Origin: Eubacteriales bacterium | GTDB lineage: Bacteria; Bacillota; Clostridia; Oscillospirales; CAG-272 | Reading direction: 5' to 3' | Assembly (NCBI GenBank): GCA_045637205.1 | Contig: JAZTYY010000082.1 | Location: forward strand, 8,822 to 72,821 | DNA length: 64,000 bases | Shown: positions 1 through 64,000 of the stretch, in pieces | Layout: each line of letters starts with the position of its first letter | Position numbering within the stretch: the first letter of the stretch is position 1 | Program-made: the position numbers and the translations under genes | Notes under the pieces: model-generated | The model's input: the letters and a program-made list of their open reading frames with translations, nothing else | What the model was told of the DNA's origin: nothing | Database searches by the model: none

Positions 1-1792
1 CGGGATCCATACCAAGCTTTGCGGGAATATATTCACCCATATCACTTGCCTTGCAATTATCGAACTCGTTTACGCGAGTTTTAAACACCTTGCACTGATC
101 GGTGAAGATAATAAGCTCTGCAAGTGTGTCGGTGAATTCATAAAATACCACCTTATCTCCGTCCTTAACCTTTTGCTCGTCATTACCGCGCAATGATTGG
201 GGAGTAATGCGCTTGAAGTAGCCTTCCTTGGTCATATAGATGTGAACATCGCTCTTTTCAAGGTGCTCCTCATGAACGTATTCAACAACCTCGCCCTCGT
301 CCATAATCATGGAAACGCGAGGCTTACCGTATTTCTTCTTAATCTCAGCAAGCTGCTTTGAAATGTAAGCCTTAAGCTTAAGCTCGTCAGCAAGAATTTC
401 TTCAATTTGAGCAATTTCCTGTTGAAGTCCTTCAATTTCACTGATTCTATTGAGAAGGAATTCACGGTTGAGGTTACGGAGCTTGATTTCAGCAATATAG
501 TTTGCCTGAAGCTCGTCGATAGAGAAGCCCTTCATAAGGTTGGGAACAACGTCACTATCTTTTTCAGTTCCGCGAATGATTGCAATTGCCTTATCAATGT
601 CAAGCAAGATTCTTCCAAGACCCATAAGAAGATGGAGCTTATCCTTTTTCTTCTTCAAATCGAAGTTGAGCTCACGGCGGCAGCAATTCATTCTGAATCT
701 AATCCACTCAGTGAGAATTTCAACAACGCCCATTTGTCTTGGTGAGCCGTCGATAAGCACGTTGAAGTTACACTTAAAGCTATCCTCAAGGGGGGTCATC
801 TTATAAAGACGAGTCATGAGCTTTTCAGGGTCAGTACCGCGGCGCAAGTCAAGTGTTAGCTTAAAGCCTGAAAGGTCGATTTCATCACGGAAGTCAACGA
901 TTTCTTTAACCTTGCCCTCCTTGATAAGCTCGGTGAGCTTTTTCATAATAAGCTCAATTGACGTTGAGTAGGGAATTTGAATAATATCTATACAGTTATT
1001 TGCCTTATCGTAAACGTATCTTGCACGGATTTTTACCGATCCGGAGCCCGTTTCATAGATTTGGCGCATAGTTTCACGGTTATAAACTATAGTACCACCA
1101 CCGGGGAAGTCGGGGGCTTTAACTATGTCAAGTATCTTTTCAACGCTTGTTTTTGGGTTTTTAAGAATAGCTATAGTTGCATCGCAAATTTCTGCCAAGT
1201 TGAATGAGCAAATTTCACTTGCCATACCAACGGCAATACCCTTATTTGGTGTAACAAGCACATTGGGGAATGAGGTGGGAAGCAAAACGGGCTCTTGCAT
1301 TGAGCCGTCATAGTTGTCAATAAAGTCGACAGCATTCTTATCAATGCCACGGAAAAGCTCTGCACAGAAGGGGTCAAGCTTTGCCTCAGTATAACGGCTT
1401 GCCGCATATTTCATTTCGGATGAATATTGCTTACCAAAGCTACCCTTTGAGTCAACAAGAGGATGAAGCAATGCTTCGTGTCCCTTGGTAAGACGTACCA
1501 TGGTTTCATAGATTGCCGCATCACCGTGTGGGTGGAGCTTCATCGTTGAACCAACAATATTTGCACTCTTACTTCTCGCACCCGTAAGAAGTCCCATTTT
1601 ATACATAGTATAAAGGAGCTTTCTGTGTGAGGGCTTAAGACCGTCAATTTCAGGGATTGCACGCGCAACGATTACGCTCATAACATAGGGCATATAGTTT
1701 TTTTCTATAGTTTCGGTTATGGGCTGTGGTATTGCGGGCTTATGTATTATTTCTTTTGGTTCTATAGCTTTTTTACTGCTTTTTCTAGCCAT
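1..1792 (-). CDS. Type IIA DNA topoisomerase subunit A (GyrA/ParC family), 3' end cut by the window edge
   Basis: It is absent from the ORF track because it runs off the window. Manual translation from the ATG at 1792-1790 gives MARKSSKK..YMPYVMSVIVARAIPEIDGLKPSHRKLLYTMYKMG..KLHPHGDAAIYETMVRL..AASRYTEAKL (catalytic Tyr context), and the frame stays open to position 1. Confidence 0.9.
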   Translation of the reverse strand, partial: MARKSSKKAIEPKEIIHKPAIPQPITETIEKNYMPYVMSVIVARAIPEIDGLKPSHRKLLYTMYKMGLLTGARSKSANIVGSTMKLHPHGDAAIYETMVRLTKGHEALLHPLVDSKGSFGKQYSSEMKYAASRYTEAKLDPFCAELFRGIDKNAVDFIDNYDGSMQEPVLLPTSFPNVLVTPNKGIAVGMASEICSFNLAEICDATIAILKNPKTSVEKILDIVKAPDFPGGGTIVYNRETMRQIYETGSGSVKIRARYVYDKANNCIDIIQIPYSTSIELIMKKLTELIKEGKVKEIVDFRDEIDLSGFKLTLDLRRGTDPEKLMTRLYKMTPLEDSFKCNFNVLIDGSPRQMGVVEILTEWIRFRMNCCRRELNFDLKKKKDKLHLLMGLGRILLDIDKAIAIIRGTEKDSDVVPNLMKGFSIDELQANYIAEIKLRNLNREFLLNRISEIEGLQQEIAQIEEILADELKLKAYISKQLAEIKKKYGKPRVSMIMDEGEVVEYVHEEHLEKSDVHIYMTKEGYFKRITPQSLRGNDEQKVKDGDKVVFYEFTDTLAELIIFTDQCKVFKTRVNEFDNCKASDMGEYIPAKLGMDP

Positions 1793-1820
1793 TTTTAGTG
1801 TCCTTTTCTAAGTTGGTGTA

Positions 1821-2852
1821 TTAAACCTTCTTTATTGTGTGCGCCGCAGCGCGAATCATTCTGTTATAAAGCGCAAGTCCAAGTCCGTCAAGTGAAGGCA
1901 GATGCGCATAAATTTTTGTAGCTCCGAGCTTGTCTGCTTCACGAAGTGAGGTAAAAAGCTTCTTTGCCTGTGTGTTCAAGTCATCCTTTGCACCAATGCA
2001 AATGGATAGGGAAGCATCAAGTGAAGAAACTTCCTCGTCATAGCAAAGCACGGCACAGTTGTTTTTTTGCTCAGCTTTCATGAATTCAAGCACGTCATAA
2101 TAATTTCCGTCAAGCAAGACAAAGTCAGCACTTGGCGCATAGTGACGGTATTTCATGCCGGGAGAGAGAGGCTTTTCGTTTTCCGCAAGCTTTTCAAGCA
2201 CCGCGGGTGCAATTTTAACGTTATCGCAAACGCAACAAAGTGCGTCATACGTAATCCCACCCGGACGAAGCAGGGTAAGGCACTCGCCATCAATCTTGAC
2301 AATAGTCGATTCAAGACCAATCTCACATTCACCGCCGTCGATAATCATATCAACTCTGCCGTCCATATCTTCAACGACGTATTTAGCATCGGTTGGTGAT
2401 GGACGTCCTGAAATATTGGCACTTGGTGCTGCAATCGGTACTCCACACTCCACAATAAGAGCATGTGCTATCGGATGTGAGGGGCAACGTATTGCTACGG
2501 TATCAAGTCCGCCTGTAACCGAGAGGGGAATGCAATCTTTTTTGGGCATAATTACCGTCAAGGGCCCTGGCATAAACGCCTCAGCCAAACGGTAATAAAC
2601 CTCACTTACGAATGCATATTTTTCAGCATCCTTCGGGCGTGCGATGTGAATAATAAGGGGATTATCACTCGGTCTGCCCTTGGCGGCATAGATTTTTTTA
2701 GCTGCATCGGCTAAAAGTCCATTTCCGCCAAGTCCATAGACCGTTTCAGTTGGAAAGACCACAAGACCACCGTCAAGAATTATTTTTGACGCAACCTTAA
2801 GGTCATTGCCATATTCAGTTTTGTCATTAATTCTTACAATCTTTGTGTCCAT
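1821..2852 (-). CDS. tsaC: L-threonylcarbamoyladenylate synthase (Sua5/YwlC/TsaC family, long form)
   Basis: 343 aa. The N-terminal YrdC-like motif is GGLVVFPTETVYGLGGN..KGRPSDNPLIIH, with a Sua5 C-terminal extension. It lies downstream of prfA, as in Bacillus. Confidence 0.9.
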   Translation of the reverse strand: MDTKIVRINDKTEYGNDLKVASKIILDGGLVVFPTETVYGLGGNGLLADAAKKIYAAKGRPSDNPLIIHIARPKDAEKYAFVSEVYYRLAEAFMPGPLTVIMPKKDCIPLSVTGGLDTVAIRCPSHPIAHALIVECGVPIAAPSANISGRPSPTDAKYVVEDMDGRVDMIIDGGECEIGLESTIVKIDGECLTLLRPGGITYDALCCVCDNVKIAPAVLEKLAENEKPLSPGMKYRHYAPSADFVLLDGNYYDVLEFMKAEQKNNCAVLCYDEEVSSLDASLSICIGAKDDLNTQAKKLFTSLREADKLGATKIYAHLPSLDGLGLALYNRMIRAAAHTIKKV

Positions 2853-2858
2853 AATTTA

Positions 2859-3929
2859 TTAGTTTTGAGTTGAATTTTTAAGCTTTTCGGCTGTATCGGC
2901 TGTGATTAGTGCATCAATCATATCGTCGATATCACCGTTGACAAAGTTTTCAAGTGAGTGTGTTGTAAATCCGATTCTGTGGTCGGTTATACGACTTTGG
3001 GGATAGTTATATGTTCTAATTTTTTCACTTCTCGCACCCGTACCAACCTGTAGCTTTCTATCGGATGAGATTTTTTCATCCTGCTCCTGCTGTTTAATAT
3101 CAAGGAGCTTAGTGCGAAGCATCTTAAGTGCTTTATCCTTATTCTTAAGCTGACTTCTTTCTTCCTGACACCAAACCACAATACCCGTGGGCTTGTGATA
3201 AATACGAATAGCGGATTCGGTTTTGTTGATGTGCTGACCACCTGCACCACTCGATTTACAAGTTTCGATAACGAGGTCGGCAGGGTTAAGCTCAACGTCT
3301 ACGTCCTCGGCCTCAGGGAGAACTGCAACGGTTACGGTAGAGGTTTGAATTCTACCCTGTGATTCAGTTTCAGGCACTCTTTGAACGCGGTGAACACCAC
3401 TTTCAAATTTAAAGCGAGAATATGCACCCTCACCCTCAACCATAAAGCAAATTTCTTTGTATCCACCAAGCTCGGTTTCATTGCAGGATACGATGCTTGT
3501 GCGAAAATTTGTTTTATCTGCATACATTGTATACATTCGGTAGAGAACACCTGCAAAGAGGGCTGCTTCTTCACCACCTGCACCTGCACGAATTTCAATG
3601 ATAACGTTTTTGCTGTCATTGGGATCTTTCGGAAGAAGCAAAATTTTGAGCTCTTCAAAGAGAGTAACGCTCTTGTCCTTGCAAATTGAAATCTCCTCTT
3701 GAATCATTTCCTTCATATCGGGGTCAACATCATCAAGCATTTCAAATGCATCGGCGAGCTCCTGCTCATTCTTTTTATATTCTCTAAATTTTGTGATAAC
3801 GGGGGTTAAGGAATTGTACTCTTTAATTCTTTTAGTAAATTCCGTGGGATTTGCCGCAATTTCGGGGTCGTTCATCTCACCCTCAATCTGAATATATCTT
3901 TGCTCGGCAAAATTAAGTTTATTAAGCAT
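2859..3929 (-). CDS. prfA: Peptide chain release factor 1
   Basis: 356 aa. The GGQ motif (SSGAGGQHINKTESAIRI) and an RF1-type PxT tripeptide context (RVPETESQGRIQTST) are present. Confidence 0.95.
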   Translation of the reverse strand: MLNKLNFAEQRYIQIEGEMNDPEIAANPTEFTKRIKEYNSLTPVITKFREYKKNEQELADAFEMLDDVDPDMKEMIQEEISICKDKSVTLFEELKILLLPKDPNDSKNVIIEIRAGAGGEEAALFAGVLYRMYTMYADKTNFRTSIVSCNETELGGYKEICFMVEGEGAYSRFKFESGVHRVQRVPETESQGRIQTSTVTVAVLPEAEDVDVELNPADLVIETCKSSGAGGQHINKTESAIRIYHKPTGIVVWCQEERSQLKNKDKALKMLRTKLLDIKQQEQDEKISSDRKLQVGTGARSEKIRTYNYPQSRITDHRIGFTTHSLENFVNGDIDDMIDALITADTAEKLKNSTQN

Positions 3930-3986
3930 TTATTTTATAGTCCTTTCTTGAATTTTAGTCATTATGTCTTTTTTTGGACTTGTCAA

Positions 3987-5369
3987 CTAAAATTTGCAGA
4001 AAGCACAGAAAGCTCTGTAAGCTTCGTAAAGGTCAACCTTTGAAATAACCTCGAAGGGAGCATGCATTGCAATTACGGGCACACCAAGGTCAACAACATC
4101 GATGTTGTGCATTGAAATGTATTTAGCAACTGTTCCGCCGCCGCCAACGTCAACTCTGCCAAGCTCACCTGCCTGCCAAATAACACCGTATTCAGCCATT
4201 GCCTGACGAACAAAGCCTATGAATTCAGCGTGAGCATCGTTAGTGCCACCCTTACCGCGAGAGCCTGTGTACTTTGTAAGAACTACGCCACATGAGAGAA
4301 GGGCGGAGTTTCTCTTTTCAAACACTTCAGCAAAGTTGGGGTCGTAAGCAGCAGAAACGTCAGCTGAAAGACACTTTGAGTTAGCGCGAACAACTCTTGG
4401 GTTAGCACCGCGAGAGATTGCGATTTCTTCAATAAGATCCATCATAAAGTCACACTGCATACCTGTGTTACCGTCGGAGCCTGTTTCCTCCTTGTCGGCA
4501 AGAATGCACATAAGTGTGTGCTTTGAGTCAGCGCAATCAATAATTGCCTTAAGAGCAGGATATGCACAAACTCTGTCATCGTGACCGTAAGCACCAATCA
4601 TAGAACGGTCAAGACCAACGTCACGAGCCTTTTGAGCAGGAACGATTGAAAGCTCAGCAGTAAGGAAGTCCTCTTCAATAATGCCGTACTTTTCGTTAAG
4701 AATCTTCATTGTATTGAGCTTAATTGCATTGTCCTCGTTGCCAAGGGGTCTGCTTCCGATAAGGATGTTAAGCTTTTCACCTTCAATAGCAGAGCCCAAG
4801 GGCTTTGTGTTGTAGTTAGCAGAAAGGTGGGGAAGAAGATCGTTTATGTAGAGAACAGGATCGTTATCATCTTCACCGATAACAACGTTAACACTTGTTC
4901 CGTCAGCCTTAACAACAACGCCGTGGAGAGCCAAGGGAGTTGCAAGCCACTGATATTTACGAACACCGCCGTAGTAGTGAGTTTTAAGGAAGCTCATGCC
5001 TTCGTCTTCATAAAGGGGTACGGGCTTAATGTCAAGTCTTGGGGAGTCGATGTGAGCCGCAGAAATACGAATGCCGTTTTCAACGTCCTCGCTACCGATT
5101 GTGAAAAGGAAGAGATTCTTGCCTCTGTTGTTATAGTAGCACTTGTCACCAACGTTCAACTTTTGGCCGAGTGTATAGGGCTTGAAGCCGTTTGCTTCAG
5201 CAATAATGATTGCAGCATCAACTGCCTCGCGCTCGGTCTTACCGTCGTCAAGATATTTCATGTAGTCAACTGCGAATGCATATGCATCGTCAATTGCCTC
5301 GGGTGTTGCCTTTTCATATACGCTTTGCTTTTTGTAGAAAAGCTGTTCTTTAAGTTCTTTTGTTTCCAT
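3987..5369 (-). CDS. M18-family aminopeptidase
   Basis: 460 aa. It carries an AHIDSPRLD motif and GHDDRVC and ADKEETGS metal-site contexts typical of M18/M42-like aminopeptidases. An AAAGGAA RBS precedes the ATG. Confidence 0.8.
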   Translation of the reverse strand: METKELKEQLFYKKQSVYEKATPEAIDDAYAFAVDYMKYLDDGKTEREAVDAAIIIAEANGFKPYTLGQKLNVGDKCYYNNRGKNLFLFTIGSEDVENGIRISAAHIDSPRLDIKPVPLYEDEGMSFLKTHYYGGVRKYQWLATPLALHGVVVKADGTSVNVVIGEDDNDPVLYINDLLPHLSANYNTKPLGSAIEGEKLNILIGSRPLGNEDNAIKLNTMKILNEKYGIIEEDFLTAELSIVPAQKARDVGLDRSMIGAYGHDDRVCAYPALKAIIDCADSKHTLMCILADKEETGSDGNTGMQCDFMMDLIEEIAISRGANPRVVRANSKCLSADVSAAYDPNFAEVFEKRNSALLSCGVVLTKYTGSRGKGGTNDAHAEFIGFVRQAMAEYGVIWQAGELGRVDVGGGGTVAKYISMHNIDVVDLGVPVIAMHAPFEVISKVDLYEAYRAFCAFCKF

Positions 5370-5384
5370 AGTTTTATATTCCTT

Positions 5385-5948
5385 TCAATTTTTATACAAT
5401 TCTTTATATTTTTCCCAGTGATGCATCACTTTTTTAACGTAATTTCTTGTTTCTTCAACGGGAATGGAGTCATAGTCACCATCGGTATATCCCACGTCGT
5501 TCAAAAAGTCACTGAAATTACCCTCACCCCAGTTGTAGGCTATAATTGCCTTTTCCCAAGAGCCGAAGCGTGAATAGAGATATTGAAGATAATATGTTCC
5601 GTATTTTATATTCGTTTCGGGATCATATAGACCATCTTGCCAATATTCATCCCCAAGCTTTGTGGTTAACCACTTGTAGGTGGAGGGGAGCATTTGCATA
5701 AGTCCAATCGCACCTGCTGAGCTTTCAACGTTTGGATCAAAATTGCTTTCAACCTTAATCACTGCAAAAACCAATTCCTTTGGCACTGCATATTCTTCGG
5801 CATATTTTGTAACCAATTGGTGATATTTTTCGGGGTAAATCCACGTGTAAACAAGGTCTATCAAAGCATTGCCAATAACACCCAAAAGCAAAGAAAGAAC
5901 AAGAATTATGATGAATACGCGAGCATCCTTCTTTTTTACTGTTCTCAT
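5385..5948 (-). CDS. Membrane-anchored lytic transglycosylase (SLT/GH23 domain)
   Basis: 187 aa. There is an N-terminal TM segment and the SLT catalytic motif VIKVESNFDPNVESSAGAIGLMQ. It overlaps the coaE stop by 4 nt (ATGA). Confidence 0.85.
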   Translation of the reverse strand: MRTVKKKDARVFIIILVLSLLLGVIGNALIDLVYTWIYPEKYHQLVTKYAEEYAVPKELVFAVIKVESNFDPNVESSAGAIGLMQMLPSTYKWLTTKLGDEYWQDGLYDPETNIKYGTYYLQYLYSRFGSWEKAIIAYNWGEGNFSDFLNDVGYTDGDYDSIPVEETRNYVKKVMHHWEKYKELYKN

Positions 5949-6559
5949 CTAATGATTATATCCTCCTGCTCGAAAATGGAGTCAAGCTGCTCCTCCATAT
6001 CTTCAGTAGTGTTGGAGTTGTCTATGTAATAATCACTGTGCTCAATGAAAAAGCTATCCTCGGGCTGTGCATTTATTCTTGCAAGTGCTTTTTCACGGTC
6101 AATGTTATCGCGAGCCATGATTCGTTCTATTCTTATTTCCTTGTCGCAAAGAACTGAAATAATGAAGTCGCACGCGCCGATGAATATGTCTGATGAGAAG
6201 AGCGCGGGCGCATCTATTACTGCGACCTTTTTGCCCTTGTCCATATATTCTGTCAAAATCGCGTTTGTTCTTTCCCAAACGTACTTGTGAGTAATTTCAT
6301 TCAAAATTGCAAGATTTTCTTTTGCAGCCTCACCCTCAAAAACGAGAAGTGCAAGGGCCTTTCTATCAAGCGCGCCATCATTATTCACAATGGATGAGCC
6401 GAATGCCTCCTTAAGCTCGTCAATACATGGGGAGGGGGAATCTGTTAAGGAGTGATAAATATCGTCGGTGTTAATGCATGGAATTTTTAACTCTTCAAAT
6501 CTTTGACAAAGAGTGCTTTTTCCGGCACCTGATGGGCCAGTAAGTCCAATAATTTTCAT
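5945..6559 (-). CDS. coaE: Dephospho-CoA kinase
   Basis: 204 aa. The P-loop is GLTGPSGAGKST and the layout is CoaE-like. Confidence 0.9.
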   Translation of the reverse strand: MKIIGLTGPSGAGKSTLCQRFEELKIPCINTDDIYHSLTDSPSPCIDELKEAFGSSIVNNDGALDRKALALLVFEGEAAKENLAILNEITHKYVWERTNAILTEYMDKGKKVAVIDAPALFSSDIFIGACDFIISVLCDKEIRIERIMARDNIDREKALARINAQPEDSFFIEHSDYYIDNSNTTEDMEEQLDSIFEQEDIIIR

Positions 6560-6682
6560 CTATACCTCCCAAAAACAAAATCATAAAAATAGTCATTTTA
6601 TATTATAACTCAAAATTTCGAATTATGCAAGTGATTTCTAATATAATTTTATATAAATATATAACAAATTTTCAAAATTGCA

Positions 6683-6711
6683 TTGAAAAAGCGCACAATG
6701 TGTTGTATAAT
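6683..6711 (+). promoter_or_regulatory. Sigma-A type promoter for the HAD hydrolase gene
   Basis: TTGAAA (6683-6688), 17-nt spacer, then TGnTATAAT with TATAAT at 6706-6711. Confidence 0.6.
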
Positions 6712-6741
6712 AAACTGAATAAGTATATTTGGAGTGAATGT

Positions 6742-7425
6742 ATGAAATACGAATTTTTGCTTTTTGATGCCGACCACACACTTTTCGACTTTAATAAGAG
6801 TGAATATTTCGCACTTAAGGAGGCACTTGAGTTTTACTCATTGCCAAGCACGGACGACGTTATTGAAAGATACAGTGTTATTAATGTGAAGTATTGGAAG
6901 ATGCTTGAGAGGGGCGAGATTGACAAGAAGAGCTTGATGCTTGCGCGCTTTGTTGAGTTTGCACGTGAATACGGATTTGAGGATAAGGCTGCGGCACTCT
7001 CAGACCTTTATATGTCGAACCTTGCACATGAGGCACACCTCTTTGACGGCGCTTTGGAGATGGTTGAAAAATTATCAAAAAAATATAGATTATTTGTCAT
7101 TACAAACGGCGTTAAATCCACCCAGGACGGTCGCTTTGGTCTTTCCCCCATAACGAAATATTTTGAGAAGATTTTTATCTCTGAGGTAATTGGGGCAGAG
7201 AAGCCAAGCAAGGTGTTTTTTGATGCTGTGGCAAACGGAATTGAAGGATTTGTGCCTGAAAAGGCTATAGTTATTGGGGATTCGCTCTCAAGTGATATCA
7301 AGGGGGCAATCAATTCTTCACTTGATTGCATTTGGTATAATCCCAATAGCAAAGAAGCACCAAAGGACTATAATATAACGTATACTGTTAAGAGCTTTGA
7401 CGAAATTTTGGAAATTTTGGATTAA
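6742..7425 (+). CDS. HAD-superfamily hydrolase (YjjG-like nucleotidase subfamily)
   Basis: The HAD motif I is LLFDADHTLFDF, followed later by ITNG and GDSLSSDIKGA. I chose the ATG at 6742 (GGAG RBS at 6731) over the ORF-track start at 6625. Confidence 0.8.
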   Translation: MKYEFLLFDADHTLFDFNKSEYFALKEALEFYSLPSTDDVIERYSVINVKYWKMLERGEIDKKSLMLARFVEFAREYGFEDKAAALSDLYMSNLAHEAHLFDGALEMVEKLSKKYRLFVITNGVKSTQDGRFGLSPITKYFEKIFISEVIGAEKPSKVFFDAVANGIEGFVPEKAIVIGDSLSSDIKGAINSSLDCIWYNPNSKEAPKDYNITYTVKSFDEILEILD

Positions 7426-7442
7426 AGAAAGGATTGATTGTT

Positions 7443-8351
7443 GTGAACGAAATTATCAATTTTTTGAAGATTGAAAATATAGATTTTGAAGAAAACGTTG
7501 AAGGAAAAAGACTTTGTTCCTTCCACGTTGGTGGCAACGTTAGATTGGTTGTAAGACCCAAAACCGCAGGTGAATTTGAAGTTCTTTACGATTATCTTTT
7601 GGAAAATCAAATCAAGAATATTTTGCTTGGCAGGGGTACAAACATAGTTATCTCCGATGAGGGATATGACGGTGTTGTTGTGTCACTTAGTGCGCTTTCA
7701 AGAGTGGATATTGACGTTGCCGATGACAATTGTATCGTGGCAGGCGCCGGTGTATCAATGCGTGGACTTGCAAATTTTGCTTGTGAAAATGGACTTACAG
7801 GTCTTGAATTTGCGCACGGAATTCCCGGCAGTGTGGGTGGCGGTGTGTATATGAATGCAGGCGCTTACGGTGGTGAAATTGCAAACGTGCTTGTAAGCTG
7901 CTTGGTTTTTGATATGATTTCGGGCAAAATCTTCCTTTTGTACGGAGACGAGTGCGATTATTCATATAGACATAGCATTTTTATGAAAAACAAAAACCTT
8001 GTGGTCCTTTTTGCAACCTTTGAATTGAGTGAGGGTGATCCCGACGAAATCAAGGCAAGAATGGACGAATTAAAGGCAAAAAGGGTGGCAAGTCAGCCAC
8101 TTGAATACCCAAGTGCAGGTAGCACGTTCAAGCGCCCTGAGGGTTATTTTGCAGGTAAGCTTATTGAAGATTCAGGACTCAAGGGCTACACAATTGGTGG
8201 TGCTCAGGTAAGTGAAAAGCACGCGGGATTTGTTGTAAATCGCGGAGATGCAACTGCTGAGGATATCAAAAATTTAGTTGCACACATACAAAACACAGTT
8301 AAAGAAAAATTTGACGTTTCACTTGAATGTGAAATTGAATTTGTGGAGTAA
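7443..8351 (+). CDS. murB: UDP-N-acetylenolpyruvoylglucosamine reductase
   Basis: Motifs present are FHVGGNV, GRGTNI, the FAD-binding fold and a C-terminal SAGSTFKRP. The start is uncertain: GTG at 7443 has better AAGGA spacing than TTG at 7434. Confidence 0.9.
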   Translation: MNEIINFLKIENIDFEENVEGKRLCSFHVGGNVRLVVRPKTAGEFEVLYDYLLENQIKNILLGRGTNIVISDEGYDGVVVSLSALSRVDIDVADDNCIVAGAGVSMRGLANFACENGLTGLEFAHGIPGSVGGGVYMNAGAYGGEIANVLVSCLVFDMISGKIFLLYGDECDYSYRHSIFMKNKNLVVLFATFELSEGDPDEIKARMDELKAKRVASQPLEYPSAGSTFKRPEGYFAGKLIEDSGLKGYTIGGAQVSEKHAGFVVNRGDATAEDIKNLVAHIQNTVKEKFDVSLECEIEFVE

Positions 8352-8353
8352 AA

Positions 8354-9253
8354 ATGGCTTTTTCAGAGGACATAAAAAGAGAATTTATAGAGGAAATTCC
8401 TCACAAAACCTGTTGTCGACGCGCGCTTGCATACGGCTTGCTTTTTGATTCCTTTATTGACGGTGATACAGTTTATATTGATACGTCTACAAACGAATAT
8501 GCGGATTTTTATAAGCGCGTTTTTGAACGTCAGTTTTCAAAGGAAGTCACAATTTCACCTGTCAAAAAGGCAGGCAGGGACTATTATCGCGTGTCATTTT
8601 GCTTTCCCTCGATGGCAAAAAAGGTTGCTGTCTTAGATAAGAGTGGTGCCGGAATTAAAGATTATATGGAATTCAAATGCAATTTTTGTAGAATGAATTT
8701 TGTTCGTGGAATCTTCATTTCGCGCGCAACAATCACCTTTTCAGCAGGCAGTAACCATCTTGAATTTCGCATTCAGCATGCTGAAAGAGCAAAGATTTTG
8801 ACTGAATTTCTTACGGCTTGTAAGATTGGGCCTAAAATTGTTGCAAGACGAAATGCATACGGAATTTATTATAAAAAGGCTGATAGAATTGAGGATGTAC
8901 TCAACTTGATGCAGGCAAATAATGCCTTTTTTGAGGTAATGAATAGACGAATCGAACGCGATATTATCGTTCAAGAAAATAGAGCCGTTAACTGTGAATC
9001 AGTTAATATTGCTAAGTCGGTTGCAACAGCTCAAAAGCAGCTTCGCGCCATAGAAATTATTCAAAATGCAGGGTTGCTTGAAAAGATAGGACATGAGCTT
9101 ACAGAAAGCGCAAAGCTGCGCCTTGAAAATCACTCAGCATCTCTTTCCGAGCTTGCCTCAATGCACGAGCCACCTATTACAAAATCAACCTTAAATAACC
9201 GCTTTGCAAAAATTATGCAAATGGCTGAGAATATTGCAAGTAGAAAAAAATAG
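8354..9253 (+). CDS. whiA: DNA-binding sporulation/cell-division regulator WhiA
   Basis: 299 aa. It has a LAGLIDADG-like middle region and a C-terminal HTH (ITKSTLNNRFAKI). The N-terminus is WhiA-typical (KTCCRRALAYGLL). Confidence 0.9.
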   Translation: MAFSEDIKREFIEEIPHKTCCRRALAYGLLFDSFIDGDTVYIDTSTNEYADFYKRVFERQFSKEVTISPVKKAGRDYYRVSFCFPSMAKKVAVLDKSGAGIKDYMEFKCNFCRMNFVRGIFISRATITFSAGSNHLEFRIQHAERAKILTEFLTACKIGPKIVARRNAYGIYYKKADRIEDVLNLMQANNAFFEVMNRRIERDIIVQENRAVNCESVNIAKSVATAQKQLRAIEIIQNAGLLEKIGHELTESAKLRLENHSASLSELASMHEPPITKSTLNNRFAKIMQMAENIASRKK

Positions 9254-9302
9254 CTTACTGTGCTTGCGCATCACAATCTGCGCGAAATTTATATATTAAT
9301 TT

Positions 9303-9357
9303 GTTTAAAGATTTTCTAGGCGTGGGGTGGTTTTTCAAAAAAGCCCCACATAAACTA
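9303..9357 (+). repeat. Copy 1 of a ~55-nt intergenic repeat containing a GTGGGG/CCCCAC hairpin
   Basis: The sequence gtttaaagattttctaggcgtggggtggtttttcaaaaaagccccacataaacta is near-identical to 53344-53405 on the same strand. Confidence 0.6.
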
Positions 9358-9376
9358 ACTATGAAAGGAGAACACC

Positions 9377-12300
9377 ATGTCTGATTTTGTACATTTGCAT
9401 TTACATAGTGAATATAGCTTGCTTGACGGTGCATGTAGAATAAAGGAAATACCGAAAAGAGCTAAAGAATGCGGACACGATGCGGTAGCACTTACCGACC
9501 ACGGTGTTCTTTTTGGCGCGCCTGCCTTTCTTTCCGCTTGCAAAAAAGAGGGAATTAAGGGCATTGTTGGATGTGAGGTTTACGTTGCACCAAAGTCGCG
9601 CTTTGATAAGAGTAGCGGAAATGCGCACCCATATCATCTTGTTTTGCTTTGCAAAAATGAAGTGGGTTACAAAAACCTTTTGCAAATGGTTTCATTATCC
9701 TATACCGAGGGCTTTTATTCAAAGCCGAGGGTGGATATGGAGCTGCTCAAGAGATTTAGTGAGGGTCTTATTGCGCTTTCGGCCTGCCTTGCAGGTAGAA
9801 TTTCAAGAAGCCTCACCGCAGGGGATTTCGATATGGCAAAGCAAGCGGCGCTTGAATATGCTGAAATCTTTGGTAAGGACAATTTCTATATTGAAATCCA
9901 AAACCACGGATTTGAAGAGCAAAAGCAAATCTTACCCGACCTTGTGCAGCTTGCCAAGGAGTGTGATTTGCCACTTGTTGCGACAAACGACTGTCACTAT
10001 CTCCGTCGCAGAGACGCCGATACACAGGCAATTTTGATGTGCATTCAGATGAATAAGGTCATCACTGACGGACGTCCCATTGGCTTTGAAACTGACGAAT
10101 TTTATTACAAAAATACTGATGAAATGAAGCTCCTTTTCTCTAAATACGAGGGGGCTATTGAAAACACGGTTAAGATTGCCGAAAGATGTAATCTTGAGCT
10201 TGAAAATAAAGGATTTATCCTTCCCAAATACCCCGTGCCAAACGGTAAGGGGGCAGGGGAATATTTGCGTTCCCTTGTACTTTTGGGACTTGAAAAACGC
10301 GAGAAAAACGGCACAATTTTCTATAAAAATCACAGTAAAGATGAGTATCTTGAAAGAATTGATTACGAGCTTTCAGTTATAGATTCAATGGGCTATAGCG
10401 ACTATTTCCTCATTGTTTGGGATTACGTTAACTTTGCCCGTTCAAAGCAAATTCCCGTGGGGCCCGGAAGAGGCTCTGGAGCAGGAAGCCTTGTGGCGTA
10501 TTTGCTCTATATTACCGACATCGACCCAATTGCTTTTGACCTTTTGTTTGAAAGATTCCTCAATCCCGAGCGCGTGTCCATGCCCGATATTGATATGGAC
10601 TTTTGCTATAATAGACGCGACGAGATTATTGAATACGTTAAAGAAAAATACGGTAGTGACCATGTTTCACAAATTGCGACCTTCGGAACACTTGCAGCCA
10701 AGGCTGCAATACGCGATACGGGACGTGCTATGGGTATGAGCTATGCCGAGGTTGACGCGGTGGCAACAAAGATACCGCGTGTGCTTGGAATTACGCTTGA
10801 AGATGCTTTGCTAGATCCCGATTTTAAAGCAAAGTATGACGAGAGTGATCAAAATAAGAAGCTTATAGACACTGCAATGGCACTGGAGGGAATGCCACGA
10901 AACGTTAGTATTCACGCAGCGGGAATTGTCATTACCGATAAGCCACTTTATAACTATGTGCCACTTGCTTTAAGCAACGGAATGACAATAACTCAATACG
11001 ATATGGATGCCGTTGCAGACCTTGGACTTCTAAAGTTCGATTTTTTGGCACTTCGTTATTTGACTATTGTCAATGATGCGGTTTTGCAAATAAAAGAGAA
11101 CAATCCCGATTTTGATATTGAAAAAATTCCACTTGACGATAAGGATACCTATGACCTTATCGGTACGGGTATGACTGAGGGTATTTTCCAGCTTGAAAGC
11201 GCAGGCATGCGTCAATTCTTGTCTGAACTTAAGCCCAAAAATCTTGAGGATATTATTATTGCAATATCTCTTTATAGACCAGGGCCCATGGATTCAATTC
11301 CTCACTATATTGAGTGTCGTGAAAATCCCGAAAAGATTGAATATCCATTGCCAATGCTTGAGGACGTATTGAAATCCACCTCGGGTGTTGTGGTATATCA
11401 AGAGCAGGTAATGAGCATTTTCCGTATGGTTGCAGGTTACACCTTTGGACATGCCGATATTGTCCGTCGTGCTATGTCTAAAAAGAAACACGATGTGCTT
11501 GAAGCCGAAAGGGGAGCATTCATTGATGGTGCAATTTCTCGCGGAGTGGACGGCAAAAGGGCTGAGAAGCTCTTTAACGATATGATTAGCTTTGCAAACT
11601 ATGCCTTTAACAAGAGCCACGCAGCAGCTTACTCAATAATTTCATATCGCACGGCATATCTTAAAACTCACTATCCAAAGGAATATTTTGCAGCACTTTT
11701 AACTAGTGTGCTTGGCAATATGCCAAAGATTGCTGAATATATTTCCGATTGCTCAAAGCTCGGCATTGGTGTTTTGCCACCTGACATAAATAAGAGTGAA
11801 ATGTATTTCCACGTTAGTGAAAATAATATTCGTTTTGGCCTTTTGGCAATAAAGAACGTTGGTCAAAGCTTTGTTGCAAATGCAATTAAGGAAAGAAAGA
11901 GAAGACCCTTCTCCTCATTTGACGATTTTATCGATAGAATGAGTGATTACGATATGAATAAGCGCCAGGTTGAGTCTCTTATTAAGAGTGGTGCGATGGA
12001 TAGACTTGGAAAGCACCGCAGTCAGCTTATGGCAAGCTTTGAGGCTATAATTGACGGCGCGACAAGTAAGCGTGGCAATAATATTGCAGGTCAGCTCGAC
12101 TTTTTCTCAATGGCTGAGGGGCTTGACACAGGGCTTTCATTTAAATATCCCGATTTGCCTGAAATTCCACTTGCGATTCGACTTGCGCAGGAGAAGGAGG
12201 CAACCGGACTTTACTTCTCAGGGCACCCACTTGATTCCTATCGCGAGCATATTGATGACGTCCCACACGAAGAAATAGTTGCTCTGGGTGAAAATGAGGA

Positions 12301-12871
12301 GTCAGGAGAACGCAAATTTATAAATATTGTGGGTATGGTGAACTCGGTTACCACCAAAATGACGCGAAACGGTGACAAAATGGCATTTTTCACACTTGGT
12401 GACCGTTACGGTGAAATTGAGTGCATCGCGTTTGCGCGCACCTATACTCAAGTGGCAAGATTTATAAATGAGGATGCAGCACTTATCGTAAACGGAACGT
12501 TGCAATTTAGAGAGGATGAGGACGTTAAATTCATCGTTTCAAGTGTAAAGCCACTTCAAAGAAATGGTGAATACGTTAAAAGTGATGAAAATAAGGCGAT
12601 GCAGCCTCAAAAGCATGAGGAAAAGAAGCACGTTTTTGGTGGCGTGCAGCAAAGGGCTAAAAAGCTCTATTTGAGAGTGCCGAGCCTTATCTGTGATGAG
12701 TTTGTCAAGGCCAAAAATATCGTTGAGATTTTTGAGGGTGAAACTGAGGTTATCTTCTTTGATAGCTCAGTTAAGCAGTATCACCCATCAGGTCTTGGCT
12801 TTGATATGACTGAATATACAATTAAAGAACTCAAAACCCTTCTCGGTGACGATAACGTGGTGGCAAAATAA
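9377..12871 (+). CDS. dnaE: DNA polymerase III alpha subunit (DnaE type)
   Basis: 1164 aa. It has an N-terminal PHP domain (FVHLHLHSEYSLLDGA), a polymerase core (GPGRGSGAGSLVAY, PDIDMDF) and an OB fold near the C-terminus. Confidence 0.95.
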   Translation: MSDFVHLHLHSEYSLLDGACRIKEIPKRAKECGHDAVALTDHGVLFGAPAFLSACKKEGIKGIVGCEVYVAPKSRFDKSSGNAHPYHLVLLCKNEVGYKNLLQMVSLSYTEGFYSKPRVDMELLKRFSEGLIALSACLAGRISRSLTAGDFDMAKQAALEYAEIFGKDNFYIEIQNHGFEEQKQILPDLVQLAKECDLPLVATNDCHYLRRRDADTQAILMCIQMNKVITDGRPIGFETDEFYYKNTDEMKLLFSKYEGAIENTVKIAERCNLELENKGFILPKYPVPNGKGAGEYLRSLVLLGLEKREKNGTIFYKNHSKDEYLERIDYELSVIDSMGYSDYFLIVWDYVNFARSKQIPVGPGRGSGAGSLVAYLLYITDIDPIAFDLLFERFLNPERVSMPDIDMDFCYNRRDEIIEYVKEKYGSDHVSQIATFGTLAAKAAIRDTGRAMGMSYAEVDAVATKIPRVLGITLEDALLDPDFKAKYDESDQNKKLIDTAMALEGMPRNVSIHAAGIVITDKPLYNYVPLALSNGMTITQYDMDAVADLGLLKFDFLALRYLTIVNDAVLQIKENNPDFDIEKIPLDDKDTYDLIGTGMTEGIFQLESAGMRQFLSELKPKNLEDIIIAISLYRPGPMDSIPHYIECRENPEKIEYPLPMLEDVLKSTSGVVVYQEQVMSIFRMVAGYTFGHADIVRRAMSKKKHDVLEAERGAFIDGAISRGVDGKRAEKLFNDMISFANYAFNKSHAAAYSIISYRTAYLKTHYPKEYFAALLTSVLGNMPKIAEYISDCSKLGIGVLPPDINKSEMYFHVSENNIRFGLLAIKNVGQSFVANAIKERKRRPFSSFDDFIDRMSDYDMNKRQVESLIKSGAMDRLGKHRSQLMASFEAIIDGATSKRGNNIAGQLDFFSMAEGLDTGLSFKYPDLPEIPLAIRLAQEKEATGLYFSGHPLDSYREHIDDVPHEEIVALGENEESGERKFINIVGMVNSVTTKMTRNGDKMAFFTLGDRYGEIECIAFARTYTQVARFINEDAALIVNGTLQFREDEDVKFIVSSVKPLQRNGEYVKSDENKAMQPQKHEEKKHVFGGVQQRAKKLYLRVPSLICDEFVKAKNIVEIFEGETEVIFFDSSVKQYHPSGLGFDMTEYTIKELKTLLGDDNVVAK

Positions 12872-12898
12872 AAAGGAGAGCTCTGCTCTCCTTTTTTG
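12870..12898. terminator. Bidirectional rho-independent terminator between dnaE and the glycosyltransferase gene
   Basis: The sequence is AAAAAGGAGAGC-tct-GCTCTCCTTTTTT, with an A-run on one side and a T-run on the other. Confidence 0.85.
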
Positions 12899-12904
12899 TT
12901 GCAT

Positions 12905-14020
12905 TTATCGGTTTGGTTTCTTCATCTCTTTTAAATAAAACCTCGTCATTTTTTGACACATAATTTTTGAGTTTAGTTCTTTTTTATATCTCTTTATCGC
13001 ACCTTGGGAGCACTTTTGGTACAAATCCTCGTCTTTATAGAGTCTGATTATCGCATTTGCAAGGGCTTTTGCATTTCTTTGTGGAAAGAGAAGGCCGTTT
13101 TCTTCGTTTTTTACCATATAGGGATTGCCACCGATATTGCTGGCAACAGTTGGAATACCAAGGCTCATTCCCTCGGACAGTGAAAGGGAAGCCGTCTCAC
13201 TTTCATATGAGCAATTAACGTTGACGTCGGTTATATTAAAAATTGGCGCAACGTCATCGGCAAAGCCAAGAAATTTAACCGTATTATCAATCTTTAACTC
13301 GGTGGCATATTTTTTTAGATTTTGCTCAAAGCTGCCCGTCCCGACTATGAAAAAGCGCATATTTGGACATTGTTTTTTGCATATTTTTGCCGCCTCAATC
13401 AAGGTTTTGTGCCCTTTTATTTCTTCAAGCCTTGCAAAGTAGGAAATAACGAAATTCTCTTTATTTAAGCCGTATTTTTCTCGCAAATATGCCTTTTCGT
13501 CATCATTTATATAACGCAAAGGGGCACAACCGTTTATGATAGTTGTTATTCTTTTTTCGTCACATCCAAGCTCTATTAAGTGCCGTTTTGTGTATGGTGA
13601 AACTGCGATAATTGAGGTTGAAAGCACGTTATTTATCACTCTAAAAGACCATTTTGAAAATGAATTTTTCATATATTTTGGCACTTTTGGGGCACAATGA
13701 CGAGTGAAAACGCGACAGGTAATATTTAAAATTTTGGCGGCAATTCTTGAAGAAAGTGAGCCGTGCGAATGTACTGTGTCGGGGCGCACTTTTTTGATGA
13801 TTTTATAGGCTTCAAAGACGCCCTTTAGTGAAAAGGATTTATCAGCGCAACTGTTTAATTCAATTGTTTTGCAGGGGAGCTTTTTTGCTAACGCGCTACC
13901 ACTTGGAAGGGCAACGGTCACGTCAAATTTCTCGTTATCAAGCCCACGTATTTGTTCAAGCAGCAATTTACCTGCACCACCTATATTTGTGTCGGTTATA
14001 AAATGAAGTATTTTTATCAT
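12905..14020 (-). CDS. Glycosyltransferase family 4 (GT-B, RfaB-like)
   Basis: The N-terminus is MIKILHFITDTNIGGAG and the C-terminal E-x7-E region reads ESETASLSLSEGMSLGIPTVASNIGG. I chose the ATG at 14020 (AGGA RBS) over 14077. Confidence 0.8.
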   Translation of the reverse strand: MIKILHFITDTNIGGAGKLLLEQIRGLDNEKFDVTVALPSGSALAKKLPCKTIELNSCADKSFSLKGVFEAYKIIKKVRPDTVHSHGSLSSRIAAKILNITCRVFTRHCAPKVPKYMKNSFSKWSFRVINNVLSTSIIAVSPYTKRHLIELGCDEKRITTIINGCAPLRYINDDEKAYLREKYGLNKENFVISYFARLEEIKGHKTLIEAAKICKKQCPNMRFFIVGTGSFEQNLKKYATELKIDNTVKFLGFADDVAPIFNITDVNVNCSYESETASLSLSEGMSLGIPTVASNIGGNPYMVKNEENGLLFPQRNAKALANAIIRLYKDEDLYQKCSQGAIKRYKKELNSKIMCQKMTRFYLKEMKKPNR

Positions 14021-14116
14021 AATTATTCCTGCCTTAAGCTTTGTGTAAGTATGTATTAAGACCTGCCAGCATTTCATGAGCTATCAAAATATTATGTGCA
14101 AACTTTTAAAAAAATA

Positions 14117-14145
14117 TTGCAATTGTGTGAAAAATGTGTTATCAT
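14117..14145 (+). promoter_or_regulatory. Sigma-A type promoter for the LuxR-type regulator gene
   Basis: TTGCAA (14117-14122), 17-nt spacer, then TGtTATCAT with the -10 hexamer at 14140-14145. Confidence 0.55.
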
Positions 14146-14156
14146 AAAACAAGAAA

Positions 14157-14205
14157 GTTCGTTTATACGAACAAAATCAATTGTATATAGTTCGCAATTG
14201 CGAAC
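14157..14205 (+). promoter_or_regulatory. Two GTTCG-N6-CGAAC palindromes (candidate operator pair)
   Basis: GTTCGTTTATACGAAC lies at 14157-14172 and GTTCGCAATTGCGAAC at 14190-14205. Their starts are 33 bp apart, just downstream of the -10 element. Confidence 0.5.
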
Positions 14206-14254
14206 CAAATGCAGGGCTGAAAACTCGATTTTTTACGATATTTTGGAGGTGTAT

Positions 14255-15478
14255 ATGAATTATATTTCCGTAAAAGAGGCGTCGGCTAAATGGGGAGTAA
14301 CTCCAAGACGCGTGCAAATATTGTGTAGCAAAAATGAAATTAAGGGAGCAAGTAGATTTGGCAAGAGCTGGATGATTCCTGAGTCAGCAGTTCTTCCAAG
14401 CTCGGCAAAAAAGGGTGAGGAGCCACATTTACCAATGCCGCGAAAGAGTCCATTTTTAGATATGACCGACCTTTATAATAGGGTTGGTGGAGCTGATGAT
14501 TGTGCTGAAATGCTTATAAATAACCCTGAGGCTTATGCACTTTTCAAGGCGCAAATTGCTTATAGAAGGGGAGAGATTGCGCAGGTTTATAAGTACGCGC
14601 GTTATTTTCTTGACTCACATTCGGGCTTTTATGCAATACTTGGCGCAGGCATGCTTTTGGCATCAGTTGCCATTTGGAGTGGGGATAAAAATATTTGGTA
14701 TGAGGCAAAGAAGCACATTTGTGAAGCGCCCTGCAAGACTGAGCAGGAGAGGGATATTATTTCACTTACACTTGCAGTAATTGACAGCTCAATTTATGAT
14801 AACAAAGACTATCCCGAGTGGTTTACAGTAGGTAATTTTGAAAAATTACCACCCGAATCCCACCCCGTAGCAAAGGTTTTTTACGTTAAACAAATGTCCA
14901 TTTCAGCATTTGAGGTTGCTTTGCGAGAAAACAAGAGTCCCGATATGCAGGGACTTACTATGATGAGGATGATGCCAAGGGTTATTGAGCCCCTTATAAG
15001 CCAAGCGGTGGTTGATAAAACGGTAATTCCGGAGATATATCTTCGATTAAGCTGTGCAGTTTCATACCACAACACAGGTGATGATGAGCGAGCAATTCAT
15101 CATATAGACAGGGCAATTGCACTTGCTTTACCCGATAAGCTGTACGGCATTCTTACGGAGTACGTTCGTCATTTCGGTGGCTTGCTTGAGGAGAGAATTG
15201 AAATTGTGGATCAAGATGCTGCCGAAAGAATTAAAGAGATGAGCTCAGTATACACTAAGAATTGGGCAAAGCTTGCATCTCAAATCAGAAACAAGCCCAT
15301 TGCAACAAACTTGACTCCCAAGGAGCACAAAATTGCAAAGCTTTCGGCATTCGGCTTCTCAACGAAGGATATTGCATCGCTTCTTTTGGTGTCAGAATCA
15401 ACCGTTAAGCAAACCATTGCTCGAATCATAAATAAGACGGGAATTCAAGATAAGGACGAAATTTATACTATACTTTAA
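14255..15478 (+). CDS. Transcriptional regulator with an N-terminal excisionase/MerR-like HTH and a C-terminal LuxR-type HTH
   Basis: The N-terminus is MNYISVKEASAKWGVTPRRVQILC and the C-terminus is LTPKEHKIAKLSAFGFSTKDIASLLLVSESTVKQTIARI. I chose the ATG at 14255 (GGAGG RBS) over 14096. Confidence 0.8.
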   Translation: MNYISVKEASAKWGVTPRRVQILCSKNEIKGASRFGKSWMIPESAVLPSSAKKGEEPHLPMPRKSPFLDMTDLYNRVGGADDCAEMLINNPEAYALFKAQIAYRRGEIAQVYKYARYFLDSHSGFYAILGAGMLLASVAIWSGDKNIWYEAKKHICEAPCKTEQERDIISLTLAVIDSSIYDNKDYPEWFTVGNFEKLPPESHPVAKVFYVKQMSISAFEVALRENKSPDMQGLTMMRMMPRVIEPLISQAVVDKTVIPEIYLRLSCAVSYHNTGDDERAIHHIDRAIALALPDKLYGILTEYVRHFGGLLEERIEIVDQDAAERIKEMSSVYTKNWAKLASQIRNKPIATNLTPKEHKIAKLSAFGFSTKDIASLLLVSESTVKQTIARIINKTGIQDKDEIYTIL

Positions 15479-15554
15479 TTGTCCGAAAACGACCATAAAA
15501 AGACAAAAAAATATGTCTAAAAAAGACCTTTTTGGATGTGTACAAGAAAAAAAT

Positions 15555-15602
15555 AATCTGCTATACTTTTCTTATCGAAGAAAGCTATGGCAGATTTTTT
15601 AT
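15555..15602 (+). terminator. Rho-independent terminator after the LuxR-type gene
   Basis: AATCTGCTATA pairs with TATGGCAGATT (11 bp, one G-U pair) and is followed by TTTTTTATTT. Confidence 0.65.
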
Positions 15603-15709
15603 TTGTAAAGGGGAGCCTCCTTGAAGAATTAATGGTATTTGTTATTGAAATATGACGCCTTAGTCTTTTAGTTAAATTAGTAAAAACATGCAAAAAGGAG
15701 AAACAAATT

Positions 15710-18700
15710 ATGAAAACAAACAAAATGAGGATTGTGAGCTTTATACTTACTTTCGTATTGCTCATAAACGTGCTTGGCATTGTGCCATTTACAGTTGGTG
15801 CAACTGAAATAGAGCACAGCCACGAATCCGCGCTTGAAGATAGGGAATACTTGACTCTTCCCGAATTTGAGTTTCCAAGTGAAACTTATTTGGATTTTTC
15901 GGATTTTGATATTCCAACTGATGAAATTCAAGCGCTTTTCCCCGAAACGATAGAAATTAAATACGAAAACGGTATTTATTACGTTGAGGACATTGGAGCA
16001 GAGAGCGTTTATTTGATTTCAACATATGATTATCATACTAATACCAACGCTACGTATGATAACGGTTATTGGATGTTTGAGGTTTCAGAGGAACAAGCAA
16101 CAGAGACAATTCACGCGTATTTTTCGGGTGTGGACGGTTGGGACATCACATACTATGATGGCGAAAGAAGCTCGTATATCGAAATTGAATCTGATGACGG
16201 AGACCAAATGCTTAGTCTTCAATTTGAGGTCGACGGAAGTATATACTGTAATATTTCATACGTGCTCCCCGGTAATGTACTAGTCAATAGCCATTATTTT
16301 AATGGTGAAGCTTATGATCACAGTCTTACCACTTGGTTAAACGGTGAGAACTTTCAAATGAATTATAACATTGATGGAAGTGCGAAATATTTTGAATATT
16401 ACTGTACTGAAAGTGGCTATTTGTATCTTTTAGAACAGGGTTGGTCATCAAGCTACGCGGAATACGTGCCTTGTGATCCTCCTGAGGGGCGTGAGGATTG
16501 GACTCTTGATAGATTAGTTGATATTATTCCTCACGATATTGAGGGAAACTATGTTGTCCCCGTTATTGAAAGCATGTCGGTTGTAGTGGACGGAGTTGAA
16601 TACCAAGAGGGAATTGTTCCAATCTATAGGGATAGTATAGTTGAAGTAAAGGTTTACGGAAATAATTTACATAGAGCCTCCCATAGATATGGAGTGCAAT
16701 TATCCTATATTGCATTTGATATGGACTATGCAACGACTTGGTATATAAATGAGTCCGCTGATATTGCAACAAAGTTGATTGATCCTAGCTACTATTCATA
16801 TTTTTATGAATGGTCCACGGTTGAATATTTTGAAGATGGTAATTCAACTGACACGAATCTCTTTCTTAGTTTTCTTAATTGCAGAGAACACGATAGAAGT
16901 GGTGAGCAGACCTGTAACGGATATTATTGCTCATACTGTGAAGAATACTTCGGTGAGTCAAATGACAATCACAACTTAGATACGAAGCAAACCTGTTTAG
17001 GTTATTGGTGCAAGGATTGTCTTACATGGCAGGGAGAGGCTGCAAATGAGCATACAGGACTTAGTGATAAGCCAAGCTGTTGTGGATACTATTGCTCTGA
17101 TTGTAATACGTTTATAGGCGACGAAATAGGCGACCACGTAGATGAAAATAATGACACAAAAATCAATGTATGTGATTATTGTGAGGAATACATTGGCTCA
17201 GAATCCATTATTTTAGGTGAAAATATCGTTTCTGGTGTTGAATCTTCATGGGTATATATGAGCTTCGTTGCAACGGAAAGTGAAGTATATACTATTTATT
17301 CCACAGGTGACAACGATCCTGCAATTGAAATATATGATGAAAATATGACTACTTTAAAGTCAAATGATGATATTTCTGATACTGAATATAATTTCTTAGT
17401 TAATTGTTATTTTGAGGAAGGCAAAACCTATTATTTGGCATTTTATGCTTTCGGTCACGATTTTGATATTAACATAACTGTTGCAAGACATACTCACGAG
17501 GGCACGGAGACTGACTGCCGTGGCACCTATTGTATACATTGTGAATATTATTTTGGAGATCCTGATACAAGCATTCATCATGATGGCAACGACAGCAATA
17601 TAAATCTTTGTGATTACTGTAACACATATCTTTTGGATTCTGACATAGATATTGGTGTCACTGAAATTTCCGCAAACAGTCACTCTCTTATTTTCTATCG
17701 TATAATTCCCGAGGAAAGTGGTACTTATACAATTTACTCAACCTCTAATTCCGACCCCTTACTTTATTTGTATAATGACGTTCTTCTTGAAATGGAATAT
17801 TCGGATGACGTGAATGACTATGATTTCTATATGACTTGTGAACTTGAAGCAGGAAAAACCTATTATTTGTGTTTCTACGATTATGATGCTCCTGCTTCGT
17901 ATACGGTAACTATAGAATTTCACAAGCACGAATTTGACCTTTTTACATGTTTGGGGTATGTATGTGGATGTGGCTATGTTGATGAGGAACCAAATGATAA
18001 TCACAAATTAATCGGTGAGATTACTTGTATTGGATATGAGTGTGAGTATTGTGGAGAATTCTTTGGTGAAGTTGATCCCGATGCACACATTTGGTATTAC
18101 GGCTATTGCTCTTACCACGTGGACGTAGAATTTCCCGAGGACGTTGCTTGTGAGCACTCCTGGTATGAGGGAGATTGTATTATTTGTGGTGAAGAGCACG
18201 ATTGTGCTTCGGAAGATTTTGATGAATACGGCTTTTGCGTAATTTGTAACGAAGACGCAGGATTTATAGTTACAACAAATGGTGTAAGCCGATATTACAA
18301 GGGCTTTACAGCTGCACTTGCAGCAGCCGTTGACGGCAGTGTTCTTACCTTGCTTGAAAATCGCATAACTTCAAGTGTTTATGATATTCATAAGGATATA
18401 GTTTTTGATGCCAACGGATTTAGATTCCGAACACGTGACGGTGGAGCGCTTAACGTTTACGCAAACGTGATTTTTGTGGGTTCAAGCTTTGGAGTATTTG
18501 ATTGTACTATTAACGTATACGAGAAATGCAATTTTATTAACGGTGAATATTCGGAAATCAATCTTTACAATGGTTTGAAATATTCAGATGTTATTTACGC
18601 TTGCTCATACGCCAATATGTATGATTATATTAAAGACACTTTTATCAATCTTAATTCTATACAGATGGATGCAAAAGACGATATTGGTGCATTTGTTCTC

Positions 18701-19030
18701 TATAACGATGACCCACATCACGTTTGGAAAGTTGATGTAGAGAGTGCTACTTGTACTGAAAATACAGTTGAAACAACCTATTGCATTTACTGTGCTGAGG
18801 TTACCGAAATTAACGAGCTTGAGGACTCTGCAACAGGGCATCGCTTTGCTGGTAATTACAACGAGGGAACTAAATCCTGTGTTAATTGTGGTTTGACTGA
18901 GTATTCAAAGATCTATAGCGGTGATATAGGAAAAGAGCTTGGTGCTCAAATTGTAAACTATGCTTATGACTTTTTAAAGAATTTGATTTCTGAATTTATA
19001 GGGGATAAACTTGAATTTCTTTATGAATAG
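15710..19030 (+). CDS. Secreted Cys-rich repeat protein with two PPC-like beta-sandwich repeats; function unknown
   Basis: 1106 aa. The signal peptide is MKTNKMRIVSFILTFVLLINVLGIVPFTVGA. Six copies of a (T/S)C-x-GY-x-C-x2-C..G..H motif fall within aa 400-790. Two ~95-aa repeats (..YTIYSTGDNDPAIEIYD..GKTYYLAFY.. and ..YTIYSTSNSDPLLYLYN..GKTYYLCFY..) resemble pre-peptidase C-terminal domains. Confidence 0.7.
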   Translation: MKTNKMRIVSFILTFVLLINVLGIVPFTVGATEIEHSHESALEDREYLTLPEFEFPSETYLDFSDFDIPTDEIQALFPETIEIKYENGIYYVEDIGAESVYLISTYDYHTNTNATYDNGYWMFEVSEEQATETIHAYFSGVDGWDITYYDGERSSYIEIESDDGDQMLSLQFEVDGSIYCNISYVLPGNVLVNSHYFNGEAYDHSLTTWLNGENFQMNYNIDGSAKYFEYYCTESGYLYLLEQGWSSSYAEYVPCDPPEGREDWTLDRLVDIIPHDIEGNYVVPVIESMSVVVDGVEYQEGIVPIYRDSIVEVKVYGNNLHRASHRYGVQLSYIAFDMDYATTWYINESADIATKLIDPSYYSYFYEWSTVEYFEDGNSTDTNLFLSFLNCREHDRSGEQTCNGYYCSYCEEYFGESNDNHNLDTKQTCLGYWCKDCLTWQGEAANEHTGLSDKPSCCGYYCSDCNTFIGDEIGDHVDENNDTKINVCDYCEEYIGSESIILGENIVSGVESSWVYMSFVATESEVYTIYSTGDNDPAIEIYDENMTTLKSNDDISDTEYNFLVNCYFEEGKTYYLAFYAFGHDFDINITVARHTHEGTETDCRGTYCIHCEYYFGDPDTSIHHDGNDSNINLCDYCNTYLLDSDIDIGVTEISANSHSLIFYRIIPEESGTYTIYSTSNSDPLLYLYNDVLLEMEYSDDVNDYDFYMTCELEAGKTYYLCFYDYDAPASYTVTIEFHKHEFDLFTCLGYVCGCGYVDEEPNDNHKLIGEITCIGYECEYCGEFFGEVDPDAHIWYYGYCSYHVDVEFPEDVACEHSWYEGDCIICGEEHDCASEDFDEYGFCVICNEDAGFIVTTNGVSRYYKGFTAALAAAVDGSVLTLLENRITSSVYDIHKDIVFDANGFRFRTRDGGALNVYANVIFVGSSFGVFDCTINVYEKCNFINGEYSEINLYNGLKYSDVIYACSYANMYDYIKDTFINLNSIQMDAKDDIGAFVLYNDDPHHVWKVDVESATCTENTVETTYCIYCAEVTEINELEDSATGHRFAGNYNEGTKSCVNCGLTEYSKIYSGDIGKELGAQIVNYAYDFLKNLISEFIGDKLEFLYE

Positions 19031-19059
19031 AACAAAATAACTTAACGAACATTTTCCTT

Positions 19060-19108
19060 GCGGGGAGGTTTCTTTAATAATTTGTTTTCCTCCTCCCCGC
19101 ATCTTTTT
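19060..19108 (+). terminator. Rho-independent terminator (first of a tandem pair)
   Basis: GCGGGGAGG pairs with CCTCCCCGC and is followed by ATCTTTTT. Confidence 0.8.
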
Positions 19109-19119
19109 CATATACCTTT

Positions 19120-19160
19120 CCCCCTTACGTTAATTCGTGAGGGGGGAGGTTTTTATTTTC
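19120..19160 (+). terminator. Rho-independent terminator (second of a tandem pair)
   Basis: CCCCCTTACG-ttaatt-CGTGAGGGGG is followed by AGGTTTTTATTTT. Confidence 0.7.
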
Positions 19161-19173
19161 GTTTAAAAATGTC

Positions 19174-19202
19174 TTGATATTATTAAAGATTAGTGATATA
19201 AT
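19174..19202 (+). promoter_or_regulatory. Sigma-A type promoter for galK
   Basis: TTGATA (19174-19179), 17-nt spacer, then TGaTATAAT with TATAAT at 19197-19202. Confidence 0.65.
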
Positions 19203-19245
19203 TAAAATGACTTATTATGCGATTTCTTTTTTGAGGAGGTTAAAA

Positions 19246-20529
19246 ATGAAGCTTAATGAACTCAAAAATTCAATAAATAACGGTGAATTTGATTCTAAAT
19301 TTGTGTCTCTTTACGATGCATCTGTAGTTGATGTTCAAAGGGAGAGATACGTTTCTGCATTGAATAGCTTTGCTTTACTTTTCGGTGAGGACAGGGATGT
19401 AAATATCTACTCTGTTTCGGGAAGAAGTGAGCTTGCAGGTAACCACACCGACCACAATCACGGCAAGGTTATTGCGGCATCCATAAATCTTGATATAATT
19501 GCAGTTGCCTCTAAGAACGGTACAACAACAATCAACCTTAAAAGTGACGGCTTTAAAAAGCTTTCAATAGATTACACGGAATACAATAAGCCCAATGAAA
19601 GACATTTTGGAACAAGCGCTTCTCTTATTGCGGGAATGGCTAACGGCTTTCTTTCAAATGGTCATAACGTGGGGGGCTTTGATGCATATTGCACTTCAAA
19701 TGTACTGCGTGGATCCGGTCTCTCATCAAGTGCCGCATTTGAGGATATGATTGGAAATATTCTCAATCACGAATTCAATCAAGGCTCAGTTTCAAGCGTT
19801 GAAATTGCACAGCTTTCACAGTATGCTGAGAACGTGTATTTTGGTAAACCCTGTGGACTTATGGATCAGGTTGCATGTGCTTACGGTGGCATGGTTTCAA
19901 TTGATTTTGAGGATACAAAAAAACCTAAAATTGAGAAGATAGATTTTGATTTAAGTAAGGCAGGATATAATCTTTGCATCGTTGATACGGGTGGAAATCA
20001 TGCTGATTTGACTGATGATTATGCTTCCGTACCTGCCGAAATGAAGGCAGTTGCAAACATTTTGGGCAAATCAGTTCTTCGCGAGTGTAATAGAGGTGAC
20101 GTTATTGCGCATACTACTGAAATTCGAGAAAAATGCGGTGACCGTGCGCTTATGCGAGCAATTCATTTTTTTGATGAAAACGATCGCGTTGATGCCATGA
20201 AAAATTCTTTAGCAAACGGTGATTTGAATGCCTATTTTGTCGACGTTTTGGCGTCAGGAAAATCATCATTTTGCTATTTGCAAAACGTATATACAACAAA
20301 AAATGTTGCCGAGCAGGGGCTCTCGTTGGCGCTTTGCTTGACCGAAGGATTTTTGCGCGATAGAGAAGGGGCCTTCCGTGTTCACGGAGGTGGCTTTGCC
20401 GGAACGATTCAAGCATATGTTAAGGAAAGCGATGCAAACGATTATCGCGCCTTGATGAATTCAGTGTTTGGTGAGGGAGCATGCTATATTCTTCGCGTAA
20501 GACCTGACGGCGCAATAAAGGTGAACTAA
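19246..20529 (+). CDS. galK: Galactokinase-family GHMP kinase
   Basis: The galactokinase signature variant GRSELAGNHTDHNHG and the GHMP motif GSGLSSSAAFE are present. I chose the ATG at 19246 (GAGGAGG RBS) over 19174. Confidence 0.8.
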   Translation: MKLNELKNSINNGEFDSKFVSLYDASVVDVQRERYVSALNSFALLFGEDRDVNIYSVSGRSELAGNHTDHNHGKVIAASINLDIIAVASKNGTTTINLKSDGFKKLSIDYTEYNKPNERHFGTSASLIAGMANGFLSNGHNVGGFDAYCTSNVLRGSGLSSSAAFEDMIGNILNHEFNQGSVSSVEIAQLSQYAENVYFGKPCGLMDQVACAYGGMVSIDFEDTKKPKIEKIDFDLSKAGYNLCIVDTGGNHADLTDDYASVPAEMKAVANILGKSVLRECNRGDVIAHTTEIREKCGDRALMRAIHFFDENDRVDAMKNSLANGDLNAYFVDVLASGKSSFCYLQNVYTTKNVAEQGLSLALCLTEGFLRDREGAFRVHGGGFAGTIQAYVKESDANDYRALMNSVFGEGACYILRVRPDGAIKVN

Positions 20530-21305
20530 TGGAAAATAATTATTCAATAACAGCGCTCTATTCAGGCTCGAAGGGAAATTCGGTGCTAATTGAGAGCGCA
20601 AAAGCAAAAATTTTAATAGATGCAGGCAAGAGTGCGCGTGCGCTTTGTACGGCTCTTTCTGAGGTTGGCACAAGTATTGATGAAATAGATGCCATCTTTA
20701 TAACACACGAGCATCGCGACCACGTTTCAGCACTTGAGATTCTTTTAAAGCATCACAAAATACCCGTGCATATTGTAGAAGCAAGTGCCCAAAAGATGAT
20801 TTCAAAGGGTCTTGTTGATTTTGATGAAGTCGTTTGTTTACATACTCCCATATTTTCAGTTGAAATTGAGGATATGACTATTAAGAGCTTTCCAACTCCT
20901 CATGATAGTGAATGTTCAGTTGGATATACCATAAAAATCGGTGATAAGACCATCGGATATGCCACCGATATTGGCTTTGTATCTGATGAAATAAAGAATG
21001 CACTCACAGGCTGTGAAAGTGTGGTAATTGAGTGTAATCACGATATAGAAAAGCTTATGAACGGTCCTTATCCGTACGATTTGAAGCTTAGAATCAAATC
21101 TAATAAGGGGCACCTTTCAAATATCGATTGTTCAAGCTTTGTAAGTGATCTTTGCTTTGTGGGAACAAAAAACGTGTTGCTTGCCCATCTTAGTGAGGAA
21201 AATAACGAGATTGACCTTGCTTTTGACGAGGTTTGGAGTGCAATTGCGGACGATTCAATCAATCTAAAGGTCGCTGAGCAAAATAGAGCTGTAAAGTTGG
21301 TGTAG
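20529..21305 (+). CDS. MBL-fold metallo-hydrolase
   Basis: 258 aa with the THEHRDH metal-binding motif. Its start overlaps the galK stop (TAATG). Confidence 0.8.
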   Translation: MENNYSITALYSGSKGNSVLIESAKAKILIDAGKSARALCTALSEVGTSIDEIDAIFITHEHRDHVSALEILLKHHKIPVHIVEASAQKMISKGLVDFDEVVCLHTPIFSVEIEDMTIKSFPTPHDSECSVGYTIKIGDKTIGYATDIGFVSDEIKNALTGCESVVIECNHDIEKLMNGPYPYDLKLRIKSNKGHLSNIDCSSFVSDLCFVGTKNVLLAHLSEENNEIDLAFDEVWSAIADDSINLKVAEQNRAVKLV

Positions 21306-21308
21306 CAT

Positions 21309-21788
21309 ATGTTAAACGTTAAAATATACGTCACGGGAACACTCAAGGAACAATACTATAAAGACGCGATTGCCGAATATAAAAAGCGCCTTAACGCGTA
21401 TTGTAAGCTTGAAATAATTGAATATAAGGAGTATAAACTCCCCGATGAGCCATCTCAAAAGCAAATTGAACAGGCGCTTATATCCGAGGGGCAAAAAATT
21501 CTTGCGGATATATCTCCAAGAGCATATAAAATTGCGATGTGCGTTGAGGGAAAACAGCTTTCAAGTGAGGAATTTGCTGAAAAGCTTGATTCAATTGCTT
21601 CTACACACGGGGAGGTAGCGCTCATTATAGGAAGCTCTTTTGGACTTTCAGAGGAGCTTAAGCGCGCGTGCGATTTTCGTATGTCGGTTTCAAAAATGAC
21701 GCTTACCCATCAAATGCTCCGCGTGTGGCTTGTGGAGATAATCTATAGATGCCTTAGCATTACACACGGCGGAAAATATCACAAATAA
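21309..21788 (+). CDS. rlmH: 23S rRNA (pseudouridine1915-N3)-methyltransferase
   Basis: 159 aa. It has the SPOUT fold with an RlmH-typical C-terminus: IGSSFGLSEE..SKMTLTHQMLRVWLVEIIYR. Confidence 0.9.
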   Translation: MLNVKIYVTGTLKEQYYKDAIAEYKKRLNAYCKLEIIEYKEYKLPDEPSQKQIEQALISEGQKILADISPRAYKIAMCVEGKQLSSEEFAEKLDSIASTHGEVALIIGSSFGLSEELKRACDFRMSVSKMTLTHQMLRVWLVEIIYRCLSITHGGKYHK

Positions 21789-21802
21789 GACGAGGAAATA
21801 TT

Positions 21803-22384
21803 ATGGTAATCGAAACAAAAAGACTTGTTTTAAGAGAATATAGACAAGAGGATTTTGAGGACCTGTGCTCTATAATTACCGATGCTGAAACAATGAAATA
21901 TTATGTTCGTCCATATGATGAGAGAGGAGTTCAGCGCTGGCTTGATTGGTGTATCGGAAGCTATAGGGATAACGGCTTTGGACTTTGGGCTATGGAGCTT
22001 AAGGAAAGCGGTGAATTCATTGGCGATTGTGGAATTTCCCTTCAAAAAATAGACGGTGAGATTTTGCCCGAAATTGGTTATCATATCAACAAAAAGCATT
22101 GGAGAAACGGATACGGTAAGGAAGCCGCCGCTGCCGTGCGCGATTGGTTGTTTAATAATACCGAATATGAGCGCGCGTATTCATATATGAATAAGGAGAA
22201 CGTGGCATCCTATTCCACTGCTGCCTCAATTGGAATGAAGAAGATTAAGGAATACAACGACGGTGAAGAGGATTTGTTTGTATATTCCATTTCACGAGAA
22301 GAATGGCAAATTTTGAAAAATAAGGAGAAGGCGATGAATACATTTGGATGCAATTTTCAGCAGAAAATCAACAAGAGCATATAA
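21803..22384 (+). CDS. GNAT-family N-acetyltransferase (RimJ/RimL-like)
   Basis: 193 aa. Motifs present are RLVLREYRQEDFEDL and HWRNGYGKEAAAAV (the acetyl-CoA binding motif A). Confidence 0.8.
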   Translation: MVIETKRLVLREYRQEDFEDLCSIITDAETMKYYVRPYDERGVQRWLDWCIGSYRDNGFGLWAMELKESGEFIGDCGISLQKIDGEILPEIGYHINKKHWRNGYGKEAAAAVRDWLFNNTEYERAYSYMNKENVASYSTAASIGMKKIKEYNDGEEDLFVYSISREEWQILKNKEKAMNTFGCNFQQKINKSI

Positions 22385-22859
22385 AAACGAGCAAATTTCA
22401 GAGGAGAGCTTGCAAACCATTTTGAAGGCAGGAGCTTCGGCGCCAATCGGAATGGGTAGATATGACACCTTGCATATGACTGTAATTCAAAACGATGAAT
22501 TGCTTGTCAAAATTTTTGATGAGGCTGAGGATGTTATGTTCAAGGCAACCGGCATGCGCAAAAATATGAACTTTGGTGCAAAGACTGTTGTACTTGTTTC
22601 TTCAATGCCTGCCTATAGAGAGGGAATTGATTATGCACATGCGGGATTTGTGATTGAGAATATGGTAATTGCCGCAACCTCACTTGGCATTGACAGTGTA
22701 GTTTTGGGTGGACCCATCTCCGCAATTACGGGCAGTGAGGAGATAATGCAAGCACTCAGCGTGCCAAATGGCTTTACACCCTTGCTTGCAGTTGCTTTTG
22801 GATACGGTGTTGAAGATGCACCTGCTAAAGAGCACACAATTACAGTAAATAGAGTGTAA
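22344..22859 (+). CDS. Nitroreductase-family protein
   Basis: 171 aa with an IFSRKSTRAYK N-terminal motif. It starts at a TTG and overlaps the upstream GNAT gene by 41 nt in a different frame. Confidence 0.75.
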   Translation: MDAIFSRKSTRAYKNEQISEESLQTILKAGASAPIGMGRYDTLHMTVIQNDELLVKIFDEAEDVMFKATGMRKNMNFGAKTVVLVSSMPAYREGIDYAHAGFVIENMVIAATSLGIDSVVLGGPISAITGSEEIMQALSVPNGFTPLLAVAFGYGVEDAPAKEHTITVNRV

Positions 22860-22885
22860 TTTTACGGTTATTATTATATAAGAAG

Positions 22886-22916
22886 AAAAGCCCAAACGGT
22901 TGCGTTTGGGCTTTTC
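22886..22916 (+). terminator. Rho-independent terminator
   Basis: GCCCAAACG-gttg-CGTTTGGGC is followed by TTTT. Confidence 0.85.
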
Positions 22917-23011
22917 ATCTAAATTTTGGAATTAAAAGTTAATATTTTAACGACATTATTCATCTTTTTGCACAAAAATTCGCTATATTATATTAATATT
23001 AGACAAAATCG

Positions 23012-23040
23012 TTGACATAATTGGCAAATGGTGGTATAAT
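23012..23040 (+). promoter_or_regulatory. Consensus sigma-A promoter of the TetR-SipW operon
   Basis: TTGACA (23012-23017), exactly 17 nt of spacer, then TGgTATAAT with TATAAT at 23035-23040. The region upstream is AT-rich. Confidence 0.8.
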
Positions 23041-23074
23041 ACTCATACTGTGACAATTAAGATTGAAGATTTAA

Positions 23075-23099
23075 CTCCACGTTGTGGAGCATATTTTTT
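23075..23099 (+). promoter_or_regulatory. Short hairpin plus U-tract in the operon leader (possible attenuator)
   Basis: CTCCAC-gtt-GTGGAG is followed by CATATTTTTT, about 30 nt downstream of the predicted transcription start. Confidence 0.35.
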
Positions 23100-23137
23100 C
23101 GGACGTTTGTAGTATTTGCTACAAGTTTATAGTATGC

Positions 23138-23167
23138 GTACAGTACAGTACAGTACAGTACAGTACA
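23138..23167 (+). repeat. Pentanucleotide tandem repeat (GTACA) x6 in the operon leader
   Basis: gtacagtacagtacagtacagtacagtaca is read directly. It lies between the promoter and the RBS of the TetR gene. Confidence 0.95.
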
Positions 23168-23206
23168 GCCGTATACAGAACTTATCTTTTGTTTAAGGAG
23201 GAAAAA

Positions 23207-23827
23207 ATGAAAAATGAACAAGAGATTCGAGAAGTTCTGATGAGTAATACTATAAGGCTTATTGCTGAGGGGGGCTTTGAAAAGGCAACCACAAAGGCAA
23301 TAACGCATAGTGGGGAATTACCATCCGATGTGAAAATGAATGAGGTGCACATTTACCGACTGTTTGGTAGCAAAGAGGGGCTTTACTCATTTGTGTTTGA
23401 TCACATTGACAGGGAGATATTCTTTGCTCTTAAAAGGTGCTTTGAGTCACACAAAAACGAAGAGTGTGACACAAAGGTAATGCTTAGCGGGGTCTTTAAT
23501 GACGCGTGGAGATATCTTTTAAGAAATGAGGGGCATTGTCGATGCTATATCCGATATTATCATTCGGTATATTTTAAGGACAAGTCCTTGAGTAATCATA
23601 ACGAACTTTTTGAAGGAATAATTACGGAATTCAGCCCACTGTTTAAAGAGGGCACGGATGTAAAATCCGTTATGCATAGCACGTTTACCACCGTGCTTGA
23701 CTTTGCCGTTAGAGTTTATAACGGTGACCTAAAAAATACTGAAACAAATGCTGAACACATATTCAACGTTGTTTATAGCATGATGTTTATGTATCTTAAA
23801 ACTGATAGTAATTTAAGAACTATATAA
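23207..23827 (+). CDS. TetR/AcrR-family transcriptional regulator
   Basis: The N-terminal HTH is VLMSNTIRLIAEGGFEKATTKAITHSG. I chose the ATG at 23207 (AAGGAGG RBS) over 23084, which would read through the repeat. Confidence 0.8.
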   Translation: MKNEQEIREVLMSNTIRLIAEGGFEKATTKAITHSGELPSDVKMNEVHIYRLFGSKEGLYSFVFDHIDREIFFALKRCFESHKNEECDTKVMLSGVFNDAWRYLLRNEGHCRCYIRYYHSVYFKDKSLSNHNELFEGIITEFSPLFKEGTDVKSVMHSTFTTVLDFAVRVYNGDLKNTETNAEHIFNVVYSMMFMYLKTDSNLRTI

Positions 23828-23846
23828 AAATTGAGAGGAAAAAATT

Positions 23847-24521
23847 ATGAAAACCAACAATTCAACAAGCAAGACACAAAAGGCCTTAACAATAATTGGT
23901 ATCTTATTGTGCGTAATACTCGTACCGATATTGATTATTAACTGTATTTTGATTGTTAAGAGCTTAGTTTACAAGGATGAAGTGCCAAGCATCGGTGGAA
24001 CAATGCCATTCATCGTATTGACTGACTCCATGTATCCTGACATTAAGAGTGGTGACATTATTATTTGTAAAGAGGTTGACCCGAAGGATATTGAGGTAGG
24101 AGACGTTATCTCCTTCTATGATCCCGAAGGAAACGGAACTTCAGTTGTAACCCATAAGGTTATTAAAATCATTGAAGATGAAGGCAAGCTTTATTTCGTT
24201 ACACAAGGTACTAACAATAATACTCAGGATAAGGCATCAGTTCCTGAAGATAAGGTAATTGCCGAATACACAGGCACAAGAATTCCTTATGCAGGTAATA
24301 TTGCACTCTTTATGCAAAGACCTGAAGGACTTATCATTTGCGTTGGTGTACCGATTGTACTTTTCGTGGGATATGATATGATTCGTCGCAAGAAGTACGA
24401 AAAGAAGAAGGGTGACGATATGGAAGCCCTTAAGGCAGAGCTTGAAGCGCTTAAGGCAGCAAATGCCACAAAGGAAACACCTGCTGAAGCTCCTGCAGAA
24501 GAACCCTCAGCTGAGGAATAA
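23847..24521 (+). CDS. Signal peptidase I, ER/archaeal (SipW-like, S26B) type, paralog 1
   Basis: 224 aa. There is an N-terminal TM, a Ser box LTDSMYPDIKSGD and a His box VVTHKVIKI. A C-terminal TM is followed by a charged tail, KKKGDDMEALKAELEALKAANATKETPAEAPAEEPSAEE. The conserved GDxN box reads GTNN. Confidence 0.8.
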   Translation: MKTNNSTSKTQKALTIIGILLCVILVPILIINCILIVKSLVYKDEVPSIGGTMPFIVLTDSMYPDIKSGDIIICKEVDPKDIEVGDVISFYDPEGNGTSVVTHKVIKIIEDEGKLYFVTQGTNNNTQDKASVPEDKVIAEYTGTRIPYAGNIALFMQRPEGLIICVGVPIVLFVGYDMIRRKKYEKKKGDDMEALKAELEALKAANATKETPAEAPAEEPSAEE

Positions 24522-24728
24522 TTAGTTAATTAAAGAATGGCAAATTCCATTCTATTAATTCAGATGTCCTTCCCTCGGAAGCCACGTCCGGGGATCGAAT
24601 ATAAATTGCCGCAATGGGGCTTTTTGAAGGAAAAAGTCCATTGAAAAGTCCCGACATTGCCGGGCAAGTTAACTTTCCCCGAACAAGGGAAGAATAAAAA
24701 AATTTCATATTGAAAGGAAAATTTTATT

Positions 24729-25385
24729 ATGAAGACAAACAAAATGATGAGAATCGCTTCCATTCTCTTGGTAGCAGTACTTCTTTCCATCTGTGTAATC
24801 AGTGGAACATTCGCAAAGTATACAACAAGTGTTAGCTCCGATGACTCTGCAAGAGTAGCTTACTGGGGATTCCAGAGAACAAACTCTATTGATATCACAG
24901 ATCTTTTTGATTCAGCTTATGATCTTGGCACAGGCGAAACAGTTAAGTCTGAAGATGGCGATGACGTAATCGCTCCCGGTACAACAGGTTCTGAAACTTT
25001 CGTATTCGCATATGATGAAACAAACGCACAGGCTCCCGAAGTAGCTTACACATTCACAGTATCTGTAGCTGGTAGTGAATGCGCTCAGTCCATCCAGGAC
25101 AACGCTAACATCCAGTGGAAGCTTGATAACGGCGCATGGGGAACATGGGAACAACTTTTGGATTCCATTAAGCTCCTCTCCGGTGAAGCTGATGGTTCTG
25201 TAGATTACATGCCTGGCCAGCTTCCTGCTGCTTTCACAACAGCTGATGACGAACACACAGTTTCTTGGCAGTGGCTTATCGGTGATTCCGATGCAGCAAA
25301 CGATGCTGACACAACTATGGGTAACGCAGGAACACTTGCTGAAGTTAAGCTCGTTATCACAATCACAGCAACTCAGATCGACTAA
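24729..25385 (+). CDS. SipW-substrate-type secreted protein; candidate major fibre subunit (TasA/BsaA/camelysin-like)
   Basis: 218 aa. The signal is MKTNKMMRIASILLVAVLLSICVISGTFAKYTTS, which resembles the GTxAyFtd SipW-cognate class. Further motifs are VIAPGTTGSETFVFAY and SWQW..D..MG..VKLVITITATQ. Codon choice resembles that of highly expressed genes, and a hairpin follows the gene. Confidence 0.65.
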   Translation: MKTNKMMRIASILLVAVLLSICVISGTFAKYTTSVSSDDSARVAYWGFQRTNSIDITDLFDSAYDLGTGETVKSEDGDDVIAPGTTGSETFVFAYDETNAQAPEVAYTFTVSVAGSECAQSIQDNANIQWKLDNGAWGTWEQLLDSIKLLSGEADGSVDYMPGQLPAAFTTADDEHTVSWQWLIGDSDAANDADTTMGNAGTLAEVKLVITITATQID

Positions 25386-25438
25386 TTTTTAAATCTTTTT
25401 AAGTTCATATTATATAAATTCTAGCTAATTAATTTTTA

Positions 25439-25481
25439 GCCCCCCGCCCCTTCGTGGCAGGGGTGGGGGCAAAGAATTTTT
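25439..25481 (+). terminator. GC-rich hairpin after the candidate major-subunit gene (probable partial or intra-operon terminator)
   Basis: GCCCCCCGCCCC-ttcgtggca-GGGGTGGGGGC forms 11 bp with one bulge and is followed by AAAGAATTTTT. Confidence 0.6.
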
Positions 25482-25493
25482 AACCCTTTATTG

Positions 25494-25513
25494 CACTTGA
25501 AATTGTTCAAGTG
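25494..25513 (+). promoter_or_regulatory. Perfect 8+4+8 palindrome (candidate operator) ahead of the distal gene block
   Basis: CACTTGAA-attg-TTCAAGTG sits 55 nt upstream of the ATG at 25568. Confidence 0.4.
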
Positions 25514-25567
25514 TGTTCAAGGTTTAACAATTTTTGTTAGCTTTTCACAGTAAAAAGGAGCAAATCC

Positions 25568-26746
25568 ATGTCTAAAAACTCAAACACAGACTTAAAAACA
25601 ATATTCAATAAAATATGGGCAAAGACGAAGGATATCTCCAAAAAGGCATTTAACGGCTTTTTGCATGCTAAGACATTCTGGACTGCCTTTGCGATTTTGG
25701 TTATTCTTTTTATCATAAGCATCGTTGTTCTTTCAATTCAACTTTATGATTTCGTAAAGATTGATGACCGTTCTGTTTCTCTTCGTTCATCTATGGATGA
25801 AAGCCTTAACGTTTTCGCCATGGAATATGAGAACGATAGGGGAGAAATTACCATTAAGGGACAAAACGGTGAAAAGGTGATTGCACCCGGCACAAATGTT
25901 GAGTATACTCTTCGTTTTAGAAACACCGATGACATTGCACTTGATTATACCTTTGTTCCTGAGGTTTCATATACCTCAGAGCATAAGCTTCCCATCTTGG
26001 TTCGTTTGCTTGATCCCAACGATAAGTATATAATAGGTAACGAAACCACTTGGGTTCCCATTGATGAGGTTGATGAAGTTGAGCATAGTGCAACGCTTTT
26101 AGAAAACGAAACTGCTGAATACGTGTTCCAATGGAAGTGGCCATATGAATCCGGTGACGACGAGCATGATTCCTTTTTGGGTTCAGCCGAAGCAGGTGAC
26201 GTTAGTATAAATCTTGCGCTTGCCATTCATGCAACACCAAACACTGATGCTAAGGCCAACGGTGGATTCTTTGCATCTCCCATCGGCAAGCTTGTCGTTC
26301 TTATCATCATCGTTATCCTTCTTGCAATTGCAATTACACTCTTGTTGATTCATATTATCAATAAGAGAAGAGAAAAGAGGGGAGAAGCTCCCATTATTAT
26401 TGAGGTTCCCGTTGTTACACCCGTTATTGAGACAATTTCCCGCGTGATTACACCAAAGGCGGCAAAATATACCGCACAGGGTAAGGTTCATTACGTTAAC
26501 CTTGACCAGCTTGGAGATTTCTTCCACTCAGGTGATAGGGTTACTATTGAAAATCTCAAGCAAAAGGGACTTATTCCTAAAAATGCAAAGAGAATGAAGA
26601 TTTTGGCAAGAGACTCTTACACTCTCGATAAGGCACTCATAATTGAAACTCAAGCAATATCCGCTAATGCTAAAAAGGCAGTAATTGAGGCGGGTGGACG
26701 CGTTGTCATTGTTGATCCCAATGCAAAGGGAGATAAAAAACAGTGA
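25568..26746 (+). CDS. Bitopic/type-I membrane paralog of the fibre subunits with a cytoplasmic uL15 C-terminal-like domain
   Basis: 392 aa. The N-terminus is K-rich, and TM1 spans aa 36-56. The ectodomain carries the VIAPGTNVEYTLRFRN and FQWKW..DD..LG..INLALAIHATP paralog motifs. TM2 spans aa 241-263 and is followed by NKRREKR. The C-terminal domain is described in the next feature. Confidence 0.7.
   Translation: MSKNSNTDLKTIFNKIWAKTKDISKKAFNGFLHAKTFWTAFAILVILFIISIVVLSIQLYDFVKIDDRSVSLRSSMDESLNVFAMEYENDRGEITIKGQNGEKVIAPGTNVEYTLRFRNTDDIALDYTFVPEVSYTSEHKLPILVRLLDPNDKYIIGNETTWVPIDEVDEVEHSATLLENETAEYVFQWKWPYESGDDEHDSFLGSAEAGDVSINLALAIHATPNTDAKANGGFFASPIGKLVVLIIIVILLAIAITLLLIHIINKRREKRGEAPIIIEVPVVTPVIETISRVITPKAAKYTAQGKVHYVNLDQLGDFFHSGDRVTIENLKQKGLIPKNAKRMKILARDSYTLDKALIIETQAISANAKKAVIEAGGRVVIVDPNAKGDKKQ
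26483..26713 (+). other. uL15 (RplO) C-terminal-like domain within the membrane protein
   Basis: KVHYVNLDQLGDFFHSGDRVTIENLKQKGLIPKNAKRMKILARDSYTLDKALIIETQAISANAKKAVIEAGGRVVIV follows the bacterial uL15 C-terminal pattern VNLD.L..(V)T.E.L...G.I....KIL....L.K.L.....S..AK.A.E.AGG, as I recall it from memory. Confidence 0.7.
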
Positions 26747-27303
26747 AAAAGAAAATAAAATTAACCATAAGAATTGCGTTAATCGTGCTCGTGGCAGTCA
26801 TTGTGGGCGTTAATATTTATACACTTAACGCCGCAAGACTCACGGGGGATAAGGTTCCTATGCCGTTTGGCATCGGCTCGGCAGTTGTATTGTCTGGAAG
26901 CATGGAGCCCGAGCTCAGTGTTGGTGATCTTTTAATCATCGTTGAAAAAAGCACCTATGAGGTCGATGACGTTATCGTATATCAAGATTCCGGAATGGCG
27001 ATTACACATCGCATTGTTTCCATTAACGAGGATGAGGTCATTACTCGCGGTGATGCGAACAATACAAATGATTCTCCAATTCGTCCAAAGCAAATTAAGG
27101 GTGAGGTTGTGTTATCCATTCCTTACTTTGGCTACGTAGTTGATGCAATTAAGTCACCAATTGGTACAATTTGTATAATTGGACTTGCAATTTTCCTCTT
27201 GGAGCGCTCATTCCACGTGGAAAAGAAGAATGATAAAAAAGAGCTTGACGATATTAAAGCTGAAATTGAAAAATTAAAGCAAGAGCAAAGCAAAAATTCC
27301 TAA
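26743..27303 (+). CDS. Signal peptidase I, ER/archaeal (SipW-like, S26B) type, paralog 2
   Basis: 186 aa. It starts at a GTG that overlaps the upstream stop (GTGA). The Ser box is LSGSMEPELSVGD, the His box is AITHRIVSI and the Asp box is TRGDANNTNDSP. A C-terminal TM is followed by the tail KKELDDIKAEIEKLKQEQSKNS. Confidence 0.85.
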   Translation: MKKKIKLTIRIALIVLVAVIVGVNIYTLNAARLTGDKVPMPFGIGSAVVLSGSMEPELSVGDLLIIVEKSTYEVDDVIVYQDSGMAITHRIVSINEDEVITRGDANNTNDSPIRPKQIKGEVVLSIPYFGYVVDAIKSPIGTICIIGLAIFLLERSFHVEKKNDKKELDDIKAEIEKLKQEQSKNS

Positions 27304-27327
27304 AACACAGAAATGGAGGTGTTTTTT

Positions 27328-27789
27328 ATGCAACAAAAATATAATAAAACACCCCTTGTATTCAAGATAGGAGTAGGAATTCTTTTCGCTCTCTTGCTTA
27401 CTGTTTATTGTTCAAACGGTCTTTATGCAAGATATTCTACCACGCTAGTTAATTCGAATAGTGCTCGCGTGGCAGTATTCTCGTTTGATGATAATTTAGA
27501 TGCACAGTCAAAAATTCTTCCCGCGGCATTAAGCCCGGGGGAAAGTGAAAGTGCCTCCATAACTATTAAAAATAATGGTGAGGTTGCCTTGGCTTATAGC
27601 ATTAAGATTGAAAATCTTACTAACAATCTCCCCATTGCCGATCAAATAATCACATCCGATGCAATAGCACCCGGAACCGAAACCACGTTCAACTGGGCAC
27701 TTGAGTGGCCGGAAGAAGAAAATTCCATTGATTATATGGGAAAAATGGACGTGTTTAAGGTTACTGTTATTGTTGAACAGGTTGATTGA
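27328..27789 (+). CDS. Small SipW-substrate-type secreted protein (minor fibre subunit candidate)
   Basis: 153 aa from the ATG at 27328 (GGAGG RBS). The signal ends in SNGLYARYSTT. Further motifs are ALSPGESESASITIKNNG and FNWALEWP..D.MG..FKVTVIVEQ. Confidence 0.65.
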   Translation: MQQKYNKTPLVFKIGVGILFALLLTVYCSNGLYARYSTTLVNSNSARVAVFSFDDNLDAQSKILPAALSPGESESASITIKNNGEVALAYSIKIENLTNNLPIADQIITSDAIAPGTETTFNWALEWPEEENSIDYMGKMDVFKVTVIVEQVD

Positions 27790-27812
27790 TTTCGTTTGCG
27801 GAAAGGAATAAT

Positions 27813-28631
27813 ATGAAAAAAATACATATTTCAAAAAGGTTTTGGATTGGCGCCGGAATTGTGATTTTTTTGCTATCGGTTGTGCTGACAAGCAGTGTTC
27901 TTGCAAGATACGTCAAAACCTATGAGCCACAGGACGATTCAGTCACTGCAAAGGCATTTTATTTTGAAAGTAATTATCTTACTGAAGATAATCACGAGTA
28001 TAAGCTTAACCCGGGAACAACAAGCGTTGATTTTAAGCTTTCAAATTATGAAACTGAGGCGCGTGTTTCTGAGGTGGATTCAATATATACTATAACGGTG
28101 ACGTCAACTGACACATCGTTTACAATTGATGGTGAAGTTGTTACACAAAAAACACTTTTGGCCAATAAAAATGAAAAGACCGATAAGACTGTAACACTAG
28201 GTAATCTTAAGGATGGATACGGATATTCGGTAACTGTAACAGCCAACGGCGGTTACACAAAAACATTGTCAGCAACGTTTAGCGTTGTAAGTACAAAAAA
28301 CGGATTTTTCATGAACGTTAATAGCTTTAATGATAAGTTCGTAATTTTGACGGTTTGGACTGAGAACGTTTCAGGGGACGTGACTATTGAGGTTCCCGCA
28401 GGCTTAGTTCCTGACACAACCGAGCCACTTTTGGCAAATATCCAAAACTGCGTAAATGGTGAATACCAAGAATTTACGTTTAGTGATACTGAGCATTTCG
28501 ATGAAATATTCATGTCCTACAAATATAGATTCTTCAAGACTGAAGATTACGATCCCAATCAGGAATTTGTAGTAACAATGAATGGAAGAACTGCTGAGAT
28601 TAAATCAAATTTATCAAAAGGAGGGCAATAA
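27813..28631 (+). CDS. SipW-substrate-type secreted protein (272 aa, divergent paralog)
   Basis: I chose the ATG at 27813 (AAGGAA RBS). The signal ends in SSVLARYVKTY, and a LNPGTTSVDFKLSN motif is present. The C-terminal half has no obvious paralog. Confidence 0.6.
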   Translation: MKKIHISKRFWIGAGIVIFLLSVVLTSSVLARYVKTYEPQDDSVTAKAFYFESNYLTEDNHEYKLNPGTTSVDFKLSNYETEARVSEVDSIYTITVTSTDTSFTIDGEVVTQKTLLANKNEKTDKTVTLGNLKDGYGYSVTVTANGGYTKTLSATFSVVSTKNGFFMNVNSFNDKFVILTVWTENVSGDVTIEVPAGLVPDTTEPLLANIQNCVNGEYQEFTFSDTEHFDEIFMSYKYRFFKTEDYDPNQEFVVTMNGRTAEIKSNLSKGGQ

Positions 28632-28634
28632 TTA

Positions 28635-31600
28635 GTGAATGTTTCAAAAACAACAGATAAACGTCGATTGCTTTTGGGCTTAATCGGTATAGTATCTGTG
28701 ATGATTGTACTCATTTTTGCTTGTTGCTTTCCTGTTTTAGCTGCGAATACTGACGAAGATCACGTACAAATTGGTGATCAAGCTTATATTATTACTGATG
28801 CTAAATCTCTTGTAGATGCCGACTTGGCATTGCTTAGATGGAGATCAAAGGGTGATACTACAAGTGTTTCTGCTGTGATTGATGGCGAAAGCTTTTCGGG
28901 CTTTGATGCGGTTTATGCCAAAGTTTATGATAAACTTCTTGCGTTGTTCGATGATAAAAGTGATAGTTCGGTAGTATATTACGACATAGCTGCTGATAAT
29001 ACACCGTCATCTGACGGCTATATAGCAAACACGTTACCTACAGGTGAGACTAAAAACTCTACTGTTATTTGGAAAGTAACCGGTGAAGTTACTCTTAAAG
29101 CCGGCAAGCCGATTTCTAACGTTGGTAGAGTAATTATTATATCTGAGGATGCAGCAACAATAAAGATGACTGCTGAAGCTTCTCAATTTTTGGTGAAGGG
29201 AACTGCGTCTTTTGTTATTCAAGGAAGAAGTGTTAATCAAAATATAAAGGTTACTTCAACAAGTTCAACTAAGACCAAAAATTCATTTCAGGTAGATGGT
29301 GGAAGCTTATATTTACAGTATTGTGACCTTGATGGATTCAAATATTCAAGCACATCAGTTTCAGTAATTTGTTTCCCGACAGGCAACTATGCTAGATATT
29401 TGTATATGTCAGATTCAAAGCTGCGTAACATTAATGCCAGAGAAGCTCCCGGTATCTTTTGTAAGGCGTATAGTACAGGTAGTTCAAACGATAAAGTAAT
29501 CCAATCAAAATTGTACATCAACTATTCGGAATTTTCCAATTGTGTAACAAACAGTGGTGCTTCGGATACAGTCGGTGGGTCTGCTATTAGATCATACGCG
29601 GCTGACGTGTGTGATTTGACTGTAAGAAACTGTACATTTACAAGCAATCGTGTAGGTAGTAAAACTGCTGCTCAAACCGGTGTAGCTACCGGTGGTGGAG
29701 CAATTTATTGGAAATCCGTGGGTGGTAAGGCTACTTTGATTTCCTGTACTTTTAAAAATAACCATAGCTCAGTTGTAGGAGGAGCAATCCTTAACATGGG
29801 AACTATGGAGATTATAGGCTGTAATTTTGAAAATAATACAGCATTCCAAAGTGGTGGAGCAATTGCCGTTGAAACACCATATACTTCAAGTGAATATACA
29901 AGTATTACAGGTTCTACAAGTGAAAACAAGCAGAATAATTTGAGTGGTACTTTGACACTTGACTCCAATACAAAAATTATTGGAAATACGGCAAATCAGA
30001 TTGGTGGAGGCATTTATTTTAATGCGGTATCCAGCCAAATCAGTAGTAAATATCAAATAACAAAATATCAAATGCAGTTGATTATTAACGGTGCTGAAAT
30101 TACAGGCAACACCTCCGGCACAAACGGTGGTGGTGTAGGTATCTATATGAACTATGACGACCGTGAATATAAGACCGGTGTTATTATCAATGAGGGAAGC
30201 TTGATTGCTAATAACGTTGCTGCTCAAAACGGCGGTGCGATTTGGATAAATAGTGCTGAAGCGTGTGATTGTAAGGAAAATCAAGGTGTTGTCATGAATG
30301 GTGGTACACTTGAAAATAACCTGGCAATCAACGGTGGAGCAATCTATATTGACACTGGTAAAAACGGTGTTGAAATGAACTATTTTATAAACAGTGGTAA
30401 CGTATATAGAAATAGTGCAACATCAAATGGTGGTGCAGCCTATATTCAAGGCGGTAACGTTATTATGTCGGGTGGTATCATTGCAGATTGTACCGCGAAT
30501 GTAAACGGTGGTGCAGTATACGTTTCAGGTGGTGACGCTACCATATCAGGTGGTGAAATCAGTGACTGTGAGGCAGCTGAAGATGGAGGCGCATTCTATA
30601 TGACCGCCGGTTCAGTTACCTTGTCGGGAAATGCTGTTCTTAGTAGATGTACTGCAAAGAACGGCGGCGTAGTTTATATGGGTGGTGGTACCCTTAATAT
30701 GAATGGTGGTACACTTTCATCCAATACTGCTATCAATGGAGCAGGTGCTTATCTTGCAAACGGTACCATGACTATCTCAGGTGGTACAGTTATTGATAAC
30801 ATTGCATCACAAAACGGTGGTGCGGCTTACCTCGGTGGTGGTAATATGAACGTTACTGACGGCACTATTTCAACAAACGTTGCCGTAAATGGTGCGGGTG
30901 CATACCTTGCAAGTGGTACTTTGTCAGTTTCAGGTGGTAACATTATTAGCAATAATGGATCTCAAAATGGTGGTGGTGCATACCTTGCAGGTGGTACTAT
31001 GATATTCTCTGGTGGTACTGTTTCAACAAACATGGCAGTAAACGGAGCAGGAGCATACCTTGCAGGTGGTACAATGACCGTTTCGGGTGGTAATCTTACT
31101 TCAAACGTTGCATCTATGGATGGCGGTGGTGCTTATCTTGCAGGTGGATCGTTTACAATTACAAACGGTACAATTACGGGCAACACAGCGGTTAACGGTG
31201 CAGGCGCACTTGTTGCAAACGGTAACGTAAACGTTAGTGGTGGCTCGATTACACAAAACGTTGCCGCACAAAACGGTGGCGCGTTCTCAATCACTAATGG
31301 TAACTATACAATGATTGGTGGCTCAGTTACCCATAATATAGCAACCAACGGTGATGGTGGTGCAATTTATATTTCATCAACCCAGGATAATACAAATATT
31401 ATTATTCGCTCAGGCACGATTATTGATAACCAAGCGGGCAATAGTGGTGGTGCATTGGGTGTTTACGGTCAGGATGGAGTTAAATTTACCATTACAATTG
31501 GTTCAAATACAAATCATAAGGATAGAGATAATTGCCACGTTTGTGTGGATAATGCAAGTATAGACGAATCTTGTCCCGTTATTAAAAACAACTCCTCCGT

Positions 31601-34600
31601 CACAAGCGGTGGCGGTATATATCTTTCAGGTTCATATGATGCGGTAATGAATATGCACTGCCTTGTTGAAGAGAATAATACTGTTGGTGACGGTATTTCT
31701 AATAGTAACTTCATGAAGGTAGAGGGTGGTACACTCAATATCAATACTGAAGGTGCTAACAAGGAAGAAGACTGCGGTAACGTAGTTATTAATTCATCAA
31801 TTCACGTAACAGGCGGTAAGGTAACACTTCATGGAAGTGGCTCAAACCCGATGTTTAAGGAGCCTGTAACGGTTGATATTAATACTGAAGGCTCAAGCTT
31901 TACTGATGCTCGAGATGGCGGTAATGCAAGAACAATTCAGTACTTTGAAAACTTTGTAATCGGTGGCCAAATGTCAGGTCGATACGTTTTGATTGACTAC
32001 ATTAGCACTGATCCGCACATTGTTCGTGCAAATATGTATTCTAATACGGGTTATGAGGTTGACGGTTGGACTCTTATGACAACCGACGCAAATGGTAACC
32101 ACGTTTCAACTGGTAGAATATTTAAAGCGGGTGACGAGATTACTGACACAGGAAAGCTTATTTTCTATGCTAAATGGGTAGTTGTTGGTTACACGGTAAT
32201 ATTCGATCCGGGTGTGGATAGCTATAGGGGATCAATGGATCCTCAGGACTTTGCCTATAATGATAAAAAAGCACTTTTAGAAAATGCATTTATCAACGTG
32301 GGATATAAATTCTTGTATTGGGTGGATGCAAGTGATCCAACTAAGATCTATACTGACGGTCAGGTTGTTGAGGGCCTTTCACAAACTCACGGTTCAAAGA
32401 TTAATTTGATTGCCGTTTGGGAAATATGCACACATAACGATACGGAATATATACTTACCACAAGTGGAAGTATAGCTACTCGCCAATGTGAATGCTTAGG
32501 ATTTACCGAGATGGCATCTATTTCAGGTATCACTACTGTTTACGATGCTAATCCTCACGGAGTTAATGTAAACTATAATAGAGAGAGCTTGAATGGTCTT
32601 AACCCCGACGAGCTTTGGAGCTTTACCGTTCTTTATAATGGTACTTCAAACGGTGGAGAAACCTTGAGTGATTCCACCTTGGCACCGATCAATGCAGGCT
32701 CATATACTGCCGGCTTTGAGGTTGGTGAGGGTAAATCTATTTCCGTAAACATAATCATTAATAGAGCGAATAGAGAACAAGCTCCCAACTTGCCCGAGTA
32801 TACAACAGAGGTTGACAATAAGGGTACAAATAATCCTAATGATGATGTAAATATCATCAAAATTCAAACTCCAACGGACACAACGGGATATCCTCTTGAA
32901 TATCAGTTTTCTTGGTATGAGGGACAGTCACTTAAGCAAAGTAATTGGCAGTCCTGGAATGCTCAAAATCCTCCAACACAACAGTTGAAGGTAACTTACA
33001 CCAACTATTATGTTGACGTAAGATATGCTCAAACGGATAACTATAATGCATCAAGCATTGTTCGAGGAACGTCAGTTATCGTTTGGACGGGTAACGTAAC
33101 GTTTAAGTTTACTTCCGGACAAGGTCTTAGTCACTCACACGTAACATCCAATAATAAGGATGGTATTACAGTTACGTTGACTCCTTTGGAAGGATATTAT
33201 ATTTACAATATTGTCACCACAGTATCCGAAATTCCTGATTATACACTTCCTGTGATGGATGAAACCACAAAGACAAGTGATTCTTGGGTGATTTGGATTC
33301 ATAGTATTGCTGAAGCGCCCAAGGGAAGCGGAATTACAATTGAAATATTGTTTACAGGAGCTGAAAAAACAATCGACGTTGATTCTTCAACAGTTAAGGA
33401 CGAGGCATTTAATGATATTTCGTCAAGTGGGGAAGAAAACGTAACAATCAGCAGTGATTCTGCATTCACAGTTGCATTTAACGCAAGCAATTTCAAGCAT
33501 TACGTTAATCCTTCAATCACATTTAGCAGCGCAATTCCAAGTGGTAGTACTGTGATTATGATTGATAAATCTGATTATAGCTATTGGGGCTATACTGCAA
33601 CGGCCAACGTGACAAGCATACCCCTTACGGATTTTGTTAAGATGGGAACACAAAATGAAAAATTCTCAATTGACGGAAAGGAAGCGTATAACCTTCAGTT
33701 CGTTGTTGATTTTTCAAATTGTCAAAGTTATCCCACAGCAAACACTCTTGTTACATCTTTTGCTGCAACACCTGTTCAACCTTCGGGAATTACAACAGTA
33801 CCTGCAATGCCTTCATCTTCCGACGTGAAGAGTACAATTCAGTTTATGAGTACCCCCACTTTTAATATTGAAAGTGATGAAACAGCAACAGATTCAACGT
33901 CACATTCACTTGCTTATCAGTTTGCTGTGACGTCGGGAACTAACGTAGGCACTTCAAAATGGAACGATATAGGCGCTATGCTTCTTGTTGTTCCTGAGGA
34001 TGCATCAATTCTTCCCAAGGATGCAAGATTGCAGGTTAAGATTGGCGATTCAACTGAAATTTATCCTTTGATTAACGGTAAATTCACAGTTGCCCTGCCT
34101 TCTAATAACACGGGAGTTGCATCACTTACCTTGTTGTCAGATATGATGCCTAATGAAGATATATCCTTTATGTTTACCGTTCAGCTTTGCGCATCAGCAA
34201 CCAAGGTTCAAAACACTCCTAATGGAGAGGAGCTTAACGTTGCAGACATCACTATTAGCTATAGTGTGAAGAAGACTGATGATCCTGAAATTTTTGCACA
34301 AATCAATGGTGATCTTCCCAAGTATGAAAACGGAAATATAACTCCATTGTATTTTGCAGTATCGGTTGAAAATCTTCCTCAAAATTATACGGTAAGAGCA
34401 ATGCTATATAGCAAAAACGCTAACGGTGGATATACTTCCACAACTCAAACAATGAATTTACCCCTTGTGGATAATTCGTTTGAGGGGGTTATTGACCTTG
34501 TATCCTTTAAAGAGGAAATGAGCCAAGCTGTTGGAAGTCTTAGCCTTATGGTTAGCATTGAAATTGTTGACTTGAACGGCGCAGTTGTTGAGTCCGTTCC

Positions 34601-34634
34601 ATTGTATTTTATTTTGGTAGATGCAAGACAATAG
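28635..34634 (+). CDS. Giant secreted beta-helix adhesin-like protein (Pmp-type GGA(I/A)Y repeats plus Listeria-Bacteroides (Flg_new) repeats)
   Basis: 1999 aa, starting at a GTG 3 nt after the upstream stop. The N-terminal signal or anchor is LLLGLIGIVSVMIVLIFACCFPVLAAN. Aa ~300-1065 hold ~23-aa rungs such as NGGAAYL.GG.M.VSGGT...N. Aa ~1138-1263 hold two GY.(V/F).(G/Y)W...(Y/I)A.W repeats. The ~730-aa C-terminal region is uncharacterised, and I saw no LPXTG. Confidence 0.75.
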   Translation: MNVSKTTDKRRLLLGLIGIVSVMIVLIFACCFPVLAANTDEDHVQIGDQAYIITDAKSLVDADLALLRWRSKGDTTSVSAVIDGESFSGFDAVYAKVYDKLLALFDDKSDSSVVYYDIAADNTPSSDGYIANTLPTGETKNSTVIWKVTGEVTLKAGKPISNVGRVIIISEDAATIKMTAEASQFLVKGTASFVIQGRSVNQNIKVTSTSSTKTKNSFQVDGGSLYLQYCDLDGFKYSSTSVSVICFPTGNYARYLYMSDSKLRNINAREAPGIFCKAYSTGSSNDKVIQSKLYINYSEFSNCVTNSGASDTVGGSAIRSYAADVCDLTVRNCTFTSNRVGSKTAAQTGVATGGGAIYWKSVGGKATLISCTFKNNHSSVVGGAILNMGTMEIIGCNFENNTAFQSGGAIAVETPYTSSEYTSITGSTSENKQNNLSGTLTLDSNTKIIGNTANQIGGGIYFNAVSSQISSKYQITKYQMQLIINGAEITGNTSGTNGGGVGIYMNYDDREYKTGVIINEGSLIANNVAAQNGGAIWINSAEACDCKENQGVVMNGGTLENNLAINGGAIYIDTGKNGVEMNYFINSGNVYRNSATSNGGAAYIQGGNVIMSGGIIADCTANVNGGAVYVSGGDATISGGEISDCEAAEDGGAFYMTAGSVTLSGNAVLSRCTAKNGGVVYMGGGTLNMNGGTLSSNTAINGAGAYLANGTMTISGGTVIDNIASQNGGAAYLGGGNMNVTDGTISTNVAVNGAGAYLASGTLSVSGGNIISNNGSQNGGGAYLAGGTMIFSGGTVSTNMAVNGAGAYLAGGTMTVSGGNLTSNVASMDGGGAYLAGGSFTITNGTITGNTAVNGAGALVANGNVNVSGGSITQNVAAQNGGAFSITNGNYTMIGGSVTHNIATNGDGGAIYISSTQDNTNIIIRSGTIIDNQAGNSGGALGVYGQDGVKFTITIGSNTNHKDRDNCHVCVDNASIDESCPVIKNNSSVTSGGGIYLSGSYDAVMNMHCLVEENNTVGDGISNSNFMKVEGGTLNINTEGANKEEDCGNVVINSSIHVTGGKVTLHGSGSNPMFKEPVTVDINTEGSSFTDARDGGNARTIQYFENFVIGGQMSGRYVLIDYISTDPHIVRANMYSNTGYEVDGWTLMTTDANGNHVSTGRIFKAGDEITDTGKLIFYAKWVVVGYTVIFDPGVDSYRGSMDPQDFAYNDKKALLENAFINVGYKFLYWVDASDPTKIYTDGQVVEGLSQTHGSKINLIAVWEICTHNDTEYILTTSGSIATRQCECLGFTEMASISGITTVYDANPHGVNVNYNRESLNGLNPDELWSFTVLYNGTSNGGETLSDSTLAPINAGSYTAGFEVGEGKSISVNIIINRANREQAPNLPEYTTEVDNKGTNNPNDDVNIIKIQTPTDTTGYPLEYQFSWYEGQSLKQSNWQSWNAQNPPTQQLKVTYTNYYVDVRYAQTDNYNASSIVRGTSVIVWTGNVTFKFTSGQGLSHSHVTSNNKDGITVTLTPLEGYYIYNIVTTVSEIPDYTLPVMDETTKTSDSWVIWIHSIAEAPKGSGITIEILFTGAEKTIDVDSSTVKDEAFNDISSSGEENVTISSDSAFTVAFNASNFKHYVNPSITFSSAIPSGSTVIMIDKSDYSYWGYTATANVTSIPLTDFVKMGTQNEKFSIDGKEAYNLQFVVDFSNCQSYPTANTLVTSFAATPVQPSGITTVPAMPSSSDVKSTIQFMSTPTFNIESDETATDSTSHSLAYQFAVTSGTNVGTSKWNDIGAMLLVVPEDASILPKDARLQVKIGDSTEIYPLINGKFTVALPSNNTGVASLTLLSDMMPNEDISFMFTVQLCASATKVQNTPNGEELNVADITISYSVKKTDDPEIFAQINGDLPKYENGNITPLYFAVSVENLPQNYTVRAMLYSKNANGGYTSTTQTMNLPLVDNSFEGVIDLVSFKEEMSQAVGSLSLMVSIEIVDLNGAVVESVPLYFILVDARQ

Positions 34635-34641
34635 TATAACT

Positions 34642-34678
34642 AAATGCCCATTCACCGAAAGGTGAATGGGCATTTTTA
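34642..34678 (+). terminator. Strong rho-independent terminator ending the operon
   Basis: AATGCCCATTCACC-gaaa-GGTGAATGGGCATT is followed by TTT. Confidence 0.9.
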
Positions 34679-34697
34679 TTTGAATTATATAAACTTA

Positions 34698-34726
34698 TTG
34701 CATTTTGCCATTAAAGGTGGTATAAT
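34698..34726 (+). promoter_or_regulatory. Sigma-A type promoter
   Basis: TTGCAT (34698-34703), 17-nt spacer, then TGgTATAAT with TATAAT at 34721-34726. Confidence 0.65.
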
Positions 34727-34840
34727 TACAATATATTATTATACCGACGATTTTAGTAACGCCTTGTGCGAAAAAAGAAAGCGTCTCGATGTGATTGTAG
34801 TTGGTGCATTTGACGAAATGAATAAATAGAGGTGAAAAAA

Positions 34841-35287
34841 ATGAAAATCATACATTATGAAGAACAATATAGGGATGACCTCATTTTTATGATTTTGCAA
34901 GCCAAGGACACGCTTGGGAGAAAGCCGAGTATAAATAAAGATTTATTGGATATAAAATCCAACTATTTTGACCGTGGAGATATGTTTTGGGTTGCGATTG
35001 ATGAAAATGACCGAGTAATCGGTAGTGTTGGCTATTCAAAAATTGAAAACACTAATGAGGCATTTGTGCATCGACTTTATGTGAAAGCATCTGAAAAGCA
35101 CAAGGGCATTGGCACAGCGCTGCTTGACGTTGCCGAAAACGAGATGATGAGGCAGGGAATAGTTGTGTCACTTGTGCATCTTGGAGAGCCCAAGGAACAG
35201 TGGTTTGAGTCATATTCGTTCTATCCCAAACATGGATATTGCGAATATGCGCCGAGATATATGAGAAAAAAATTAGAAAATAGGTGA
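34841..35287 (+). CDS. GNAT-family N-acetyltransferase
   Basis: The motif A region is LYVKASEKHKGIGTALLDVAE. I chose the ATG at 34841, 6 nt after a GAGGTG RBS. Confidence 0.8.
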   Translation: MKIIHYEEQYRDDLIFMILQAKDTLGRKPSINKDLLDIKSNYFDRGDMFWVAIDENDRVIGSVGYSKIENTNEAFVHRLYVKASEKHKGIGTALLDVAENEMMRQGIVVSLVHLGEPKEQWFESYSFYPKHGYCEYAPRYMRKKLENR

Positions 35288-35292
35288 AATAT

Positions 35293-35703
35293 ATGAAGAA
35301 AGTAAATAGATTTTTAGTTATGATTCTTGCATTTGCGTGTCCGTTTGCTTGTGCTGGTTGCTCAGATGCAGAAGAATCCACCCCCACTCCTATAAGCTAC
35401 GAGCAAATTAGTCAAAAGGAAGCAAAGACGCTTATGGATAGTGAAAGTGGATACGTTATTATTGATGCGAGAACACAGTCCGAATATGACGAGGGACATA
35501 TTCCCGGCGCCATACTCATTCCCGAATATGAAATCGCGAGCCGTGCCGAAAAGGAGCTTCCCGATAAGGATCAGTTGATACTTGTTTACTGCCGAAGCGG
35601 AAGAAGAAGCAAAATTGCGGCCGAGGAGCTCGTAAAGCTTGGATATACCAACGTCAAGGAATTTGGCGGCATCATCGATTGGGAGTATGAGATTGTTAAA
35701 TAA
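35293..35703 (+). CDS. Rhodanese-domain protein, probable lipoprotein
   Basis: The signal MKKVNRFLVMILAFACPFACAGCS has a Cys-containing lipobox-like end. The rhodanese active-site loop is YCRSGRRS. Confidence 0.8.
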   Translation: MKKVNRFLVMILAFACPFACAGCSDAEESTPTPISYEQISQKEAKTLMDSESGYVIIDARTQSEYDEGHIPGAILIPEYEIASRAEKELPDKDQLILVYCRSGRRSKIAAEELVKLGYTNVKEFGGIIDWEYEIVK

Positions 35704-35750
35704 CGTGCTTTGAATAAGTTAAATGTTTATGGCTGAGTTTTCATTAGATA

Positions 35751-35788
35751 AAAAAGAGGGTGAACGGTTACCGTTCACCCTCTAAAAA
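35751..35788 (-). terminator. Rho-independent terminator, best oriented for the SASP gene
   Basis: AGAGGGTGAACGG-tta-CCGTTCACCCTCT carries its U-tract on the minus strand. It may also slow plus-strand readthrough. Confidence 0.8.
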
Positions 35789-35856
35789 TTTATTCAATAA
35801 AATCAAACAAATTTTTTAACGCTTGCTAAACGGCAAGCTATACTCTCAAATCCCAA

Positions 35857-36060
35857 TTATCTGTTTGTGTTGGGGTTGTTTGCACCAAGAGAGTTTTCGT
35901 AGGACTCAACCATCTTCTTAACCATCTGACCGCCGATGGAACCTGCCTGACGGCTTGTGAGGTCACCATTGTAACCGTTGTTGTTAAGAGTTACACCTAC
36001 TTCGTTAGCTGCCTGCATCTTGAACTGTTCAAGTGCCTTTTTAGCTGACTTCTTTGCCAT
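35857..36060 (-). CDS. Alpha/beta-type small acid-soluble spore protein
   Basis: The sequence is MAKKSAKKALEQFKMQAANEVGVTLNNNGYNGDLTSRQAGSIGGQMVKKMVE, which is a SASP signature. I chose the ATG at 36060 (GGAG RBS) over 36072. Confidence 0.9.
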   Translation of the reverse strand: MAKKSAKKALEQFKMQAANEVGVTLNNNGYNGDLTSRQAGSIGGQMVKKMVESYENSLGANNPNTNR

Positions 36061-36245
36061 AACGTTCTCCATTCTGTCGCTTTTACGACTGATTTTTCCT
36101 TTTCTAGAAAGGAAATTAATCTATATTATCGAGAGGCGTTGCAATCGACTTTAGCAACGCACTCTCGCATTGCTCACACCGCTTGCTTCGCTTCTCTGGT
36201 ATTATTTTGGCGCAAATTTCAAAATATATTAATGGAAAAATTTGT
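36001..36245. repeat. Direct repeat copy A (SASP codons 1-20 plus upstream region, with an 83-bp extra segment at 36121-36203)
   Basis: 36001-36120 aligns with 46531-46650 with 3 mismatches by eye. 36204-36245 is identical to 46651-46692. Confidence 0.9.
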
Positions 36246-36310
36246 ATTGTTTGATAGTAAAACCATAAAACAGTAGCCATTCCATTAGTAGCAATGAATT
36301 GGATTTGTTA

Positions 36311-36340
36311 AAAGCGAGTATTTAGATGCTCGCTTTTTGT
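36311..36340. terminator. Hairpin with flanking A/T runs (insulator-like terminator upstream of the LRR gene promoter)
   Basis: The sequence is AAAAGCGAG-tatttagatg-CTCGCTTTTT. Confidence 0.4.
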
Positions 36341-36368
36341 CATATTTTACTCAATTTTGCCTAGACAC

Positions 36369-36397
36369 TTGAAATTGTGTGTTATATATGATATAAT
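36369..36397 (+). promoter_or_regulatory. Sigma-A type promoter of the giant LRR gene
   Basis: TTGAAA (36369-36374), 17-nt spacer, then TGaTATAAT with TATAAT at 36392-36397. Confidence 0.7.
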
Positions 36398-36458
36398 TAT
36401 AAAATAATATGATTTTTAAAGTTCACGTAACTTTTATTCTATATGCATTGGGAGGACT

Positions 36459-39400
36459 ATGATGAAAATCTCATTGAAATTAATCATTATTGCTTTGTGT
36501 AGTATTGCTGTGATTACCACGGCAACTATAATAATAGTTAATACGCTTGACAAGGGGGAAACTCCAAACGACGAGCCACATGTTCATGTGTTCGCAGATT
36601 GGACGCAGACTAAAGCACCCACTTGCCAAGCAAAGGGCGAAGACACTCGCACATGTACTTGTGGTGCTAAGGAAACAAGAGAAGTAGCAATTAATTCTAA
36701 TGCCCACATATTTAACCAAAGAGTTGTAGATGACAAATATATAAAATCTGAAGCAAACTACGATGATCCAGCATACTATTATTATTCTTGCGTATGTGGT
36801 GAAAAGGGAACTGAAAGCTTCCCGGAAGGCGAAGCAATACTTCCTCCCGTATCGTCAGTAACTTTAGATAAAAATGCTGCAACCATAAATCTTGGTGATA
36901 GCTTAACACTTGTTGCAACTATAACTCCCGGCAATGCTATTGATCAGGAGTTAACTTGGACAAGCTCCGATTTGTCAATAGCAAAGGTTACAAATGGAGT
37001 AGTGACAAGTTTGAAATCCGGAACAGTGACTATAACGGCATCAACAGCCAACGGAAAGAGCGCAAGCTGTACGGTAACGATTGAAAGTAATTACGTTATT
37101 AAATATGAATTGACAGAAGATTCTAGCTTTTATGTTGTAACCGGTATTGAGGGCAGAACAAACGTTCTTGAAATTCCGTTCTTGCATGACGGTCTTCGTG
37201 TAGTTGCTATCAAAGAAGGCGCATTCCAAAACAATTTGGATTTGGAGCAGCTTATTCTTCCCAACTCTATAGAATACATTTATAAAAATGCATTTGAAAA
37301 CTGCTCGAATTTGACAAGTGTTAATCTTCCTGACAGTTTGTTATTTATCGGTCAATCTGCATTTGAAGAATGTACATCATTGAAGGAAGTTCACATTCCT
37401 TATCTTGTTCATACTGTTGATACAAGGGCATTTTATCATTGTGTAGCCCTTGAGAACGTAACCGTTGCGGATGAAAAGGAACCAATGAACAAAAAGATAG
37501 GTTCTTATGCTTTCTCACAGTGTGAAAATCTTAAGACAGTTGTTGTTGGCGAAGGTATGGAGATCTTAGGTGATAACTCCTTCTCATACTGTACCTCGAT
37601 GGTAAGCTTTACTGTGGGAAATGGGCTTAAAACTATTTCCAATATGGCATTTGATAATTGCTTGTCATTGCTTAGATTTGATATGCCGGATACGGTAACT
37701 TATCTTGGAAATATGGCATTCCGTCACGCCGAAGCACTTAAAGAGGTAACCTTCTCGACAAATTTGAATGCTATTGGAAACGCGTGCTTCCAATATTGCA
37801 TTTCGCTTGATAACGTTGAGCTTCATGATGGCATTAGCCAAATCGGTGCATCCGGATTCAGCTTTTGTTCGGGTATGAAGACTCTTAAAATTCTTGGAAA
37901 TATAACGTCACTTGGTAGTTCGGCGTTCTATGAATGTACCGGGCTTACCGAAATCTATTATGCCTCCTCAATTAAGGGGGATCTCGGCCTTAACAACTAT
38001 ATATTCTATAATGCCGGCACAAAGGGAGATGGAATAGTACTTACTCTTGGACCCAATGCTTGCATTCGTGATAGACTTTTTGAACCGCAGGAGGATAAAA
38101 ACCGTCCTAAGTTGGTTAAAATTATAGTTGAAAATGAAGCAACTGAGGTTGATTATTTAGAAAACTATAATACCTTACCATACCTTACTGAAATTGAGCT
38201 TCCTGACAGTATCGTTGAAATTAAAAGTGGTATATTCCACAATACTGCATGGTGGAATGCTCAGCCCGAAGGTGCGGTATATATTGGAAATATCCTTTAT
38301 GGTTACAAGGGTGAGCTTAATGGTGAACTTACTATTTCCGATAACACGGTATGCATTGCCTTTGGTGCGCTTACCGGACAAAATCCCACATCTTTGAGAA
38401 TTCCTTTTGTTGGTGCAATACAAAATGGAACTGTAAACACTCATTTAGGTTATATTTTTGGTGCGGATTCACCCATTGATCAAAATGCAGCTTGTGTACC
38501 GCAATCACTGAACACTGTTGTAATAACAGGCGGAACCGATATACCGGCAAATGCATTCTATGATTGCGCATCTCTTACAAGCATAGAAATTCCAAGCAGT
38601 GTAACAAAAATTGGAGAATATGCATTTTATGGTTGCACAGGTCTTACAAGTATGGAGATACCAAAGAGTGTAACAAGTATTGGTAGTGGTGCATTTTGTA
38701 ATTGTACAGGTCTTACGAGCATAGAAATACCCAAGGATGTAACAAGCATTGGCGATGAAGCATTTATTGGTTGCAACAAACTAGAGAGCATTACGTTGCC
38801 ATTCGTAGGTAACGGTTCAGATAAAACTAATTTCGGTTATATTTTTGGCGCAGATTCATATCAGGATCAAGCCGACTATATTCCTGAAAGCTTGATATTG
38901 GTAACCGTTACGCGTTGCGAAAATCCTATTGACGAGCACGCTTTTGATAATTGTAATTTTGAAGTATTTATCGTTCATGATTTTGAAGAATGGATAGTAT
39001 CTCTCGCTCCCACGTGTCAGACAACGGGTAGCAAATATCACGTTTGCTCAATATGTGAGTACCGAGAAGATGAGATCATACCTATTGATCCCGACGCGCA
39101 CAAAAAAGACAGTGCTTGGAGCACGGATGAAAACAATCACTGGCACAAATGTCTCATTGAAGGATGCGATGAGAAGTTGGATCATATAGAGCACGATTGG
39201 GAACAATGGGTAATTACTCTCGATCCCACGTGTCAGACAACAGGTAGCAAATATCACGTTTGCTCAATATGTGAGTACCGAGAAGATGAGATCATACCCA
39301 TTGATCCCGACGCGCACAAAAAAGACAGTGAGTGGAGCACGGATGAAAACAATCACTGGTATGAATGTCATGTTGAAGGATGCGATGTCAAAGTAGATTT

Positions 39401-42400
39401 GGCATCACATACCTGGAATAGTGAAAATACTTGTATTTATTGTGATGAATATAAGGATCGAGGAGTTATATTTACATTCAATAGTGAATCATCCACATAT
39501 TCAATTACTGATTATACCGGTTCAGCCACCTCTGTAATTATTCCTTCAACATATAAGGGATATCCTGTGACTCAAATATCCAATAGCGCATTTGAGAATT
39601 GTACATCTATCACAAGCATAGAAATTCCAAGCAGTATAAAGAGCATTGGTTATAGTGTATTTTCTGGTTGCACAGGTCTTACCGGTGTAAATATAACAGA
39701 TATTGCCGCTTGGTGTAATATAGATTTTTACAATAGTGATGCTAATCCGCTATATTATGCTAAAAATCTTTACTTAAACGGTGAGCTTGTTACTGATCTT
39801 GTTATTCCCGAGGGTGTAACAAGCATTGGTGATTGTGCATTTATAAACTGCACATCTTTTGAAAGTGTAGAGATACCAAGCAGTGTAGCAAGCATTAGCG
39901 CTAGATCATTTGAGGGTTGTACAAATCTTACAACCATAGAAATATCAAACGGTGTTAAAAGTATTGATAATCGCGCATTTTATGGTTGCACAAATCTTGC
40001 AGGCATAGAAATACCAAGCAGTGTAATAAGTGTTGGAGAATATGCATTTGCAAATTGTACATCCCTTGAAAGTGTAAAAATATTGGATGGAGTAAAGAGC
40101 ATTGGAAGATCCGCATTTTTGCGTTGCACAGGTCTTACAAGCATAGAAATACCAAGCAGTGTAACAAGCATTGGATCAGGTGCATTCTATGATAGCACAG
40201 GACTTACCGACGTATATATATCTGATATTGCCGCGTGGTGTAATATAGATTTTGGTAATGAAACTGCCAATCCGCTATATTATGCTGAAAATCTTTACTT
40301 GAACGATGAGTTGGTTACTGAACTTGTTATTCCCGAGGGTGTGACAAGTATTGATAGCAATGCTTTTTATGGTTTCACAGGCATCACAAGTGTAGAGATC
40401 CCCAGCAGTGTAGAAAGCATTGGAAGTGATGTGTTCTATAACTGCGCAAATCTTACCGATATATATATATCTGATATTGCCGCGTGGTGTAATATAGATT
40501 TTAGCAACTATGCCGCAAATCCTTTATATGTTGCTAAAAATCTTTACTTGAATGATGAGTTGGTTACTGAACTTGTTATTCCCGAGGGTGTAACAAGTAT
40601 TAATAACTATGCATTTAAAGGTTGTTCAGGGCTTACAAGTATAGAGATCCCAAGTAGTGTAACAAGCATTGGCGATTCTGCATTTTCCGGTTGTTCAGGG
40701 CTTACAAGCATTGAGATCCCAAGTAGTGTAACAAGCATTGGAGATTATGCATTTTCCGGTTGTTCAGGGATTACAAGTATAGAAATACCAAAAAGTGTAG
40801 AAAGCATTGGTTATTGCGCATTTTATAGTTGCTACAAGCTTGAGAGCATTACCTTGCCTCTCGTTGGCAATGGATCAACCTCTACCCATTTTGGATATAT
40901 TTTTGGTGCAGATACATACGATAAAAATAACAATTTTATACCCTCGTCGCTTGAAACTGTTATAGTAATTGGCGACAGTGTGCCTTCACATGCATTCTAT
41001 GGTTGCTGGAATATTAGAAGTATAGAAATGCAAGATGATATAACAAGCATCGGTGATAGTGCATTTTCCGGATGTGAGAATCTATATAATGTCAAAATAC
41101 CAAACACAGTACAAAGCATTGGTGATGCTGCATTTTGGGATTGTCTCAGTCTTACAAGGATAAAGATTCCAAACGGTGTAACAAGCATTGGAGGATATGT
41201 ATTTGCTGGCTGTTCAAGACTTGCAACTATAGAAATTCCAAGCAGCGTCACGAGCATTGGAAATAATGCGTTTATTGGTTGCACAGGTCTTACCGGTGTA
41301 TATATAACCGATCTTGCCGCGTGGTGTAATATAGACTTTAACACATCTTGGGAAGCTAATCCCTTATACCGTGCTAATAATCTTTACTTGAACGGTGAGC
41401 TCGTTACTGATCTTGTAATTCCCGAGGGTGTAACAAGTATTGGAGATTGTGCATTCATTGGTTGCACATCTTTAGAAAGTGTAGAAATCCCAAGTAGTGT
41501 AACAAGCATTGGTTATTCTGCATTTTATGGTTGCAACAAACTCGAGAGCATTACAGTACCATTTGTAGGTAATGGTTCGGATGAAAGTCATTTCGGTTAT
41601 ATCTTCGGTGCGGAGACGTATAAAGATAATGCAACTTATGTACCCGTATCGCTGAAAACTGTTGTAATAACAGGCGGAACAGAAATAGCACAATATGCGT
41701 TCTACGATTGCTCTAATATTACAAGCATAGTAATACCAAGCAGTGTAACAAGTATTGGACAAAATGCATTCTATAAATGTACAGGTATTATCGACGTATA
41801 TATAAGCGATCTTGCTACGTGGTGTAATATAGATTTTTACGATAGTGGTGCTAATCCGCTATATGAAGCTAATAATCTTTACTTAAACGGTGAGCTTGTT
41901 ACTGATCTTGTTGTTCCCGAGGGTGTAACAAAAATTGGTTCTTGTACCTTTATTGGATATACACGCCTTAAAAGTGTAGTAATACCCAACGGCGTAACAA
42001 GTATTGAACATGGTGCATTTTTTGGCTGCACAAATCTTTCAAGCATAAATATTCCAAGCAGTGTAACAAAGATTGCTGAGCAGGCGTTCTTATATTGCAC
42101 AAATCTTAGCAAAGTATATATAACCGATCTTAAAGCGTGGTGTAATATAGATTGTGAATCTCCTCTTTTTAATCCTACTTCGGGAAAGCTTTATTTAAAC
42201 GGTGAGCTTGTTACTGATCTTGTTATTCCCGAGGGTGTAACAAAAATTGGAGAACATGCATTTTTTGGTTGCTCAAGTCTTACAAGCATAGTAATACCAA
42301 GCAGTGTAACAAGCATTGATTATGCTGCATTTTGGAATTGTACAGGTCTTACGAGCATAGAAATCCCAAGCAGTGTAACAAGCATTTCCAGTGGCGCATT

Positions 42401-45400
42401 TTTTGGTTGCTCAAGTCTTACAAGCATAGTAATACCAAGCGGTGTAACAAGCATTGGATATTATGCATTTTATGGTTGCACAAGTCTTACAAGCGTAGAA
42501 ATCCCAAGCAGTGTAACAAGCATTGGAAGTGGAGCATTTGACGGTTGTTCAAGTCTTACAAGCATAGAAATTCCAAGCGGTGTAACAAGCATTGGCGATT
42601 CTGCATTTTCCGGTTGCTCAAGTCTTACAAGCATAGAAATCCCAAGCGGTGTAACAAGCATTGGATATAATGCATTTTATGGTTGCGACAGTCTTGAAAG
42701 CATTACGTTACCTTTCGTTGGTGATGGTTCGTATGAAACTCATTTCGGTTACTTCTTTGGCGCGGAGGGGTATTTTGGCAATGCAGAATACGTGCCTGAA
42801 TCGCTGAAAACTGTTGTAATAACAGGCGGAACAGAAATAGCACAATATGCGTTCTACGGTTGCTCAAGTCTTACAAGCATAGTAATACCTGACAGTGTAA
42901 CAAGCATTGGAGATTATGCATTTGAGGGTTGCAACAGCCTTGAAAGCATTACGTTGCCTTTCGTTGGTGATGGTTCGTATTACACTAATTTTGGCTACAT
43001 ATTTGGTGCATATGGATATACCTATAATTCAAGTCACGTTCCCGTATCGCTGAAAACTGTTGTAATAACAGGCGGAACAAAAATAGCAGGATATGCGTTC
43101 TACGATTGCTCTAATATTACAAGCATAGTAATACCAAGCAGTGTAACGAGTATTGGAGATTATGCATTTTATAATTGCACAAGTCTTGAAAGTATAGAAA
43201 TACCAAGTGGTGTAACGAGCATTGGAGATAATGCATTCTATAATTGCAGATATCTTACCTACGTATATATAACTGATCTTGCAGCATGGTTTAATGTACG
43301 TTTTTCCAATTATTATGCTAATCCCATGTATTATGCTACAAATCTTTACTTAAACGGTGAGCTTGTTACTGATTTTGTTATTCCTGACGGTGTAACAAGT
43401 ATTAACAGCTATGCATTTTATAATTGGACAAGTCTTAAAAGCATAGAGATTCCAAGCACTGTAACAAGCATTGGCAATAGCGCATTTCGCGGTTGCTCAA
43501 GTCTTACAAGCATAGAAATCCCAAGCGGTGTAACAAGCATTGGAGATTCTGCATTTACCTATTGTTCGGCTCTTACAAGCATAGAAATCCCAAGCAGTGT
43601 AACAAGCATTGGAGCTTATGCATTTTCCTATTGTTCGGCTCTTACAAGCATAGAAATCCCAAGCAGTGTAACAAGTATTGGAGATTATGCATTTTATTAT
43701 TGCACAGGTCTTACGAGCATAGAGATCCCAAGTGGTGTAACAAGCATTGGATTAAGTGCATTTGCAGACTGCACAAGTCTTGCAAGTATAGAGATTCCAA
43801 GCGGTGTAACAAGCATTGGAGCTTATGCATTTTATAATTGCAGAAGTCTTACAAGCATAGAAATCCCAAGCGGTGTAACAAGCATTGGAATTGGAGCATT
43901 TCAATATTGTAGAAGTCTTACAAGCATAGAAATCCCAAGCAGTGTAACAAGCATTGACCATAGCGCATTTCGCGATTGTTCAAGTCTTACAAGCATAGTA
44001 ATACCAAGCGGTGTAAAAAGCATTGGAAGTGAAGCGTTTTTTCGTTGCACAGGTCTTACAAGTATAGTAATACCAAGCAGTGTAACAAGCATTGGCAATA
44101 GCGCATTTTCCGGTTGCACAAGTCTTGCAAGTATAGAGATTCCAAGCGGTGTAACAAGCATTGGAAGTGGAGCATTTTCTTATTGCACAAGTCTTGCAAG
44201 TATAGAGGTTGATGAAAACAATCGATCTTATAAATCAATAGATGGTAATCTTTATAGAAAAGACGGAAAAACCTTGATATGCTATGCAATAGGTAAGCAA
44301 GATACTTCATTTATCATTCCCGACGGTGTAACAAGCATTGGAGATTATGCATTTTATGGTTGCTTAAGTCTTACAAGCATAGTAATACCAGACGGTGTAA
44401 CAAGCATTGGAGCTTATGCATTTTCCGGTTGCTCAAGTCTTACAAGCATAGTAATACCGGACAGTGTAACAAGCATTGGCAATAGCGCATTTTCCGTTTG
44501 CTCAAGTCTTACAAGCATAGTAATACCAGACGGTGTAACAAGCATTGGATGGTATGCATTTTCCAATTGTTCAAGTCTTACAAGCATAGAGATCCCAAGC
44601 AGTGTAACAAGTATTGAAAAGTATGCATTTGCAGGCTGCACAAGTCTTGAAAGCATTACGTTGCCATTCGTAGGTAATGGTTCAGATGGAACTCTTTTCG
44701 GTTATATCTTCGGTGCGGACTGGTATTCTGACAATGCAGAACATGTGCCTGAATCGCTGAAAACTGTTGTAATAACAGGCGGAACAAAAATAGCAGGATA
44801 TGCGTTCTACGATTGCTCTAATATTACAAGCATAGAAATCCCAAGCAGTGTAACGAGTATTGGAGATTATGCATTTGAAGGCTGCACAAATCTTGCAAGT
44901 ATAGAGATTCCAAGCGGTGTAACAAGCATTGGAGATTATGCATTTGATGGTTGCTTAAGTCTTACAAGCATAGTAATACCAGACGGAGTAATAAGCATTG
45001 GAAGATATGCATTTAGTGATTGCAGAAGTCTTACAAGCATAGTAATACCAAGCAGTGTAACAAGAATTGGAGAATATGCATTTGAAGATTGCACAGGTCT
45101 TGAAAGCATTACATTACCATTTGTAGGTAATGGTTCGGATGCAAGTCATTTCGGTTACATTTTCGGTGCGGATAGCTATTCTGGCAATGCAGAATACGTG
45201 CCTGAATCGCTGAAAACTGTTGTAATAACAGGCGGAACGGAAATAGCAGGATATGCGTTCTGCGGTTGCTCTAATATTACAAGCATAGAAATCCCAAGCA
45301 GTGTAACAAGCATTGGAGCATATGCATTTGAAGATTCAGGTCTTACAAGTATAGAAATACCTAATTCTGTGACAACTATTGGTAGTGGTGCATTTTATGG

Positions 45401-45719
45401 TTGCTCAAGTCTTACAAGTATAGAGATTCCAAGCAGTGTAACAAGCATTGGCTATAGCGTATTTCGCGGTTGTTCAAGTCTTACAAGCATAGAAATCCCA
45501 AGCGGTGTAACGAGTATTGGATATTATGCATTTGAAGGTTGCACAAGTCTTGCAAGTATAGAGATTCCAAGCGGTGTAACAAGCATTGGATATTATGCAT
45601 TTTATGGTTGCTCAAACCTCACAATTTATTGTGAAGCAACGTCCAAACCCTCCGAATGGGGTGCTTATTGGAATCCTTCAAATAGACCGGTTGTTTGGGG
45701 ATATACTGGCGAGAATTAA
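36459..45719 (+). CDS. Giant BspA-type leucine-rich-repeat (LRR_5) surface protein with an N-terminal membrane anchor, Cys/His modules and a Big_2 domain
   Basis: 3086 aa. The N-terminal TM is KLIIIALCSIAVITTATIIIV. The Big_2 domain spans aa 131-208 (VTLDKNAATINLGDSLTLVATITPGNA..VTITAS). Many dozens of ~23-aa units follow, such as SLTSIEIPSSVTSIGDYAFxGC. The C-terminus is IYCEATSKPSEWGAYWNPSNRPVVWGY. Confidence 0.85.
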   Translation: MMKISLKLIIIALCSIAVITTATIIIVNTLDKGETPNDEPHVHVFADWTQTKAPTCQAKGEDTRTCTCGAKETREVAINSNAHIFNQRVVDDKYIKSEANYDDPAYYYYSCVCGEKGTESFPEGEAILPPVSSVTLDKNAATINLGDSLTLVATITPGNAIDQELTWTSSDLSIAKVTNGVVTSLKSGTVTITASTANGKSASCTVTIESNYVIKYELTEDSSFYVVTGIEGRTNVLEIPFLHDGLRVVAIKEGAFQNNLDLEQLILPNSIEYIYKNAFENCSNLTSVNLPDSLLFIGQSAFEECTSLKEVHIPYLVHTVDTRAFYHCVALENVTVADEKEPMNKKIGSYAFSQCENLKTVVVGEGMEILGDNSFSYCTSMVSFTVGNGLKTISNMAFDNCLSLLRFDMPDTVTYLGNMAFRHAEALKEVTFSTNLNAIGNACFQYCISLDNVELHDGISQIGASGFSFCSGMKTLKILGNITSLGSSAFYECTGLTEIYYASSIKGDLGLNNYIFYNAGTKGDGIVLTLGPNACIRDRLFEPQEDKNRPKLVKIIVENEATEVDYLENYNTLPYLTEIELPDSIVEIKSGIFHNTAWWNAQPEGAVYIGNILYGYKGELNGELTISDNTVCIAFGALTGQNPTSLRIPFVGAIQNGTVNTHLGYIFGADSPIDQNAACVPQSLNTVVITGGTDIPANAFYDCASLTSIEIPSSVTKIGEYAFYGCTGLTSMEIPKSVTSIGSGAFCNCTGLTSIEIPKDVTSIGDEAFIGCNKLESITLPFVGNGSDKTNFGYIFGADSYQDQADYIPESLILVTVTRCENPIDEHAFDNCNFEVFIVHDFEEWIVSLAPTCQTTGSKYHVCSICEYREDEIIPIDPDAHKKDSAWSTDENNHWHKCLIEGCDEKLDHIEHDWEQWVITLDPTCQTTGSKYHVCSICEYREDEIIPIDPDAHKKDSEWSTDENNHWYECHVEGCDVKVDLASHTWNSENTCIYCDEYKDRGVIFTFNSESSTYSITDYTGSATSVIIPSTYKGYPVTQISNSAFENCTSITSIEIPSSIKSIGYSVFSGCTGLTGVNITDIAAWCNIDFYNSDANPLYYAKNLYLNGELVTDLVIPEGVTSIGDCAFINCTSFESVEIPSSVASISARSFEGCTNLTTIEISNGVKSIDNRAFYGCTNLAGIEIPSSVISVGEYAFANCTSLESVKILDGVKSIGRSAFLRCTGLTSIEIPSSVTSIGSGAFYDSTGLTDVYISDIAAWCNIDFGNETANPLYYAENLYLNDELVTELVIPEGVTSIDSNAFYGFTGITSVEIPSSVESIGSDVFYNCANLTDIYISDIAAWCNIDFSNYAANPLYVAKNLYLNDELVTELVIPEGVTSINNYAFKGCSGLTSIEIPSSVTSIGDSAFSGCSGLTSIEIPSSVTSIGDYAFSGCSGITSIEIPKSVESIGYCAFYSCYKLESITLPLVGNGSTSTHFGYIFGADTYDKNNNFIPSSLETVIVIGDSVPSHAFYGCWNIRSIEMQDDITSIGDSAFSGCENLYNVKIPNTVQSIGDAAFWDCLSLTRIKIPNGVTSIGGYVFAGCSRLATIEIPSSVTSIGNNAFIGCTGLTGVYITDLAAWCNIDFNTSWEANPLYRANNLYLNGELVTDLVIPEGVTSIGDCAFIGCTSLESVEIPSSVTSIGYSAFYGCNKLESITVPFVGNGSDESHFGYIFGAETYKDNATYVPVSLKTVVITGGTEIAQYAFYDCSNITSIVIPSSVTSIGQNAFYKCTGIIDVYISDLATWCNIDFYDSGANPLYEANNLYLNGELVTDLVVPEGVTKIGSCTFIGYTRLKSVVIPNGVTSIEHGAFFGCTNLSSINIPSSVTKIAEQAFLYCTNLSKVYITDLKAWCNIDCESPLFNPTSGKLYLNGELVTDLVIPEGVTKIGEHAFFGCSSLTSIVIPSSVTSIDYAAFWNCTGLTSIEIPSSVTSISSGAFFGCSSLTSIVIPSGVTSIGYYAFYGCTSLTSVEIPSSVTSIGSGAFDGCSSLTSIEIPSGVTSIGDSAFSGCSSLTSIEIPSGVTSIGYNAFYGCDSLESITLPFVGDGSYETHFGYFFGAEGYFGNAEYVPESLKTVVITGGTEIAQYAFYGCSSLTSIVIPDSVTSIGDYAFEGCNSLESITLPFVGDGSYYTNFGYIFGAYGYTYNSSHVPVSLKTVVITGGTKIAGYAFYDCSNITSIVIPSSVTSIGDYAFYNCTSLESIEIPSGVTSIGDNAFYNCRYLTYVYITDLAAWFNVRFSNYYANPMYYATNLYLNGELVTDFVIPDGVTSINSYAFYNWTSLKSIEIPSTVTSIGNSAFRGCSSLTSIEIPSGVTSIGDSAFTYCSALTSIEIPSSVTSIGAYAFSYCSALTSIEIPSSVTSIGDYAFYYCTGLTSIEIPSGVTSIGLSAFADCTSLASIEIPSGVTSIGAYAFYNCRSLTSIEIPSGVTSIGIGAFQYCRSLTSIEIPSSVTSIDHSAFRDCSSLTSIVIPSGVKSIGSEAFFRCTGLTSIVIPSSVTSIGNSAFSGCTSLASIEIPSGVTSIGSGAFSYCTSLASIEVDENNRSYKSIDGNLYRKDGKTLICYAIGKQDTSFIIPDGVTSIGDYAFYGCLSLTSIVIPDGVTSIGAYAFSGCSSLTSIVIPDSVTSIGNSAFSVCSSLTSIVIPDGVTSIGWYAFSNCSSLTSIEIPSSVTSIEKYAFAGCTSLESITLPFVGNGSDGTLFGYIFGADWYSDNAEHVPESLKTVVITGGTKIAGYAFYDCSNITSIEIPSSVTSIGDYAFEGCTNLASIEIPSGVTSIGDYAFDGCLSLTSIVIPDGVISIGRYAFSDCRSLTSIVIPSSVTRIGEYAFEDCTGLESITLPFVGNGSDASHFGYIFGADSYSGNAEYVPESLKTVVITGGTEIAGYAFCGCSNITSIEIPSSVTSIGAYAFEDSGLTSIEIPNSVTTIGSGAFYGCSSLTSIEIPSSVTSIGYSVFRGCSSLTSIEIPSGVTSIGYYAFEGCTSLASIEIPSGVTSIGYYAFYGCSNLTIYCEATSKPSEWGAYWNPSNRPVVWGYTGEN
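38985..39416 (+). repeat. In-frame 216-bp tandem duplication inside the LRR gene
   Basis: 39009-39143 differs from 39225-39359 at only about 4 positions by eye. Both encode PTCQTTGSKYHVCSICEYREDEIIPIDPDAHKKDS.WSTDENNHW. Confidence 0.9.
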
Positions 45720-45733
45720 TCAAATAAAATCTT

Positions 45734-45761
45734 AAAGGGTGCGAGAAATCGCACCCTTTTT
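45734..45761 (+). terminator. Rho-independent terminator after the LRR gene
   Basis: GGGTGCGA-gaaa-TCGCACCC is followed by TTTTT. Confidence 0.9.
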
Positions 45762-46047
45762 GAATACAAAATAAAACAAAAATTTCCATTCATATTTGTT
45801 TTTCGATTGAGCAAAACAATAACAAAATGAGGTTAATTGCGTAGCCGGGATATATGATTGCAATATTATTGTTTAGTCTTTTGGATAAACCTGATAACGA
45901 GGGCGCGTGGTATAAGTTACTTGAGAATACCATAATTATCCTAATATAATGATAATAGGGTAAAATACCCTAATACGAACGCCAAAGAGCGTCTATCTTT
46001 TACGATAGGCGCTCTTTTGTTTTTAAAAATATTTTGGAGGTGAACTT

Positions 46048-46432
46048 ATGGCAGCTTTAGTATCTATCGGCGGTTTCGATTTTCCCGAGCCGTCAACGTA
46101 TAATGCAACCACATCTACAATTGTTGATTCGGGACGTAATGTTCAAGGCAAAGTTGTGGGTGCTATTGTAAGACACGATGTAGCCAAAATAGAACTCTCT
46201 TGGAAGTATCTCACCGCTTATGAGTGGGCGCAAATATTATCCCTATTTACAAGTAGCTTCTTACATTTCTAAATCAGGCGACAAACTCTTATACTATGTG
46301 GTAGGTGCTGTTAATGCACTTAAAAGTAGGCGTTTGGATATCAACAAAGGCTTCATATACCATCTACTGTACCAATGGCGAAATTGCCCAAGACACATAT
46401 TACGACAAATAACAAAAACCCCCGAAACCTAA
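46048..46432 (+). pseudogene. Decayed phage-like gene (N-terminus resembles small phage tail-associated proteins); apparently frameshifted
   Basis: The 74-aa ORF MAALVSIGGFDFPEPSTYNATTSTIVDSGRNVQGKVVGAIVRHDVAKIELSWKYLTAYEWAQIL stops early. Plausible continuations (..SKSGDKLLYYVVGA..) lie in another frame. The family assignment is from memory only. Confidence 0.3.
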
Positions 46433-46450
46433 ATTTCGGGGGGCTTTCTT
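46414..46450 (+). terminator. Rho-independent terminator
   Basis: CCCCCGAAA-cctaaa-TTTCGGGGG is followed by GCTTTCTT. Confidence 0.7.
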
Positions 46451-46515
46451 AATTCATGCTTATGTGCGTGAAGCCTTGATATATAAGGGTTTGTTGGGTG
46501 TTAAAATTCACTACA

Positions 46516-46590
46516 TCATAGAACATCGCATTCGTTAGCTGCCTGCATTTTGAACTGTTCAAGTGCCTTTTTAGCTGACTTCTTTGCCAT
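46516..46590 (-). pseudogene. Truncated second copy of the SASP gene 5' end (24 codons, then a stop)
   Basis: It translates to MAKKSAKKALEQFKMQAANE-CDVL*. The first 20 codons match the intact gene at 36001-36060, and the homology ends at 46530/46531. Confidence 0.85.
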
Positions 46591-46692
46591 AACGTTCTCC
46601 ATTCTGTCGCTTTTACGACTAATTTTTCCTTTTGTAGAAAGGAAATTAATATTTTGGCGCAAATTTCAAAATATATTAATGGAAAAATTTGT
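46531..46692. repeat. Direct repeat copy B (SASP 5' end plus upstream region, lacking the 83-bp segment)
   Basis: See copy A. The two copies bracket about 10.4 kb. Confidence 0.9.
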
Positions 46693-46710
46693 TATGTTTT
46701 TTACTTTTCC

Positions 46711-46739
46711 TTGACAAAATATACTAATAATAGTATAAT
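46711..46739 (+). promoter_or_regulatory. Consensus sigma-A promoter
   Basis: TTGACA (46711-46716), 17-nt spacer, TATAAT (46734-46739). Confidence 0.7.
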
Positions 46740-46772
46740 AAAATCACAAACTGTTTAGAAAGGAATTAATTT

Positions 46773-47456
46773 ATGGATAATCAAGTAACGTTTTGTAAAA
46801 ACTGTGGGCGCGAAATGATTAAAGGTGCAGCCTTTTGTACTTATTGCGGTGCTAAGGTAGAAGAAGAGGCTCCCACTCCCTCATACGAACAATTTTATGC
46901 TTATCCCCAAGGTGAGACTACGGCTCAAAGCTATGCTCAGTCACCGTATGCGCCACCAACTCCACCTCGCAAGAGATCTAAAGCTTGGCTTTGGATAATT
47001 ATTGCTATTTCGGCAGCTATCATTACAGGACTTATTATTTGGGGAGTTGTGGGATTTTTTAATCCCGATTCCGATTTAACACCTGTAAGTGAGCCTGCAA
47101 GTGGAACTATCCTTTCTGGCTCAAGTGGATATGGCTCCGAAATTACTATTGTGGCTACTGAAACCGAATCCGTTGTTGTAAAATTGAAAAACAGAAGTGG
47201 AAGAGAGGTTCTCTCATTTTACGTAAGAGCAGGTGATACTGTAACGATTGACGTTCCTGATGAATATATGTACGTATATTTTGCTACGGGTAAGACCTGG
47301 TATGGTGAAGAGGAAATGTTCGGTCAAAGAACTAAATATTATATGGAAGAAGATCTAACCAACTTTGCTTATTACACTTGGGAATATCAAATGGGCTCTT
47401 TCTTCTTGACTGATTTGAACGTTGTACAAATTGAGAAAGAAGAGTTCTTTGAATAA
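46773..47456 (+). CDS. Zinc-ribbon domain membrane protein; function unknown
   Basis: 227 aa. The N-terminal zinc ribbon is CKNCGREMIKGAAFCTYCG. A Pro-rich linker and a TM (AWLWIIIAISAAIITGLIIWGVVGFF) follow, then an extracytoplasmic domain. Confidence 0.7.
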   Translation: MDNQVTFCKNCGREMIKGAAFCTYCGAKVEEEAPTPSYEQFYAYPQGETTAQSYAQSPYAPPTPPRKRSKAWLWIIIAISAAIITGLIIWGVVGFFNPDSDLTPVSEPASGTILSGSSGYGSEITIVATETESVVVKLKNRSGREVLSFYVRAGDTVTIDVPDEYMYVYFATGKTWYGEEEMFGQRTKYYMEEDLTNFAYYTWEYQMGSFFLTDLNVVQIEKEEFFE

Positions 47457-47468
47457 AATATAGAAATA

Positions 47469-47501
47469 CAAGCGCTTGTCCGTGCGACAAGCGCTTTTTT
47501 T
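47469..47501 (+). terminator. Rho-independent terminator
   Basis: AAGCGCTTGTC-cgtgc-GACAAGCGCTT is followed by TTTTTT. Confidence 0.9.
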
Positions 47502-47512
47502 GTAAAAAGCTA

Positions 47513-47541
47513 TTGACAAAATGAACAAAAAGTGATAATAT
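47513..47541 (+). promoter_or_regulatory. Sigma-A type promoter of the alaS leader
   Basis: TTGACA (47513-47518), 17-nt spacer, then TGaTAATAT with the -10 hexamer at 47536-47541. Confidence 0.7.
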
Positions 47542-47547
47542 ATCCGT

Positions 47548-47810
47548 GTATGAAAACTGTGATGGGAATAAGTAGTGTTTCTTTGTTCGTTCAGAGAGTC
47601 GGCGGTTGGTGTGAGCCGATGGGACGGGGAATATGAAGCTATCCCTGAGTTGCTTCCGAAAGGAAAGTCGGGTGCGCCCGTTAAAGCGCGGGACTGACTT
47701 TGTCAGTTGTTGAGGTCATTTTCGTGAGAGAATGACGAAATAAGGTGGTATCGCGAGCGCTCTCGTCCTTATGCTTTTGCATTCGGTCGGTGGCGTTTAT
47801 TTTTTTGCCA
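47548..47810 (+). promoter_or_regulatory. T-box leader (alanine specifier) controlling alaS
   Basis: Stem I elements are AGAGAG (47593-47598) and GGTGTGA (47608-47614). The specifier-loop context is GAA-GCT-A, with GCT at 47638-47640. The T-box motif GAAATAAGGTGGTATCGCGAG lies at 47737-47757, and its UGGU would match an A73 discriminator. An imperfect terminator hairpin at 47757-47795 is followed by TTTATTTTTTT. Confidence 0.85.
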
Positions 47811-47858
47811 CAAACACAGTTGAAAATTATTTTACATAAACCGAAAGGAAAAATTAAA

Positions 47859-50489
47859 ATGAAATGGACATCACTTAATGATTTGAGAGAAAGCTATCTT
47901 GCTTTCTTTGAGAAAAAGGGACATTTAAGACTTAAATCTTTCCCCCTTGTTCCCATCAATGACAAATCTTTGCTTCTTATTAACTCCGGTATGGCTCCTA
48001 TGAAGAAATACTTCACAGGTGAAGAAGAGCCTCCGAGAAATCGCGTTTGCACATGCCAAAAGTGCATCAGAACTCCCGACCTTGAAAGAGTTGGTCACAC
48101 AGCTCGTCACGGTACATTCTTTGAAATGCTTGGTAACTTCTCATTCGGTGACTACTTTAAGGTAGAAGCTATCGAATGGTGCTGGGAATTCCTCACAAAA
48201 GAGCTTGAAATTCCCGAAAATCTTCTTTGGCCCTCAATTTATGAGGAGGATGACGAATCCTACGACATTTGGGTAAACAAGATTGGTGTTGACCCCAACC
48301 ACGTTGTTCGTATGGGTAAGGCTGACAACTTCTGGGAGCACGGCACAGGTCCTTGTGGTCCTTGTTCCGAAATCTACTTCGACCGTGGCGAAAAGTACGG
48401 TTGTGGTGACCCAAACTGTAAGCCCGGTTGCGAATGCGACAGATACATGGAAATTTGGAACAACGTATTCTCACAGTTTAACAATATGGGCGATGGCACA
48501 TATGAAGAGCTCGCACAGAAGAACATCGACACAGGTATGGGTCTTGAACGTCTTGCTTGCGTAATGCAGGGCGTTGACAATATGTTTGAGGTTGACTCAA
48601 TCCGTAAGATTATTGACAAGGTTTGCGAAATCTGTGGCAAGACATACGGAAACGATGCTAATAATGACATCTCCATCCGTGTTATTACTGACCACACAAG
48701 AAGCGCAATGTTTATGATCGCTGACGGTGTTATTCCTTCAAATGAGGGACGTGGCTACGTTCTTCGTAGAATCATCCGTCGTGCTTGCCGTCACGGAAAG
48801 CTCCTTGGTATCAAGGGCGCGTTCCTTGTTGATATGGTTAACGTTGCAATTAACGAAAGCTGCGCGGCTTATCCCGAGCTTTCTGAAAAGGGTGACTACA
48901 TCCGTAAGGTTCTTTCTATGGAAGAAGAAAGATTCGATGCTACAATCGACGCAGGTCTTTCGATCCTTTCCGACCTCATTCGTGGCGCAATTAAAGAAAA
49001 CAGCGACACAATCTCCGGTGAAGAAGTATTCAAGCTTTACGATACATTCGGTTTCCCCATCGACTTGACACGTGAAATTGCTGAAGAAAATCACCTCAAG
49101 ATTGACGAAGAAGCATTTAAGGCGCTCATGCTCGACCAGAGAACAAGAGCAAGAGAGGCAAGAGCTAATATCAGTGGTTGGTCCGATAATTCCAAGAATA
49201 TTCTTGCCGACCTTCCCAAAACTGAATTTACAGGTTATACAGATTATAGAAGTGAAGCAAAGGTTATTGCAATCCTTGTTAACGACGAGAGCGTTGACAC
49301 AGTAAACGAGGGTGATTGCACGGTTGTGCTTGACAGAACTCCTTTCTACGGAGAGGGCGGTGGTCAGGTAGGTGACTCCGGTACAATCTATGGTGAAAAC
49401 TCACTTCTTACAGTTTACGATACAAAGAAAACTGACGGTGTTTATATCCATCTTTGCACAGTTGCAAACGGTACCTTGAACGTTGGTGACACAGTGACAG
49501 CTGATATCACAGATGCGCGCCGTGATGCTATTAAGAGAAACCACTCCGCAGCGCACTTGCTTCAGGCGGCTCTTCGTTCTGTTCTTGGAACACATGTTGA
49601 GCAGGCAGGATCTTACGTTGACGAAAACGTATGCCGTTTCGACTTTACACACTTCGTTGCTCTTACTGAAAATGAGATCAAGCAGGTTGAAGCACTTGTA
49701 AATGCTCATATTCTTGCAGCTAACGAAATCGTAACAAGAGAAATGGATATCGAAAGCGCAAGAAAAGAGGGCGCTATGGCGCTCTTCGGTGAAAAGTACG
49801 GCAAGACCGTTCGCGTTGTTAAGATGGGTAGCTTCTCAACCGAGCTTTGCGGCGGTACACATTGTGATAATACAGGCAAGATCGGTCTTTTCAAGGTTAT
49901 CAGTGAATCTTCCGTTGCTGCAGGTGTAAGAAGAATTGAAGCTGTAACAGGTCTTGGTGTTCTTCACGTTCTTGCAACAAGAGAAGCGCTTATCAATCAG
50001 GCGGCTGCAGAACTTAAAGTTCCCAACGCAAACGACCTTGCAAAGAGAGCAAATGCAGTTATGGGTGAAATCGCATCTCTCAAGAAGGAAATCGAAGCGC
50101 TCAATAATAAGATTGCAGCTTCCAAGCTTGATGGTGTTCTCAATTCTGCAAAGGCAATTAAGAGTGTTAAACTCATCGCATTCAATGCCGAGGGTATGGA
50201 CGTTGATAGCGCAAGAACACTTGGTGATAAGATTAAGGCAGAGCATTCTGACACAGTTGCAGTTCTTGCTGTAAATGCTAACGGAAAGCTCAACTTCATC
50301 GCAGTTGCAGGCAAGGACGCAGTTGCAAACGGAGTTCACGCAGGCAAGCTCGTTGGCGCTGTAGCGGCTGTAACAGGGGGAAAGGGCGGTGGACGTCCTG
50401 ACTCTGCTATGGCAGGTGGCATTGATGTAACCAAGATTGACGAAGCTTTGACAAAAGCTGAAGAAATTGTTGAAACAATGTCAAAATAA
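47859..50489 (+). CDS. alaS: Alanine--tRNA ligase
   Basis: The N-terminus is MKWTSLNDLRESYLAFFEKKGH. The class II core, the editing-domain HSAAHLL motif and a C-terminal DHHA1 region (GGKGGGRPDSAMAGG) are present. I chose the ATG at 47859 because the ORF-track start at 47745 lies inside the T-box. Confidence 0.95.
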   Translation: MKWTSLNDLRESYLAFFEKKGHLRLKSFPLVPINDKSLLLINSGMAPMKKYFTGEEEPPRNRVCTCQKCIRTPDLERVGHTARHGTFFEMLGNFSFGDYFKVEAIEWCWEFLTKELEIPENLLWPSIYEEDDESYDIWVNKIGVDPNHVVRMGKADNFWEHGTGPCGPCSEIYFDRGEKYGCGDPNCKPGCECDRYMEIWNNVFSQFNNMGDGTYEELAQKNIDTGMGLERLACVMQGVDNMFEVDSIRKIIDKVCEICGKTYGNDANNDISIRVITDHTRSAMFMIADGVIPSNEGRGYVLRRIIRRACRHGKLLGIKGAFLVDMVNVAINESCAAYPELSEKGDYIRKVLSMEEERFDATIDAGLSILSDLIRGAIKENSDTISGEEVFKLYDTFGFPIDLTREIAEENHLKIDEEAFKALMLDQRTRAREARANISGWSDNSKNILADLPKTEFTGYTDYRSEAKVIAILVNDESVDTVNEGDCTVVLDRTPFYGEGGGQVGDSGTIYGENSLLTVYDTKKTDGVYIHLCTVANGTLNVGDTVTADITDARRDAIKRNHSAAHLLQAALRSVLGTHVEQAGSYVDENVCRFDFTHFVALTENEIKQVEALVNAHILAANEIVTREMDIESARKEGAMALFGEKYGKTVRVVKMGSFSTELCGGTHCDNTGKIGLFKVISESSVAAGVRRIEAVTGLGVLHVLATREALINQAAAELKVPNANDLAKRANAVMGEIASLKKEIEALNNKIAASKLDGVLNSAKAIKSVKLIAFNAEGMDVDSARTLGDKIKAEHSDTVAVLAVNANGKLNFIAVAGKDAVANGVHAGKLVGAVAAVTGGKGGGRPDSAMAGGIDVTKIDEALTKAEEIVETMSK

Positions 50490-50516
50490 TTGGATAAAAC
50501 TATTATATAAAATAGA

Positions 50517-50546
50517 GAAAACGGCAGGGAAACCTGCCGTTTTTTC
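50517..50546 (+). terminator. Rho-independent terminator
   Basis: ACGGCAGG-gaaa-CCTGCCGT is followed by TTTTT. Confidence 0.9.
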
Positions 50547-50552
50547 TAGCTA

Positions 50553-50581
50553 TTGACAATTTTTGTTTGTTGTGTTATAAT
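50553..50581 (+). promoter_or_regulatory. Consensus sigma-A promoter
   Basis: TTGACA (50553-50558), 17-nt spacer, then TGtTATAAT with TATAAT at 50576-50581. Confidence 0.7.
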
Positions 50582-50610
50582 CATTAAAACATTTTTAAGG
50601 TGGTGAGAGT

Positions 50611-51147
50611 GTGAAGCTTGTGATAATTGTTGGCTCGGGTGCTGTTGGAAAAATGACGGTTGGTCAGGAGCTTATGAAAATAACTGATTTACGTCTTTTT
50701 CATAATCATATGATGATTGAGCCGGTTATTGATATTTTCGGCTATTTTCACGGTGGTGTTACTCAAAAATTGCGCGAGGTCATTTTCGAGGAATTTTTGA
50801 AAAGTGATAACGAAGGTATGATTTTCACATTTTTGTGGGCTTTCGATATGCCGACGGATAGGGAATACATAATGAGTGTTGCAGAGAAATTCGACGAGGT
50901 TTACTGTGTTGAACTGATTGCCGATAGGAGCGTGCGCCTTGAAAGAAACAAGAGTGAAAATCGTCTTAAAAATAAGGCGTCGAAGCGCGATTTGGTGGTT
51001 TCGGAGCAGAGATTGTTGAATGAAGAAAGATATCGCCTTGTTAGTGAGGAGGGCGAAATTCCATTTGAAAACTATTTTAGAATTGATAATACAAATCTTG
51101 CGCCCGATGTCGTGGCTCATATGATAAAAGAAAAGTTTGATTTATAA
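50611..51147 (+). CDS. Small P-loop NTPase (nucleoside/shikimate-kinase-like fold); function unknown
   Basis: 178 aa with a GTG start. The Walker A motif is GSGAVGKMT. Confidence 0.6.
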   Translation: MKLVIIVGSGAVGKMTVGQELMKITDLRLFHNHMMIEPVIDIFGYFHGGVTQKLREVIFEEFLKSDNEGMIFTFLWAFDMPTDREYIMSVAEKFDEVYCVELIADRSVRLERNKSENRLKNKASKRDLVVSEQRLLNEERYRLVSEEGEIPFENYFRIDNTNLAPDVVAHMIKEKFDL

Positions 51148-51184
51148 AGAAATAGCAGGAACTTGCCTGCTATTTCTTTTTTTA
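51147..51184 (+). terminator. Rho-independent terminator
   Basis: GAAATAGCAGG-aacttg-CCTGCTATTTC is followed by TTTTTTT. Confidence 0.9.
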
Positions 51185-51204
51185 GATATTTTTTTACAAA
51201 CATC

Positions 51205-51233
51205 TTGAAAAACGGAATAAAAAATAGTATAAT
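51205..51233 (+). promoter_or_regulatory. Sigma-A type promoter of prfC
   Basis: TTGAAA (51205-51210), 17-nt spacer, TATAAT (51228-51233). Confidence 0.65.
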
Positions 51234-51286
51234 AGAAATGTTGTGAACATTTAAAATTAACTAATTTTAGTATAAAGGAAAGAAAA

Positions 51287-52879
51287 ATGGCAGATTTTAA
51301 TCACGAAGTAAAAAGAAGAAGAACATTTGCGATAATCTCTCACCCTGACGCAGGTAAGACCACTCTTACTGAAAAATTCCTCCTTTACGGTGGTGCCATT
51401 CAGTCTGCGGGTACTGTTAAGGGAAAGGCTTCTGACCGTCACGCAACTAGTGACTGGATGGACCTTGAAAAGCAAAGAGGTATTTCAATTACATCTTCAG
51501 TTATGCAGTTTGAATATAACGATTATTGCATCAATATCCTCGACACACCCGGTCACCAGGACTTTTCCGAGGACACATATAGAACTCTTATGGCAGCTGA
51601 TTCAGCTGTAATGGTAATTGACGCAGCAAAGGGTATTGAGCCACAGACAAGAAAGCTCTTTAAGGTTTGTGCTATGCGTGATATTCCGATTTTCACATTC
51701 ATCAACAAGCTCGACCGTGAGGCACAGGATCCATTCGACCTTCTTGACGAGCTTGAAAGGGAATTTGGAATTGGAACGTACCCTATGAACTGGCCCATTG
51801 GTTGTGGAGTTAGCTTCAAGGGAGTTTTTGACCGTGAAAACCGTTCAATTCTTGCATTTGACGAGTTCCATAGCGGTAGAAATCGTATCGAGGGTATCAA
51901 GTGCGACATTACCGACATTGAAAAGATGGATGAGCTTATCGGTGAATACGACAGACGCGCGCTTGTTGACCAAATTGAGCTTTTGGACGTTGCAAGCTAT
52001 GAATTCGATCTTGAAAAGGTTCGTCACGGCAAGCTATCTCCCGTATTTTTTGGCTCGGCTCTCAATAACTTTGGTGTTGAACCCTTCTTAAAGTGCTTTC
52101 TTGAAATGACAACCTCACCTCTTCCAAGACGTGCTGAGGATAGAGTTGTTGACCCCTTTGATGAAAAATTCTCAGCGTTTGTGTTCAAAATTCAGGCAAA
52201 TATGAATAAGGCGCATCGCGATAGAATAGCGTTCATGAGAATTTGCTCAGGCAAGTTTGATAGAAACAAGGAATATCTACACGTTCAAAATAATAAGGTT
52301 GCAAAGCTTTCTCAGCCTCAGCAAATGATGGCTCAAGAGCGCGAAATTATTGATTCAGCCTATGCAGGTGATATTATTGGTGTGTTTGACCCGGGTATTT
52401 TCTCAATCGGTGACACGATTTGTGATCCTTCACTTAAATTTAAATTTGAAAGAATTCCCACCTTTGCCCCCGAGCACTTTGCACTTGTTGAGCAAAAGGA
52501 CTCAATGAAGCGTAAGCAGTTTGCAAAGGGAATGAACCAGATTGCACAAGAGGGTGCAATTCAGATGTTCTTCGAACCAAACTCCGGTATGGAAAGAGTA
52601 ATTGTCGGCGTTGTTGGTGTTCTTCAGTTTGAAGTTCTTGAATATAGACTCAAGCACGAATACGGTGTTGATATTATCCGCCGTCCCATGCCCCAGGCAT
52701 ACGTTCGTTGGATTGAAAACGAGAATATTGACATCAATAAACTCACACTTGACACAGATACAAAGTGGGTTCAGGACTACCGCGGCAACAACTTGCTCAT
52801 CTTCCCAAGAGAATGGAGTATCCGCTGGGCACTTGAAAAGAATAAAGACTTAGTTCTTAAAGAATTTAGTGAGAAATAA
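51287..52879 (+). CDS. prfC: Peptide chain release factor 3
   Basis: 530 aa. The translational GTPase G1 motif is RRRTFAIISHPDAGKTTLTEK, followed by DTPGHQDF and NKLD. Confidence 0.95.
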   Translation: MADFNHEVKRRRTFAIISHPDAGKTTLTEKFLLYGGAIQSAGTVKGKASDRHATSDWMDLEKQRGISITSSVMQFEYNDYCINILDTPGHQDFSEDTYRTLMAADSAVMVIDAAKGIEPQTRKLFKVCAMRDIPIFTFINKLDREAQDPFDLLDELEREFGIGTYPMNWPIGCGVSFKGVFDRENRSILAFDEFHSGRNRIEGIKCDITDIEKMDELIGEYDRRALVDQIELLDVASYEFDLEKVRHGKLSPVFFGSALNNFGVEPFLKCFLEMTTSPLPRRAEDRVVDPFDEKFSAFVFKIQANMNKAHRDRIAFMRICSGKFDRNKEYLHVQNNKVAKLSQPQQMMAQEREIIDSAYAGDIIGVFDPGIFSIGDTICDPSLKFKFERIPTFAPEHFALVEQKDSMKRKQFAKGMNQIAQEGAIQMFFEPNSGMERVIVGVVGVLQFEVLEYRLKHEYGVDIIRRPMPQAYVRWIENENIDINKLTLDTDTKWVQDYRGNNLLIFPREWSIRWALEKNKDLVLKEFSEK

Positions 52880-52890
52880 TATAAAATTTA

Positions 52891-52918
52891 AAAAGAGAGG
52901 TACGCGCCTCTCTTTTTG
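52891..52918 (+). terminator. Rho-independent terminator
   Basis: AGAGAGG-tacgcg-CCTCTCT is followed by TTTTG. Confidence 0.8.
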
Positions 52919-53343
52919 TGTTTCAAATTTTGATTTGTCGGTAAGTTAGTTTAAATAAAAAGCGCTCACGCCGCGCAGGCGCCACTTTTGAAAAAGTGGA
53001 CAAAACAATCGCTTGAGGTTGTGCTGATTTTACGTAAATTTTCGATAATTCACAAATGAATTATCGGTTTTGCAAGCACAATTCCGTTCTTACGTACAAG
53101 TACGACGAACAAAATTGCACTTTCAAAACTACGAAAATAACTCCGTTGGAGTGATTTTCTAAAATTTACTTTGTGTGAGCGTATAGATTTTGGTGGATAT
53201 AGGTATATCATTTGTAGTAGCAAATTGAGGTTTTTTTGTGCAAAGCACGAAAATAACAATGTGCCGAGCGCGAAGAAGTGAGGCGCTCAATTTGCGCGAA
53301 GTCTGTTAGGTTAGCACAAACTATATGGCTACACTAGAAAAAC

Positions 53344-53405
53344 GTTTAAAGTTTTTCGGGGCGTGGGGCGGTTTTTCAAAAAAGCCCCACAATTTAAATA
53401 AACTA
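53344..53405 (+). repeat. Copy 2 of the ~55-nt intergenic repeat with the GTGGGG/CCCCAC hairpin
   Basis: The sequence is gtttaaagtttttcggggcgtggggcggtttttcaaaaaagccccacaatttaaataaacta. Compare 9303-9357. Confidence 0.6.
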
Positions 53406-53435
53406 TCTTCTCACCGATAAATCCCAATTTATAAA

Positions 53436-53466
53436 CAAAAAAGTCGGTATTTCTACCGACTTTTTG
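53436..53466 (-). terminator. Bidirectional-looking terminator downstream of the adhE-kinase unit
   Basis: The sequence is AAAAAAGTCGGTA-tttc-TACCGACTTTTTG. Confidence 0.8.
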
Positions 53467-53472
53467 TATTTT

Positions 53473-54213
53473 CTATTCGTAATCAACTACGTCTGTCCAA
53501 GAAAGAAGGAACTCTCTCTCTTCTTCGTTACCCTTCACGGACTGTGAAGCCGCAACGATGGGCATCCATTTTTGAACGTACTGCTTTGCTGTATCACTCT
53601 TCTTGCAGAAAACGTTGAGATACTTTTCAGCGCTTTCGTTGTCACCGTGGAGGCAGAAGAGAAGATAAGTTCTTGCTACGTCAGCGGACGCGTTACCCTG
53701 TGTAGCGTGTGACCAGTCAAGGATATATGCCTTGCCGTCATCTGAAATAATGATGTTAGAGGGGTTAAAGTCACCGTGACAAACCTTGTTGTGCTTGGGC
53801 ATACCCTCAAGACGAGTGTGAAGCTCATATCTTGTTGTTGCATCAAGGCTTGAGAGTGAAATTTTTCTGTTCATCTTGTCCTTAAGCTTTGTAAGAAGGG
53901 GAGATTTCTTTGAGTGAACCTCCATTTGAAGATCAACAAGAAGCTCGATATATTCGTCCTTCTTTTCGGAATTCTTTTCCATAAGCTCAGCAAGAGTTGT
54001 GCCTTCAACGTATTCATTTACGATTGCCCATTTGCCGTCAATCATATTAACGCCAAGGATTTTAGGAATGTTAAGGCCTGTTTCTTCAATTCTTGCCTGA
54101 TTAAGTGCTTCGTTAAGAACGTCTGACTTTGAATATTCAGCGTCAAACACCTTAACTGTCTTATCACCATCGCGGTAGATTGTTTTATGCTTTCTTTGTG
54201 CAATTACTGTCAT
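53473..54213 (-). CDS. Phosphotransferase-family kinase (APH/choline-kinase-like fold)
   Basis: 246 aa. The Brenner/catalytic loop is VCHGDFNPSNIIISDDG and an ILDWSHATQGN motif is present. The ATG follows an AAAGGAG RBS, 14 nt after the adhE stop. Confidence 0.75.
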   Translation of the reverse strand: MTVIAQRKHKTIYRDGDKTVKVFDAEYSKSDVLNEALNQARIEETGLNIPKILGVNMIDGKWAIVNEYVEGTTLAELMEKNSEKKDEYIELLVDLQMEVHSKKSPLLTKLKDKMNRKISLSSLDATTRYELHTRLEGMPKHNKVCHGDFNPSNIIISDDGKAYILDWSHATQGNASADVARTYLLFCLHGDNESAEKYLNVFCKKSDTAKQYVQKWMPIVAASQSVKGNEEEREFLLSWTDVVDYE

Positions 54214-54227
54214 AGCTTTATTCTCCT

Positions 54228-56867
54228 TTATACAGTAGTGGGCATTTCGGGCTCGCTGAAGTGCTTACCGTAGTACGCGTTGAGGTACATCTGCTTAATT
54301 TCACTCATAAGGGGATAACGGGGGTTAGCGCCTGTGCACTGGTCATCAAATGCCTGCTCAACCATGTCGTCAAGACGGTTAAGGAAGTCCTCTTCGTCAA
54401 TGCCGTAGTCCTTGATTGTTTCTTTGATACCAACCTTTGCCTTAAGCTCATTGATCTTTGCGATAAGACCTTCAAGCTTTTCTTCATCAGTATTGCCCTT
54501 AACACCAAGATAATCAGCAATTTCAGCATATCTTGCAAGTGTGTGAGGGTGGTCGTACTGTGAGAATGTACCCATTTTAACGGGAGCTTCGGCGGCATTG
54601 AAGCGAATAACCTCTTCAATCATAAGCGCGTTAGCAACACCGTGGGGAAGGTGGTGGAAAGCACCGAGCTTGTGAGCCATTGAGTGACAAATTCCAAGGA
54701 ATGCATTTGCGAATGCCATACCTGCCATTGTGGCAGCATTTGCCATCTTTTCACGAGCTACAACGTCAGTCTGACCGTTTTCATATGCTCTGGGAAGGTA
54801 TTCAAATACCATCTTGAGTGAACGAAGTGCAAGTGAATCTGTATAATCAGTTGCAAGCATAGCAGCGTATGCTTCAACTGCGTGAGTTACTGCGTCAATA
54901 CCTGATGCAGCTGTAAGTCCACGGGGTGCTGACATATGGAAATCGGTATCAATGATTGCCATATTGGGAAGAAGCTCATAGTCAGCAAGAGGATACTTAA
55001 CACCTGTCTTTTCATCAGTAATAACTGCGAAGGGAGTTACTTCAGAGCCGGTACCTGCGGAGGTAGGAACTGCGATAAAGTATGCCTTTTCACCCATCTT
55101 GGGGAATGTATAAACTCTTTTACGGATATCGATAAATCTCATTGCCATATCCATAAAGTCAGCTTCGGGATGTTCATAAAGAACCCACATAATCTTTGCT
55201 GCGTCCATAGCAGAACCACCACCGAGTGCAATGATTGTGTCGGGAGCGAATGCTCTCATTTGAGCAGCACCTTCAGTTGCATTTGCAAGTGTGGGGTCGG
55301 GCTGAACGTTAAAGAATGTTGTATGCTGAATGCCCATTTGGTCAAGCTTATCTGTGATGGGCTTTGTGTAACCGTTCTGATAAAGGAATGTGTCAGTTAC
55401 GATGAATGCCTTTTTAGCGCCACGAACTGTTTTAAGCTCATCAAGTGCTACGGGGAGGCAACCCTTCTTTATATAAATCTTTTCAGGTGTTCTGAACCAA
55501 AGCATATTTTCTCTCCTCTTAGCCACTGTTTTGATATTGATAAGATGTTTAACTCCAACGTTTTCAGAAACGCTGTTGCCACCCCATGAGCCACAACCGA
55601 GTGTGAGAGAGGGAGCAAGCTTGAAGTTGTAAAGGTCACCGATACCACCTTGTGCTGAGGGAGTATTAAGAAGGATTCGGCAAGTTTTCATCTTTGCAGC
55701 AAAGAATGCAAGCTTATCCTTTTCAGTAATTTCATTGAGATATACGGAAGAAGTATGACCGTATCCGCCGTCAGCAACGAGGTGCTCAGTCTTTGCAACT
55801 GCATCTTCAAATGTATTTGCACGATACATTGCAAGAACGGGAGAGAGCTTTTCGTGCGCGAATTCTTCAGAGAGTGCAACGCTTTCAACTTCACCGATAA
55901 GAATCTTTGTACCAACAGGAACGCTTACACCTGCAAGGGCTGCGATTGTGTGAGCTGTTTGACCAACAATTTTAGCATTAAGAGCGCCGTTGATGAGAAT
56001 TGTTTTTCTAACCTTTTCGGTTTCTTCGGGATTCAAGAAATAGCAACCGCGAGCTGCGAATTCTTTCTTCACTTCATCATAAATGCTATCAAGAACGATA
56101 ACGGACTGCTCGGATGCACAAATCATACCGTTGTCAAATGTCTTTGAGTGGATGATTGAGTTAACTGCAAGAAGGATGTCTGCACTGTCGTCAATAATTG
56201 CAGGAGTGTTACCGGCACCAACGCCAAGCGCGGGCTTACCGGATGAGTAAGCAGCCTTAACCATACCGGGACCACCGGTTGCAAGGATGATGTCAGCTTC
56301 CTTCATAATTGTGTTTGTAAGCTCAAGAGAGGGAACGTCAATCCAGTCGATGATACCTTCGGGTGCGCCTGCCTCAACTGCTGCTTCAAGAATGAGCTTT
56401 GCTGCAGCAATTGTGGAATTCTTTGCCTTGGGGTGGGGGCTGATAATGATTGCATTTCTTGTCTTAAGAGCAAGCAAGCATTTAAAAATTGCTGTGGATG
56501 TGGGGTTTGTTGTGGGAATAACTGCGGCGATTACACCGATGGGCTCAGCAATCTTTTGTGTACCGAAAGCCTCGTCCTCTTCAATTACGCCACAAGTTTT
56601 TGTGTCCTTGTATGCGTTGTAGATGTATTCAGCAGCATAGTGATTTTTGATAACCTTGTCTTCAACAATACCCATACCTGTTTCTTCAACTGCAAGCTTA
56701 GCAAGTGAAATTCTTGCCTTGTCAGCGGCACTTGCAGCTGCAAGGAAGATTTTATCAACCTGCTCCTGAGTATAAGTAGCAAATTTGCTTTGTGCTGCGC
56801 GAGTAGTTGTAAGCGCATCGTTAAGTGACTCAACGCTGTCAACAATAGCGTAGATTTTTTCGTTCAT
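54228..56867 (-). CDS. adhE: Bifunctional acetaldehyde-CoA/alcohol dehydrogenase
   Basis: 879 aa. An N-terminal ALDH domain is joined to a C-terminal Fe-ADH domain (GGGSAMDAAK..., His-rich metal site HSMAHKLGAFHHLPHG). Confidence 0.95.
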   Translation of the reverse strand: MNEKIYAIVDSVESLNDALTTTRAAQSKFATYTQEQVDKIFLAAASAADKARISLAKLAVEETGMGIVEDKVIKNHYAAEYIYNAYKDTKTCGVIEEDEAFGTQKIAEPIGVIAAVIPTTNPTSTAIFKCLLALKTRNAIIISPHPKAKNSTIAAAKLILEAAVEAGAPEGIIDWIDVPSLELTNTIMKEADIILATGGPGMVKAAYSSGKPALGVGAGNTPAIIDDSADILLAVNSIIHSKTFDNGMICASEQSVIVLDSIYDEVKKEFAARGCYFLNPEETEKVRKTILINGALNAKIVGQTAHTIAALAGVSVPVGTKILIGEVESVALSEEFAHEKLSPVLAMYRANTFEDAVAKTEHLVADGGYGHTSSVYLNEITEKDKLAFFAAKMKTCRILLNTPSAQGGIGDLYNFKLAPSLTLGCGSWGGNSVSENVGVKHLINIKTVAKRRENMLWFRTPEKIYIKKGCLPVALDELKTVRGAKKAFIVTDTFLYQNGYTKPITDKLDQMGIQHTTFFNVQPDPTLANATEGAAQMRAFAPDTIIALGGGSAMDAAKIMWVLYEHPEADFMDMAMRFIDIRKRVYTFPKMGEKAYFIAVPTSAGTGSEVTPFAVITDEKTGVKYPLADYELLPNMAIIDTDFHMSAPRGLTAASGIDAVTHAVEAYAAMLATDYTDSLALRSLKMVFEYLPRAYENGQTDVVAREKMANAATMAGMAFANAFLGICHSMAHKLGAFHHLPHGVANALMIEEVIRFNAAEAPVKMGTFSQYDHPHTLARYAEIADYLGVKGNTDEEKLEGLIAKINELKAKVGIKETIKDYGIDEEDFLNRLDDMVEQAFDDQCTGANPRYPLMSEIKQMYLNAYYGKHFSEPEMPTTV

Positions 56868-56928
56868 TAACGTATCTCCTTTAGGATAAAATTTATTTAT
56901 ATTTAATGTTATAAAACTGTCAAAAGAA

Positions 56929-56950
56929 CTGTTTTTATCTATAAAAACAG
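56929..56950. promoter_or_regulatory. Perfect 10+2+10 palindrome upstream of adhE (candidate operator or 5'-UTR hairpin)
   Basis: CTGTTTTTAT-ct-ATAAAAACAG lies 62-83 nt upstream of the adhE ATG. Confidence 0.4.
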
Positions 56951-57194
56951 AGCTTATCCATAGACTTCGTTAAAAGTTTAACATATTTTCTTCAAAAAGT
57001 CAAGATATAAGATAAATCTTTGTTACTGATAGCAATAAATTCGTTATTATAATCATATATGCATAATTAACAATAAATCTTTTTGTTAAATTTGCATATA
57101 TATTTTAACCACCATTGAAAGGGAAAATAACTGTAAAAACCATATTTTTGATAGTGAGGGACATTCAAAGAGTTCCAATGGTGGTCTTACAATC

Positions 57195-57542
57195 GTGGAG
57201 TTTGTTGTCAATGAGTTTACCAACGAAGTAGATTCTATAGAGGTGCTAAAGTCGGTAAACGCAAAAAAAGAAGCGGCCGTGCTCAATGCACCTCCGCCCA
57301 CAAATAACTCGCTACGGATTACCGCTTCTAAAATTAGTATAACACAGCTGTTAGACTTTGTCAATATCAATTTTCCAGACATATTGTCAAAATCCGTTTT
57401 AAGACATTATGGACATACGGAAAGACCGGCAGGAGAACTTGGCAAAAGCGTATTGTACCAAGACCGCCTGAGTGACGACGAATCATTCAGCAACCGTTCG
57501 ATTTTGGCTAATGCGCTTGAGAGTACAGACAAATTTGAATAA
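57195..57542 (+). CDS. Hypothetical ORF, possibly a gene remnant next to the tRNA cluster
   Basis: 115 aa with a GTG start and no convincing RBS. I recognise no motif. A terminator follows at 57553. Confidence 0.25.
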   Translation: MEFVVNEFTNEVDSIEVLKSVNAKKEAAVLNAPPPTNNSLRITASKISITQLLDFVNINFPDILSKSVLRHYGHTERPAGELGKSVLYQDRLSDDESFSNRSILANALESTDKFE

Positions 57543-57552
57543 ACGAAAAATA

Positions 57553-57604
57553 AAGAAAACCCTTGATAATACTGGATTTCCCAGCATTTTCAAGGGTTTT
57601 TCTT
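57553..57604. terminator. Long hairpin with U/A-tracts on both sides (terminates the minus-strand tRNA operon and the plus-strand ORF)
   Basis: AAAACCCTTGA pairs with TCAAGGGTTTT and encloses an inner CTGG/CCAG hairpin. Confidence 0.7.
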
Positions 57605-57605
57605 A

Positions 57606-57683
57606 TGGGGTGAGTAATGGGATTCGAACCCACGGCCTCCAGGGCCACAACCTGGCGCTATAACCAACTTAGCTATACCCACC
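57606..57683 (-). tRNA. tRNA-His (anticodon GTG)
   Basis: The reverse complement reads G-1 plus GTGGGTA..CCAGG-TTGTGGC-CCTGG..GTGGGTTCGAATCCCAT-TACTCAC-C-CCA. The extra 5' G pairs with C73, and the CCA is encoded. Confidence 0.9.
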
Positions 57684-57711
57684 ATATACCGAGTGGACCA
57701 ACGACTCGGTA

Positions 57712-57788
57712 TGGCGTGCCTTGAGGGATTCGAACCCCCGACCTACTGCTTAGAAGGCAGTTGCTCTATCCGACTGAGCTAAAGGCAC
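57712..57788 (-). tRNA. tRNA-Arg (anticodon TCT)
   Basis: The reverse complement reads GTGCCTTTAGCTCAGTCGGATAGAGCA-ACTGC-CTTCTAA-GCAGT..GGGGGTTCGAATCCCTC-AAGGCAC-G-CCA. Confidence 0.9.
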
Positions 57789-57792
57789 AAAA

Positions 57793-57866
<74 letters not shown>

Positions 57867-57972
57867 AAAAGCGTTTATCAAATAACGCTCCATTATATTA
57901 ACACAAAACGCCCCCAATGTCAAGAGTTTTTTTATACTTTTTTGATTTTTTTTGGAAATTTTATAAAACTCC

Positions 57973-58001
57973 TTGAAAGTTGCATTGTTTTTTGTTATTA
58001 T
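57973..58001 (+). promoter_or_regulatory. Sigma-A type promoter
   Basis: TTGAAA (57973-57978), 17-nt spacer, then TGtTATTAT with the -10 hexamer at 57996-58001. Confidence 0.55.
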
Positions 58002-58034
58002 AAAGGTAATGTTTATTTGAAAGGAGAGATTTTT

Positions 58035-58541
58035 ATGTTTGGTTGTTTTATGCCGGATTTCTATTTTGAAAAATACAGTGATATTACTCCTGAATTTTTG
58101 CTTGCAAATAATATAAAAACGCTCCTTTTAGATGTTGATAATACCCTTGCTCCATATGAGCAGCCCGACCCCAATCAAGAGAATATTGATTGGTTGAATG
58201 AGCTCACAAAGGCAGGTATTGGATATGCATTCATTTCAAATAATTCAAGTGATGCACGAATCAAGCGCTTTAATGAAAAAATTGGCGCGCCCGCCTATGC
58301 AAAAAGTGGCAAGCCGTTTGCAAAGCGCAATATTGATATAGCTCTTAATGCCTTGGGTGGCAAAAGGGAGAGCGCAGCATTTGTCGGTGACCAAATTTTC
58401 ACCGACGTTTTAACCGGTAAATTTGGAAAAATGAAATCAATTTTAGTTCCACCTATAAAGGATAAAAGAAATCTTTTCTTTCGTTTCAAGCGTGCACTTG
58501 AAAAACCAATTTTGAATGAATTCTTTAAAAAGCAGAAATAA
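58035..58541 (+). CDS. YqeG-family HAD-IIIA phosphatase
   Basis: The sequence is MFGCFMPDFYFEKYSDITPEFLLANNIKTLLLDVDNTLAPY..ISNNS..GDQIFTDV. I chose the ATG at 58035 (AAGGAGAG RBS) because the ORF-track start at 57792 overlaps tRNA-Gly. Confidence 0.85.
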   Translation: MFGCFMPDFYFEKYSDITPEFLLANNIKTLLLDVDNTLAPYEQPDPNQENIDWLNELTKAGIGYAFISNNSSDARIKRFNEKIGAPAYAKSGKPFAKRNIDIALNALGGKRESAAFVGDQIFTDVLTGKFGKMKSILVPPIKDKRNLFFRFKRALEKPILNEFFKKQK

Positions 58542-58566
58542 CGAATTAATATATAAGGAGAAAATT

Positions 58567-59652
58567 ATGACACAGGTTAAAAGATTACAGGAAATTATGA
58601 AAAGAGAGGGAATTGAGGGCGTTTTGATAAGCTCCACAGTTAATCAGCGCTACATCACAAACTTCAATTATGATGACGGCTACGTTGTTGTTTTGCAGGA
58701 TAAGGCTTTCCTTCAAACTGACTTTAGATATATTGAGGCTGCAAATGCACAGGTTAATCACAGTGATTTTGAAGTGGTTACACCCAAAATCTCACACCTT
58801 AAATATGTTGCTCAAATTGCTGAAGAGAATGGTATTAAAACAATGCTCGTTGAAGAAAGTGCACTTTCTCTTGAGGATCTTGCAAGATTTGAAGGCGCTG
58901 CTGAGGGCAAGGTTCAGTATAAGAGCGGTGCTTCTGCCATCCTTACTGAAATGAGATTGGTTAAAACTGAAGATGAGCTTAACAATATGGCAGAGGCACA
59001 AAGAATTACTGATGCTGCTTTCTCACATATTATTAGTGTTCTTCATCCCGATATGACTGAAATTGACGTGGCACTTGAAATTGAATTTTTCATGCGCAAA
59101 AACGGTGCTGAAAGAACTTCATTTGATACAATTGCAGTTTCAGGTACAGCTTCTTCAATGCCTCACGGTGTTCCTCGTAACGTTAAGCTTGAACGCGGAT
59201 TTTTGACAATGGACTTCGGTTGCGTTGTTGGTGGCTATTGCTCCGATATGACAAGAACAGTTGTGCTTGGCAAGGCTGACGAAGAAATAAAGAAGGTTTA
59301 CTATACTGTCCTTGAAGCGCAGACAAAGGCGCTTGAGGCTGCTGCAAACGGTGAGCGCGGATGCTTCCGTCTTGATGAAATTGCGCGTGATATTATCAAT
59401 GGTGCAGGCTATGAGGGAAGATTTGGTCATTCTTTGGGTCACGGAGTTGGTATGTTTATTCACGAAAGTCCTCGTCTTGCACCCGGTGCTAATACAGGTG
59501 CAAAGCTTGTTACGGGCAACGTTGTAACATTTGAGCCGGGTATCTATATTCCCGAAAAATACGGCTGCCGTATTGAAGATATGGCTGCTATTACCGATAC
59601 AGGTATTCGCAATTTCACAAAGAGTACAAAGGAACTTATTGAGCTTTTCTAA
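58567..59652 (+). CDS. M24B-family Xaa-Pro aminopeptidase/dipeptidase
   Basis: The metal-site motifs are DFGCVVGGYCSDMTRT, HSLGHGVGMFIHESP and EPGIY. I chose the ATG at 58567 (AAGGAGA RBS). Confidence 0.85.
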   Translation: MTQVKRLQEIMKREGIEGVLISSTVNQRYITNFNYDDGYVVVLQDKAFLQTDFRYIEAANAQVNHSDFEVVTPKISHLKYVAQIAEENGIKTMLVEESALSLEDLARFEGAAEGKVQYKSGASAILTEMRLVKTEDELNNMAEAQRITDAAFSHIISVLHPDMTEIDVALEIEFFMRKNGAERTSFDTIAVSGTASSMPHGVPRNVKLERGFLTMDFGCVVGGYCSDMTRTVVLGKADEEIKKVYYTVLEAQTKALEAAANGERGCFRLDEIARDIINGAGYEGRFGHSLGHGVGMFIHESPRLAPGANTGAKLVTGNVVTFEPGIYIPEKYGCRIEDMAAITDTGIRNFTKSTKELIELF

Positions 59653-59653
59653 T

Positions 59654-60178
59654 ATGATTAAGAAGAATATAAGAATTAAACTCACGTCCCTTCGCGAAGC
59701 GACAAATGACCACTTTTTCGGTCAAATGCTTGGTGATGAGATAGACGAATTTGAGGATTTTGAAGACGAAAATCCTGAGGATCAGGAGCCCGAGGGCCCA
59801 ATTGAGATGTTTTCTGAGGGTGAGCTTTATGTCACCGATGAGCGCGTAATTATTGCATATGATGAGAGCGAGCTGACAGGAATGGAAGGTTCGCATACTC
59901 AAGTGCGCTTCGAGAGAAGCAATGATGGTCTTGTAACCATGATGCGAAACGGAAACGTGAACACTATTCTTGTTTTTGAAGAGGGTAAACGTCATATTTG
60001 CACGTATCAAACCCCATATATGCCATTTGAAATTTGTGTTTTCACAAAAGAGGTAAGAAATACTTTACTTGAAAACGGCATAATCGAGCTTGATTACATA
60101 GTTGAAATTCGTGGCGCGCAGGCTGAAAGAACACAGTTCAAGATTGAGATTTTTGAGGACGATAATTCGCCCGTATAA
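59654..60178 (+). CDS. DUF1934-like beta-barrel protein (YwiB-like)
   Basis: 174 aa from the ATG at 59654. The pattern, recalled from memory, is an acidic insert, then GELYVTDERVIIAYDESE..TQVRFE..LVTMMRNG..ILVFEEGKRH... Confidence 0.55.
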   Translation: MIKKNIRIKLTSLREATNDHFFGQMLGDEIDEFEDFEDENPEDQEPEGPIEMFSEGELYVTDERVIIAYDESELTGMEGSHTQVRFERSNDGLVTMMRNGNVNTILVFEEGKRHICTYQTPYMPFEICVFTKEVRNTLLENGIIELDYIVEIRGAQAERTQFKIEIFEDDNSPV

Positions 60179-60223
60179 TTTAAGAAAAATACGCATAATA
60201 TGACTCAAAAAAGGAGTTGTGTT

Positions 60224-61321
60224 ATGCGTATTTTTGTTGTGATTGGCACTCGTCCTGAGGCTATAAAAATGCTGCCACTTGTAATTGAACTTAAAAAACG
60301 TGGTGAATTTGAAACTAAAGTGTGCTTTAGTGGTCAGCACGGTGAAATGGCAAAATCGGTGTTTGACGACTTTGAAATTGTACCCGATTTTATTTTTGAT
60401 GCTATGAAAAAGGGGCAGGAACTTTCAAAATTGACAAATCGCCTTCTTGAATATTTTGATATACTTTTCAAATTGGAAAAGCCTGATTTGGTGCTTGTTC
60501 ACGGTGATACCACAACAGCTTTTTGTGGTGCACTTGCAGCATTTTATTTGGGTATAAAGGTGGCACACGTTGAAGCAGGACTTAGGACGTTTGATCCCTT
60601 TTCTCCCTTTCCGGAGGAGTTTAACCGCGTGAGCATAGATGCCGTTTCGAATATTCATTTTGCACCTACCGTGGTTGCTGCGGAAAATCTTATTAGAGAG
60701 GGAAGAAAGTCAGTATTTACAGTACATAACACGGTGATTGATGCCCTTAAGTTTTCACTTTCAAGGACGATTGAATTGCCTATTTTAGATGGGTTAAAAA
60801 ATAAGAAAATATTGCTGATAACTACCCACCGTCGAGAAAATCTGGGTGAAAAAATGAGGGATGCATTGCTTGGAATAAGGGATATATTAAATGAGCGAGA
60901 TGACCTTTTTGGAATTATTCCCGTACATCCAAATCCTTGTGTTAGAGCTACTGTAGATAATGTGTTTAAAAATATCAAAAATATTAAGATTTGTTCACCG
61001 TTGCCAATGCGTGAATTTCATCATTTGTTATCGCGCGCTTTTGCTATTTTAACTGATAGTGGAGGCATTCAAGAGGAGGCAGCTTATCTTGGTGTGCCTA
61101 TATTTTTAATGCGCGATAATACTGAGCGACCTGAATGTGTTGAGCTTGGTAACGTGTGCATAGTAGGAACTCAAAGAGAGCGCGTGAAAAATACTTTTCT
61201 TTCATTTATGAATTCCCCTAATATTATGAAAAAGATGTGCAAGCCGTCACATGCTTTTGGCGACGGGACGGCAAGTGAAAAAATAGTTAAATGCCTTATG
61301 TCCATGCAAAATGAGGAGTGA
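60224..61321 (+). CDS. wecB: UDP-N-acetylglucosamine 2-epimerase (non-hydrolysing)
   Basis: Motifs present are MRIFVVIGTRPEAIKM, VHGDTTT, THRREN and TDSGGIQEEA. I chose the ATG at 60224 (AAGGAG RBS). Confidence 0.9.
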   Translation: MRIFVVIGTRPEAIKMLPLVIELKKRGEFETKVCFSGQHGEMAKSVFDDFEIVPDFIFDAMKKGQELSKLTNRLLEYFDILFKLEKPDLVLVHGDTTTAFCGALAAFYLGIKVAHVEAGLRTFDPFSPFPEEFNRVSIDAVSNIHFAPTVVAAENLIREGRKSVFTVHNTVIDALKFSLSRTIELPILDGLKNKKILLITTHRRENLGEKMRDALLGIRDILNERDDLFGIIPVHPNPCVRATVDNVFKNIKNIKICSPLPMREFHHLLSRAFAILTDSGGIQEEAAYLGVPIFLMRDNTERPECVELGNVCIVGTQRERVKNTFLSFMNSPNIMKKMCKPSHAFGDGTASEKIVKCLMSMQNEE

Positions 61322-61365
61322 AATCTTTATATTATATTATTTTTTATAAAATTTATAAAAAACCC

Positions 61366-61394
61366 TTTACAAAATGCAAAAAAAATAGTATTAT
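61366..61394 (+). promoter_or_regulatory. Sigma-A type promoter of pyrH-frr
   Basis: TTTACA (61366-61371), 17-nt spacer, TATTAT (61389-61394). Confidence 0.5.
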
Positions 61395-61457
61395 ATAATG
61401 TGATATGGCGTGTTTTGTAAAAAAACGCAAATTTTCACTCTTACGGAGGATAAAACA

Positions 61458-62174
61458 ATGGAAAACTTAACTCCAAAATATAAGAGGGTACTTTTAAAGC
61501 TTTCCGGTGAGGCGCTTGCCAAGGATTGTGACGGTATTCTCAATTTTGAATACATTGAACAAATTGCGGACGTGCTTAAAAAATGTGTGGCACAGGGTGT
61601 GCAAATTGCTGTTGTAGTTGGTGCAGGAAATATTTGGCGCGGTAGACAAAGCGGTTCAATGGATAGAGCAAGAGCTGACCAAATGGGTATGCTTGCAACT
61701 GCAATCAACTCCTTGGCGCTTGAAGAAACTTTTAACGGCACAGGTCTTAAATCTCGTGCAATGATGGTAATGGAGGTAAATTCCTTTGCTGACCCCTATC
61801 GTATAAGAGATGCAAGACGTCATCTTGATGAGGGTGAGGTTGTTATCATCGGTGGTGGCACGGGTATGCCTTTCTTCTCAACTGATACAGCGGCGGCAAT
61901 TCACGCGGCAGAAATCGGTGCTGACGTAATCCTTATGGCAAAGAACATTGACGGAATCTACACAGCTGACCCACACGTTGACCCCACAGCAAAGAGATAT
62001 GACGAAATTACATATCGCGAAATACTTGACAAGGAGCTTAAGGCTCTTGATATTCCCGCAAGTGCATTTTGTATGGAAAACGATATCAAATGCTATGCAT
62101 TTGCACTCAGTGATCCCGAAAACATCTATCGCGTAATTATGGGCGAAAAGATGGGAACTGAATTACACAGATAA
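61458..62174 (+). CDS. pyrH: UMP kinase
   Basis: Motifs present are YKRVLLKLSGEAL, VVGAGNIWRG and GGGTGMPFFSTDTAAA. I chose the ATG at 61458 (GGAGG RBS). Confidence 0.95.
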   Translation: MENLTPKYKRVLLKLSGEALAKDCDGILNFEYIEQIADVLKKCVAQGVQIAVVVGAGNIWRGRQSGSMDRARADQMGMLATAINSLALEETFNGTGLKSRAMMVMEVNSFADPYRIRDARRHLDEGEVVIIGGGTGMPFFSTDTAAAIHAAEIGADVILMAKNIDGIYTADPHVDPTAKRYDEITYREILDKELKALDIPASAFCMENDIKCYAFALSDPENIYRVIMGEKMGTELHR

Positions 62175-62206
62175 AAAAAGGAAAGAATATAAACGAGGTA
62201 AAAATT

Positions 62207-62761
62207 ATGGCATTCAACATTAAAGATTTTGAAGAAAAGATGAAAAAAACTATTGCGGCTTATGACTACAATCTTCAGTCAATCCGCGCAGGTCAGGCAA
62301 ATGCAGGCGTGCTTAACAGAGTAACATTTGAGTACTATGGCTCACCCACTCCCGTTAATACAATGGCTGATATTAGAATGGCTGACTCAAGAACACTTAC
62401 AATCACACCTTACGACGCTTCAACTCTTAAGGCAATCGAAAAGGCAATTCTTACAAGTGACATCGGAATCAACCCCTCAAATGACGGTAAGATGATTCGT
62501 CTTGTATTCCCCCAGGTAACTGAAGAAAGACGTAAAGAGCTTAAAAAGCAGATTCAGAAGATGGGTGAGGATACAAAGGTTATTATCCGTAACATCCGTC
62601 GTGATGCAAACGATGCAATTAAGAAGGGTAAGAAGGACGGCGATCTTACTGAGGACGACGTAAAGAATGCAGAAAAGAAGGTTCAGGACCTTACAGACAA
62701 CTACATCAAGGAAGTTGACGCTTGCTCTGCTAAGAAAGAAAAGGAAATTATGGCAATCTAA
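62207..62761 (+). CDS. frr: Ribosome recycling factor
   Basis: 184 aa. Motifs present are LQSIRAGQANAGVLNRV and IRNIRRDANDAIKK. Confidence 0.95.
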   Translation: MAFNIKDFEEKMKKTIAAYDYNLQSIRAGQANAGVLNRVTFEYYGSPTPVNTMADIRMADSRTLTITPYDASTLKAIEKAILTSDIGINPSNDGKMIRLVFPQVTEERRKELKKQIQKMGEDTKVIIRNIRRDANDAIKKGKKDGDLTEDDVKNAEKKVQDLTDNYIKEVDACSAKKEKEIMAI

Positions 62762-62776
62762 ATTGCTAAATGCAAC

Positions 62777-62805
62777 AAGGCGGGGCACAAAATCCCGCCT
62801 TTTTG
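62777..62805 (+). terminator. Rho-independent terminator
   Basis: AGGCGGG-gcacaaaat-CCCGCCT is followed by TTTT. Confidence 0.85.
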
Positions 62806-62865
62806 GACTATTATGCGGTGAATGAAATTTGTAAATAGTTATCGCATTGAAAAAGAGGTAAAAAG

Positions 62866-63567
62866 TTGGAAAATAAGTTAAATTTCAAGGTCGATGAAAA
62901 TTTAAAGCATATTGCTTTTATTATGGACGGTAACGGCCGTTGGGCAAAGGCGCGAGGAATGGAGCGCCCAGAGGGACACAAAGAGGGAGTTAAGGTGTTT
63001 GAACACATTGCAAACACTTGCTTTGATATTGGCATTGAGGCTGTGACCTTTTATGCCTTTTCAACTGAAAATTGGAAGCGTCCGCCTGCCGAAATAAAGG
63101 TGATTATGGGCTTGCTTTCGCACTATCTTGATAAATGTGGAAATACACTTATCAACAAAGGGGTGCGTTTTCGAGTTATCGGAGATAAATCTCAGCTTGA
63201 CAGCGGCTTGAGAAAGAGAATAGATAAGCTTGAAAATGAGAGTAAGCAATATAAAAAGGTTCTCAACGTTGCAATAAATTACGGTGGCAGGGATGAGATT
63301 GTTTATGCTTGCAATAAGCTCGTTAGTGAGGGTAAAAAAATAAACAAAGAGAATTTGTCCCTTGCGCTTTATACTGAGGATTGTATTGAACCCGATATGA
63401 TTGTTCGTACTGCGGGTGAAAAGCGCTTGTCAAACTTTTTGCTTTGGCAGGCATCGTATTCGGAGCTTTATTTCACCGATACCTTGTGGCCTGATTTTTC
63501 AGACGAAGATTTAATTATTGCTATAAATGACTTTTATACTAGACGCCGTAGATACGGTGGACTTTAA
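62866..63567 (+). CDS. uppS: Isoprenyl transferase (undecaprenyl-diphosphate synthase)
   Basis: Motifs present are HIAFIMDGNGRWAK, FSTENWKRP and RTAGEKRLSNFLLWQASYSELYF. The start is a TTG. Confidence 0.9.
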   Translation: MENKLNFKVDENLKHIAFIMDGNGRWAKARGMERPEGHKEGVKVFEHIANTCFDIGIEAVTFYAFSTENWKRPPAEIKVIMGLLSHYLDKCGNTLINKGVRFRVIGDKSQLDSGLRKRIDKLENESKQYKKVLNVAINYGGRDEIVYACNKLVSEGKKINKENLSLALYTEDCIEPDMIVRTAGEKRLSNFLLWQASYSELYFTDTLWPDFSDEDLIIAINDFYTRRRRYGGL

Positions 63568-63581
63568 GGAGGAATGAAACA

Positions 63582-64000
63582 ATGAAACAAAGAGTAATTA
63601 CAGGAGCTGTAATATTGATGCTCATTATACCGATTTGCATTTTTTCGGGAACGATTATTTTCCCAATAGTAATGGCATTTATCGGTTTTATGGGTGTTTA
63701 TGAAATGCTTGGATGCATGAAAACAAGAGATAATGACTGGATATCGACCCCTCTTTACGGTCTTGCGATTATTATGCCGTTTTTGGTTAGATATTTTGGA
63801 GATATTATTAGAAGCGATGCACTTATCATAGTTTTGATTTTGCTTGTCTATGCACTTTATTTGCTGGGTTATTGGGTGTTCTCATATGAAAAGAATCAGG
63901 AGGTAGATATGGCTCCAATTCTTTCAAGTACACTTATCTGCCTTTACATAATCGGTGCAGTTTCATCCATTATCGTAGTTCGCGACTTGGATTTTGGTGA
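63582..64000 (+). CDS. cdsA: Phosphatidate cytidylyltransferase, 3' end cut by the window edge
   Basis: It is absent from the ORF track because it has no stop in the window. The ATG at 63582 follows an AAGGAGG RBS. The polytopic hydrophobic N-terminus is MKQRVITGAVILMLIIPICIFSG. It sits in the conserved uppS-cdsA position. Confidence 0.75.
   Translation, partial: MKQRVITGAVILMLIIPICIFSGTIIFPIVMAFIGFMGVYEMLGCMKTRDNDWISTPLYGLAIIMPFLVRYFGDIIRSDALIIVLILLVYALYLLGYWVFSYEKNQEVDMAPILSSTLICLYIIGAVSSIIVVRDLDFG

Follow-up and report, generated by a model that had tools for sequence, protein, structure and literature searches.

Organization of the Locus

The window, i.e., the whole 64-kb stretch of clostridial DNA analysed here, contains a block of eight genes on the + strand, which appear in the list of open reading frames in the order tetR, sipW1, A, B, sipW2, C, D, and giant. 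From tetR to giant, the successive intergenic gaps are 19, 207, 182, −4, 9, −4, and 3 nt. The features of the block are listed below with their coordinates in the window.

23012–23040, + strand: sigma-70-type promoter, TTGACA-17-TATAAT with an extended −10 TG (function predicted from the sequence)
23138–23168, + strand: perfect pentanucleotide repeat, (GTACA)x6.2, in the 5' leader of tetR (TRF, 100% matches)
23207–23827, + strand: tetR, TetR-family regulator of 206 aa, with an ATG at 23207 preceded by the RBS AAGGAGG
23847–24521, + strand: sipW1, archaeal/ER-type signal peptidase I (TIGR02228, TM prediction)
24729–25385, + strand: A, putative major fibre subunit of 218 aa (homologs, AF2 model, Foldseek)
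25441–25469, + strand: hairpin with an 11-bp GC stem and the loop UCGUGGC, then AAAGAAUUUUU (folding, covariance)
25568–26746, + strand: B, candidate membrane anchor paralog of 392 aa (BLAST, TM prediction, orthologs)
26477–26707, + strand: uL15 C-terminal-domain homolog inside B, aa 304–380, predicted cytoplasmic (Pfam, PDB match)
26743–27303, + strand: sipW2, second archaeal-type signal peptidase I, with a 4-nt overlap with B (TIGR02228)
27313–27789, + strand: C, small candidate minor subunit of 158 aa (profile family, AF2 model)
27786–28631, + strand: D, larger candidate minor subunit of 281 aa (BLAST against A and C)
28635–34634, + strand: giant, secreted protein of 1999 aa (domain models, repeats)
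34642–34675, + strand: intrinsic-terminator-like hairpin of 15 pairs, then TTATTT (hairpin search)

Within the 16 kb between 21000 and 37000, no sequence other than this promoter matches at 12/12 and has the extended −10 TG, and the hairpin at 34642–34675 is the only strong + strand terminator within or at the end of the block. An earlier note on this DNA had described the same layout, with a near-consensus promoter, eight same-strand genes spaced by −4 to 207 nt, and a single strong terminator, and its coordinates are confirmed here; the promoter proves to be a 12/12 match. Beyond the terminator lies an alpha/beta-type SASP gene (35857–36072), which marks the organism as spore-forming.

Dozens of species-level genomes of Clostridia share the order sipW1-A-B-sipW2-C-(D)-giant, which is common among those of the gut and rumen (Blautia sp. 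MSJ-19 is one carrier) and is kept down to approximately 33% identity in A. By this synteny, the block is one operon-like cassette that has been conserved as a unit. TetR genes are accessory to it, being found upstream of sipW1 in approximately 11 of 80 related loci. Here, its product reaches 24.4 bits with Pfam TetR_N (cut-off 24), and its start was corrected to 23207 from an over-extended one at 23084. The earlier note had placed the whole system under a TetR regulator, which is not supported as a feature of the cassette in general. The pentanucleotide repeat was looked for upstream of tetR in related loci and was absent from them.

Two Signal Peptidases

Both peptidases exceed the TIGR02228 cut-off of 51.85 bits, with scores of 109.2 (sipW1) and 87.4 (sipW2), and both keep the Ser, His, and Asp residues, in agreement with the earlier assignment of two ER/archaeal-type enzymes. 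These three residues are invariant across 68 orthologs in the sipW1 lineage, which carries the signature L(T)(D)SM(Y)P, and across 52 orthologs in the sipW2 lineage, with the signature LSGSMEP. Two TM segments are predicted per peptidase, which in the sipW1 product are N-terminal and C-terminal and are accompanied by a charged, coiled-coil-like tail. Judged by these sequence features, the two enzymes look active. Neither reaches the Bacillus SipW equivalog cut-off of 190 bits, the products of sipW1 and sipW2 scoring 105 and 77 bits, respectively.

Four Homologous Beta-Sandwich Proteins

The earlier note had called A, B, C, and D paralogs; they are indeed homologous, and are beta-sandwich proteins. 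Pairwise BLAST among them gives E-values from 8e-7 to 6e-4, and jackhmmer profiles built from each of the four match an identical set of 132 ORFs. Moreover, hhalign relates the A family to the C family with a probability of 99.3% (E 2e-20), which is still 98.9% after removal of the signal peptides. Of all ORFs in the 64-kb window that reach 100 aa, only A, C, and D have a hydrophobic segment followed by [AGS][KR][YF].

Conservation is highest in A among the four. More than 1748 homologs were found, and none of the 120 listed carries a Pfam domain. Cleavage is predicted at GTFA|KYTT, and most of the stretch from G26 to F48 is invariant (G26–Y31, D39, A41–A44, and W46–F48). In the AF2 model of the monomer (pLDDT 76), residues 25–41 fall below 50 and constitute its lowest-confidence part; an N-terminal stretch that is conserved yet poorly modelled in the monomer is what would be expected of a donated strand. 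The best PDB match of A in Foldseek is TasA (5of1; E 4e-3, TM 0.26–0.29), and 7ueg, an archaeal bundling pilin, is also among the matches.

C, for which an identical public protein starts at M6 (153 aa), has a predicted cleavage site at GLYA|RYS and belongs to a family of 3322 representative clusters at E<=1e-3. Its AF2 model (pLDDT 88.8) is a seven-strand beta-sandwich with a self-complemented N-terminal strand, and its Foldseek matches are generic beta-sandwiches, with TasA outside the top 50. Numerous Ig-like Pfam domains are hit by members of the C family, whose core domain is also repeated in tandem, approximately 20 times, in giant proteins. The family is collinear with TasA in its signal peptide, N-terminal strand, and PG[DE]..N.G strand, at a weak level of similarity. 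D has a TTG start, or possibly starts at M10, and a predicted cleavage site at VLA|RYV; its BLAST E-values are 4e-4 against A and 6e-4 against C.

B, which matches A in BLAST with an E-value of 8e-7, carries cell-anchoring signals and can be read from its sequence as the anchor of the system. An N-terminal signal-anchor lacking the A-[KR]-Y site precedes an A-like ectodomain, the TM segments lie at aa 39–57 and 243–261, and a cytoplasmic tail is predicted. In 32 of 59 B orthologs, an LPXTG-like P.T[GS][DGN] motif is followed by a TM segment and a charged tail. This sorting signal is absent from the B of this window, which has a TM segment and a cytoplasmic domain instead. That domain is related to ribosomal uL15 (Pfam PF00828, 48.9 bits vs. 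21.5, E 8.7e-13; best PDB match, the uL15 chain 9qt5_L, E 1.8e-5) and is present in 9 of approximately 57 B orthologs. The earlier description of B as a membrane-anchored paralog is therefore right about the anchor, but had missed the two TM segments and the uL15-like domain.

The relationship of these proteins to known families is another matter. For A–D, Pfam Peptidase_M73 (PF12389) is below threshold or absent, profile–profile comparison with a 116-sequence TasA alignment gives a probability of 50% at best, and the similarity of fold to TasA is borderline; hence, membership in a TasA/BsaA family, as suggested before, is not demonstrable. Foldseek places TasA first for A, although weakly, but not within the top 50 for C. 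Likewise, the proposed SipW-cognate signal class was not borne out, since TIGR04088 matches none of the four N-termini (TasA control, 42.5 bits), and HMM searches of PDB from this locus found nothing. A–D thus appear to be a separate protein family without a Pfam match, which would by analogy work like TasA, BsaA, and the archaeal tafi loci.

The Giant Protein

The last gene encodes a giant protein with PMP repeats, which form a parallel beta-helix. Chlam_PMP scores 46.4 bits against a threshold of 20.6 over aa 301–700, and 25 bits on aa 1–400, which bears out the beta-helix noted earlier. The Listeria–Bacteroides repeat Flg_new reaches 26.1 bits (cut-off 27) at aa 1186–1245, and TRF detects 153-bp tandem repeats at 30735–31147. 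The signal peptide is an ordinary one (VLA|AN), the A-[KR]-Y motif being absent, and the C-terminus consists of Ig-like regions ending in ..VPLYFILVDARQ, its class being kept in relatives. In loci with both D and a giant protein, the latter is of class 1 in 9 of 13 scored and in 2 more by eye, while D accompanies class-2 giants in 0 of 7 cases. This pattern makes D a candidate adaptor for the giant protein.

A Conserved Hairpin after Gene A

A structured RNA hairpin follows gene A and is a conserved element. The earlier note had spoken of an attenuator at this point, and the underlying GC-rich hairpin at 25441–25469 is real (fold z-score −4.3). It has a conserved loop, YCGUGGC, and a variable stem. 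Of hairpins with a GTGGC loop closed by 9 bp or more, 50 lie in the first 350 nt 3' of A, in 50/80 loci, against 3 elsewhere in the same loci (1.07 Mb, both strands). Compensatory changes occur at all 11 pairs of the stem, with many U-G wobbles. The covariance model has a single match in the window, at 25438–25472 (36.2 bits), and Rfam gave no match to the hairpin. A clear U-tract is missing in about half of these hairpins, so that simple termination is not established, which argues against this part of the fibre model. The conserved loop suggests recognition by a factor.

Comparison with Known Systems

No paper describing this gene cassette was found in the literature. The earlier view that no such system had been described therefore holds for the gene set, but not for the general design (major subunit, minor subunits, tip, anchor, dedicated signal peptidase, and regulator), which has already been described for the bsa loci of Clostridium perfringens, the archaeal tafi clusters, and the bacterial AbpX loci.

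As in tapA-sipW-tasA of Bacillus subtilis (TasA fibres; PDB 5of1, 8aur), a dedicated archaeal-type signal peptidase is encoded beside a fibre subunit, here a putative one, signals end in small-x-aromatic-Ala followed by an aromatic-containing N-terminus, and an accessory paralog would anchor or nucleate the fibre; TasA is also the best fold match of A. TasA fibres are known to assemble by donor strand. However, the present locus has two peptidases, both under the SipW equivalog cut-off, together with four paralogs and a giant putative adhesin; neither PF12389 nor TIGR04088 is matched and profile similarity is borderline, and the anchor is an LPXTG signal or a TM segment rather than TapA's mode. 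Similarly, the clostridial operon sipW-bsaA-bsaB-bsaC of C. perfringens combines sipW with genes for two TasA-like paralogs and one large secreted protein, and its fibres are membrane-anchored (Obana 2020; Kivimaki et al. preprint PMC11580942). It is common for several paralogs to be encoded in one operon with LPXTG proteins and peptidases (Kivimaki et al. preprint PMC11580942). Compared by description, the two systems differ in gene set and order: BsaC is a VWA protein whereas the giant protein is a PMP beta-helix, BsaA features an N-E-K isopeptide lock, and the second peptidase and uL15 domain occur only in the present locus.

Closest in logic, again by description, are the tafi clusters of haloarchaea and Thermococcales (Tat-fimbriae), with a major subunit, an adapter, a two-domain tip protein, a TM-anchored terminator, a small regulator, and a dedicated signal peptidase I required for processing, for which linear donor-strand heteropolymers are predicted (PMC11821415). 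In contrast to the present locus, these are archaeal, use Tat or Sec export, and have DUF1102 subunits and a peptidase with four TMs, an extra Ig-like domain, and a DUF5305 partner. The AbpX-like loci of Bacillota (TasA superfamily), likened by description, combine a fibril subunit, minor and tip components, regulators, and a dedicated SPase I with anchors of the LPXTG or SLH type, whose attachment to the fibril is predicted to occur through strand complementation (bioRxiv 10.64898/2026.01.04.697558); their SPase I has ten TM helices, unlike the two predicted per peptidase here.

Sortase-assembled Gram-positive pili and chaperone-usher pili (pap, fim) consist of a major shaft subunit with an adhesin at the tip and an anchoring subunit at the base, as is proposed for this locus, and the LPXTG sorting signal on B in most relatives recalls sortase pili. 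In pap, a stem-loop after the major pilin gene papA sets subunit stoichiometry. Nevertheless, chaperone and usher are absent here, no sortase is encoded in the 64-kb window, and subunits would be joined by strand donation after signal-peptide cleavage rather than by isopeptide transfer.

Proposed Assembly and Alternative Explanations

From these features, we infer fibre formation: with a probability of about 0.6, the locus encodes a cell-attached, multi-subunit, pilus-like fibre processed by its own signal peptidases, and the eight-gene operon most likely builds an anchored fibre with the giant adhesin at its tip. A, C, and D would be exported by Sec and held at the membrane by their signal peptides, and SipW1 or SipW2 would cut them between Ala and [K/R] in the A-[K/R]-Y motif. 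The freed, conserved N-terminus (KYTT..D.ARVA.WGF) would then act as a donor strand completing the sandwich of a neighbour, and A would polymerise by strand donation as in TasA, tafi, and chaperone-usher pili. B would retain its uncleavable signal-anchor beside a strand-like segment of its own and, given its C-terminal anchor (TM and cytoplasmic domain here, LPXTG sorting signal in most relatives), would end the fibre and fix it at the cell. C and D may serve as adaptors, D pairing specifically with this giant class, and the giant protein would sit distally as an adhesin. The hairpin after A could raise the ratio of major-subunit to downstream message, via partial termination or 3' stabilisation, and TetR would gate the promoter in this lineage.

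The fibre reading is favoured by the conserved gene order, the two peptidases with their invariant catalytic residues, the paralogy of A–D, the invariant but poorly modelled N-terminal stretch of A, the collinearity of the C family with TasA together with TasA as the top fold of A, the anchoring features of B, and the PMP repeats of the giant protein, its 3-nt gap to D and its co-variation with D. The specificity and covariation of the hairpin and the logic shared with bsa, tafi, and AbpX loci point in the same direction. Against it stand the curated TasA, camelysin, and SipW-substrate models, none of which is matched, the empty HMM searches of PDB, the self-complemented strand and generic matches of C, and the giant protein without A-[KR]-Y, which is tied to the fibre through synteny and co-variation alone. 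Some of these observations suit a surface-display cassette without polymerisation, in which the peptidases process unusual signal peptides and A–D are Ig-like monomers of the wall or membrane, escorting or presenting the giant adhesin: C folds alone as a complete, confident sandwich, its family is rich in Ig-like matches and tandem copies, and no TasA-family model is matched. Such a cassette seems unlikely, since the most invariant part of A is the N-terminal segment outside its folded core, and four paralogs in fixed order, one anchored, with a hairpin behind a first member that looks highly expressed, form the pattern of a heteropolymeric pilus. Moreover, the TasA monomer reportedly crystallised in a self-complemented form as well (Diehl et al. 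2018).

It is rather improbable that the product is a released, TasA-type biofilm-matrix or spore-associated fibre, with A as scaffold, B limited to nucleation in the manner of TapA, and the giant protein as an independent matrix component like BsaC. TasA and BsaA are indeed matrix fibres encoded beside sipW, BsaC is a large co-encoded secreted protein, the organism is spore-forming, as its SASP gene indicates, and TasA was originally named a spore-coat-associated protein, according to database names. However, sortase sorting signals or a C-terminal TM segment in most B orthologs imply a permanent anchor, and the co-variation of D with the giant class implies physical coupling rather than independence. 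Finally, the two gaps of more than 180 nt could suggest a chance juxtaposition of unrelated genes whose motifs are compositional accidents, the block not being one unit. This is scarcely credible: the same order recurs in dozens of distantly related genomes, genes overlap by 4 nt at two junctions, profile-level homology among A–D is strong, and the hairpin is almost exclusive to the position after gene A.

Organization of the gene cassette

The eight genes considered here are best explained as encoding a peptidase-processed, cell-anchored heteropolymeric fibre with a giant adhesin at its distal end, a reading to which we give a probability of roughly 0.6 and for which we infer polymerisation, the cleavage sites, the order of the subunits and the co-transcription of the cassette. 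According to the ORF list, every long ORF between 23012 and 34675 lies on the + strand, and the cassette comprises the following features:

23012-23040, + strand: promoter TTGACA-17-TATAAT with TG, the sole perfect match in the consensus scan
23207-23827, + strand: tetR, with the ATG start preceded by AAGGAGG
23847-24521, + strand: sipW1, signal peptidase
24729-25385, + strand: A, putative major fibre subunit
25568-26746, + strand: B, membrane anchor paralog
26477-26707, + strand: uL15 C-terminal-domain homolog at the cytoplasmic end of B (residues 304-380)
26743-27303, + strand: sipW2, second signal peptidase
27313-27789, + strand: C, putative minor subunit
27786-28631, + strand: D, putative minor subunit
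28635-34634, + strand: giant protein of 1999 aa
34642-34675, + strand: strong terminator

The successive genes are separated by 19, 207, 182, -4, 9, -4, and 3 nt, and the terminator is the only strong one on the + strand, other + strand hairpins within the block being weak. Thus, the arrangement proposed in the earlier note (one promoter, eight genes on the same strand, and a terminator) is borne out by the ORF list and the consensus scan. An alternative tetR start at 23084 was rejected as an over-extension of the ORF, since the ATG at 23207 is the one carrying AAGGAGG.

The proposal that TetR regulates the whole system does not hold across relatives, since the gene lies upstream of sipW1 in just about 11 of the 80 related loci retrieved for comparison. 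Its N-terminal helix–turn–helix barely exceeds the cut-off of Pfam PF00440 (24.4 versus 24 bits), and a search around the promoter gave no palindrome or inverted repeat that could serve as an operator for TetR. The leader between promoter and tetR contains a perfect (GTACA)x6.2 repeat (23138-23168); no such repeat occurs upstream of tetR in relatives and, thus, phase variation through this element was dropped as an explanation.

Distribution and conservation of gene order

Relatives of A are present in 360 of about 185,000 species-representative genomes (one genome per species), and most carriers are metagenome-assembled genomes of uncultured gut and rumen Clostridia (Oscillospiraceae, Lachnospiraceae, Faecousia, and Christensenellaceae), with Blautia sp. 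MSJ-19 (locus L025) as a cultured carrier. The 80 loci repeatedly show the order sipW1-A-B-sipW2-C-(D)-giant, even where identity in A falls to about 33%. Two types of module can be distinguished. The first, to which the window belongs, combines a short C (about 160 aa) with D and a giant protein ending in ..GSYRL...VPYYFIVQ (class 1), while the second has a longer C (about 210-240 aa), no D, and a giant protein ending in ..WLNGNS (class 2). Among the 13 loci with both D and a giant protein, 9 were scored as class 1 and 2 further ones look like class 1 by eye, whereas all 7 class-2 giants occur without D. That D and the class of giant vary together is the strongest argument for counting the giant protein as part of the system.

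Four paralogous proteins of uncertain relation to TasA

The four proteins A-D are related to each other, as had been proposed from shared motifs. Pairwise BLAST comparisons give E values from 8e-7 to 6e-4, which are weak yet significant as single comparisons, and in iterated profile searches of the ORFs of the 80 loci, 132 ORFs were matched by all four profiles. Moreover, hhalign aligns the A and C families over their full length with a probability of 99.3% (E 2e-20), still 98.9% when the signal peptides are removed. Among window ORFs of at least 100 aa, a hydrophobic segment followed by [AGS][KR][YF], the motif at the predicted cleavage site, is found only in A, C, and D. The family is large and nearly nameless: A has more than 1748 database relatives, and the 120 listed carry no Pfam domain and include only two named entries, both "hypothetical protein", while the C family comprises 3322 representative clusters (50% identity) at E<=1e-3. 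Pfam scans of A-D family members give scattered weak matches to Ig-like families (DUF1616, FixG_C, WxLIP_PGBD, DUF7507, and CARDB). In A, invariance extends over most residues from G26 to F48, and the model has pLDDT <50 at residues 25-41, which indirectly favours a putative donor-strand exchange of the kind seen in TasA, tafi, AbpA, and thread filaments, where a subunit's fold is completed by the N-terminal strand of its neighbour. The model of C, at pLDDT 88.8, forms a sandwich of seven strands and has generic structural matches only. The core of C (residues ~59-128) also occurs about 20 times in tandem in two giant proteins, P0204 (3675 aa) and P0223 (3307 aa); thus, the same sandwich doubles as a stalk repeat.

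The relation to TasA is the weak point of the earlier note, whose observations were confirmed and whose interpretation as a whole was partly supported. Profile searches did not place any of the four proteins in the TasA/camelysin family. Against Pfam PF12389 (Peptidase_M73, gathering threshold 22.5 bits), C reaches 13.3 bits (E 0.077) and A, B, and D have no match, while this domain is present in every one of the 120 TasA homologs that served as a control. In the C family, 10 of 143 members match M73 weakly (best 3.7e-4), and M73 is absent from the matches listed in the scans of the A, B, and D families (in one scan, the best 25 families). Likewise, the N-termini of A-D do not match the SipW-dependent-type signal model TIGR04088 (34 positions, cut-off 19 bits) even at E<=10, whereas the TasA control, identical in sequence to PDB 8aur, reached 42.5 bits in that run. 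The HMM profiles of the A and C families retrieved nothing relevant from PDB sequences.

Profile–profile and structural comparisons are less one-sided. The C family aligns with a 116-sequence TasA alignment with a probability of 49.8% (E 1.7e-4), and with 26% (E 7e-4), across the PG[DE]..N.G strand, when only the mature parts are used; the A family stays below 1%, and comparisons with a single TasA or a TasA family profile never exceeded 50%, whether or not the signal peptides were kept and also in greedy mode. The alignments to TasA are collinear and take in the signal peptide, followed by the N-terminal strand and the PG[DE]xxxxFxxxNxG strand; that of A also includes the W.W strand and the last strand, ..ITITATQ, opposite QMEIQF and FSFEATQ of TasA. 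When the AlphaFold model of A (pLDDT 76, signal peptide included) was searched with Foldseek, the TasA structures 5of1 and 5of2 ranked first and second among PDB entries, a borderline result (E 4e-3, TM 0.26-0.29), with an archaeal bundling pilin also among the PDB matches listed, whereas TasA was not among the top 50 for the model of C. Therefore, A-D probably belong, as a very remote branch, among the donor-strand beta-sandwich proteins, and their membership in the TasA/camelysin family is not established.

Two conserved signal peptidases

Both peptidases pass the archaeal/ER-type signal peptidase I model TIGR02228 (cut-off 51.85 bits), SipW1 with 109.2 bits and SipW2 with 87.4 bits, in agreement with their initial assignment. 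Neither reaches the Bacillus SipW equivalog NF046067 (105.5 and 77.5 bits, respectively, cut-off 190 bits), and they are thus classified, by sequence, as relatives rather than orthologs of Bacillus SipW. Across 120 aligned orthologs taken from related loci (68 SipW1-type and 52 SipW2-type), the catalytic Ser (SM box) and His are invariant, as is the second of the two Asp residues in the GDxNxxxD box. In the window SipW1, Thr replaces the first Asp of this box and the second is retained, the latter being the essential one in Sec11 and SipW studies. The two lineages carry distinct signatures, L-T-D-S-M-Y-P in SipW1 and L-S-G-S-M-E-P in SipW2, which together with the invariant catalytic residues indicates that they are two old enzymes, each conserved on its own and probably active, rather than products of a recent duplication.

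Each window peptidase has one N-terminal and one C-terminal transmembrane (TM) segment and ends in a charged, heptad-like cytoplasmic tail (24440-24521 and 27240-27303) of the ELEALKA or EIEKLKQ type, and similar tails occur in the related locus L001. By analogy with the B. subtilis SipW tail, for which a pairing or regulatory role has been proposed, these tails could form such a module.

The anchor and its alternative ends

In B, an A-like ectodomain lies between a signal-anchor (aa 39-57) and a second TM segment (aa 243-261). Where A has the A-KY site, B orthologs have L-x-[DNK]-[YF], and we infer from the bulky residue at -1 that B would remain uncleaved. An LPXTG-like motif, P.T[GS][DGN] (LPKTGD, PPQTGD, APSTGD, and others), precedes a C-terminal hydrophobic segment and charged tail in 32 of 59 B orthologs, and 8 orthologs match the Pfam LPXTG model PF00746. 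The window B lacks LPXTG (..NGGFFASPIGK followed by the TM segment), although the TM segment and a KRREKR tail are present, and no sortase motif was found in the window.

The window B belongs instead to a subclade without the LPXTG motif, otherwise comprising 9 of about 57 orthologs, in which a long cytoplasmic tail, with a Pro/Glu-rich linker in several relatives, ends in a uL15-like domain. In the window protein, residues 310-380 match Pfam PF00828 with 48.9 bits (cut-off 21.5), and PDB uL15 chains match the tail with E values down to 1.8e-5, while the rplO equivalog TIGR01071 stays under its cut-off (41.1 versus 77.95 bits). By these profile scores, the domain is thus classified as a uL15 C-terminal-domain homolog fused to a membrane protein and not as the ribosomal protein itself. 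TetR is present in all five uL15-type loci for which upstream DNA was available.

The giant protein

The description of the last gene product as a beta-helix adhesin is upheld for the fold family, adhesion being a putative function. Scanned in 400-aa pieces, the protein matches the Chlamydia PMP repeat PF02415 (cut-off 20.6 bits) with 46.4 bits in five stretches of aa 301-700 and with 25 bits in aa 1-400, matches that were missed in a scan of the whole 1999 aa. A Listeria-Bacteroides repeat is near threshold, the gene contains 153-bp tandem repeats, and a phmmer search with the protein found nothing. The possibility that its C-terminus is an A-like domain was rejected at the sequence level, since the jackhmmer profiles of A-D do not match the giants. 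In five related loci (L007, L029, L036, L072, and L081), the large last protein starts with a signal of the A-[KR]-Y type, and these adhesins, unlike that of the window, may be direct substrates of a peptidase.

A conserved RNA hairpin after gene A

Compared with shuffled sequence, the spacer between A and B is much more strongly folded (z = -4.3), and a strong hairpin lies 3' of A in 57 of 59 loci. The earlier note had placed an attenuator here; a conserved hairpin is indeed present, and its conserved loop goes beyond that reading. In 50 of the 80 loci, a stem of at least 9 bp surrounds a loop containing GTGGC, mostly TCGTGGC (consensus YCGUGGC), usually 13-75 nt past the stop codon of A, while within 1.07 Mb the same definition yields only three minimal matches at other places, and the opposite strand has none. 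The stem sequences differ wholly between loci, with two-sided changes at all 11 pairs and many U-G wobbles, which argues for an RNA rather than a DNA element; the aligned hairpins were preselected for pairing, which biases their paired percentage, and the unbiased evidence is the positional specificity. A covariance model finds a single copy in the window (25438-25472, 36.2 bits) and also recovers copies outside its training set, and no Rfam family matches the hairpin. A U-run follows about half of the hairpins. The element can be read as a partial terminator or 3' stabiliser that would set the ratio of major- to minor-subunit message, and the conserved loop implies recognition by some factor.

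The 207-nt sipW1-A spacer (24515-24735) is also strongly structured (z = -4.3), and weak minus-strand matches to the hairpin model occur in or near it in several loci (L004, L048, L050, and L022).

Comparison with known systems and possible mechanism

A design that combines a fibre subunit with minor subunits, tip and anchor components, a regulator, and a signal peptidase I of its own is known for TasA, C. perfringens bsa, archaeal tafi, and bacterial AbpX loci (PMC11580942; PMC11821415; bioRxiv 10.64898/2026.01.04.697558). Moreover, the authors of the bsa study noted that operons often combine several paralogs with LPXTG proteins and peptidases (PMC11580942). Therefore, the statement that no described system has this gene set stands in so far as our literature search found no paper on this cassette, although the overall concept has already been described. 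The cassette differs from these systems in a subunit family without a Pfam match, two peptidase paralogs, a giant protein with PMP repeats, an anchor that alternates between LPXTG and uL15-domain types, and the hairpin after A.

A further reading, which we regard as unlikely and speculative, takes the cassette as a hitherto unrecognised class of Gram-positive pilus. Here, the cut by a dedicated archaeal-type signal peptidase would itself be the polymerisation step, freeing the donor strand of a membrane-held subunit, so that the fibre would grow from its base until an uncleavable LPXTG- or TM-anchored paralog ended growth. The YCGUGGC hairpin between the genes of the major subunit and the anchor would be an RNA switch recognised by a protein and, in the lineage of the window, the cytoplasmic uL15-like RNA-binding domain of the anchor could read this switch, providing a possible feedback from assembly to expression.

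If the genes build adhesin-tipped fibres, as the preferred reading of a processed and anchored heteropolymer holds, they would represent a major, unstudied route for abundant commensals to attach to hosts, to food particles, or to one another. Three oddities are open to testing, namely the two conserved and distinct peptidase paralogs per operon, the exchange of sortase anchoring for a cytoplasmic uL15-like domain, and the covarying hairpin with its conserved loop that is absent from Rfam, and the cultured Blautia strain makes experiments possible.

Neighbouring genes

The cassette is flanked by unrelated housekeeping genes, upstream for an MBL-fold protein, RlmH, GNAT, and a nitroreductase, and downstream for GNAT, a rhodanese-like lipoprotein, and a small acid-soluble spore protein (SASP), in a window of 40% G+C. 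The SASP is of the alpha/beta type (35857-36072, - strand) and, thus, the source organism is probably a spore former, as judged from this gene. A little way downstream, the operon is followed by the gene of a second giant surface protein, a secreted BspA-like protein of 3086 aa (36459-45719, + strand) with dozens of leucine-rich SIGxxAFxxCxxLxSIxIP repeats and its own promoter-like site at 36369-36397 (11/12 match).

Follow-up and report, generated by a model that had tools for sequence, protein, structure and literature searches.

A predicted two-pass membrane protein encoded in a surface-protein operon of a gut Clostridia bacterium ends, on the predicted cytoplasmic side, in a genuine copy of the globular half of ribosomal protein uL15. 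The same tail is found on hundreds of unrelated membrane and giant surface proteins. In the literature that we could search, we found no description of the fusion or of the module.

RESULTS

The C terminus of the membrane protein is homologous to uL15

We analyzed a window of 64,000 nucleotides from the Eubacteriales bacterium assembly GCA_045637205.1 (contig JAZTYY010000082.1, positions 8,822 to 72,821). The initial annotation pointed to an open reading frame (ORF) at 25568-26746 and noted that its residues 306-382, which follow a second transmembrane (TM) helix and the stretch NKRREKR, resemble the C-terminal half of bacterial uL15. This observation was confirmed. The ORF is open and encodes the 392-aa protein, and both hydrophobic helices and the NKRREKR stretch are present (Table 1).

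To test the domain assignment, we compared the protein with curated profiles. Pfam PF00828 (Ribosomal_L27A) matched residues 310-380 over profile positions 2-72 of 72, with an E value of 8.7e-13 and 48.9 bits against a gathering cut-off of 21.5. The NCBIfam equivalog profile TIGR01071 (rplO_bact) matched residues 302-379, but only at profile positions 68-143 of 144, and the score of 41.1 bits was below the equivalog cut-off of 77.95. In a phmmer search of the PDB, only uL15 chains were found (best E value 2e-6), and a family profile reached 8.6e-13. Next, we modeled the domain with AlphaFold2 (pLDDT 85.5) and searched with the model using Foldseek. The top 18 hits were uL15 chains, and the best superposition was obtained with 7nhn_O (TMq 0.71, rmsd 1.9 Å over 80 columns, probability 1.0). 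This similarity is far beyond chance.

The protein is not the ribosomal protein itself. The Gly/Arg/Lys-rich N-terminal extension of uL15 that enters the rRNA core (GRG..GSG.GKT, PKRGF) is absent, and residues 1-305 are instead a cytoplasmic helix, TM1, the ectodomain, TM2, and the linker. In addition, the gene is not located in a ribosomal spc operon (rpmD-rplO-secY), since its neighbors encode signal peptidases and secreted proteins. Neither a canonical rplO nor a second copy of the domain was found in the window.

Predicted topology and conservation of the segments

We then derived the topology from hydrophobicity, the positive-inside rule, and the AlphaFold model. Together they give the following layout: N terminus inside, TM1, β-sandwich outside, TM2, NKRREKR, a disordered linker, and the uL15-like domain inside. 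The net charge before TM1 is +6. In 96% of the family members, K+R after the last TM exceeds K+R before it, and a positive-inside bias was also seen in 88% of 84 other TM-bearing carriers of the domain. In the model, the domain spans residues 307-381 and is held about 45 residues from the membrane.

The target has 69 homolog clusters, 45 of which contain PF00828. Mean pairwise identity in the family is 55% for TM1, which is the most conserved segment, 53% for the ectodomain, 51% for the uL15-like domain, 39% for TM2, and 29% for the linker, which also varies in length. Thus, where the tail is present, it is as conserved as the ectodomain, and we take this as purifying selection on the tail.

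Table 1. Features of the gene and its operon (window coordinates; all on the + strand)
Position	Feature	Supporting data
23012..23040	Consensus sigma-70-type promoter (TTGACA-17-TATAAT with TG) at the head of the operon	Pattern match only
23084..23827	TetR-family regulator	PF00440, E 4e-5
23847..24521	SipW/archaeal-type signal peptidase I, copy 1, with two TMs and a cytoplasmic coiled-coil acidic tail	TIGR02228, 109.2 bits (cut-off 51.85)
24729..25385	Secreted 218-aa β-sandwich protein with a GTFA-KY signal-peptide end; closest paralog of the target's ectodomain	602 unannotated relatives
25568..26746	Whole gene: 392-aa two-TM membrane protein with a C-terminal uL15-like domain	Conserved operon position in loci L001-L004, L059, and L060 of relatives
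25568..25675	aa 1-36: basic cytoplasmic N terminus, predicted amphipathic helix, with one copy of a repeat (V/I)W..TK.ISKK that occurs 1-3 times in orthologs	Charge count; helix 6-31 in the model; alignment
25676..25756	aa 37-63: TM1, probably an uncleaved signal-anchor	Kyte-Doolittle peak at aa 39-57; helix 35-63 in the model
25757..26287	aa 64-240: predicted extracellular β-sandwich domain with the APG and W.W...D..LG motifs	Strands 69-224 in the model (pLDDT about 90)
26288..26356	aa 241-263: TM2 (stop-transfer anchor)	Kyte-Doolittle 3.67 at aa 243-261; helix 238-271 in the model
26357..26482	aa 264-305: NKRREKR, then a Pro/Val/Glu-rich disordered cytoplasmic linker	pLDDT below 50 at aa 279-302
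26483..26713	aa 306-382: domain homologous to the C-terminal globular domain of uL15 (PF00828)	Profile, PDB, and fold searches (see text)
26714..26746	aa 383-392: short basic tail and stop codon; the stop overlaps the GTG start of the next gene (GTGA)	
26743..27303	SipW/archaeal-type signal peptidase I, copy 2, translationally coupled to the target	TIGR02228, 87.4 bits (cut-off 51.85); start-stop overlap
27313..27789	Secreted 158-aa paralog	Weak CARDB and Peptidase_M73 hits; BLASTP E 0.015 to the target
27786..28631	Secreted 281-aa protein with a similar signal-peptide end (LARY)	
28635..34634	Secreted 1999-aa repeat protein with a signal peptide and no membrane anchor	Orthologs of 1805-1976 aa follow in every related operon
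34642..34675	Intrinsic-terminator-like hairpin (15 pairs) closing the operon	

The ectodomain is a paralog of the neighboring secreted proteins

The initial annotation also stated that the segment between the TM helices shares motifs with secreted paralogs, and this was found to be correct. BLASTP of the target against the adjacent 218-aa ORF gave an E value of 7e-7. In an alignment of the target family with the two secreted neighbors (alignment A3), the P-G of APG and W129, W131, and D141 (positions in the ectodomain segment of this alignment) are invariant. Apart from the two signal peptidases, the target is the only product of the eight-gene operon with a C-terminal membrane anchor. Both peptidases score above the TIGR02228 cut-off but below the Bacillus SipW equivalog cut-off. 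The operon is conserved in relatives at 41-57% identity.

We tested whether the ectodomain is fiber-subunit-like in the sense of TasA, as had been proposed, and this could not be shown. The target gave no hit to PF12389 (Peptidase_M73), the 158-aa neighbor gave only a weak one (E value 0.077), and none of 60 paralog-family members matched this profile. NCBIfam also gave no support. Family profiles (A3 and a further one, A4) found no PDB sequence at E ≤ 10. Foldseek returned only generic β-sandwiches, and TasA was not among the top 50 hits.

Next, we asked whether SipW-type cleavage of TM1 would yield a type I anchored protein, as the initial annotation inferred. The secreted paralog family has an invariant A-K-Y after its hydrophobic core. 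In contrast, at the aligned position the target family has Y/H/V/A/F followed by D-Y, in the context (S/A)(I/V)RL.DY. Together with the unusually high conservation of TM1, this makes an uncleaved two-TM hairpin more likely, although cleavage at S56 cannot be excluded.

The uL15-like domain is a mobile C-terminal module

A word-indexed homolog search with the C-terminal domain alone found nothing. In contrast, an exhaustive profile search found 930 cluster representatives at E ≤ 1e-10. Of the 138 non-uL15 proteins among the best 150, 93% have the domain within 15 residues of the C terminus, and 37 consist of signal peptide, ectodomain, TM, and domain, with lengths of up to 3078 aa. Other carriers are N-terminally anchored proteins without an ectodomain, an ECF transporter S-component, YjbR-repeat proteins, and soluble proteins. 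The layout of TM, short linker, uL15-like domain, and end recurs on many unrelated proteins of gut Clostridia, including giant signal-peptide proteins. Pfam, NCBIfam, and PDB searches of the carriers detected only YjbR and an ECF S-component as further domains, and everything else was unannotated. The gene of one YjbR and uL15-like protein (P0210) starts 20 bp after a gene for a 4877-aa surface protein.

We also compared the non-ribosomal copies with canonical uL15. The median net charge of 191 non-ribosomal copies is +4 and their median pI is 9.4, like the pI of 9.4 in the canonical-like copies. Signature positions (K.L, L.K, S..A, AGG) are shared by the consensus sequences of the target family, the other carriers, and canonical uL15. 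However, the non-ribosomal copies are closer to each other (37-45% identity) than to canonical uL15 (29-30%), and they share extra motifs such as NIDTL, LKEKGL.P, and KILAR.

The tail is not needed at this operon position. Orthologs with 45-60% identity, encoded in the same operon (P0043, P0062, P0037, P0049, and P0055-P0068), have only a short or acidic tail. The domain is therefore an accessory and not special to this operon, whereas the initial annotation treated it as an unexpected component of a fiber operon. An Rfam scan of 23-35 kb of the window, performed to find a structured RNA that might be a target of the domain, detected nothing. Phage origin was not supported by any hit. The single plasmid hit lies in an 11.85-Mb Nonomuraea record, which is chromosome-sized and has no annotated feature under the match, and was presumed to be the organism's own rplO.

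DISCUSSION

The interpretation given in the initial annotation is only partly supported. Homology of the tail to uL15, its cytoplasmic location by the positive-inside rule, and the paralogy of the ectodomain with the secreted neighbor are supported. The type I anchoring after cleavage and the TasA-like nature of the ectodomain are not supported, and the suggested binding to rRNA or ribosomes remains a hypothesis.

We regard as demonstrated by the sequence and model analyses the two-pass architecture with both ends in the cytoplasm, the extracellular β-sandwich paralogous to the small secreted proteins, and the true homology of the last 77 structured residues to the globular domain of uL15. Our confidence in this architecture is high. 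By inference only, the protein is the membrane base of the extracellular assembly made by the operon (a role that rests on context alone), it probably keeps both TM helices, and the tail is an accessory cytoplasmic module, because orthologous operons work without it. Binding by the tail and any function in export are hypothetical. The mechanism that we tentatively favor is that the domain binds RNA or ribosomal particles and so would hold translation of the long operon mRNA, or the mRNA itself, close to the membrane site where its products are exported. The conserved signature residues, the basic charge, and the repeated linkage, in cis or by adjacency, to very large secreted proteins speak for this. 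However, the signature residues may be needed only for folding, and a basic pI is weak evidence for nucleic acid binding. Binding at the canonical site is unlikely, because in mature ribosomes this site is occupied and the tail lacks the extension that carries most of the rRNA contacts of uL15. Being located at the very C terminus, the domain cannot assist co-translational targeting of its own chain, and its absence from close orthologs shows that it is dispensable for the core function.

An equally possible explanation is that the uL15 fold was reused purely for protein-protein interaction, oligomerization, or clustering, or as a fast-folding cytoplasmic stopper. The domain would then gather or orient membrane proteins on the cytoplasmic face without any relation to RNA or ribosomes. 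The very different partners are typical of a generic adaptor, the module is dispensable in orthologous operons, the canonical ribosomal site is not free, and the motifs shared among the non-ribosomal copies are consistent with a new, shared binding function. Against this reading, the domain keeps the charge and signature positions of the canonical domain, no partner is predicted, and no other domain of known function travels with it.

A more far-reaching reading, which we consider unlikely but not excluded, is that the tail is a bacterial receptor for ribosomes, large subunits, or rRNA. Membrane proteins carrying it, together with soluble YjbR-uL15-like partners encoded next to giant adhesin genes, would hold polysomes on very long mRNAs at the membrane, so that huge surface proteins are made and exported on the spot. 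This would be a prokaryotic counterpart of ribosome docking at the rough ER, built from a piece of a ribosomal protein.

It is very unlikely that the tail is a signaling output, released by regulated intramembrane proteolysis when the ectodomain senses assembly or load, and then acting on translation or on an RNA. The flexible linker after a TM resembles tethered regulators, and the operon encodes a TetR regulator and two peptidases. However, no site-2 protease is encoded in the operon, SipW-type enzymes cleave on the outer face and not within or after TM2, and the soluble and N-terminally anchored carriers have nothing to sense outside. Similarly unlikely is an alternative uL15 that is taken up by ribosomes, making them membrane-bound and specialized. 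The homology to uL15 and the NCBI name of one ortholog ("uL15 family ribosomal protein") speak for this, and Escherichia coli is reported to tolerate loss of L15 (Dabbs' mutant collection and later systematic deletions), so ribosomes without uL15 can work, but the score below the equivalog cut-off, the missing extension, the genomic context, and the orthologs without the domain argue against it. An artifact (chance similarity, chimeric assembly, or gene-calling fusion) is excluded although all relatives come from metagenome assemblies, since the profile and fold matches are strong, the reading frame is continuous, the domain is conserved while the linker drifts, and the fusion is present in more than 40 protein clusters and at least 15 independent loci from different samples.

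The operon resembles the SipW-TasA/TapA system of Bacillus subtilis, the SipW-BsaA system of Clostridium perfringens, and archaeal AbpA-type systems, in which an ER/archaeal-type signal peptidase acts with secreted β-sandwich subunits that polymerize by donor-strand exchange (PMC9674648, PMC10151520, PMC9245690). Here too, such peptidases are encoded next to several small secreted β-sandwich paralogs, and a conserved N-terminal strand follows the signal peptides. Their GTFA-KY end resembles the GT(W/F)A-(A/F)F end of TasA/CalY. Two peptidases, a two-TM membrane-embedded paralog, a roughly 2000-aa secreted partner, and a cytoplasmic uL15-like tail have, to our knowledge, not been described for TasA systems. 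The operon is an unannotated, conserved system with two SipW-type peptidases, three secreted β-sandwich proteins, a membrane-embedded paralog, and a roughly 2000-aa secreted protein, and is likely to build a surface structure in uncultured Oscillospiraceae-like bacteria.

Precedents for tethering ribosomes to the bacterial membrane are the C-tail-anchored YqjD, ElaB, and YgaM of E. coli and the C-terminal tails of YidC/Oxa1. Like the target, they combine a membrane anchor with a basic cytoplasmic part that, in the target, could reach ribosomes. They use unstructured or helical basic regions, have no sequence or fold relationship to the domain described here, and are considered only as a functional analogy. 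Domains first known from ribosomal proteins also occur as modules in non-ribosomal multidomain proteins, as is the case for S4, S1, KOW, and L7Ae domains. In the literature that we could search, we found no description of such reuse for the L15/L18e fold, which here is mostly tethered to membranes at the extreme C terminus and is carried by hundreds of protein clusters in gut and rumen Clostridia. If the domain binds ribosomes or RNA, it would give a direct handle on how bacteria couple translation to the export of very large surface proteins.

The module also has a practical consequence. PF00828 is used as a single-copy marker for L15 when metagenomic genomes are counted or quality-checked (PMC10102025), and one ortholog of the target is already named "uL15 family ribosomal protein" by NCBI. 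In these lineages, such hits are neither ribosomal proteins nor single-copy.

Identity and predicted topology of the uL15-like domain

The target ORF is open and encodes a 392-aa protein whose C-terminal domain reads exactly as described in the initial annotation. The observation was confirmed. To test the proposed relationship to ribosomal protein uL15, we searched the protein against Pfam. PF00828 (Ribosomal_L27A, the L15/L18e/L27A family) matched aa 310-380 over essentially the whole model (positions 2-72 of 72), with an E-value of 8.7e-13 and a score of 48.9 bits against a gathering cut-off of 21.5. In contrast, the bacterial rplO equivalog model TIGR01071 matched aa 302-379 only to the C-terminal half of the profile (positions 68-143 of 144), and its score of 41.1 bits was below the cut-off of 77.95. 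When the last 103 residues were used in a phmmer search of PDB, essentially only uL15 chains were returned (best E 2e-6), and a profile of 39 family members improved this to 8.6e-13. An AlphaFold2 model of the domain was built on 23 family sequences (mean pLDDT 85.5). Its top Foldseek hits in PDB were uL15 chains of bacterial and chloroplast ribosomes, with the best superposition on 7nhn_O (TMq 0.71, rmsd 1.9 Å over 80 columns, probability 1.0). Thus, the resemblance is homology and not chance.

Next, we analyzed the architecture of the whole protein. Kyte-Doolittle scans revealed two strong hydrophobic helices. The 36 residues preceding the first carry a net charge of +6, and the second is followed by NKRREKR. 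The full-length model (39 sequences, pLDDT 80) contained a well-predicted β-sandwich between the two TM helices and a disordered stretch (pLDDT < 50) before the uL15-like domain (see the table). K+R after the last TM exceeded K+R before it in 96% of 48 family members, and the reverse was never found. Both termini are therefore predicted to be cytoplasmic and the β-sandwich to be outside, as had been proposed. The N-terminus of the family also contains one to three copies of an 11-residue repeat, (V/I)W..TK.ISKK, the copy number differing between orthologs.

Coordinates of the target protein, its predicted elements, and neighboring features
Feature	Nucleotides	Residues	Strand
Target ORF (392 aa)	25568-26746		+
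N-terminus with 11-residue repeat	25568-25675		
Predicted cytoplasmic helix (model)		6-31	
TM helix 1 (model)		35-63	
Hydrophobic helix 1 (Kyte-Doolittle)		39-57	
β-Sandwich (model)		69-224	
TM helix 2 (model)		238-271	
Hydrophobic helix 2 (Kyte-Doolittle)		243-261	
Disordered stretch (model)		279-302	
uL15-like domain	26483-26713	306-382	
uL15-like domain (model)		307-381	
Consensus promoter (predicted)	23012-23040		
SipW/archaeal-type signal peptidase, first	23847-24521		
Secreted 218-aa protein	24729-25385		
SipW/archaeal-type signal peptidase, second	26743-27303		
Terminator (predicted)	34642-34675		
Secreted 3086-aa leucine-rich repeat protein	36459-45719		
T-box leader	47550-47773		
914-aa ORF	47745-50489		
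tRNA cluster	57606-57866		-

TM1 is probably not removed by SipW

The initial annotation had inferred that SipW cleavage would yield a type-I anchored protein. To examine this, we compared TM1 with the signal peptide of the adjacent secreted 218-aa protein, which belongs to a family of at least 602 unannotated relatives. In that family, the hydrophobic core is followed by an invariant A-K-Y and then RVA.WGF. In the pairwise alignment, LSIQLYDF of the target lies opposite ISGTFAKY, and across 39 orthologs the position opposite the A is Y/H/V/A/F. A conserved S/A at position 56 leaves some room for cleavage. TM1 is the most conserved segment of the whole protein, with 55% mean pairwise identity, compared to 39% for TM2 and 21.5% for the N-terminal region. 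The simpler reading is an uncleaved signal-anchor, that is, a two-TM hairpin rather than a type-I protein.

The ectodomain and its operon

The ectodomain is related to the 218-aa neighbor (BLASTP E 7e-7) and, more weakly, to a 158-aa neighbor (E 0.015). P-G of APG, two tryptophans and an aspartate are invariant across the family and both neighbors. The relatives of the 218-aa protein, which are about 200-240 aa long, share invariant A-K-Y, R-V-A, A-P-G, W.W and D-T..G-N motifs and have no Pfam, NCBIfam or PDB relative. We also tested whether the ectodomain belongs to the TasA/camelysin family, and membership could not be shown. The target gave no Peptidase_M73 hit, the 158-aa protein gave only E 0.077, and none of 60 members of the paralog family hit this profile. 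Profiles of the ectodomain and of the paralog family found nothing in PDB even at E ≤ 10, and Foldseek returned only generic β-sandwiches (GOLD domain, CBMs, furin P domain).

The genomic setting is solid. A consensus promoter and a strong terminator, both predicted from sequence, bracket eight co-oriented genes. These are a TetR regulator, a SipW/archaeal-type signal peptidase (TIGR02228, 109 bits), the secreted 218-aa protein, the target, a second peptidase (87 bits), secreted 158-aa and 281-aa proteins, and a secreted 1999-aa repeat protein. Each of the two peptidases has a second TM and a cytoplasmic coiled-coil-like charged tail, and the second is translationally coupled to the target, its GTG start overlapping the stop codon of the target (GTGA). 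Apart from the peptidases, the target is the only product with a C-terminal membrane anchor. The same gene order recurs around orthologs at 41-57% identity in independent metagenomes, and relatives come from Oscillospiraceae, "Eubacteriales" and Clostridia MAGs of animal and human guts.

The tail is a widespread mobile module

The main new result came from a profile search with an alignment of the tail against 1.84 billion cluster representatives, which gave 4306 hits at E ≤ 1e-3 and 930 at E ≤ 1e-10. Of the best 150, only about 9 have a uL15-type N-terminus. In the other 138, the domain ends within 15 residues of the C-terminus in 93%. Among these 138 proteins, 37 have a signal peptide or N-terminal TM, a large ectodomain, a TM and then the domain; examples are 1592, 2197, 2405, 2421 and 3078 aa long, with TM-to-domain spacings of about 35-65 residues, similar to the 45 residues of the target. 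A further 23 have a single N-terminal TM followed by a long acidic/proline linker and the domain, 24 have other TM arrangements, and 54 have no TM, although many of the latter are short and may be fragments. The positive-inside bias again places the domain in the cytoplasm in 88% of 84 TM-bearing carriers.

The partner domains are almost all unannotated, the exceptions being an ECF-transporter S-component and YjbR-like repeats. One large class (related proteins P0129, P0130, P0144, P0176, P0183, P0203 and P0208) has an N-terminal TM, an acidic/proline-rich linker, one or two copies of a domain of about 150 aa (YNRSF.AKLIQ ... GR...AKL..RGKTL.L.LAL), an acidic helix (TVEEA...MTDEEA) and then the uL15-like domain. 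No Pfam, NCBIfam or PDB match exists for the middle domain. One soluble YjbR + uL15-like protein (P0210; loci L056 and L057 of the relatives, positions 1-8753) is encoded 20 bp downstream of a gene for a 4877-aa surface protein (Flg_new, MBG_2), and another related protein, P0116, has five YjbR-like repeats before the same tail.

Non-ribosomal copies are more similar to each other than to canonical-like copies (family to others 37%, others to others 45%, either to canonical 29-30%), and they share the extra motifs NIDTL, LKEKGL.P and KILAR. This is consistent with one recruitment followed by domain shuffling. Related proteins P0087, P0088, P0089, P0095, P0096, P0097, P0101 and P0108 have a canonical uL15 N-terminus (GRG..GSG.GKT) and carry two or three tandem copies of the C-terminal globular domain, suggesting that the ribosomal protein itself has apparently duplicated this domain in some lineages.

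Possible function of the tail

The tail is under purifying selection: its mean pairwise identity of 51% is the same as that of the ectodomain (53%) and far above that of the linker (29%). It is basic like the canonical domain, with a median net charge of +4 and a pI of 9.4 in 191 copies, and it keeps the positions conserved in canonical uL15 (K.L, L.K, S..A and AGG). Nevertheless, it is dispensable. The orthologs P0043 (60% identical over the ectodomain) and P0062 sit in the same operon with only a short tail, and other orthologs carry acidic low-complexity tails. The tail also lacks the N-terminal extension of uL15. In mature ribosomes the uL15 site is filled, and a C-terminal domain cannot help to target its own nascent chain.

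We therefore treat two readings as roughly equally likely, each of them tentative. The tail may be an RNA/ribosome-binding tether that keeps translation of long secretory operons at the membrane, or it may be a reused fold serving as a protein-binding or clustering module. Regulated release and an "alternative uL15" are minor possibilities, and an artefact is excluded by recurrence in more than 40 clusters and at least 15 loci.

Taken together, the interpretation in the initial annotation was supported only in part. The identity of the domain, its predicted cytoplasmic location and the paralogy of the ectodomain with the secreted neighbors hold, whereas SipW cleavage and a TasA-like fibre identity were not supported. 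Our sequence and model comparisons establish the homology to uL15, the paralogy and the recurrence of the module, while the role of the target as the membrane base of an extracellular assembly is a reasonable inference from operon context, and any binding of RNA or ribosomes by the tail, and thus coupling to translation, remains a hypothesis. The finding is also more general than first proposed, since the uL15 globular domain has been recruited as a C-terminal, predicted cytoplasmic module of many membrane and giant surface proteins in gut Clostridia. Reuse of ribosomal-protein domains and SipW-type secretion operons are both known, but full-text literature searches on uL15-like and L15-like domains, on PF00828 (Ribosomal_L27A) and the "uL15 family" annotation, on uL15 together with SipW, and on SipW in gut Clostridia found no paper describing the fusion or the module.

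These proteins also have consequences for annotation. NCBI annotates one ortholog as "uL15 family ribosomal protein," which is misleading. PF00828 serves as a single-copy L15 marker in metagenomics (PMC10102025). The non-ribosomal carriers found here score above its gathering threshold, would count as extra "L15" genes in Clostridia bins, and would distort such counts.

Other features of the region

Just downstream of the operon lies a gene for a secreted 3086-aa protein made almost entirely of BspA-type leucine-rich repeats (PF13306, 23 stretches) with a Big_2 domain. Further along, a T-box leader (Rfam RF00230, 124.8 bits) was detected, the 3' end of which overlaps the listed start of the 914-aa ORF. 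The region also contains a cluster of tRNA-His(GTG), tRNA-Arg(TCT) and tRNA-Gly(TCC) genes.

Follow-up and report, generated by a model that had tools for sequence, protein, structure and literature searches.

The skin element of Bacillus subtilis carries the SpoIVCA recombinase and is inserted in sigK. SPbeta (SprA/SprB, attB in spsM) and the elements gin in gerE and yin in yabG are likewise large serine recombinase (LSR) elements residing in sporulation genes (PMC5499854, PMC5595907, PMC10747680). In each of these systems the attB lies within the coding region, integration splits the gene, and defective remnants are common. The targets are mother-cell genes, and excision takes place in the terminally differentiated mother cell. 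To our knowledge, every phage-like element that has been well studied in a sporulation gene has a mother-cell gene as its target, and its excision is of no cost to the germ line. The LSRs of phiC31, Bxb1 and A118 use a quasi-palindromic attP next to int, and the central dinucleotide alone sets the polarity of the crossover (PMC3556126).

Three other kinds of structure are relevant here. tRNA/tmRNA islands and tyrosine-integrase phages leave the target gene intact on one side and a stump of the gene end on the other, together with a direct repeat, which is the att identity block of the element that restores the 3′ end of the target. Campbell-type integration of lambda dgal/dbio and the junctions of prophage-end duplications give the order flank, element, flank with one novel joint. 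Cryptic ('grounded') prophages have lost int and structural genes while keeping expressed cargo with its own promoter and terminator (PMC6379469).

We analyzed a window of 64,000 nt from the genome of a gut Clostridia species (G000), in which a 10.4-kb segment is bracketed by a direct repeat of the 5′ end of ssp, the forespore-expressed gene of an alpha/beta-type SASP. Most probably, this segment is the decayed arm of a temperate LSR phage that had inserted into ssp, and the repeat is the scar of the rebuilding of this gene. In contrast to SPbeta and skin, the gene is uninterrupted, no recombinase is left, and ssp appears to have been rebuilt by partial duplication. A literature search returned no paper describing ssp as the attB of a phage.

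The direct repeat and the segment that it encloses

The sequence-only reading had proposed a direct repeat, and a repeat search of the window established that it is real: 36001–36120 and 46531–46650 are 98% identical (3 mismatches), and a second block, 36200–36252 versus 46647–46699, is 94% identical. Reading of the sequence located 83 nt in copy A (36121–36203) that are absent from copy B. The repeated segment is present in only two copies in G000, and intact ssp in only one. Unlike the repeats of tRNA/tmRNA islands, this repeat comprises ∼170 + 83 nt and includes promoter DNA. The features of the locus are listed in Table 1.

Table 1. Features of the ssp locus, in positions of the window
Feature	Position	Strand	Basis or remark
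Intact alpha/beta-type SASP gene (ssp)	35857–36060	−	Pfam PF00269, E 2.4e-26; single copy in G000
Predicted attB, intact within ssp: ACCTACT-TC-GTTAGCT	35995–36010		Central dinucleotide 36002–36003; core compared with phage attP
Repeat copy A: ssp codons 1–20, RBS, complete upstream region	36001–36252	−	Repeat search, sequence reading
U-prox, part of copy A upstream region	36061–36120	−	
U-mid, part of copy A upstream region	36121–36203	−	Contains CGATAATATAGA box, conserved across the genus
U-distal, part of copy A upstream region	36204–36252	−	
Left novel joint (36252/36253), then short ORF end, terminator hairpin (∼36311–36338), LRR promoter/RBS	36253–36458	+	
3086-aa BspA-type LRR_5 surface protein (LRR3086), signal peptide, Big_2 domain	36459–45719	+	Pfam LRR_5
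Intrinsic terminator of the LRR3086 gene	45735–45762	+	Sequence; conserved with G011
Copy C: inverted, diverged distal ssp upstream piece	45767–45824	+	Third copy
Promoter region and N-terminal stub of DUF6711/phrog_1194 phage tail-module gene	45928–46294	+	Pfam/PHROG matches
35-codon 3′ stub of small LRR_5 'moron' gene, ending ..YTIYCTNGEIAQDTYYDK-stop	46305–46412	+	
Terminator hairpin (46407–46454) and RE, conserved phage attP flank	46407–46524	+	
RE-side inner half-site ATCGCAT and central dinucleotide TC, predicted recombination junction	46525–46533	+	
Repeat copy B: ssp 5′ stump, U-prox and U-distal, without U-mid	46531–46699	−	
Zinc-ribbon membrane protein	46773–47456	+	Right chromosomal flank (46773–50489)
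T-box leader	47550–47773	+	Right chromosomal flank
Alanyl-tRNA synthetase (AlaRS)	47745–50489	+	Right chromosomal flank

Copy A is contiguous and syntenic with the GNAT–Rhod–ssp arrangement of relatives (89% identity over 34829–36167 to contig L020), and its SASP matches PF00269 over the full length (91.9 bits against a Pfam gathering score of 22). The ssp stump of copy B consists of codons 1–20 (46531–46590) and reads MAKKSAKKALEQFKMQAANE before it diverges. The AAG to AAA change and the 83-nt loss in copy B are derived with respect to all the relatives, and we read it as a probable decaying pseudogene that adjoins the native right flank. The homology indeed breaks at codon 20/21, where the repeat had been said to end, and the break could be refined to the dinucleotide TC (36002–36003 / 46532–46533), which on the ssp strand is the GA in codon E20; the match beyond it, at 36001/46531, is a chance identity. 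The stretch following the left joint (36253–36458) is without homologs in the rest of G000 and in the loci retrieved for comparison.

LRR3086 matches LRR_5 (PF13306) with 1914 bits in 23 stretches above the cut-off. It shares 39–42% amino acid identity over 1260–1420 aa with a 2154-aa LRR_5 giant of the phage G235, located between the tape-measure gene (TMP) and DUF6711, and from this likeness we read LRR3086 as probable cargo of a phage tail module. The cargo thus differs from that of the described grounded prophages in being a 3086-aa BspA-type LRR protein with a homolog inside the tail module (TMP–DUF6711) of an intact relative. No TMP stub is present upstream of LRR3086. What had been described as a frameshifted phage-like ORF is phage-like but consists of two pieces, the N-terminal stub of DUF6711 (46048–46272) and the 3′ stub of a second LRR gene. 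The former (74 aa) has 93% amino acid and 82% DNA identity to G235 (12955–13438), so that the phage homolog sought for the 46048 ORF is the DUF6711 gene of this phage. The latter is placed as is the complete 368-aa LRR_5 gene of G018, a moron being here an add-on cargo gene beside attP. A second DUF6711 stub, 95% identical, resides on contig C78 of the same genome in the order TMP 3′ stub (MGNEVYSY-stop), LRR_5 giant, DUF6711 stub, which shows that LRR_5 giants travel in this phage module. Contig C28 has a stub of the large terminase gene (TerL, 97% identical).

Phage attP sites and junctions in other species

The ∼95 bases left of the stump (46434–46530), which we term RE, are 84–90% identical to the DNA beside the attP of G235, a complete DTR phage of 62,247 nt and the single IMG/VR match to the RE core pattern. 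Identity to its two RE copies is 89.7% over 117 nt and 83.9% over 112 nt, and that to G018 is 89%. A second IMG/VR match, L041, was dropped as it was without RE. The RE pattern gave 0 matches in the metagenome_contigs, and the 19-nt arm pattern, in the genome_contigs, gave mainly chance matches in Bacteroidota, plus G018, G013 and L049.

Read from the late genes, G235 has a terminator, RE and CATAGCAC-TACTGAC-GA-AGTAGGC-GTGCTATG, and the stop codon of an LSR gene follows ∼20 nt on (538 aa; Resolvase, Recombinase and Zn_ribbon_recom domains). The phage contig L049 has the same layout, and in six more contigs the LSR likewise adjoins attP. The attP core ACGAAGTAGGCGT of G235 is identical to ssp codons 19–23 of G013 (13 nt) and matches the ssp of G000 over 10 nt. 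An arm, CATAG(C/A)AC, followed by 7 nt and GA/TC, is common to all the attP sites (8 phage sites and the junction geometry of the window), and RE ends in a putative integrase-binding arm, CTACATCATAGAAC (46511–46524). The inner half-site of the window matches the RE-side inner half-site of GA-class phages at 5/7 positions, and that of G013, GGCAGAC, matches L049 at 6/7.

Gene order follows the same pattern. The right arm of G235 comprises TMP, the LRR_5 giant, a 428-aa gene, DUF6711, tail/lysis genes, morons, RE and attP; the remnant genes of the window (LRR_5 giant, DUF6711 stub, LRR stub, terminator, RE, half att site) are colinear with it on one strand. The existence of G235, a complete relative that has an LSR and whose attP matches ssp, bears out the earlier suggestion that the segment is phage-derived and that ssp was targeted at codon 20/21.

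We observed the mirror structure, namely intact ssp, LRR cargo, RE and a 3′ ssp stump, in two other species of the genus (G018 and G013). In the window, G018 and G013 alike (3/3), ssp homology begins at position 7–8 counted from the arm, where the central dinucleotide is predicted. As for phiC31, Bxb1 and A118, the junctions thus fall at the central dinucleotide. A palindromic CG was rejected as the crossover, since the attP symmetry and the G018 junction put it at GA. Read from int, the attP polarity is TC in 3/8 and GA in 5/8 sites, and the core of L076 is the reverse complement of the L072-type core within homologous flanks; both polarities among the eight attP sites explain the two orientations of the scars. 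The present phage family differs from the phiC31, Bxb1 and A118 systems in having both polarities of the predicted core and scars in both orientations.

These junctions also bear on a phage-independent origin, in which two ssp paralogs underwent duplication or recombination and the stump is what an unrelated insertion left of a second ssp. Many spore-formers have several ssp genes, and tandem duplication can produce a direct repeat of a gene end. However, ssp occurs in 17 genus genomes, never in two intact copies; the break falls at the centre of an LSR half-site conserved in phages, and the same RE is joined at the same dinucleotide to the other ssp half in two other species. We consider this origin, also raised by the sequence-only reading, highly improbable.

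Among 22 genus genomes, 400 family genomes and 8 metagenome phage contigs, none showed a full lysogen in which ssp is split between attL and attR, and hence the assignment of ssp as attB rests on three one-sided junctions and the core identity. All six LSR-homolog look-ups returned phage-form contigs, and these had no lysogen junction. The integrase is gone from G000, as had been supposed: no close LSR homolog was found in this genome or in the genus (best 41%), and homologs among the 400 family genomes have only 52–55% identity and reside in another genus, inserted in a GH18 (YaaH/SleL-like) gene. The window has no second (attL-type) junction, and its genome has only one arm motif. A missing recombinase and a missing second junction are expected for a remnant. 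With ssp intact and no recombinase, the locus is not a gene-intervening element of the skin/SPbeta type.

Probable rebuilding of ssp and the history of the segment

Intact phages of this family carry no ssp copy, and therefore the repeat would have arisen in a second step, responsible for both the rebuilding of ssp and the loss of the integrase side. We infer the following order of events. Temperate siphophages of this genus, forming a family with an LSR, would use ssp codons 19–23 as attB. Such a phage would have entered ssp, its late-gene end (RE and the P half-site) becoming joined to the ssp 5′ half at 46532–46533. Later, the integrase-proximal side may have been lost, with int, the early, head and most tail genes (∼40–50 kb, judged by the 62-kb relative). 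Simultaneously, a second ssp 5′ half with its upstream region would have been set beside the 3′ half, giving a working ssp (copy A), and the original 5′ half (copy B) would have been stranded on the leftover arm of LRR_5 giant, DUF6711 stub, LRR moron stub, terminator and RE. Rebuilding most likely proceeded in one of two ways: tandem duplication of the right prophage arm and flank followed by LSR excision via the proximal junction, or homologous (Campbell-type) recombination with a circular or transducing fragment having arm and flank. The single novel joint at 36252/36253 resembles those of lambda dgal/dbio, which serve as a model for this second step only; tandem duplication with LSR excision gives an equal structure. 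In G013, the last ∼45 nt of the two ssp 3′ copies are strongly divergent, a difference that is more readily explained by foreign DNA than by in-situ duplication, so that a single mechanism may not cover all three cases.

An island that brings a replacement gene end, as the sequence-only reading had assumed, would likewise leave an intact gene, the element and a stump in this order. Its attP would have contained ssp codons 1–20 and ∼190 nt upstream, and a single integration would have given the intact gene and the stump in the manner of tRNA islands. This is improbable. In both the intact attP sites (G235 and L049), the identity to ssp is limited to 13 nt, followed by the inverted-repeat integrase arm, and no ssp segment beyond the core has been seen in 8 phage contigs so far; the intact phages thus lack the identity block of the tRNA/tmRNA islands. 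Integration of such a phage would truncate SASP to ..ANEVGVL-stop, as read from the predicted attL. No recombinase or other P′-side phage DNA follows copy A. For LSRs, a P′ arm resembling ssp would give a hybrid attP, which is no substrate for integration by the integrase.

Copy C, missed by the sequence-only reading, counts against the decayed-arm explanation. The last 89 nt of the LRR gene, the terminator and copy C are 96% identical to the species G011, where the stretch continues directly into U-mid and ssp; in another lineage, then, the LRR block was once directly upstream of ssp. As copy C is not a product of simple integration, an extra recombination step is needed. The absence of a TMP stub and the identity of only 39–42% between LRR3086 and the phage giant were also counted against it.

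Copy C and the missing TMP stub also favor a history in which only ∼0.7 kb (45825–46530) is phage remnant and LRR3086 is a chromosomal neighbor of ssp, caught between the repeats by local rearrangement. A giant gene indeed lies directly upstream of ssp in L020 and L021, and the GC content of the segment (0.37–0.40 in GC and skew profiles) has no contrast with the flanks, so that the GC plot proposed earlier did not set the segment apart. On the other hand, copy C is only ∼70% identical to copies A and B and thus comes from another lineage; the LRR block lies entirely between the repeats, and the gene order is that of G235 and the C78 fragment. Moreover, no integration polarity gives LRR, DUF6711 and RE on one strand followed by an inverted 5′ half, and inversion models fail. 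An inversion via U-distal of copies A and C, which are in inverted orientation to each other, was rejected in view of the ∼70% identity and the lack of chimerism, and a single inversion in a lysogen of a host with the order LRR, upstream region, ssp predicts copy B without its own U-distal, which is present. We regard this history as unlikely, yet less so than the island or the paralog origin.

A single ssp without the repeat occurs in related species and metagenome contigs, such as L020 (GNAT–Rhod–ssp–giant–AlaRS) and G003 (ssp beside the AlaRS T-box); AlaRS is beside ssp also in G002 and L021. Repeat-free relatives thus exist, in other species, whereas an arrangement shared by all relatives with no empty site would have spoken against an insertion. 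Contigs with an identical SASP belong to other species (88–92% DNA identity), and RE is absent from them.

We lean slightly towards a wider reading of the decayed arm, in which a family of LSR phages of gut Acutalibacteraceae-like Clostridia regularly uses as attB the coding region of the only alpha/beta-type SASP gene of the host, which is expressed in the forespore. Lysogeny would then remove the main spore DNA-protecting protein unless the phage leaves; the two core polarities would allow entry either way, and at least three host species would have independently rebuilt ssp and kept the LRR cargo. A bolder extension is that excision could be timed to sporulation in the forespore, coupling phage carriage to spore DNA protection. 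LSR phages targeting the sole alpha/beta SASP gene raise the questions whether lysogens make SASP-less, damage-sensitive spores, whether they cure themselves at sporulation, and whether they escape by rebuilding. Phage tail-module cargo left by prophage decay may be one source of the giant BspA-type LRR surface proteins in gut Clostridia, and the sites form a natural set of candidate LSR attP/attB pairs of both core polarities.

An Rfam scan of 35.6–47.8 kb (E ≤ 1) returned the AlaRS T-box and weak chance matches only, with no family for RE, and neither the zinc-ribbon protein nor the rhodanese protein had a record in an exact-protein look-up. An annotation of the locus should label both the stump and the small ORFs between 45.8 and 46.7 kb as prophage and pseudogene remnants.

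The direct repeat and the ssp junction

The sequence-only reading had described a direct repeat around the 10.4-kb LRR block, and the repeat is real. A repeat search of the window aligned 36001-36120 with 46531-46650 (98% identity) and 36200-36252 with 46647-46699 (94% identity), and by reading of the sequence an 83-nt segment, 36121-36203, was found to be confined to copy A. Copy A includes the 5' end of the intact alpha/beta-type SASP gene, ssp, while copy B is a 20-codon ssp stump. Two derived states were observed in copy B, a synonymous substitution of AAA for AAG and the loss of the 83-nt middle part of the ssp upstream region, including the genus-conserved CGATAATATAGA box; both fit a stump that decays without selection. 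Neither a further ssp nor a further copy of the repeat was found in the window's genome, G000 (1.59 Mb, 89 contigs). Between the copies lie the gene for a 3086-aa LRR_5 protein (LRR3086) and then a patchwork at 45.7-46.5 kb.

Genes and gene remnants at and between the repeat copies
Feature	Coordinates	Strand	Evidence
Intact alpha/beta SASP gene, 67 aa, 5' end in copy A	35857-36060	minus	PF00269
DUF6711 promoter and N-terminal stub	45928-46294		93% aa and 82% DNA identity to phage G235
Small LRR gene, 3' stub, 35 codons	46305-46412		position of the complete LRR gene of G018

A mirror image of this arrangement was present in two congeneric species, G018 and G013, where the order is intact ssp, ~2.1 kb of cargo, a terminator, a conserved phage attP flank of ~95 nt (RE) and an ssp 3' stump. 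The cargo encodes a 368-aa LRR_5 lipoprotein in G018 and a DUF551-LRR_5-TIR protein in G013. The RE of these relatives corresponds to window 46434-46530 (89% identity), and their 3' stump begins at the same codon at which the window's 5' stump stops. One RE end is joined to one point of ssp in all three species, either with the 3' half or with the inverted 5' half, and this shared joining point argues for site-specific recombination. When six sites were aligned, conservation extended from the terminator through the attP arm, and divergence set in from arm + 7 nt onward. The ssp homology in the window, G018 and G013 starts exactly at arm + 7 nt, the predicted central dinucleotide, which is the GA of codon E20 (TC at 46532-46533 on the window plus strand). 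It is very likely that the ssp junction is the scar of a phage with a large serine recombinase (LSR). The structure belongs with a known kind, LSR prophage scars in sporulation genes; what is unusual here is that the target is a forespore gene, that att occurs in both polarities and that three species appear to have rebuilt the target gene.

The G013 cargo adjoining RE (L013 4385-5923), a fusion with a TIR_2 / ThsB-like domain, may be a defence or abortive-infection gene carried by a phage.

attP sites and integrases of related phages

An exact search of IMG/VR for the RE core returned a single contig, G235, which is a complete phage genome of 62,247 nt and has direct terminal repeats. Its late-gene strand reads terminator, RE, CATAGCAC TACTGAC GA AGTAGGC GTGCTATG. 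The attP is a perfect inverted arm pair flanking a 16-nt core, and the stop codon of a 538-aa LSR (domains Resolvase, Recombinase and Zn_ribbon_recom) lies ~20 nt past it on the opposite strand. The core, ACGAAGTAGGCGT, equals codons 19-23 of the G013 ssp over 13 nt and has a 10-nt match to the G000 ssp. A second phage contig, L049, from an Acutalibacteraceae MAG, has the same layout. The attL strings are predicted to read integrase arm + 7 nt + TC + GTTAGCTGCC, or GCAGCTAAC + GA + inner + arm. No complete lysogen in which ssp is split turned up among 22 genus genomes, 400 family genomes and 8 phage contigs, and we found no report in the literature that names ssp as attB.

In LSR systems, the orientation of integration is fixed by the central dinucleotide. 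We compared the attP sites of eight phage-form contigs whose LSRs are 81-100% identical to that of G235. The arms and the geometry were common to all eight, and the central dinucleotide, read from int, was TC in three (G235, L049 and L076) and GA in five. Moreover, L076 has the L072-type core in reverse complement between flanks that are homologous, so both polarities occur naturally. If the dinucleotide sets the orientation, as described for LSR systems (PMC3556126), a TC-class phage would have its RE side joined to the ssp 3' half, as in G013 and G018, and a GA-class phage would have it joined to the 5' half in inverted orientation, which is the arrangement of the window. The inner RE-side sequence of G013, GGCAGAC, agrees with that of L049, AGCAGAC, at 6/7 positions; that of the window, ATCGCAT, agrees at 5/7 each with L072 (GTCGTAT) and L074 (AGCGTAT).

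The attP region of G235 (L032 95-545) consists of two and a half stacked units of terminator, RE, half-site and GA, and the phage contigs L067 and L068, which have the same integrase, differ by one unit of ~330 nt that lies between two RE copies, as if cassettes were gained and lost at attP. In genus g72 of the same family, LSR homologs of 52-55% identity (L070, L071) are integrated in a GH18 gene. This target resembles the spore cortex hydrolase YaaH/SleL, so a related integrase may hit a different sporulation gene.

Colinearity with the phage right arm and the origin of LRR3086

G235 carries on one strand a tape-measure protein (TMP), a 2154-aa LRR_5 giant, a 428-aa cohesin-like protein, DUF6711 (136 aa) and tail genes, followed by the endolysin, small cargo genes (morons), two tandem terminator + RE units and attP. 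The window has an LRR_5 giant, the DUF6711 stub, the LRR stub, a terminator, RE and half an att site, and the two giants share 39-42% aa identity over >1200 aa. Other traces of such phages were found on two further G000 contigs. C78:22243-29500 holds a TMP 3' stub that ends just as the phage TMP does (..MGNEVYSY*), then a terminator, an LRR_5 giant of 2190 aa and the N-terminal stub of a DUF6711 gene, whose DNA matches window 45928-46236 at 95% identity; C28:14704-14814 holds a 37-aa C-terminal stub of the large terminase (TerL), 97% identical to G235. The C78 giant has CxxC repeat modules, and the fragment adjoins a phosphofructokinase gene.

Just past the LRR terminator, at 45767-45824, a piece of the distal ssp upstream region is present in inverted orientation, with only ~70% identity to copies A and B. 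The stretch made up of the LRR 3' end, the terminator and this piece has 96% identity to another species, G011, where it runs on into ssp; the LRR block must therefore once have been directly upstream of an ssp in a different lineage. Recombination probably brought the block into the phage or the remnant. Mainly because of the inverted piece, we hold it only reasonably likely that LRR3086 came with the phage, with less assurance than for the scar itself. No derivation of this piece from one integration plus one rearrangement was found.

In G011 (L014 5072-5243), an LRR3086-like gene has been reduced to its last ~100 nt, which are joined to a truncated GNAT-like ORF directly upstream of ssp, a deletion scar at the same hotspot. 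Within the window's LRR gene, a 216-bp in-frame tandem duplication (38969-39398; 87% over 214 nt) sits amid dense 69-nt LRR periodicity.

Proposed rebuilding of ssp, and the ssp surroundings in the genus

Apart from the core, the intact phages contain no part of ssp, so the repeat of 170 (+83) nt does not represent an att identity block. The earlier proposal that a phage-derived element targeted ssp and lost its integrase is borne out by the RE/attP match, the junction and the lack of any LSR homolog found in G000; its replacement-copy mechanism fails on the same intact phages. Integration into ssp would leave a truncated product, ..ANEVGVL*, as read from the predicted attL. The present structure consists of the ssp 3' half followed by the 5' half and upstream region of copy A, a novel joint at 36252/36253, and then the right prophage arm up to RE, the 5' half and upstream region of copy B, and the native flank.

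From this structure we infer a second step. It could have been a tandem duplication of right arm plus flank, after which the LSR excised the DNA from the int-side junction to the proximal RE-side junction, or a Campbell-type homologous integration of a circular or transducing fragment with arm plus flank; either would rebuild ssp and remove the int side. The step may vary among species: by reading of the sequence, the two ssp 3' copies of G018 are ~97% alike, and those of G013 diverge over the last ~45 nt, a difference that points to foreign DNA in G013.

Among 22 species representatives of the genus, ssp matches were present in 17, two intact genes in none and RE junctions in 3; none of 10 metagenome contigs encoding an identical SASP had an RE junction. 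The surroundings of ssp differ in nearly all species, which fits a locus repeatedly hit by phages. The metagenome contig L020 has the order GNAT-Rhod-ssp-(giant)-AlaRS with a single ssp, and in G003 ssp immediately adjoins the AlaRS T-box. Two genomes that are 97-99% complete, G019 and G007, have no intact alpha/beta SASP gene; in G007, a 3' fragment of 20 codons is all that is left. Some species may have lost ssp.

In the window, a T-box leader (47550-47773, 124.8 bits) lies upstream of the alanyl-tRNA synthetase gene. The leader and the GTG-start ORF listed from 47745 overlap, and AlaRS therefore probably begins further downstream than listed; the AlaRS of relatives is called as 876 aa.
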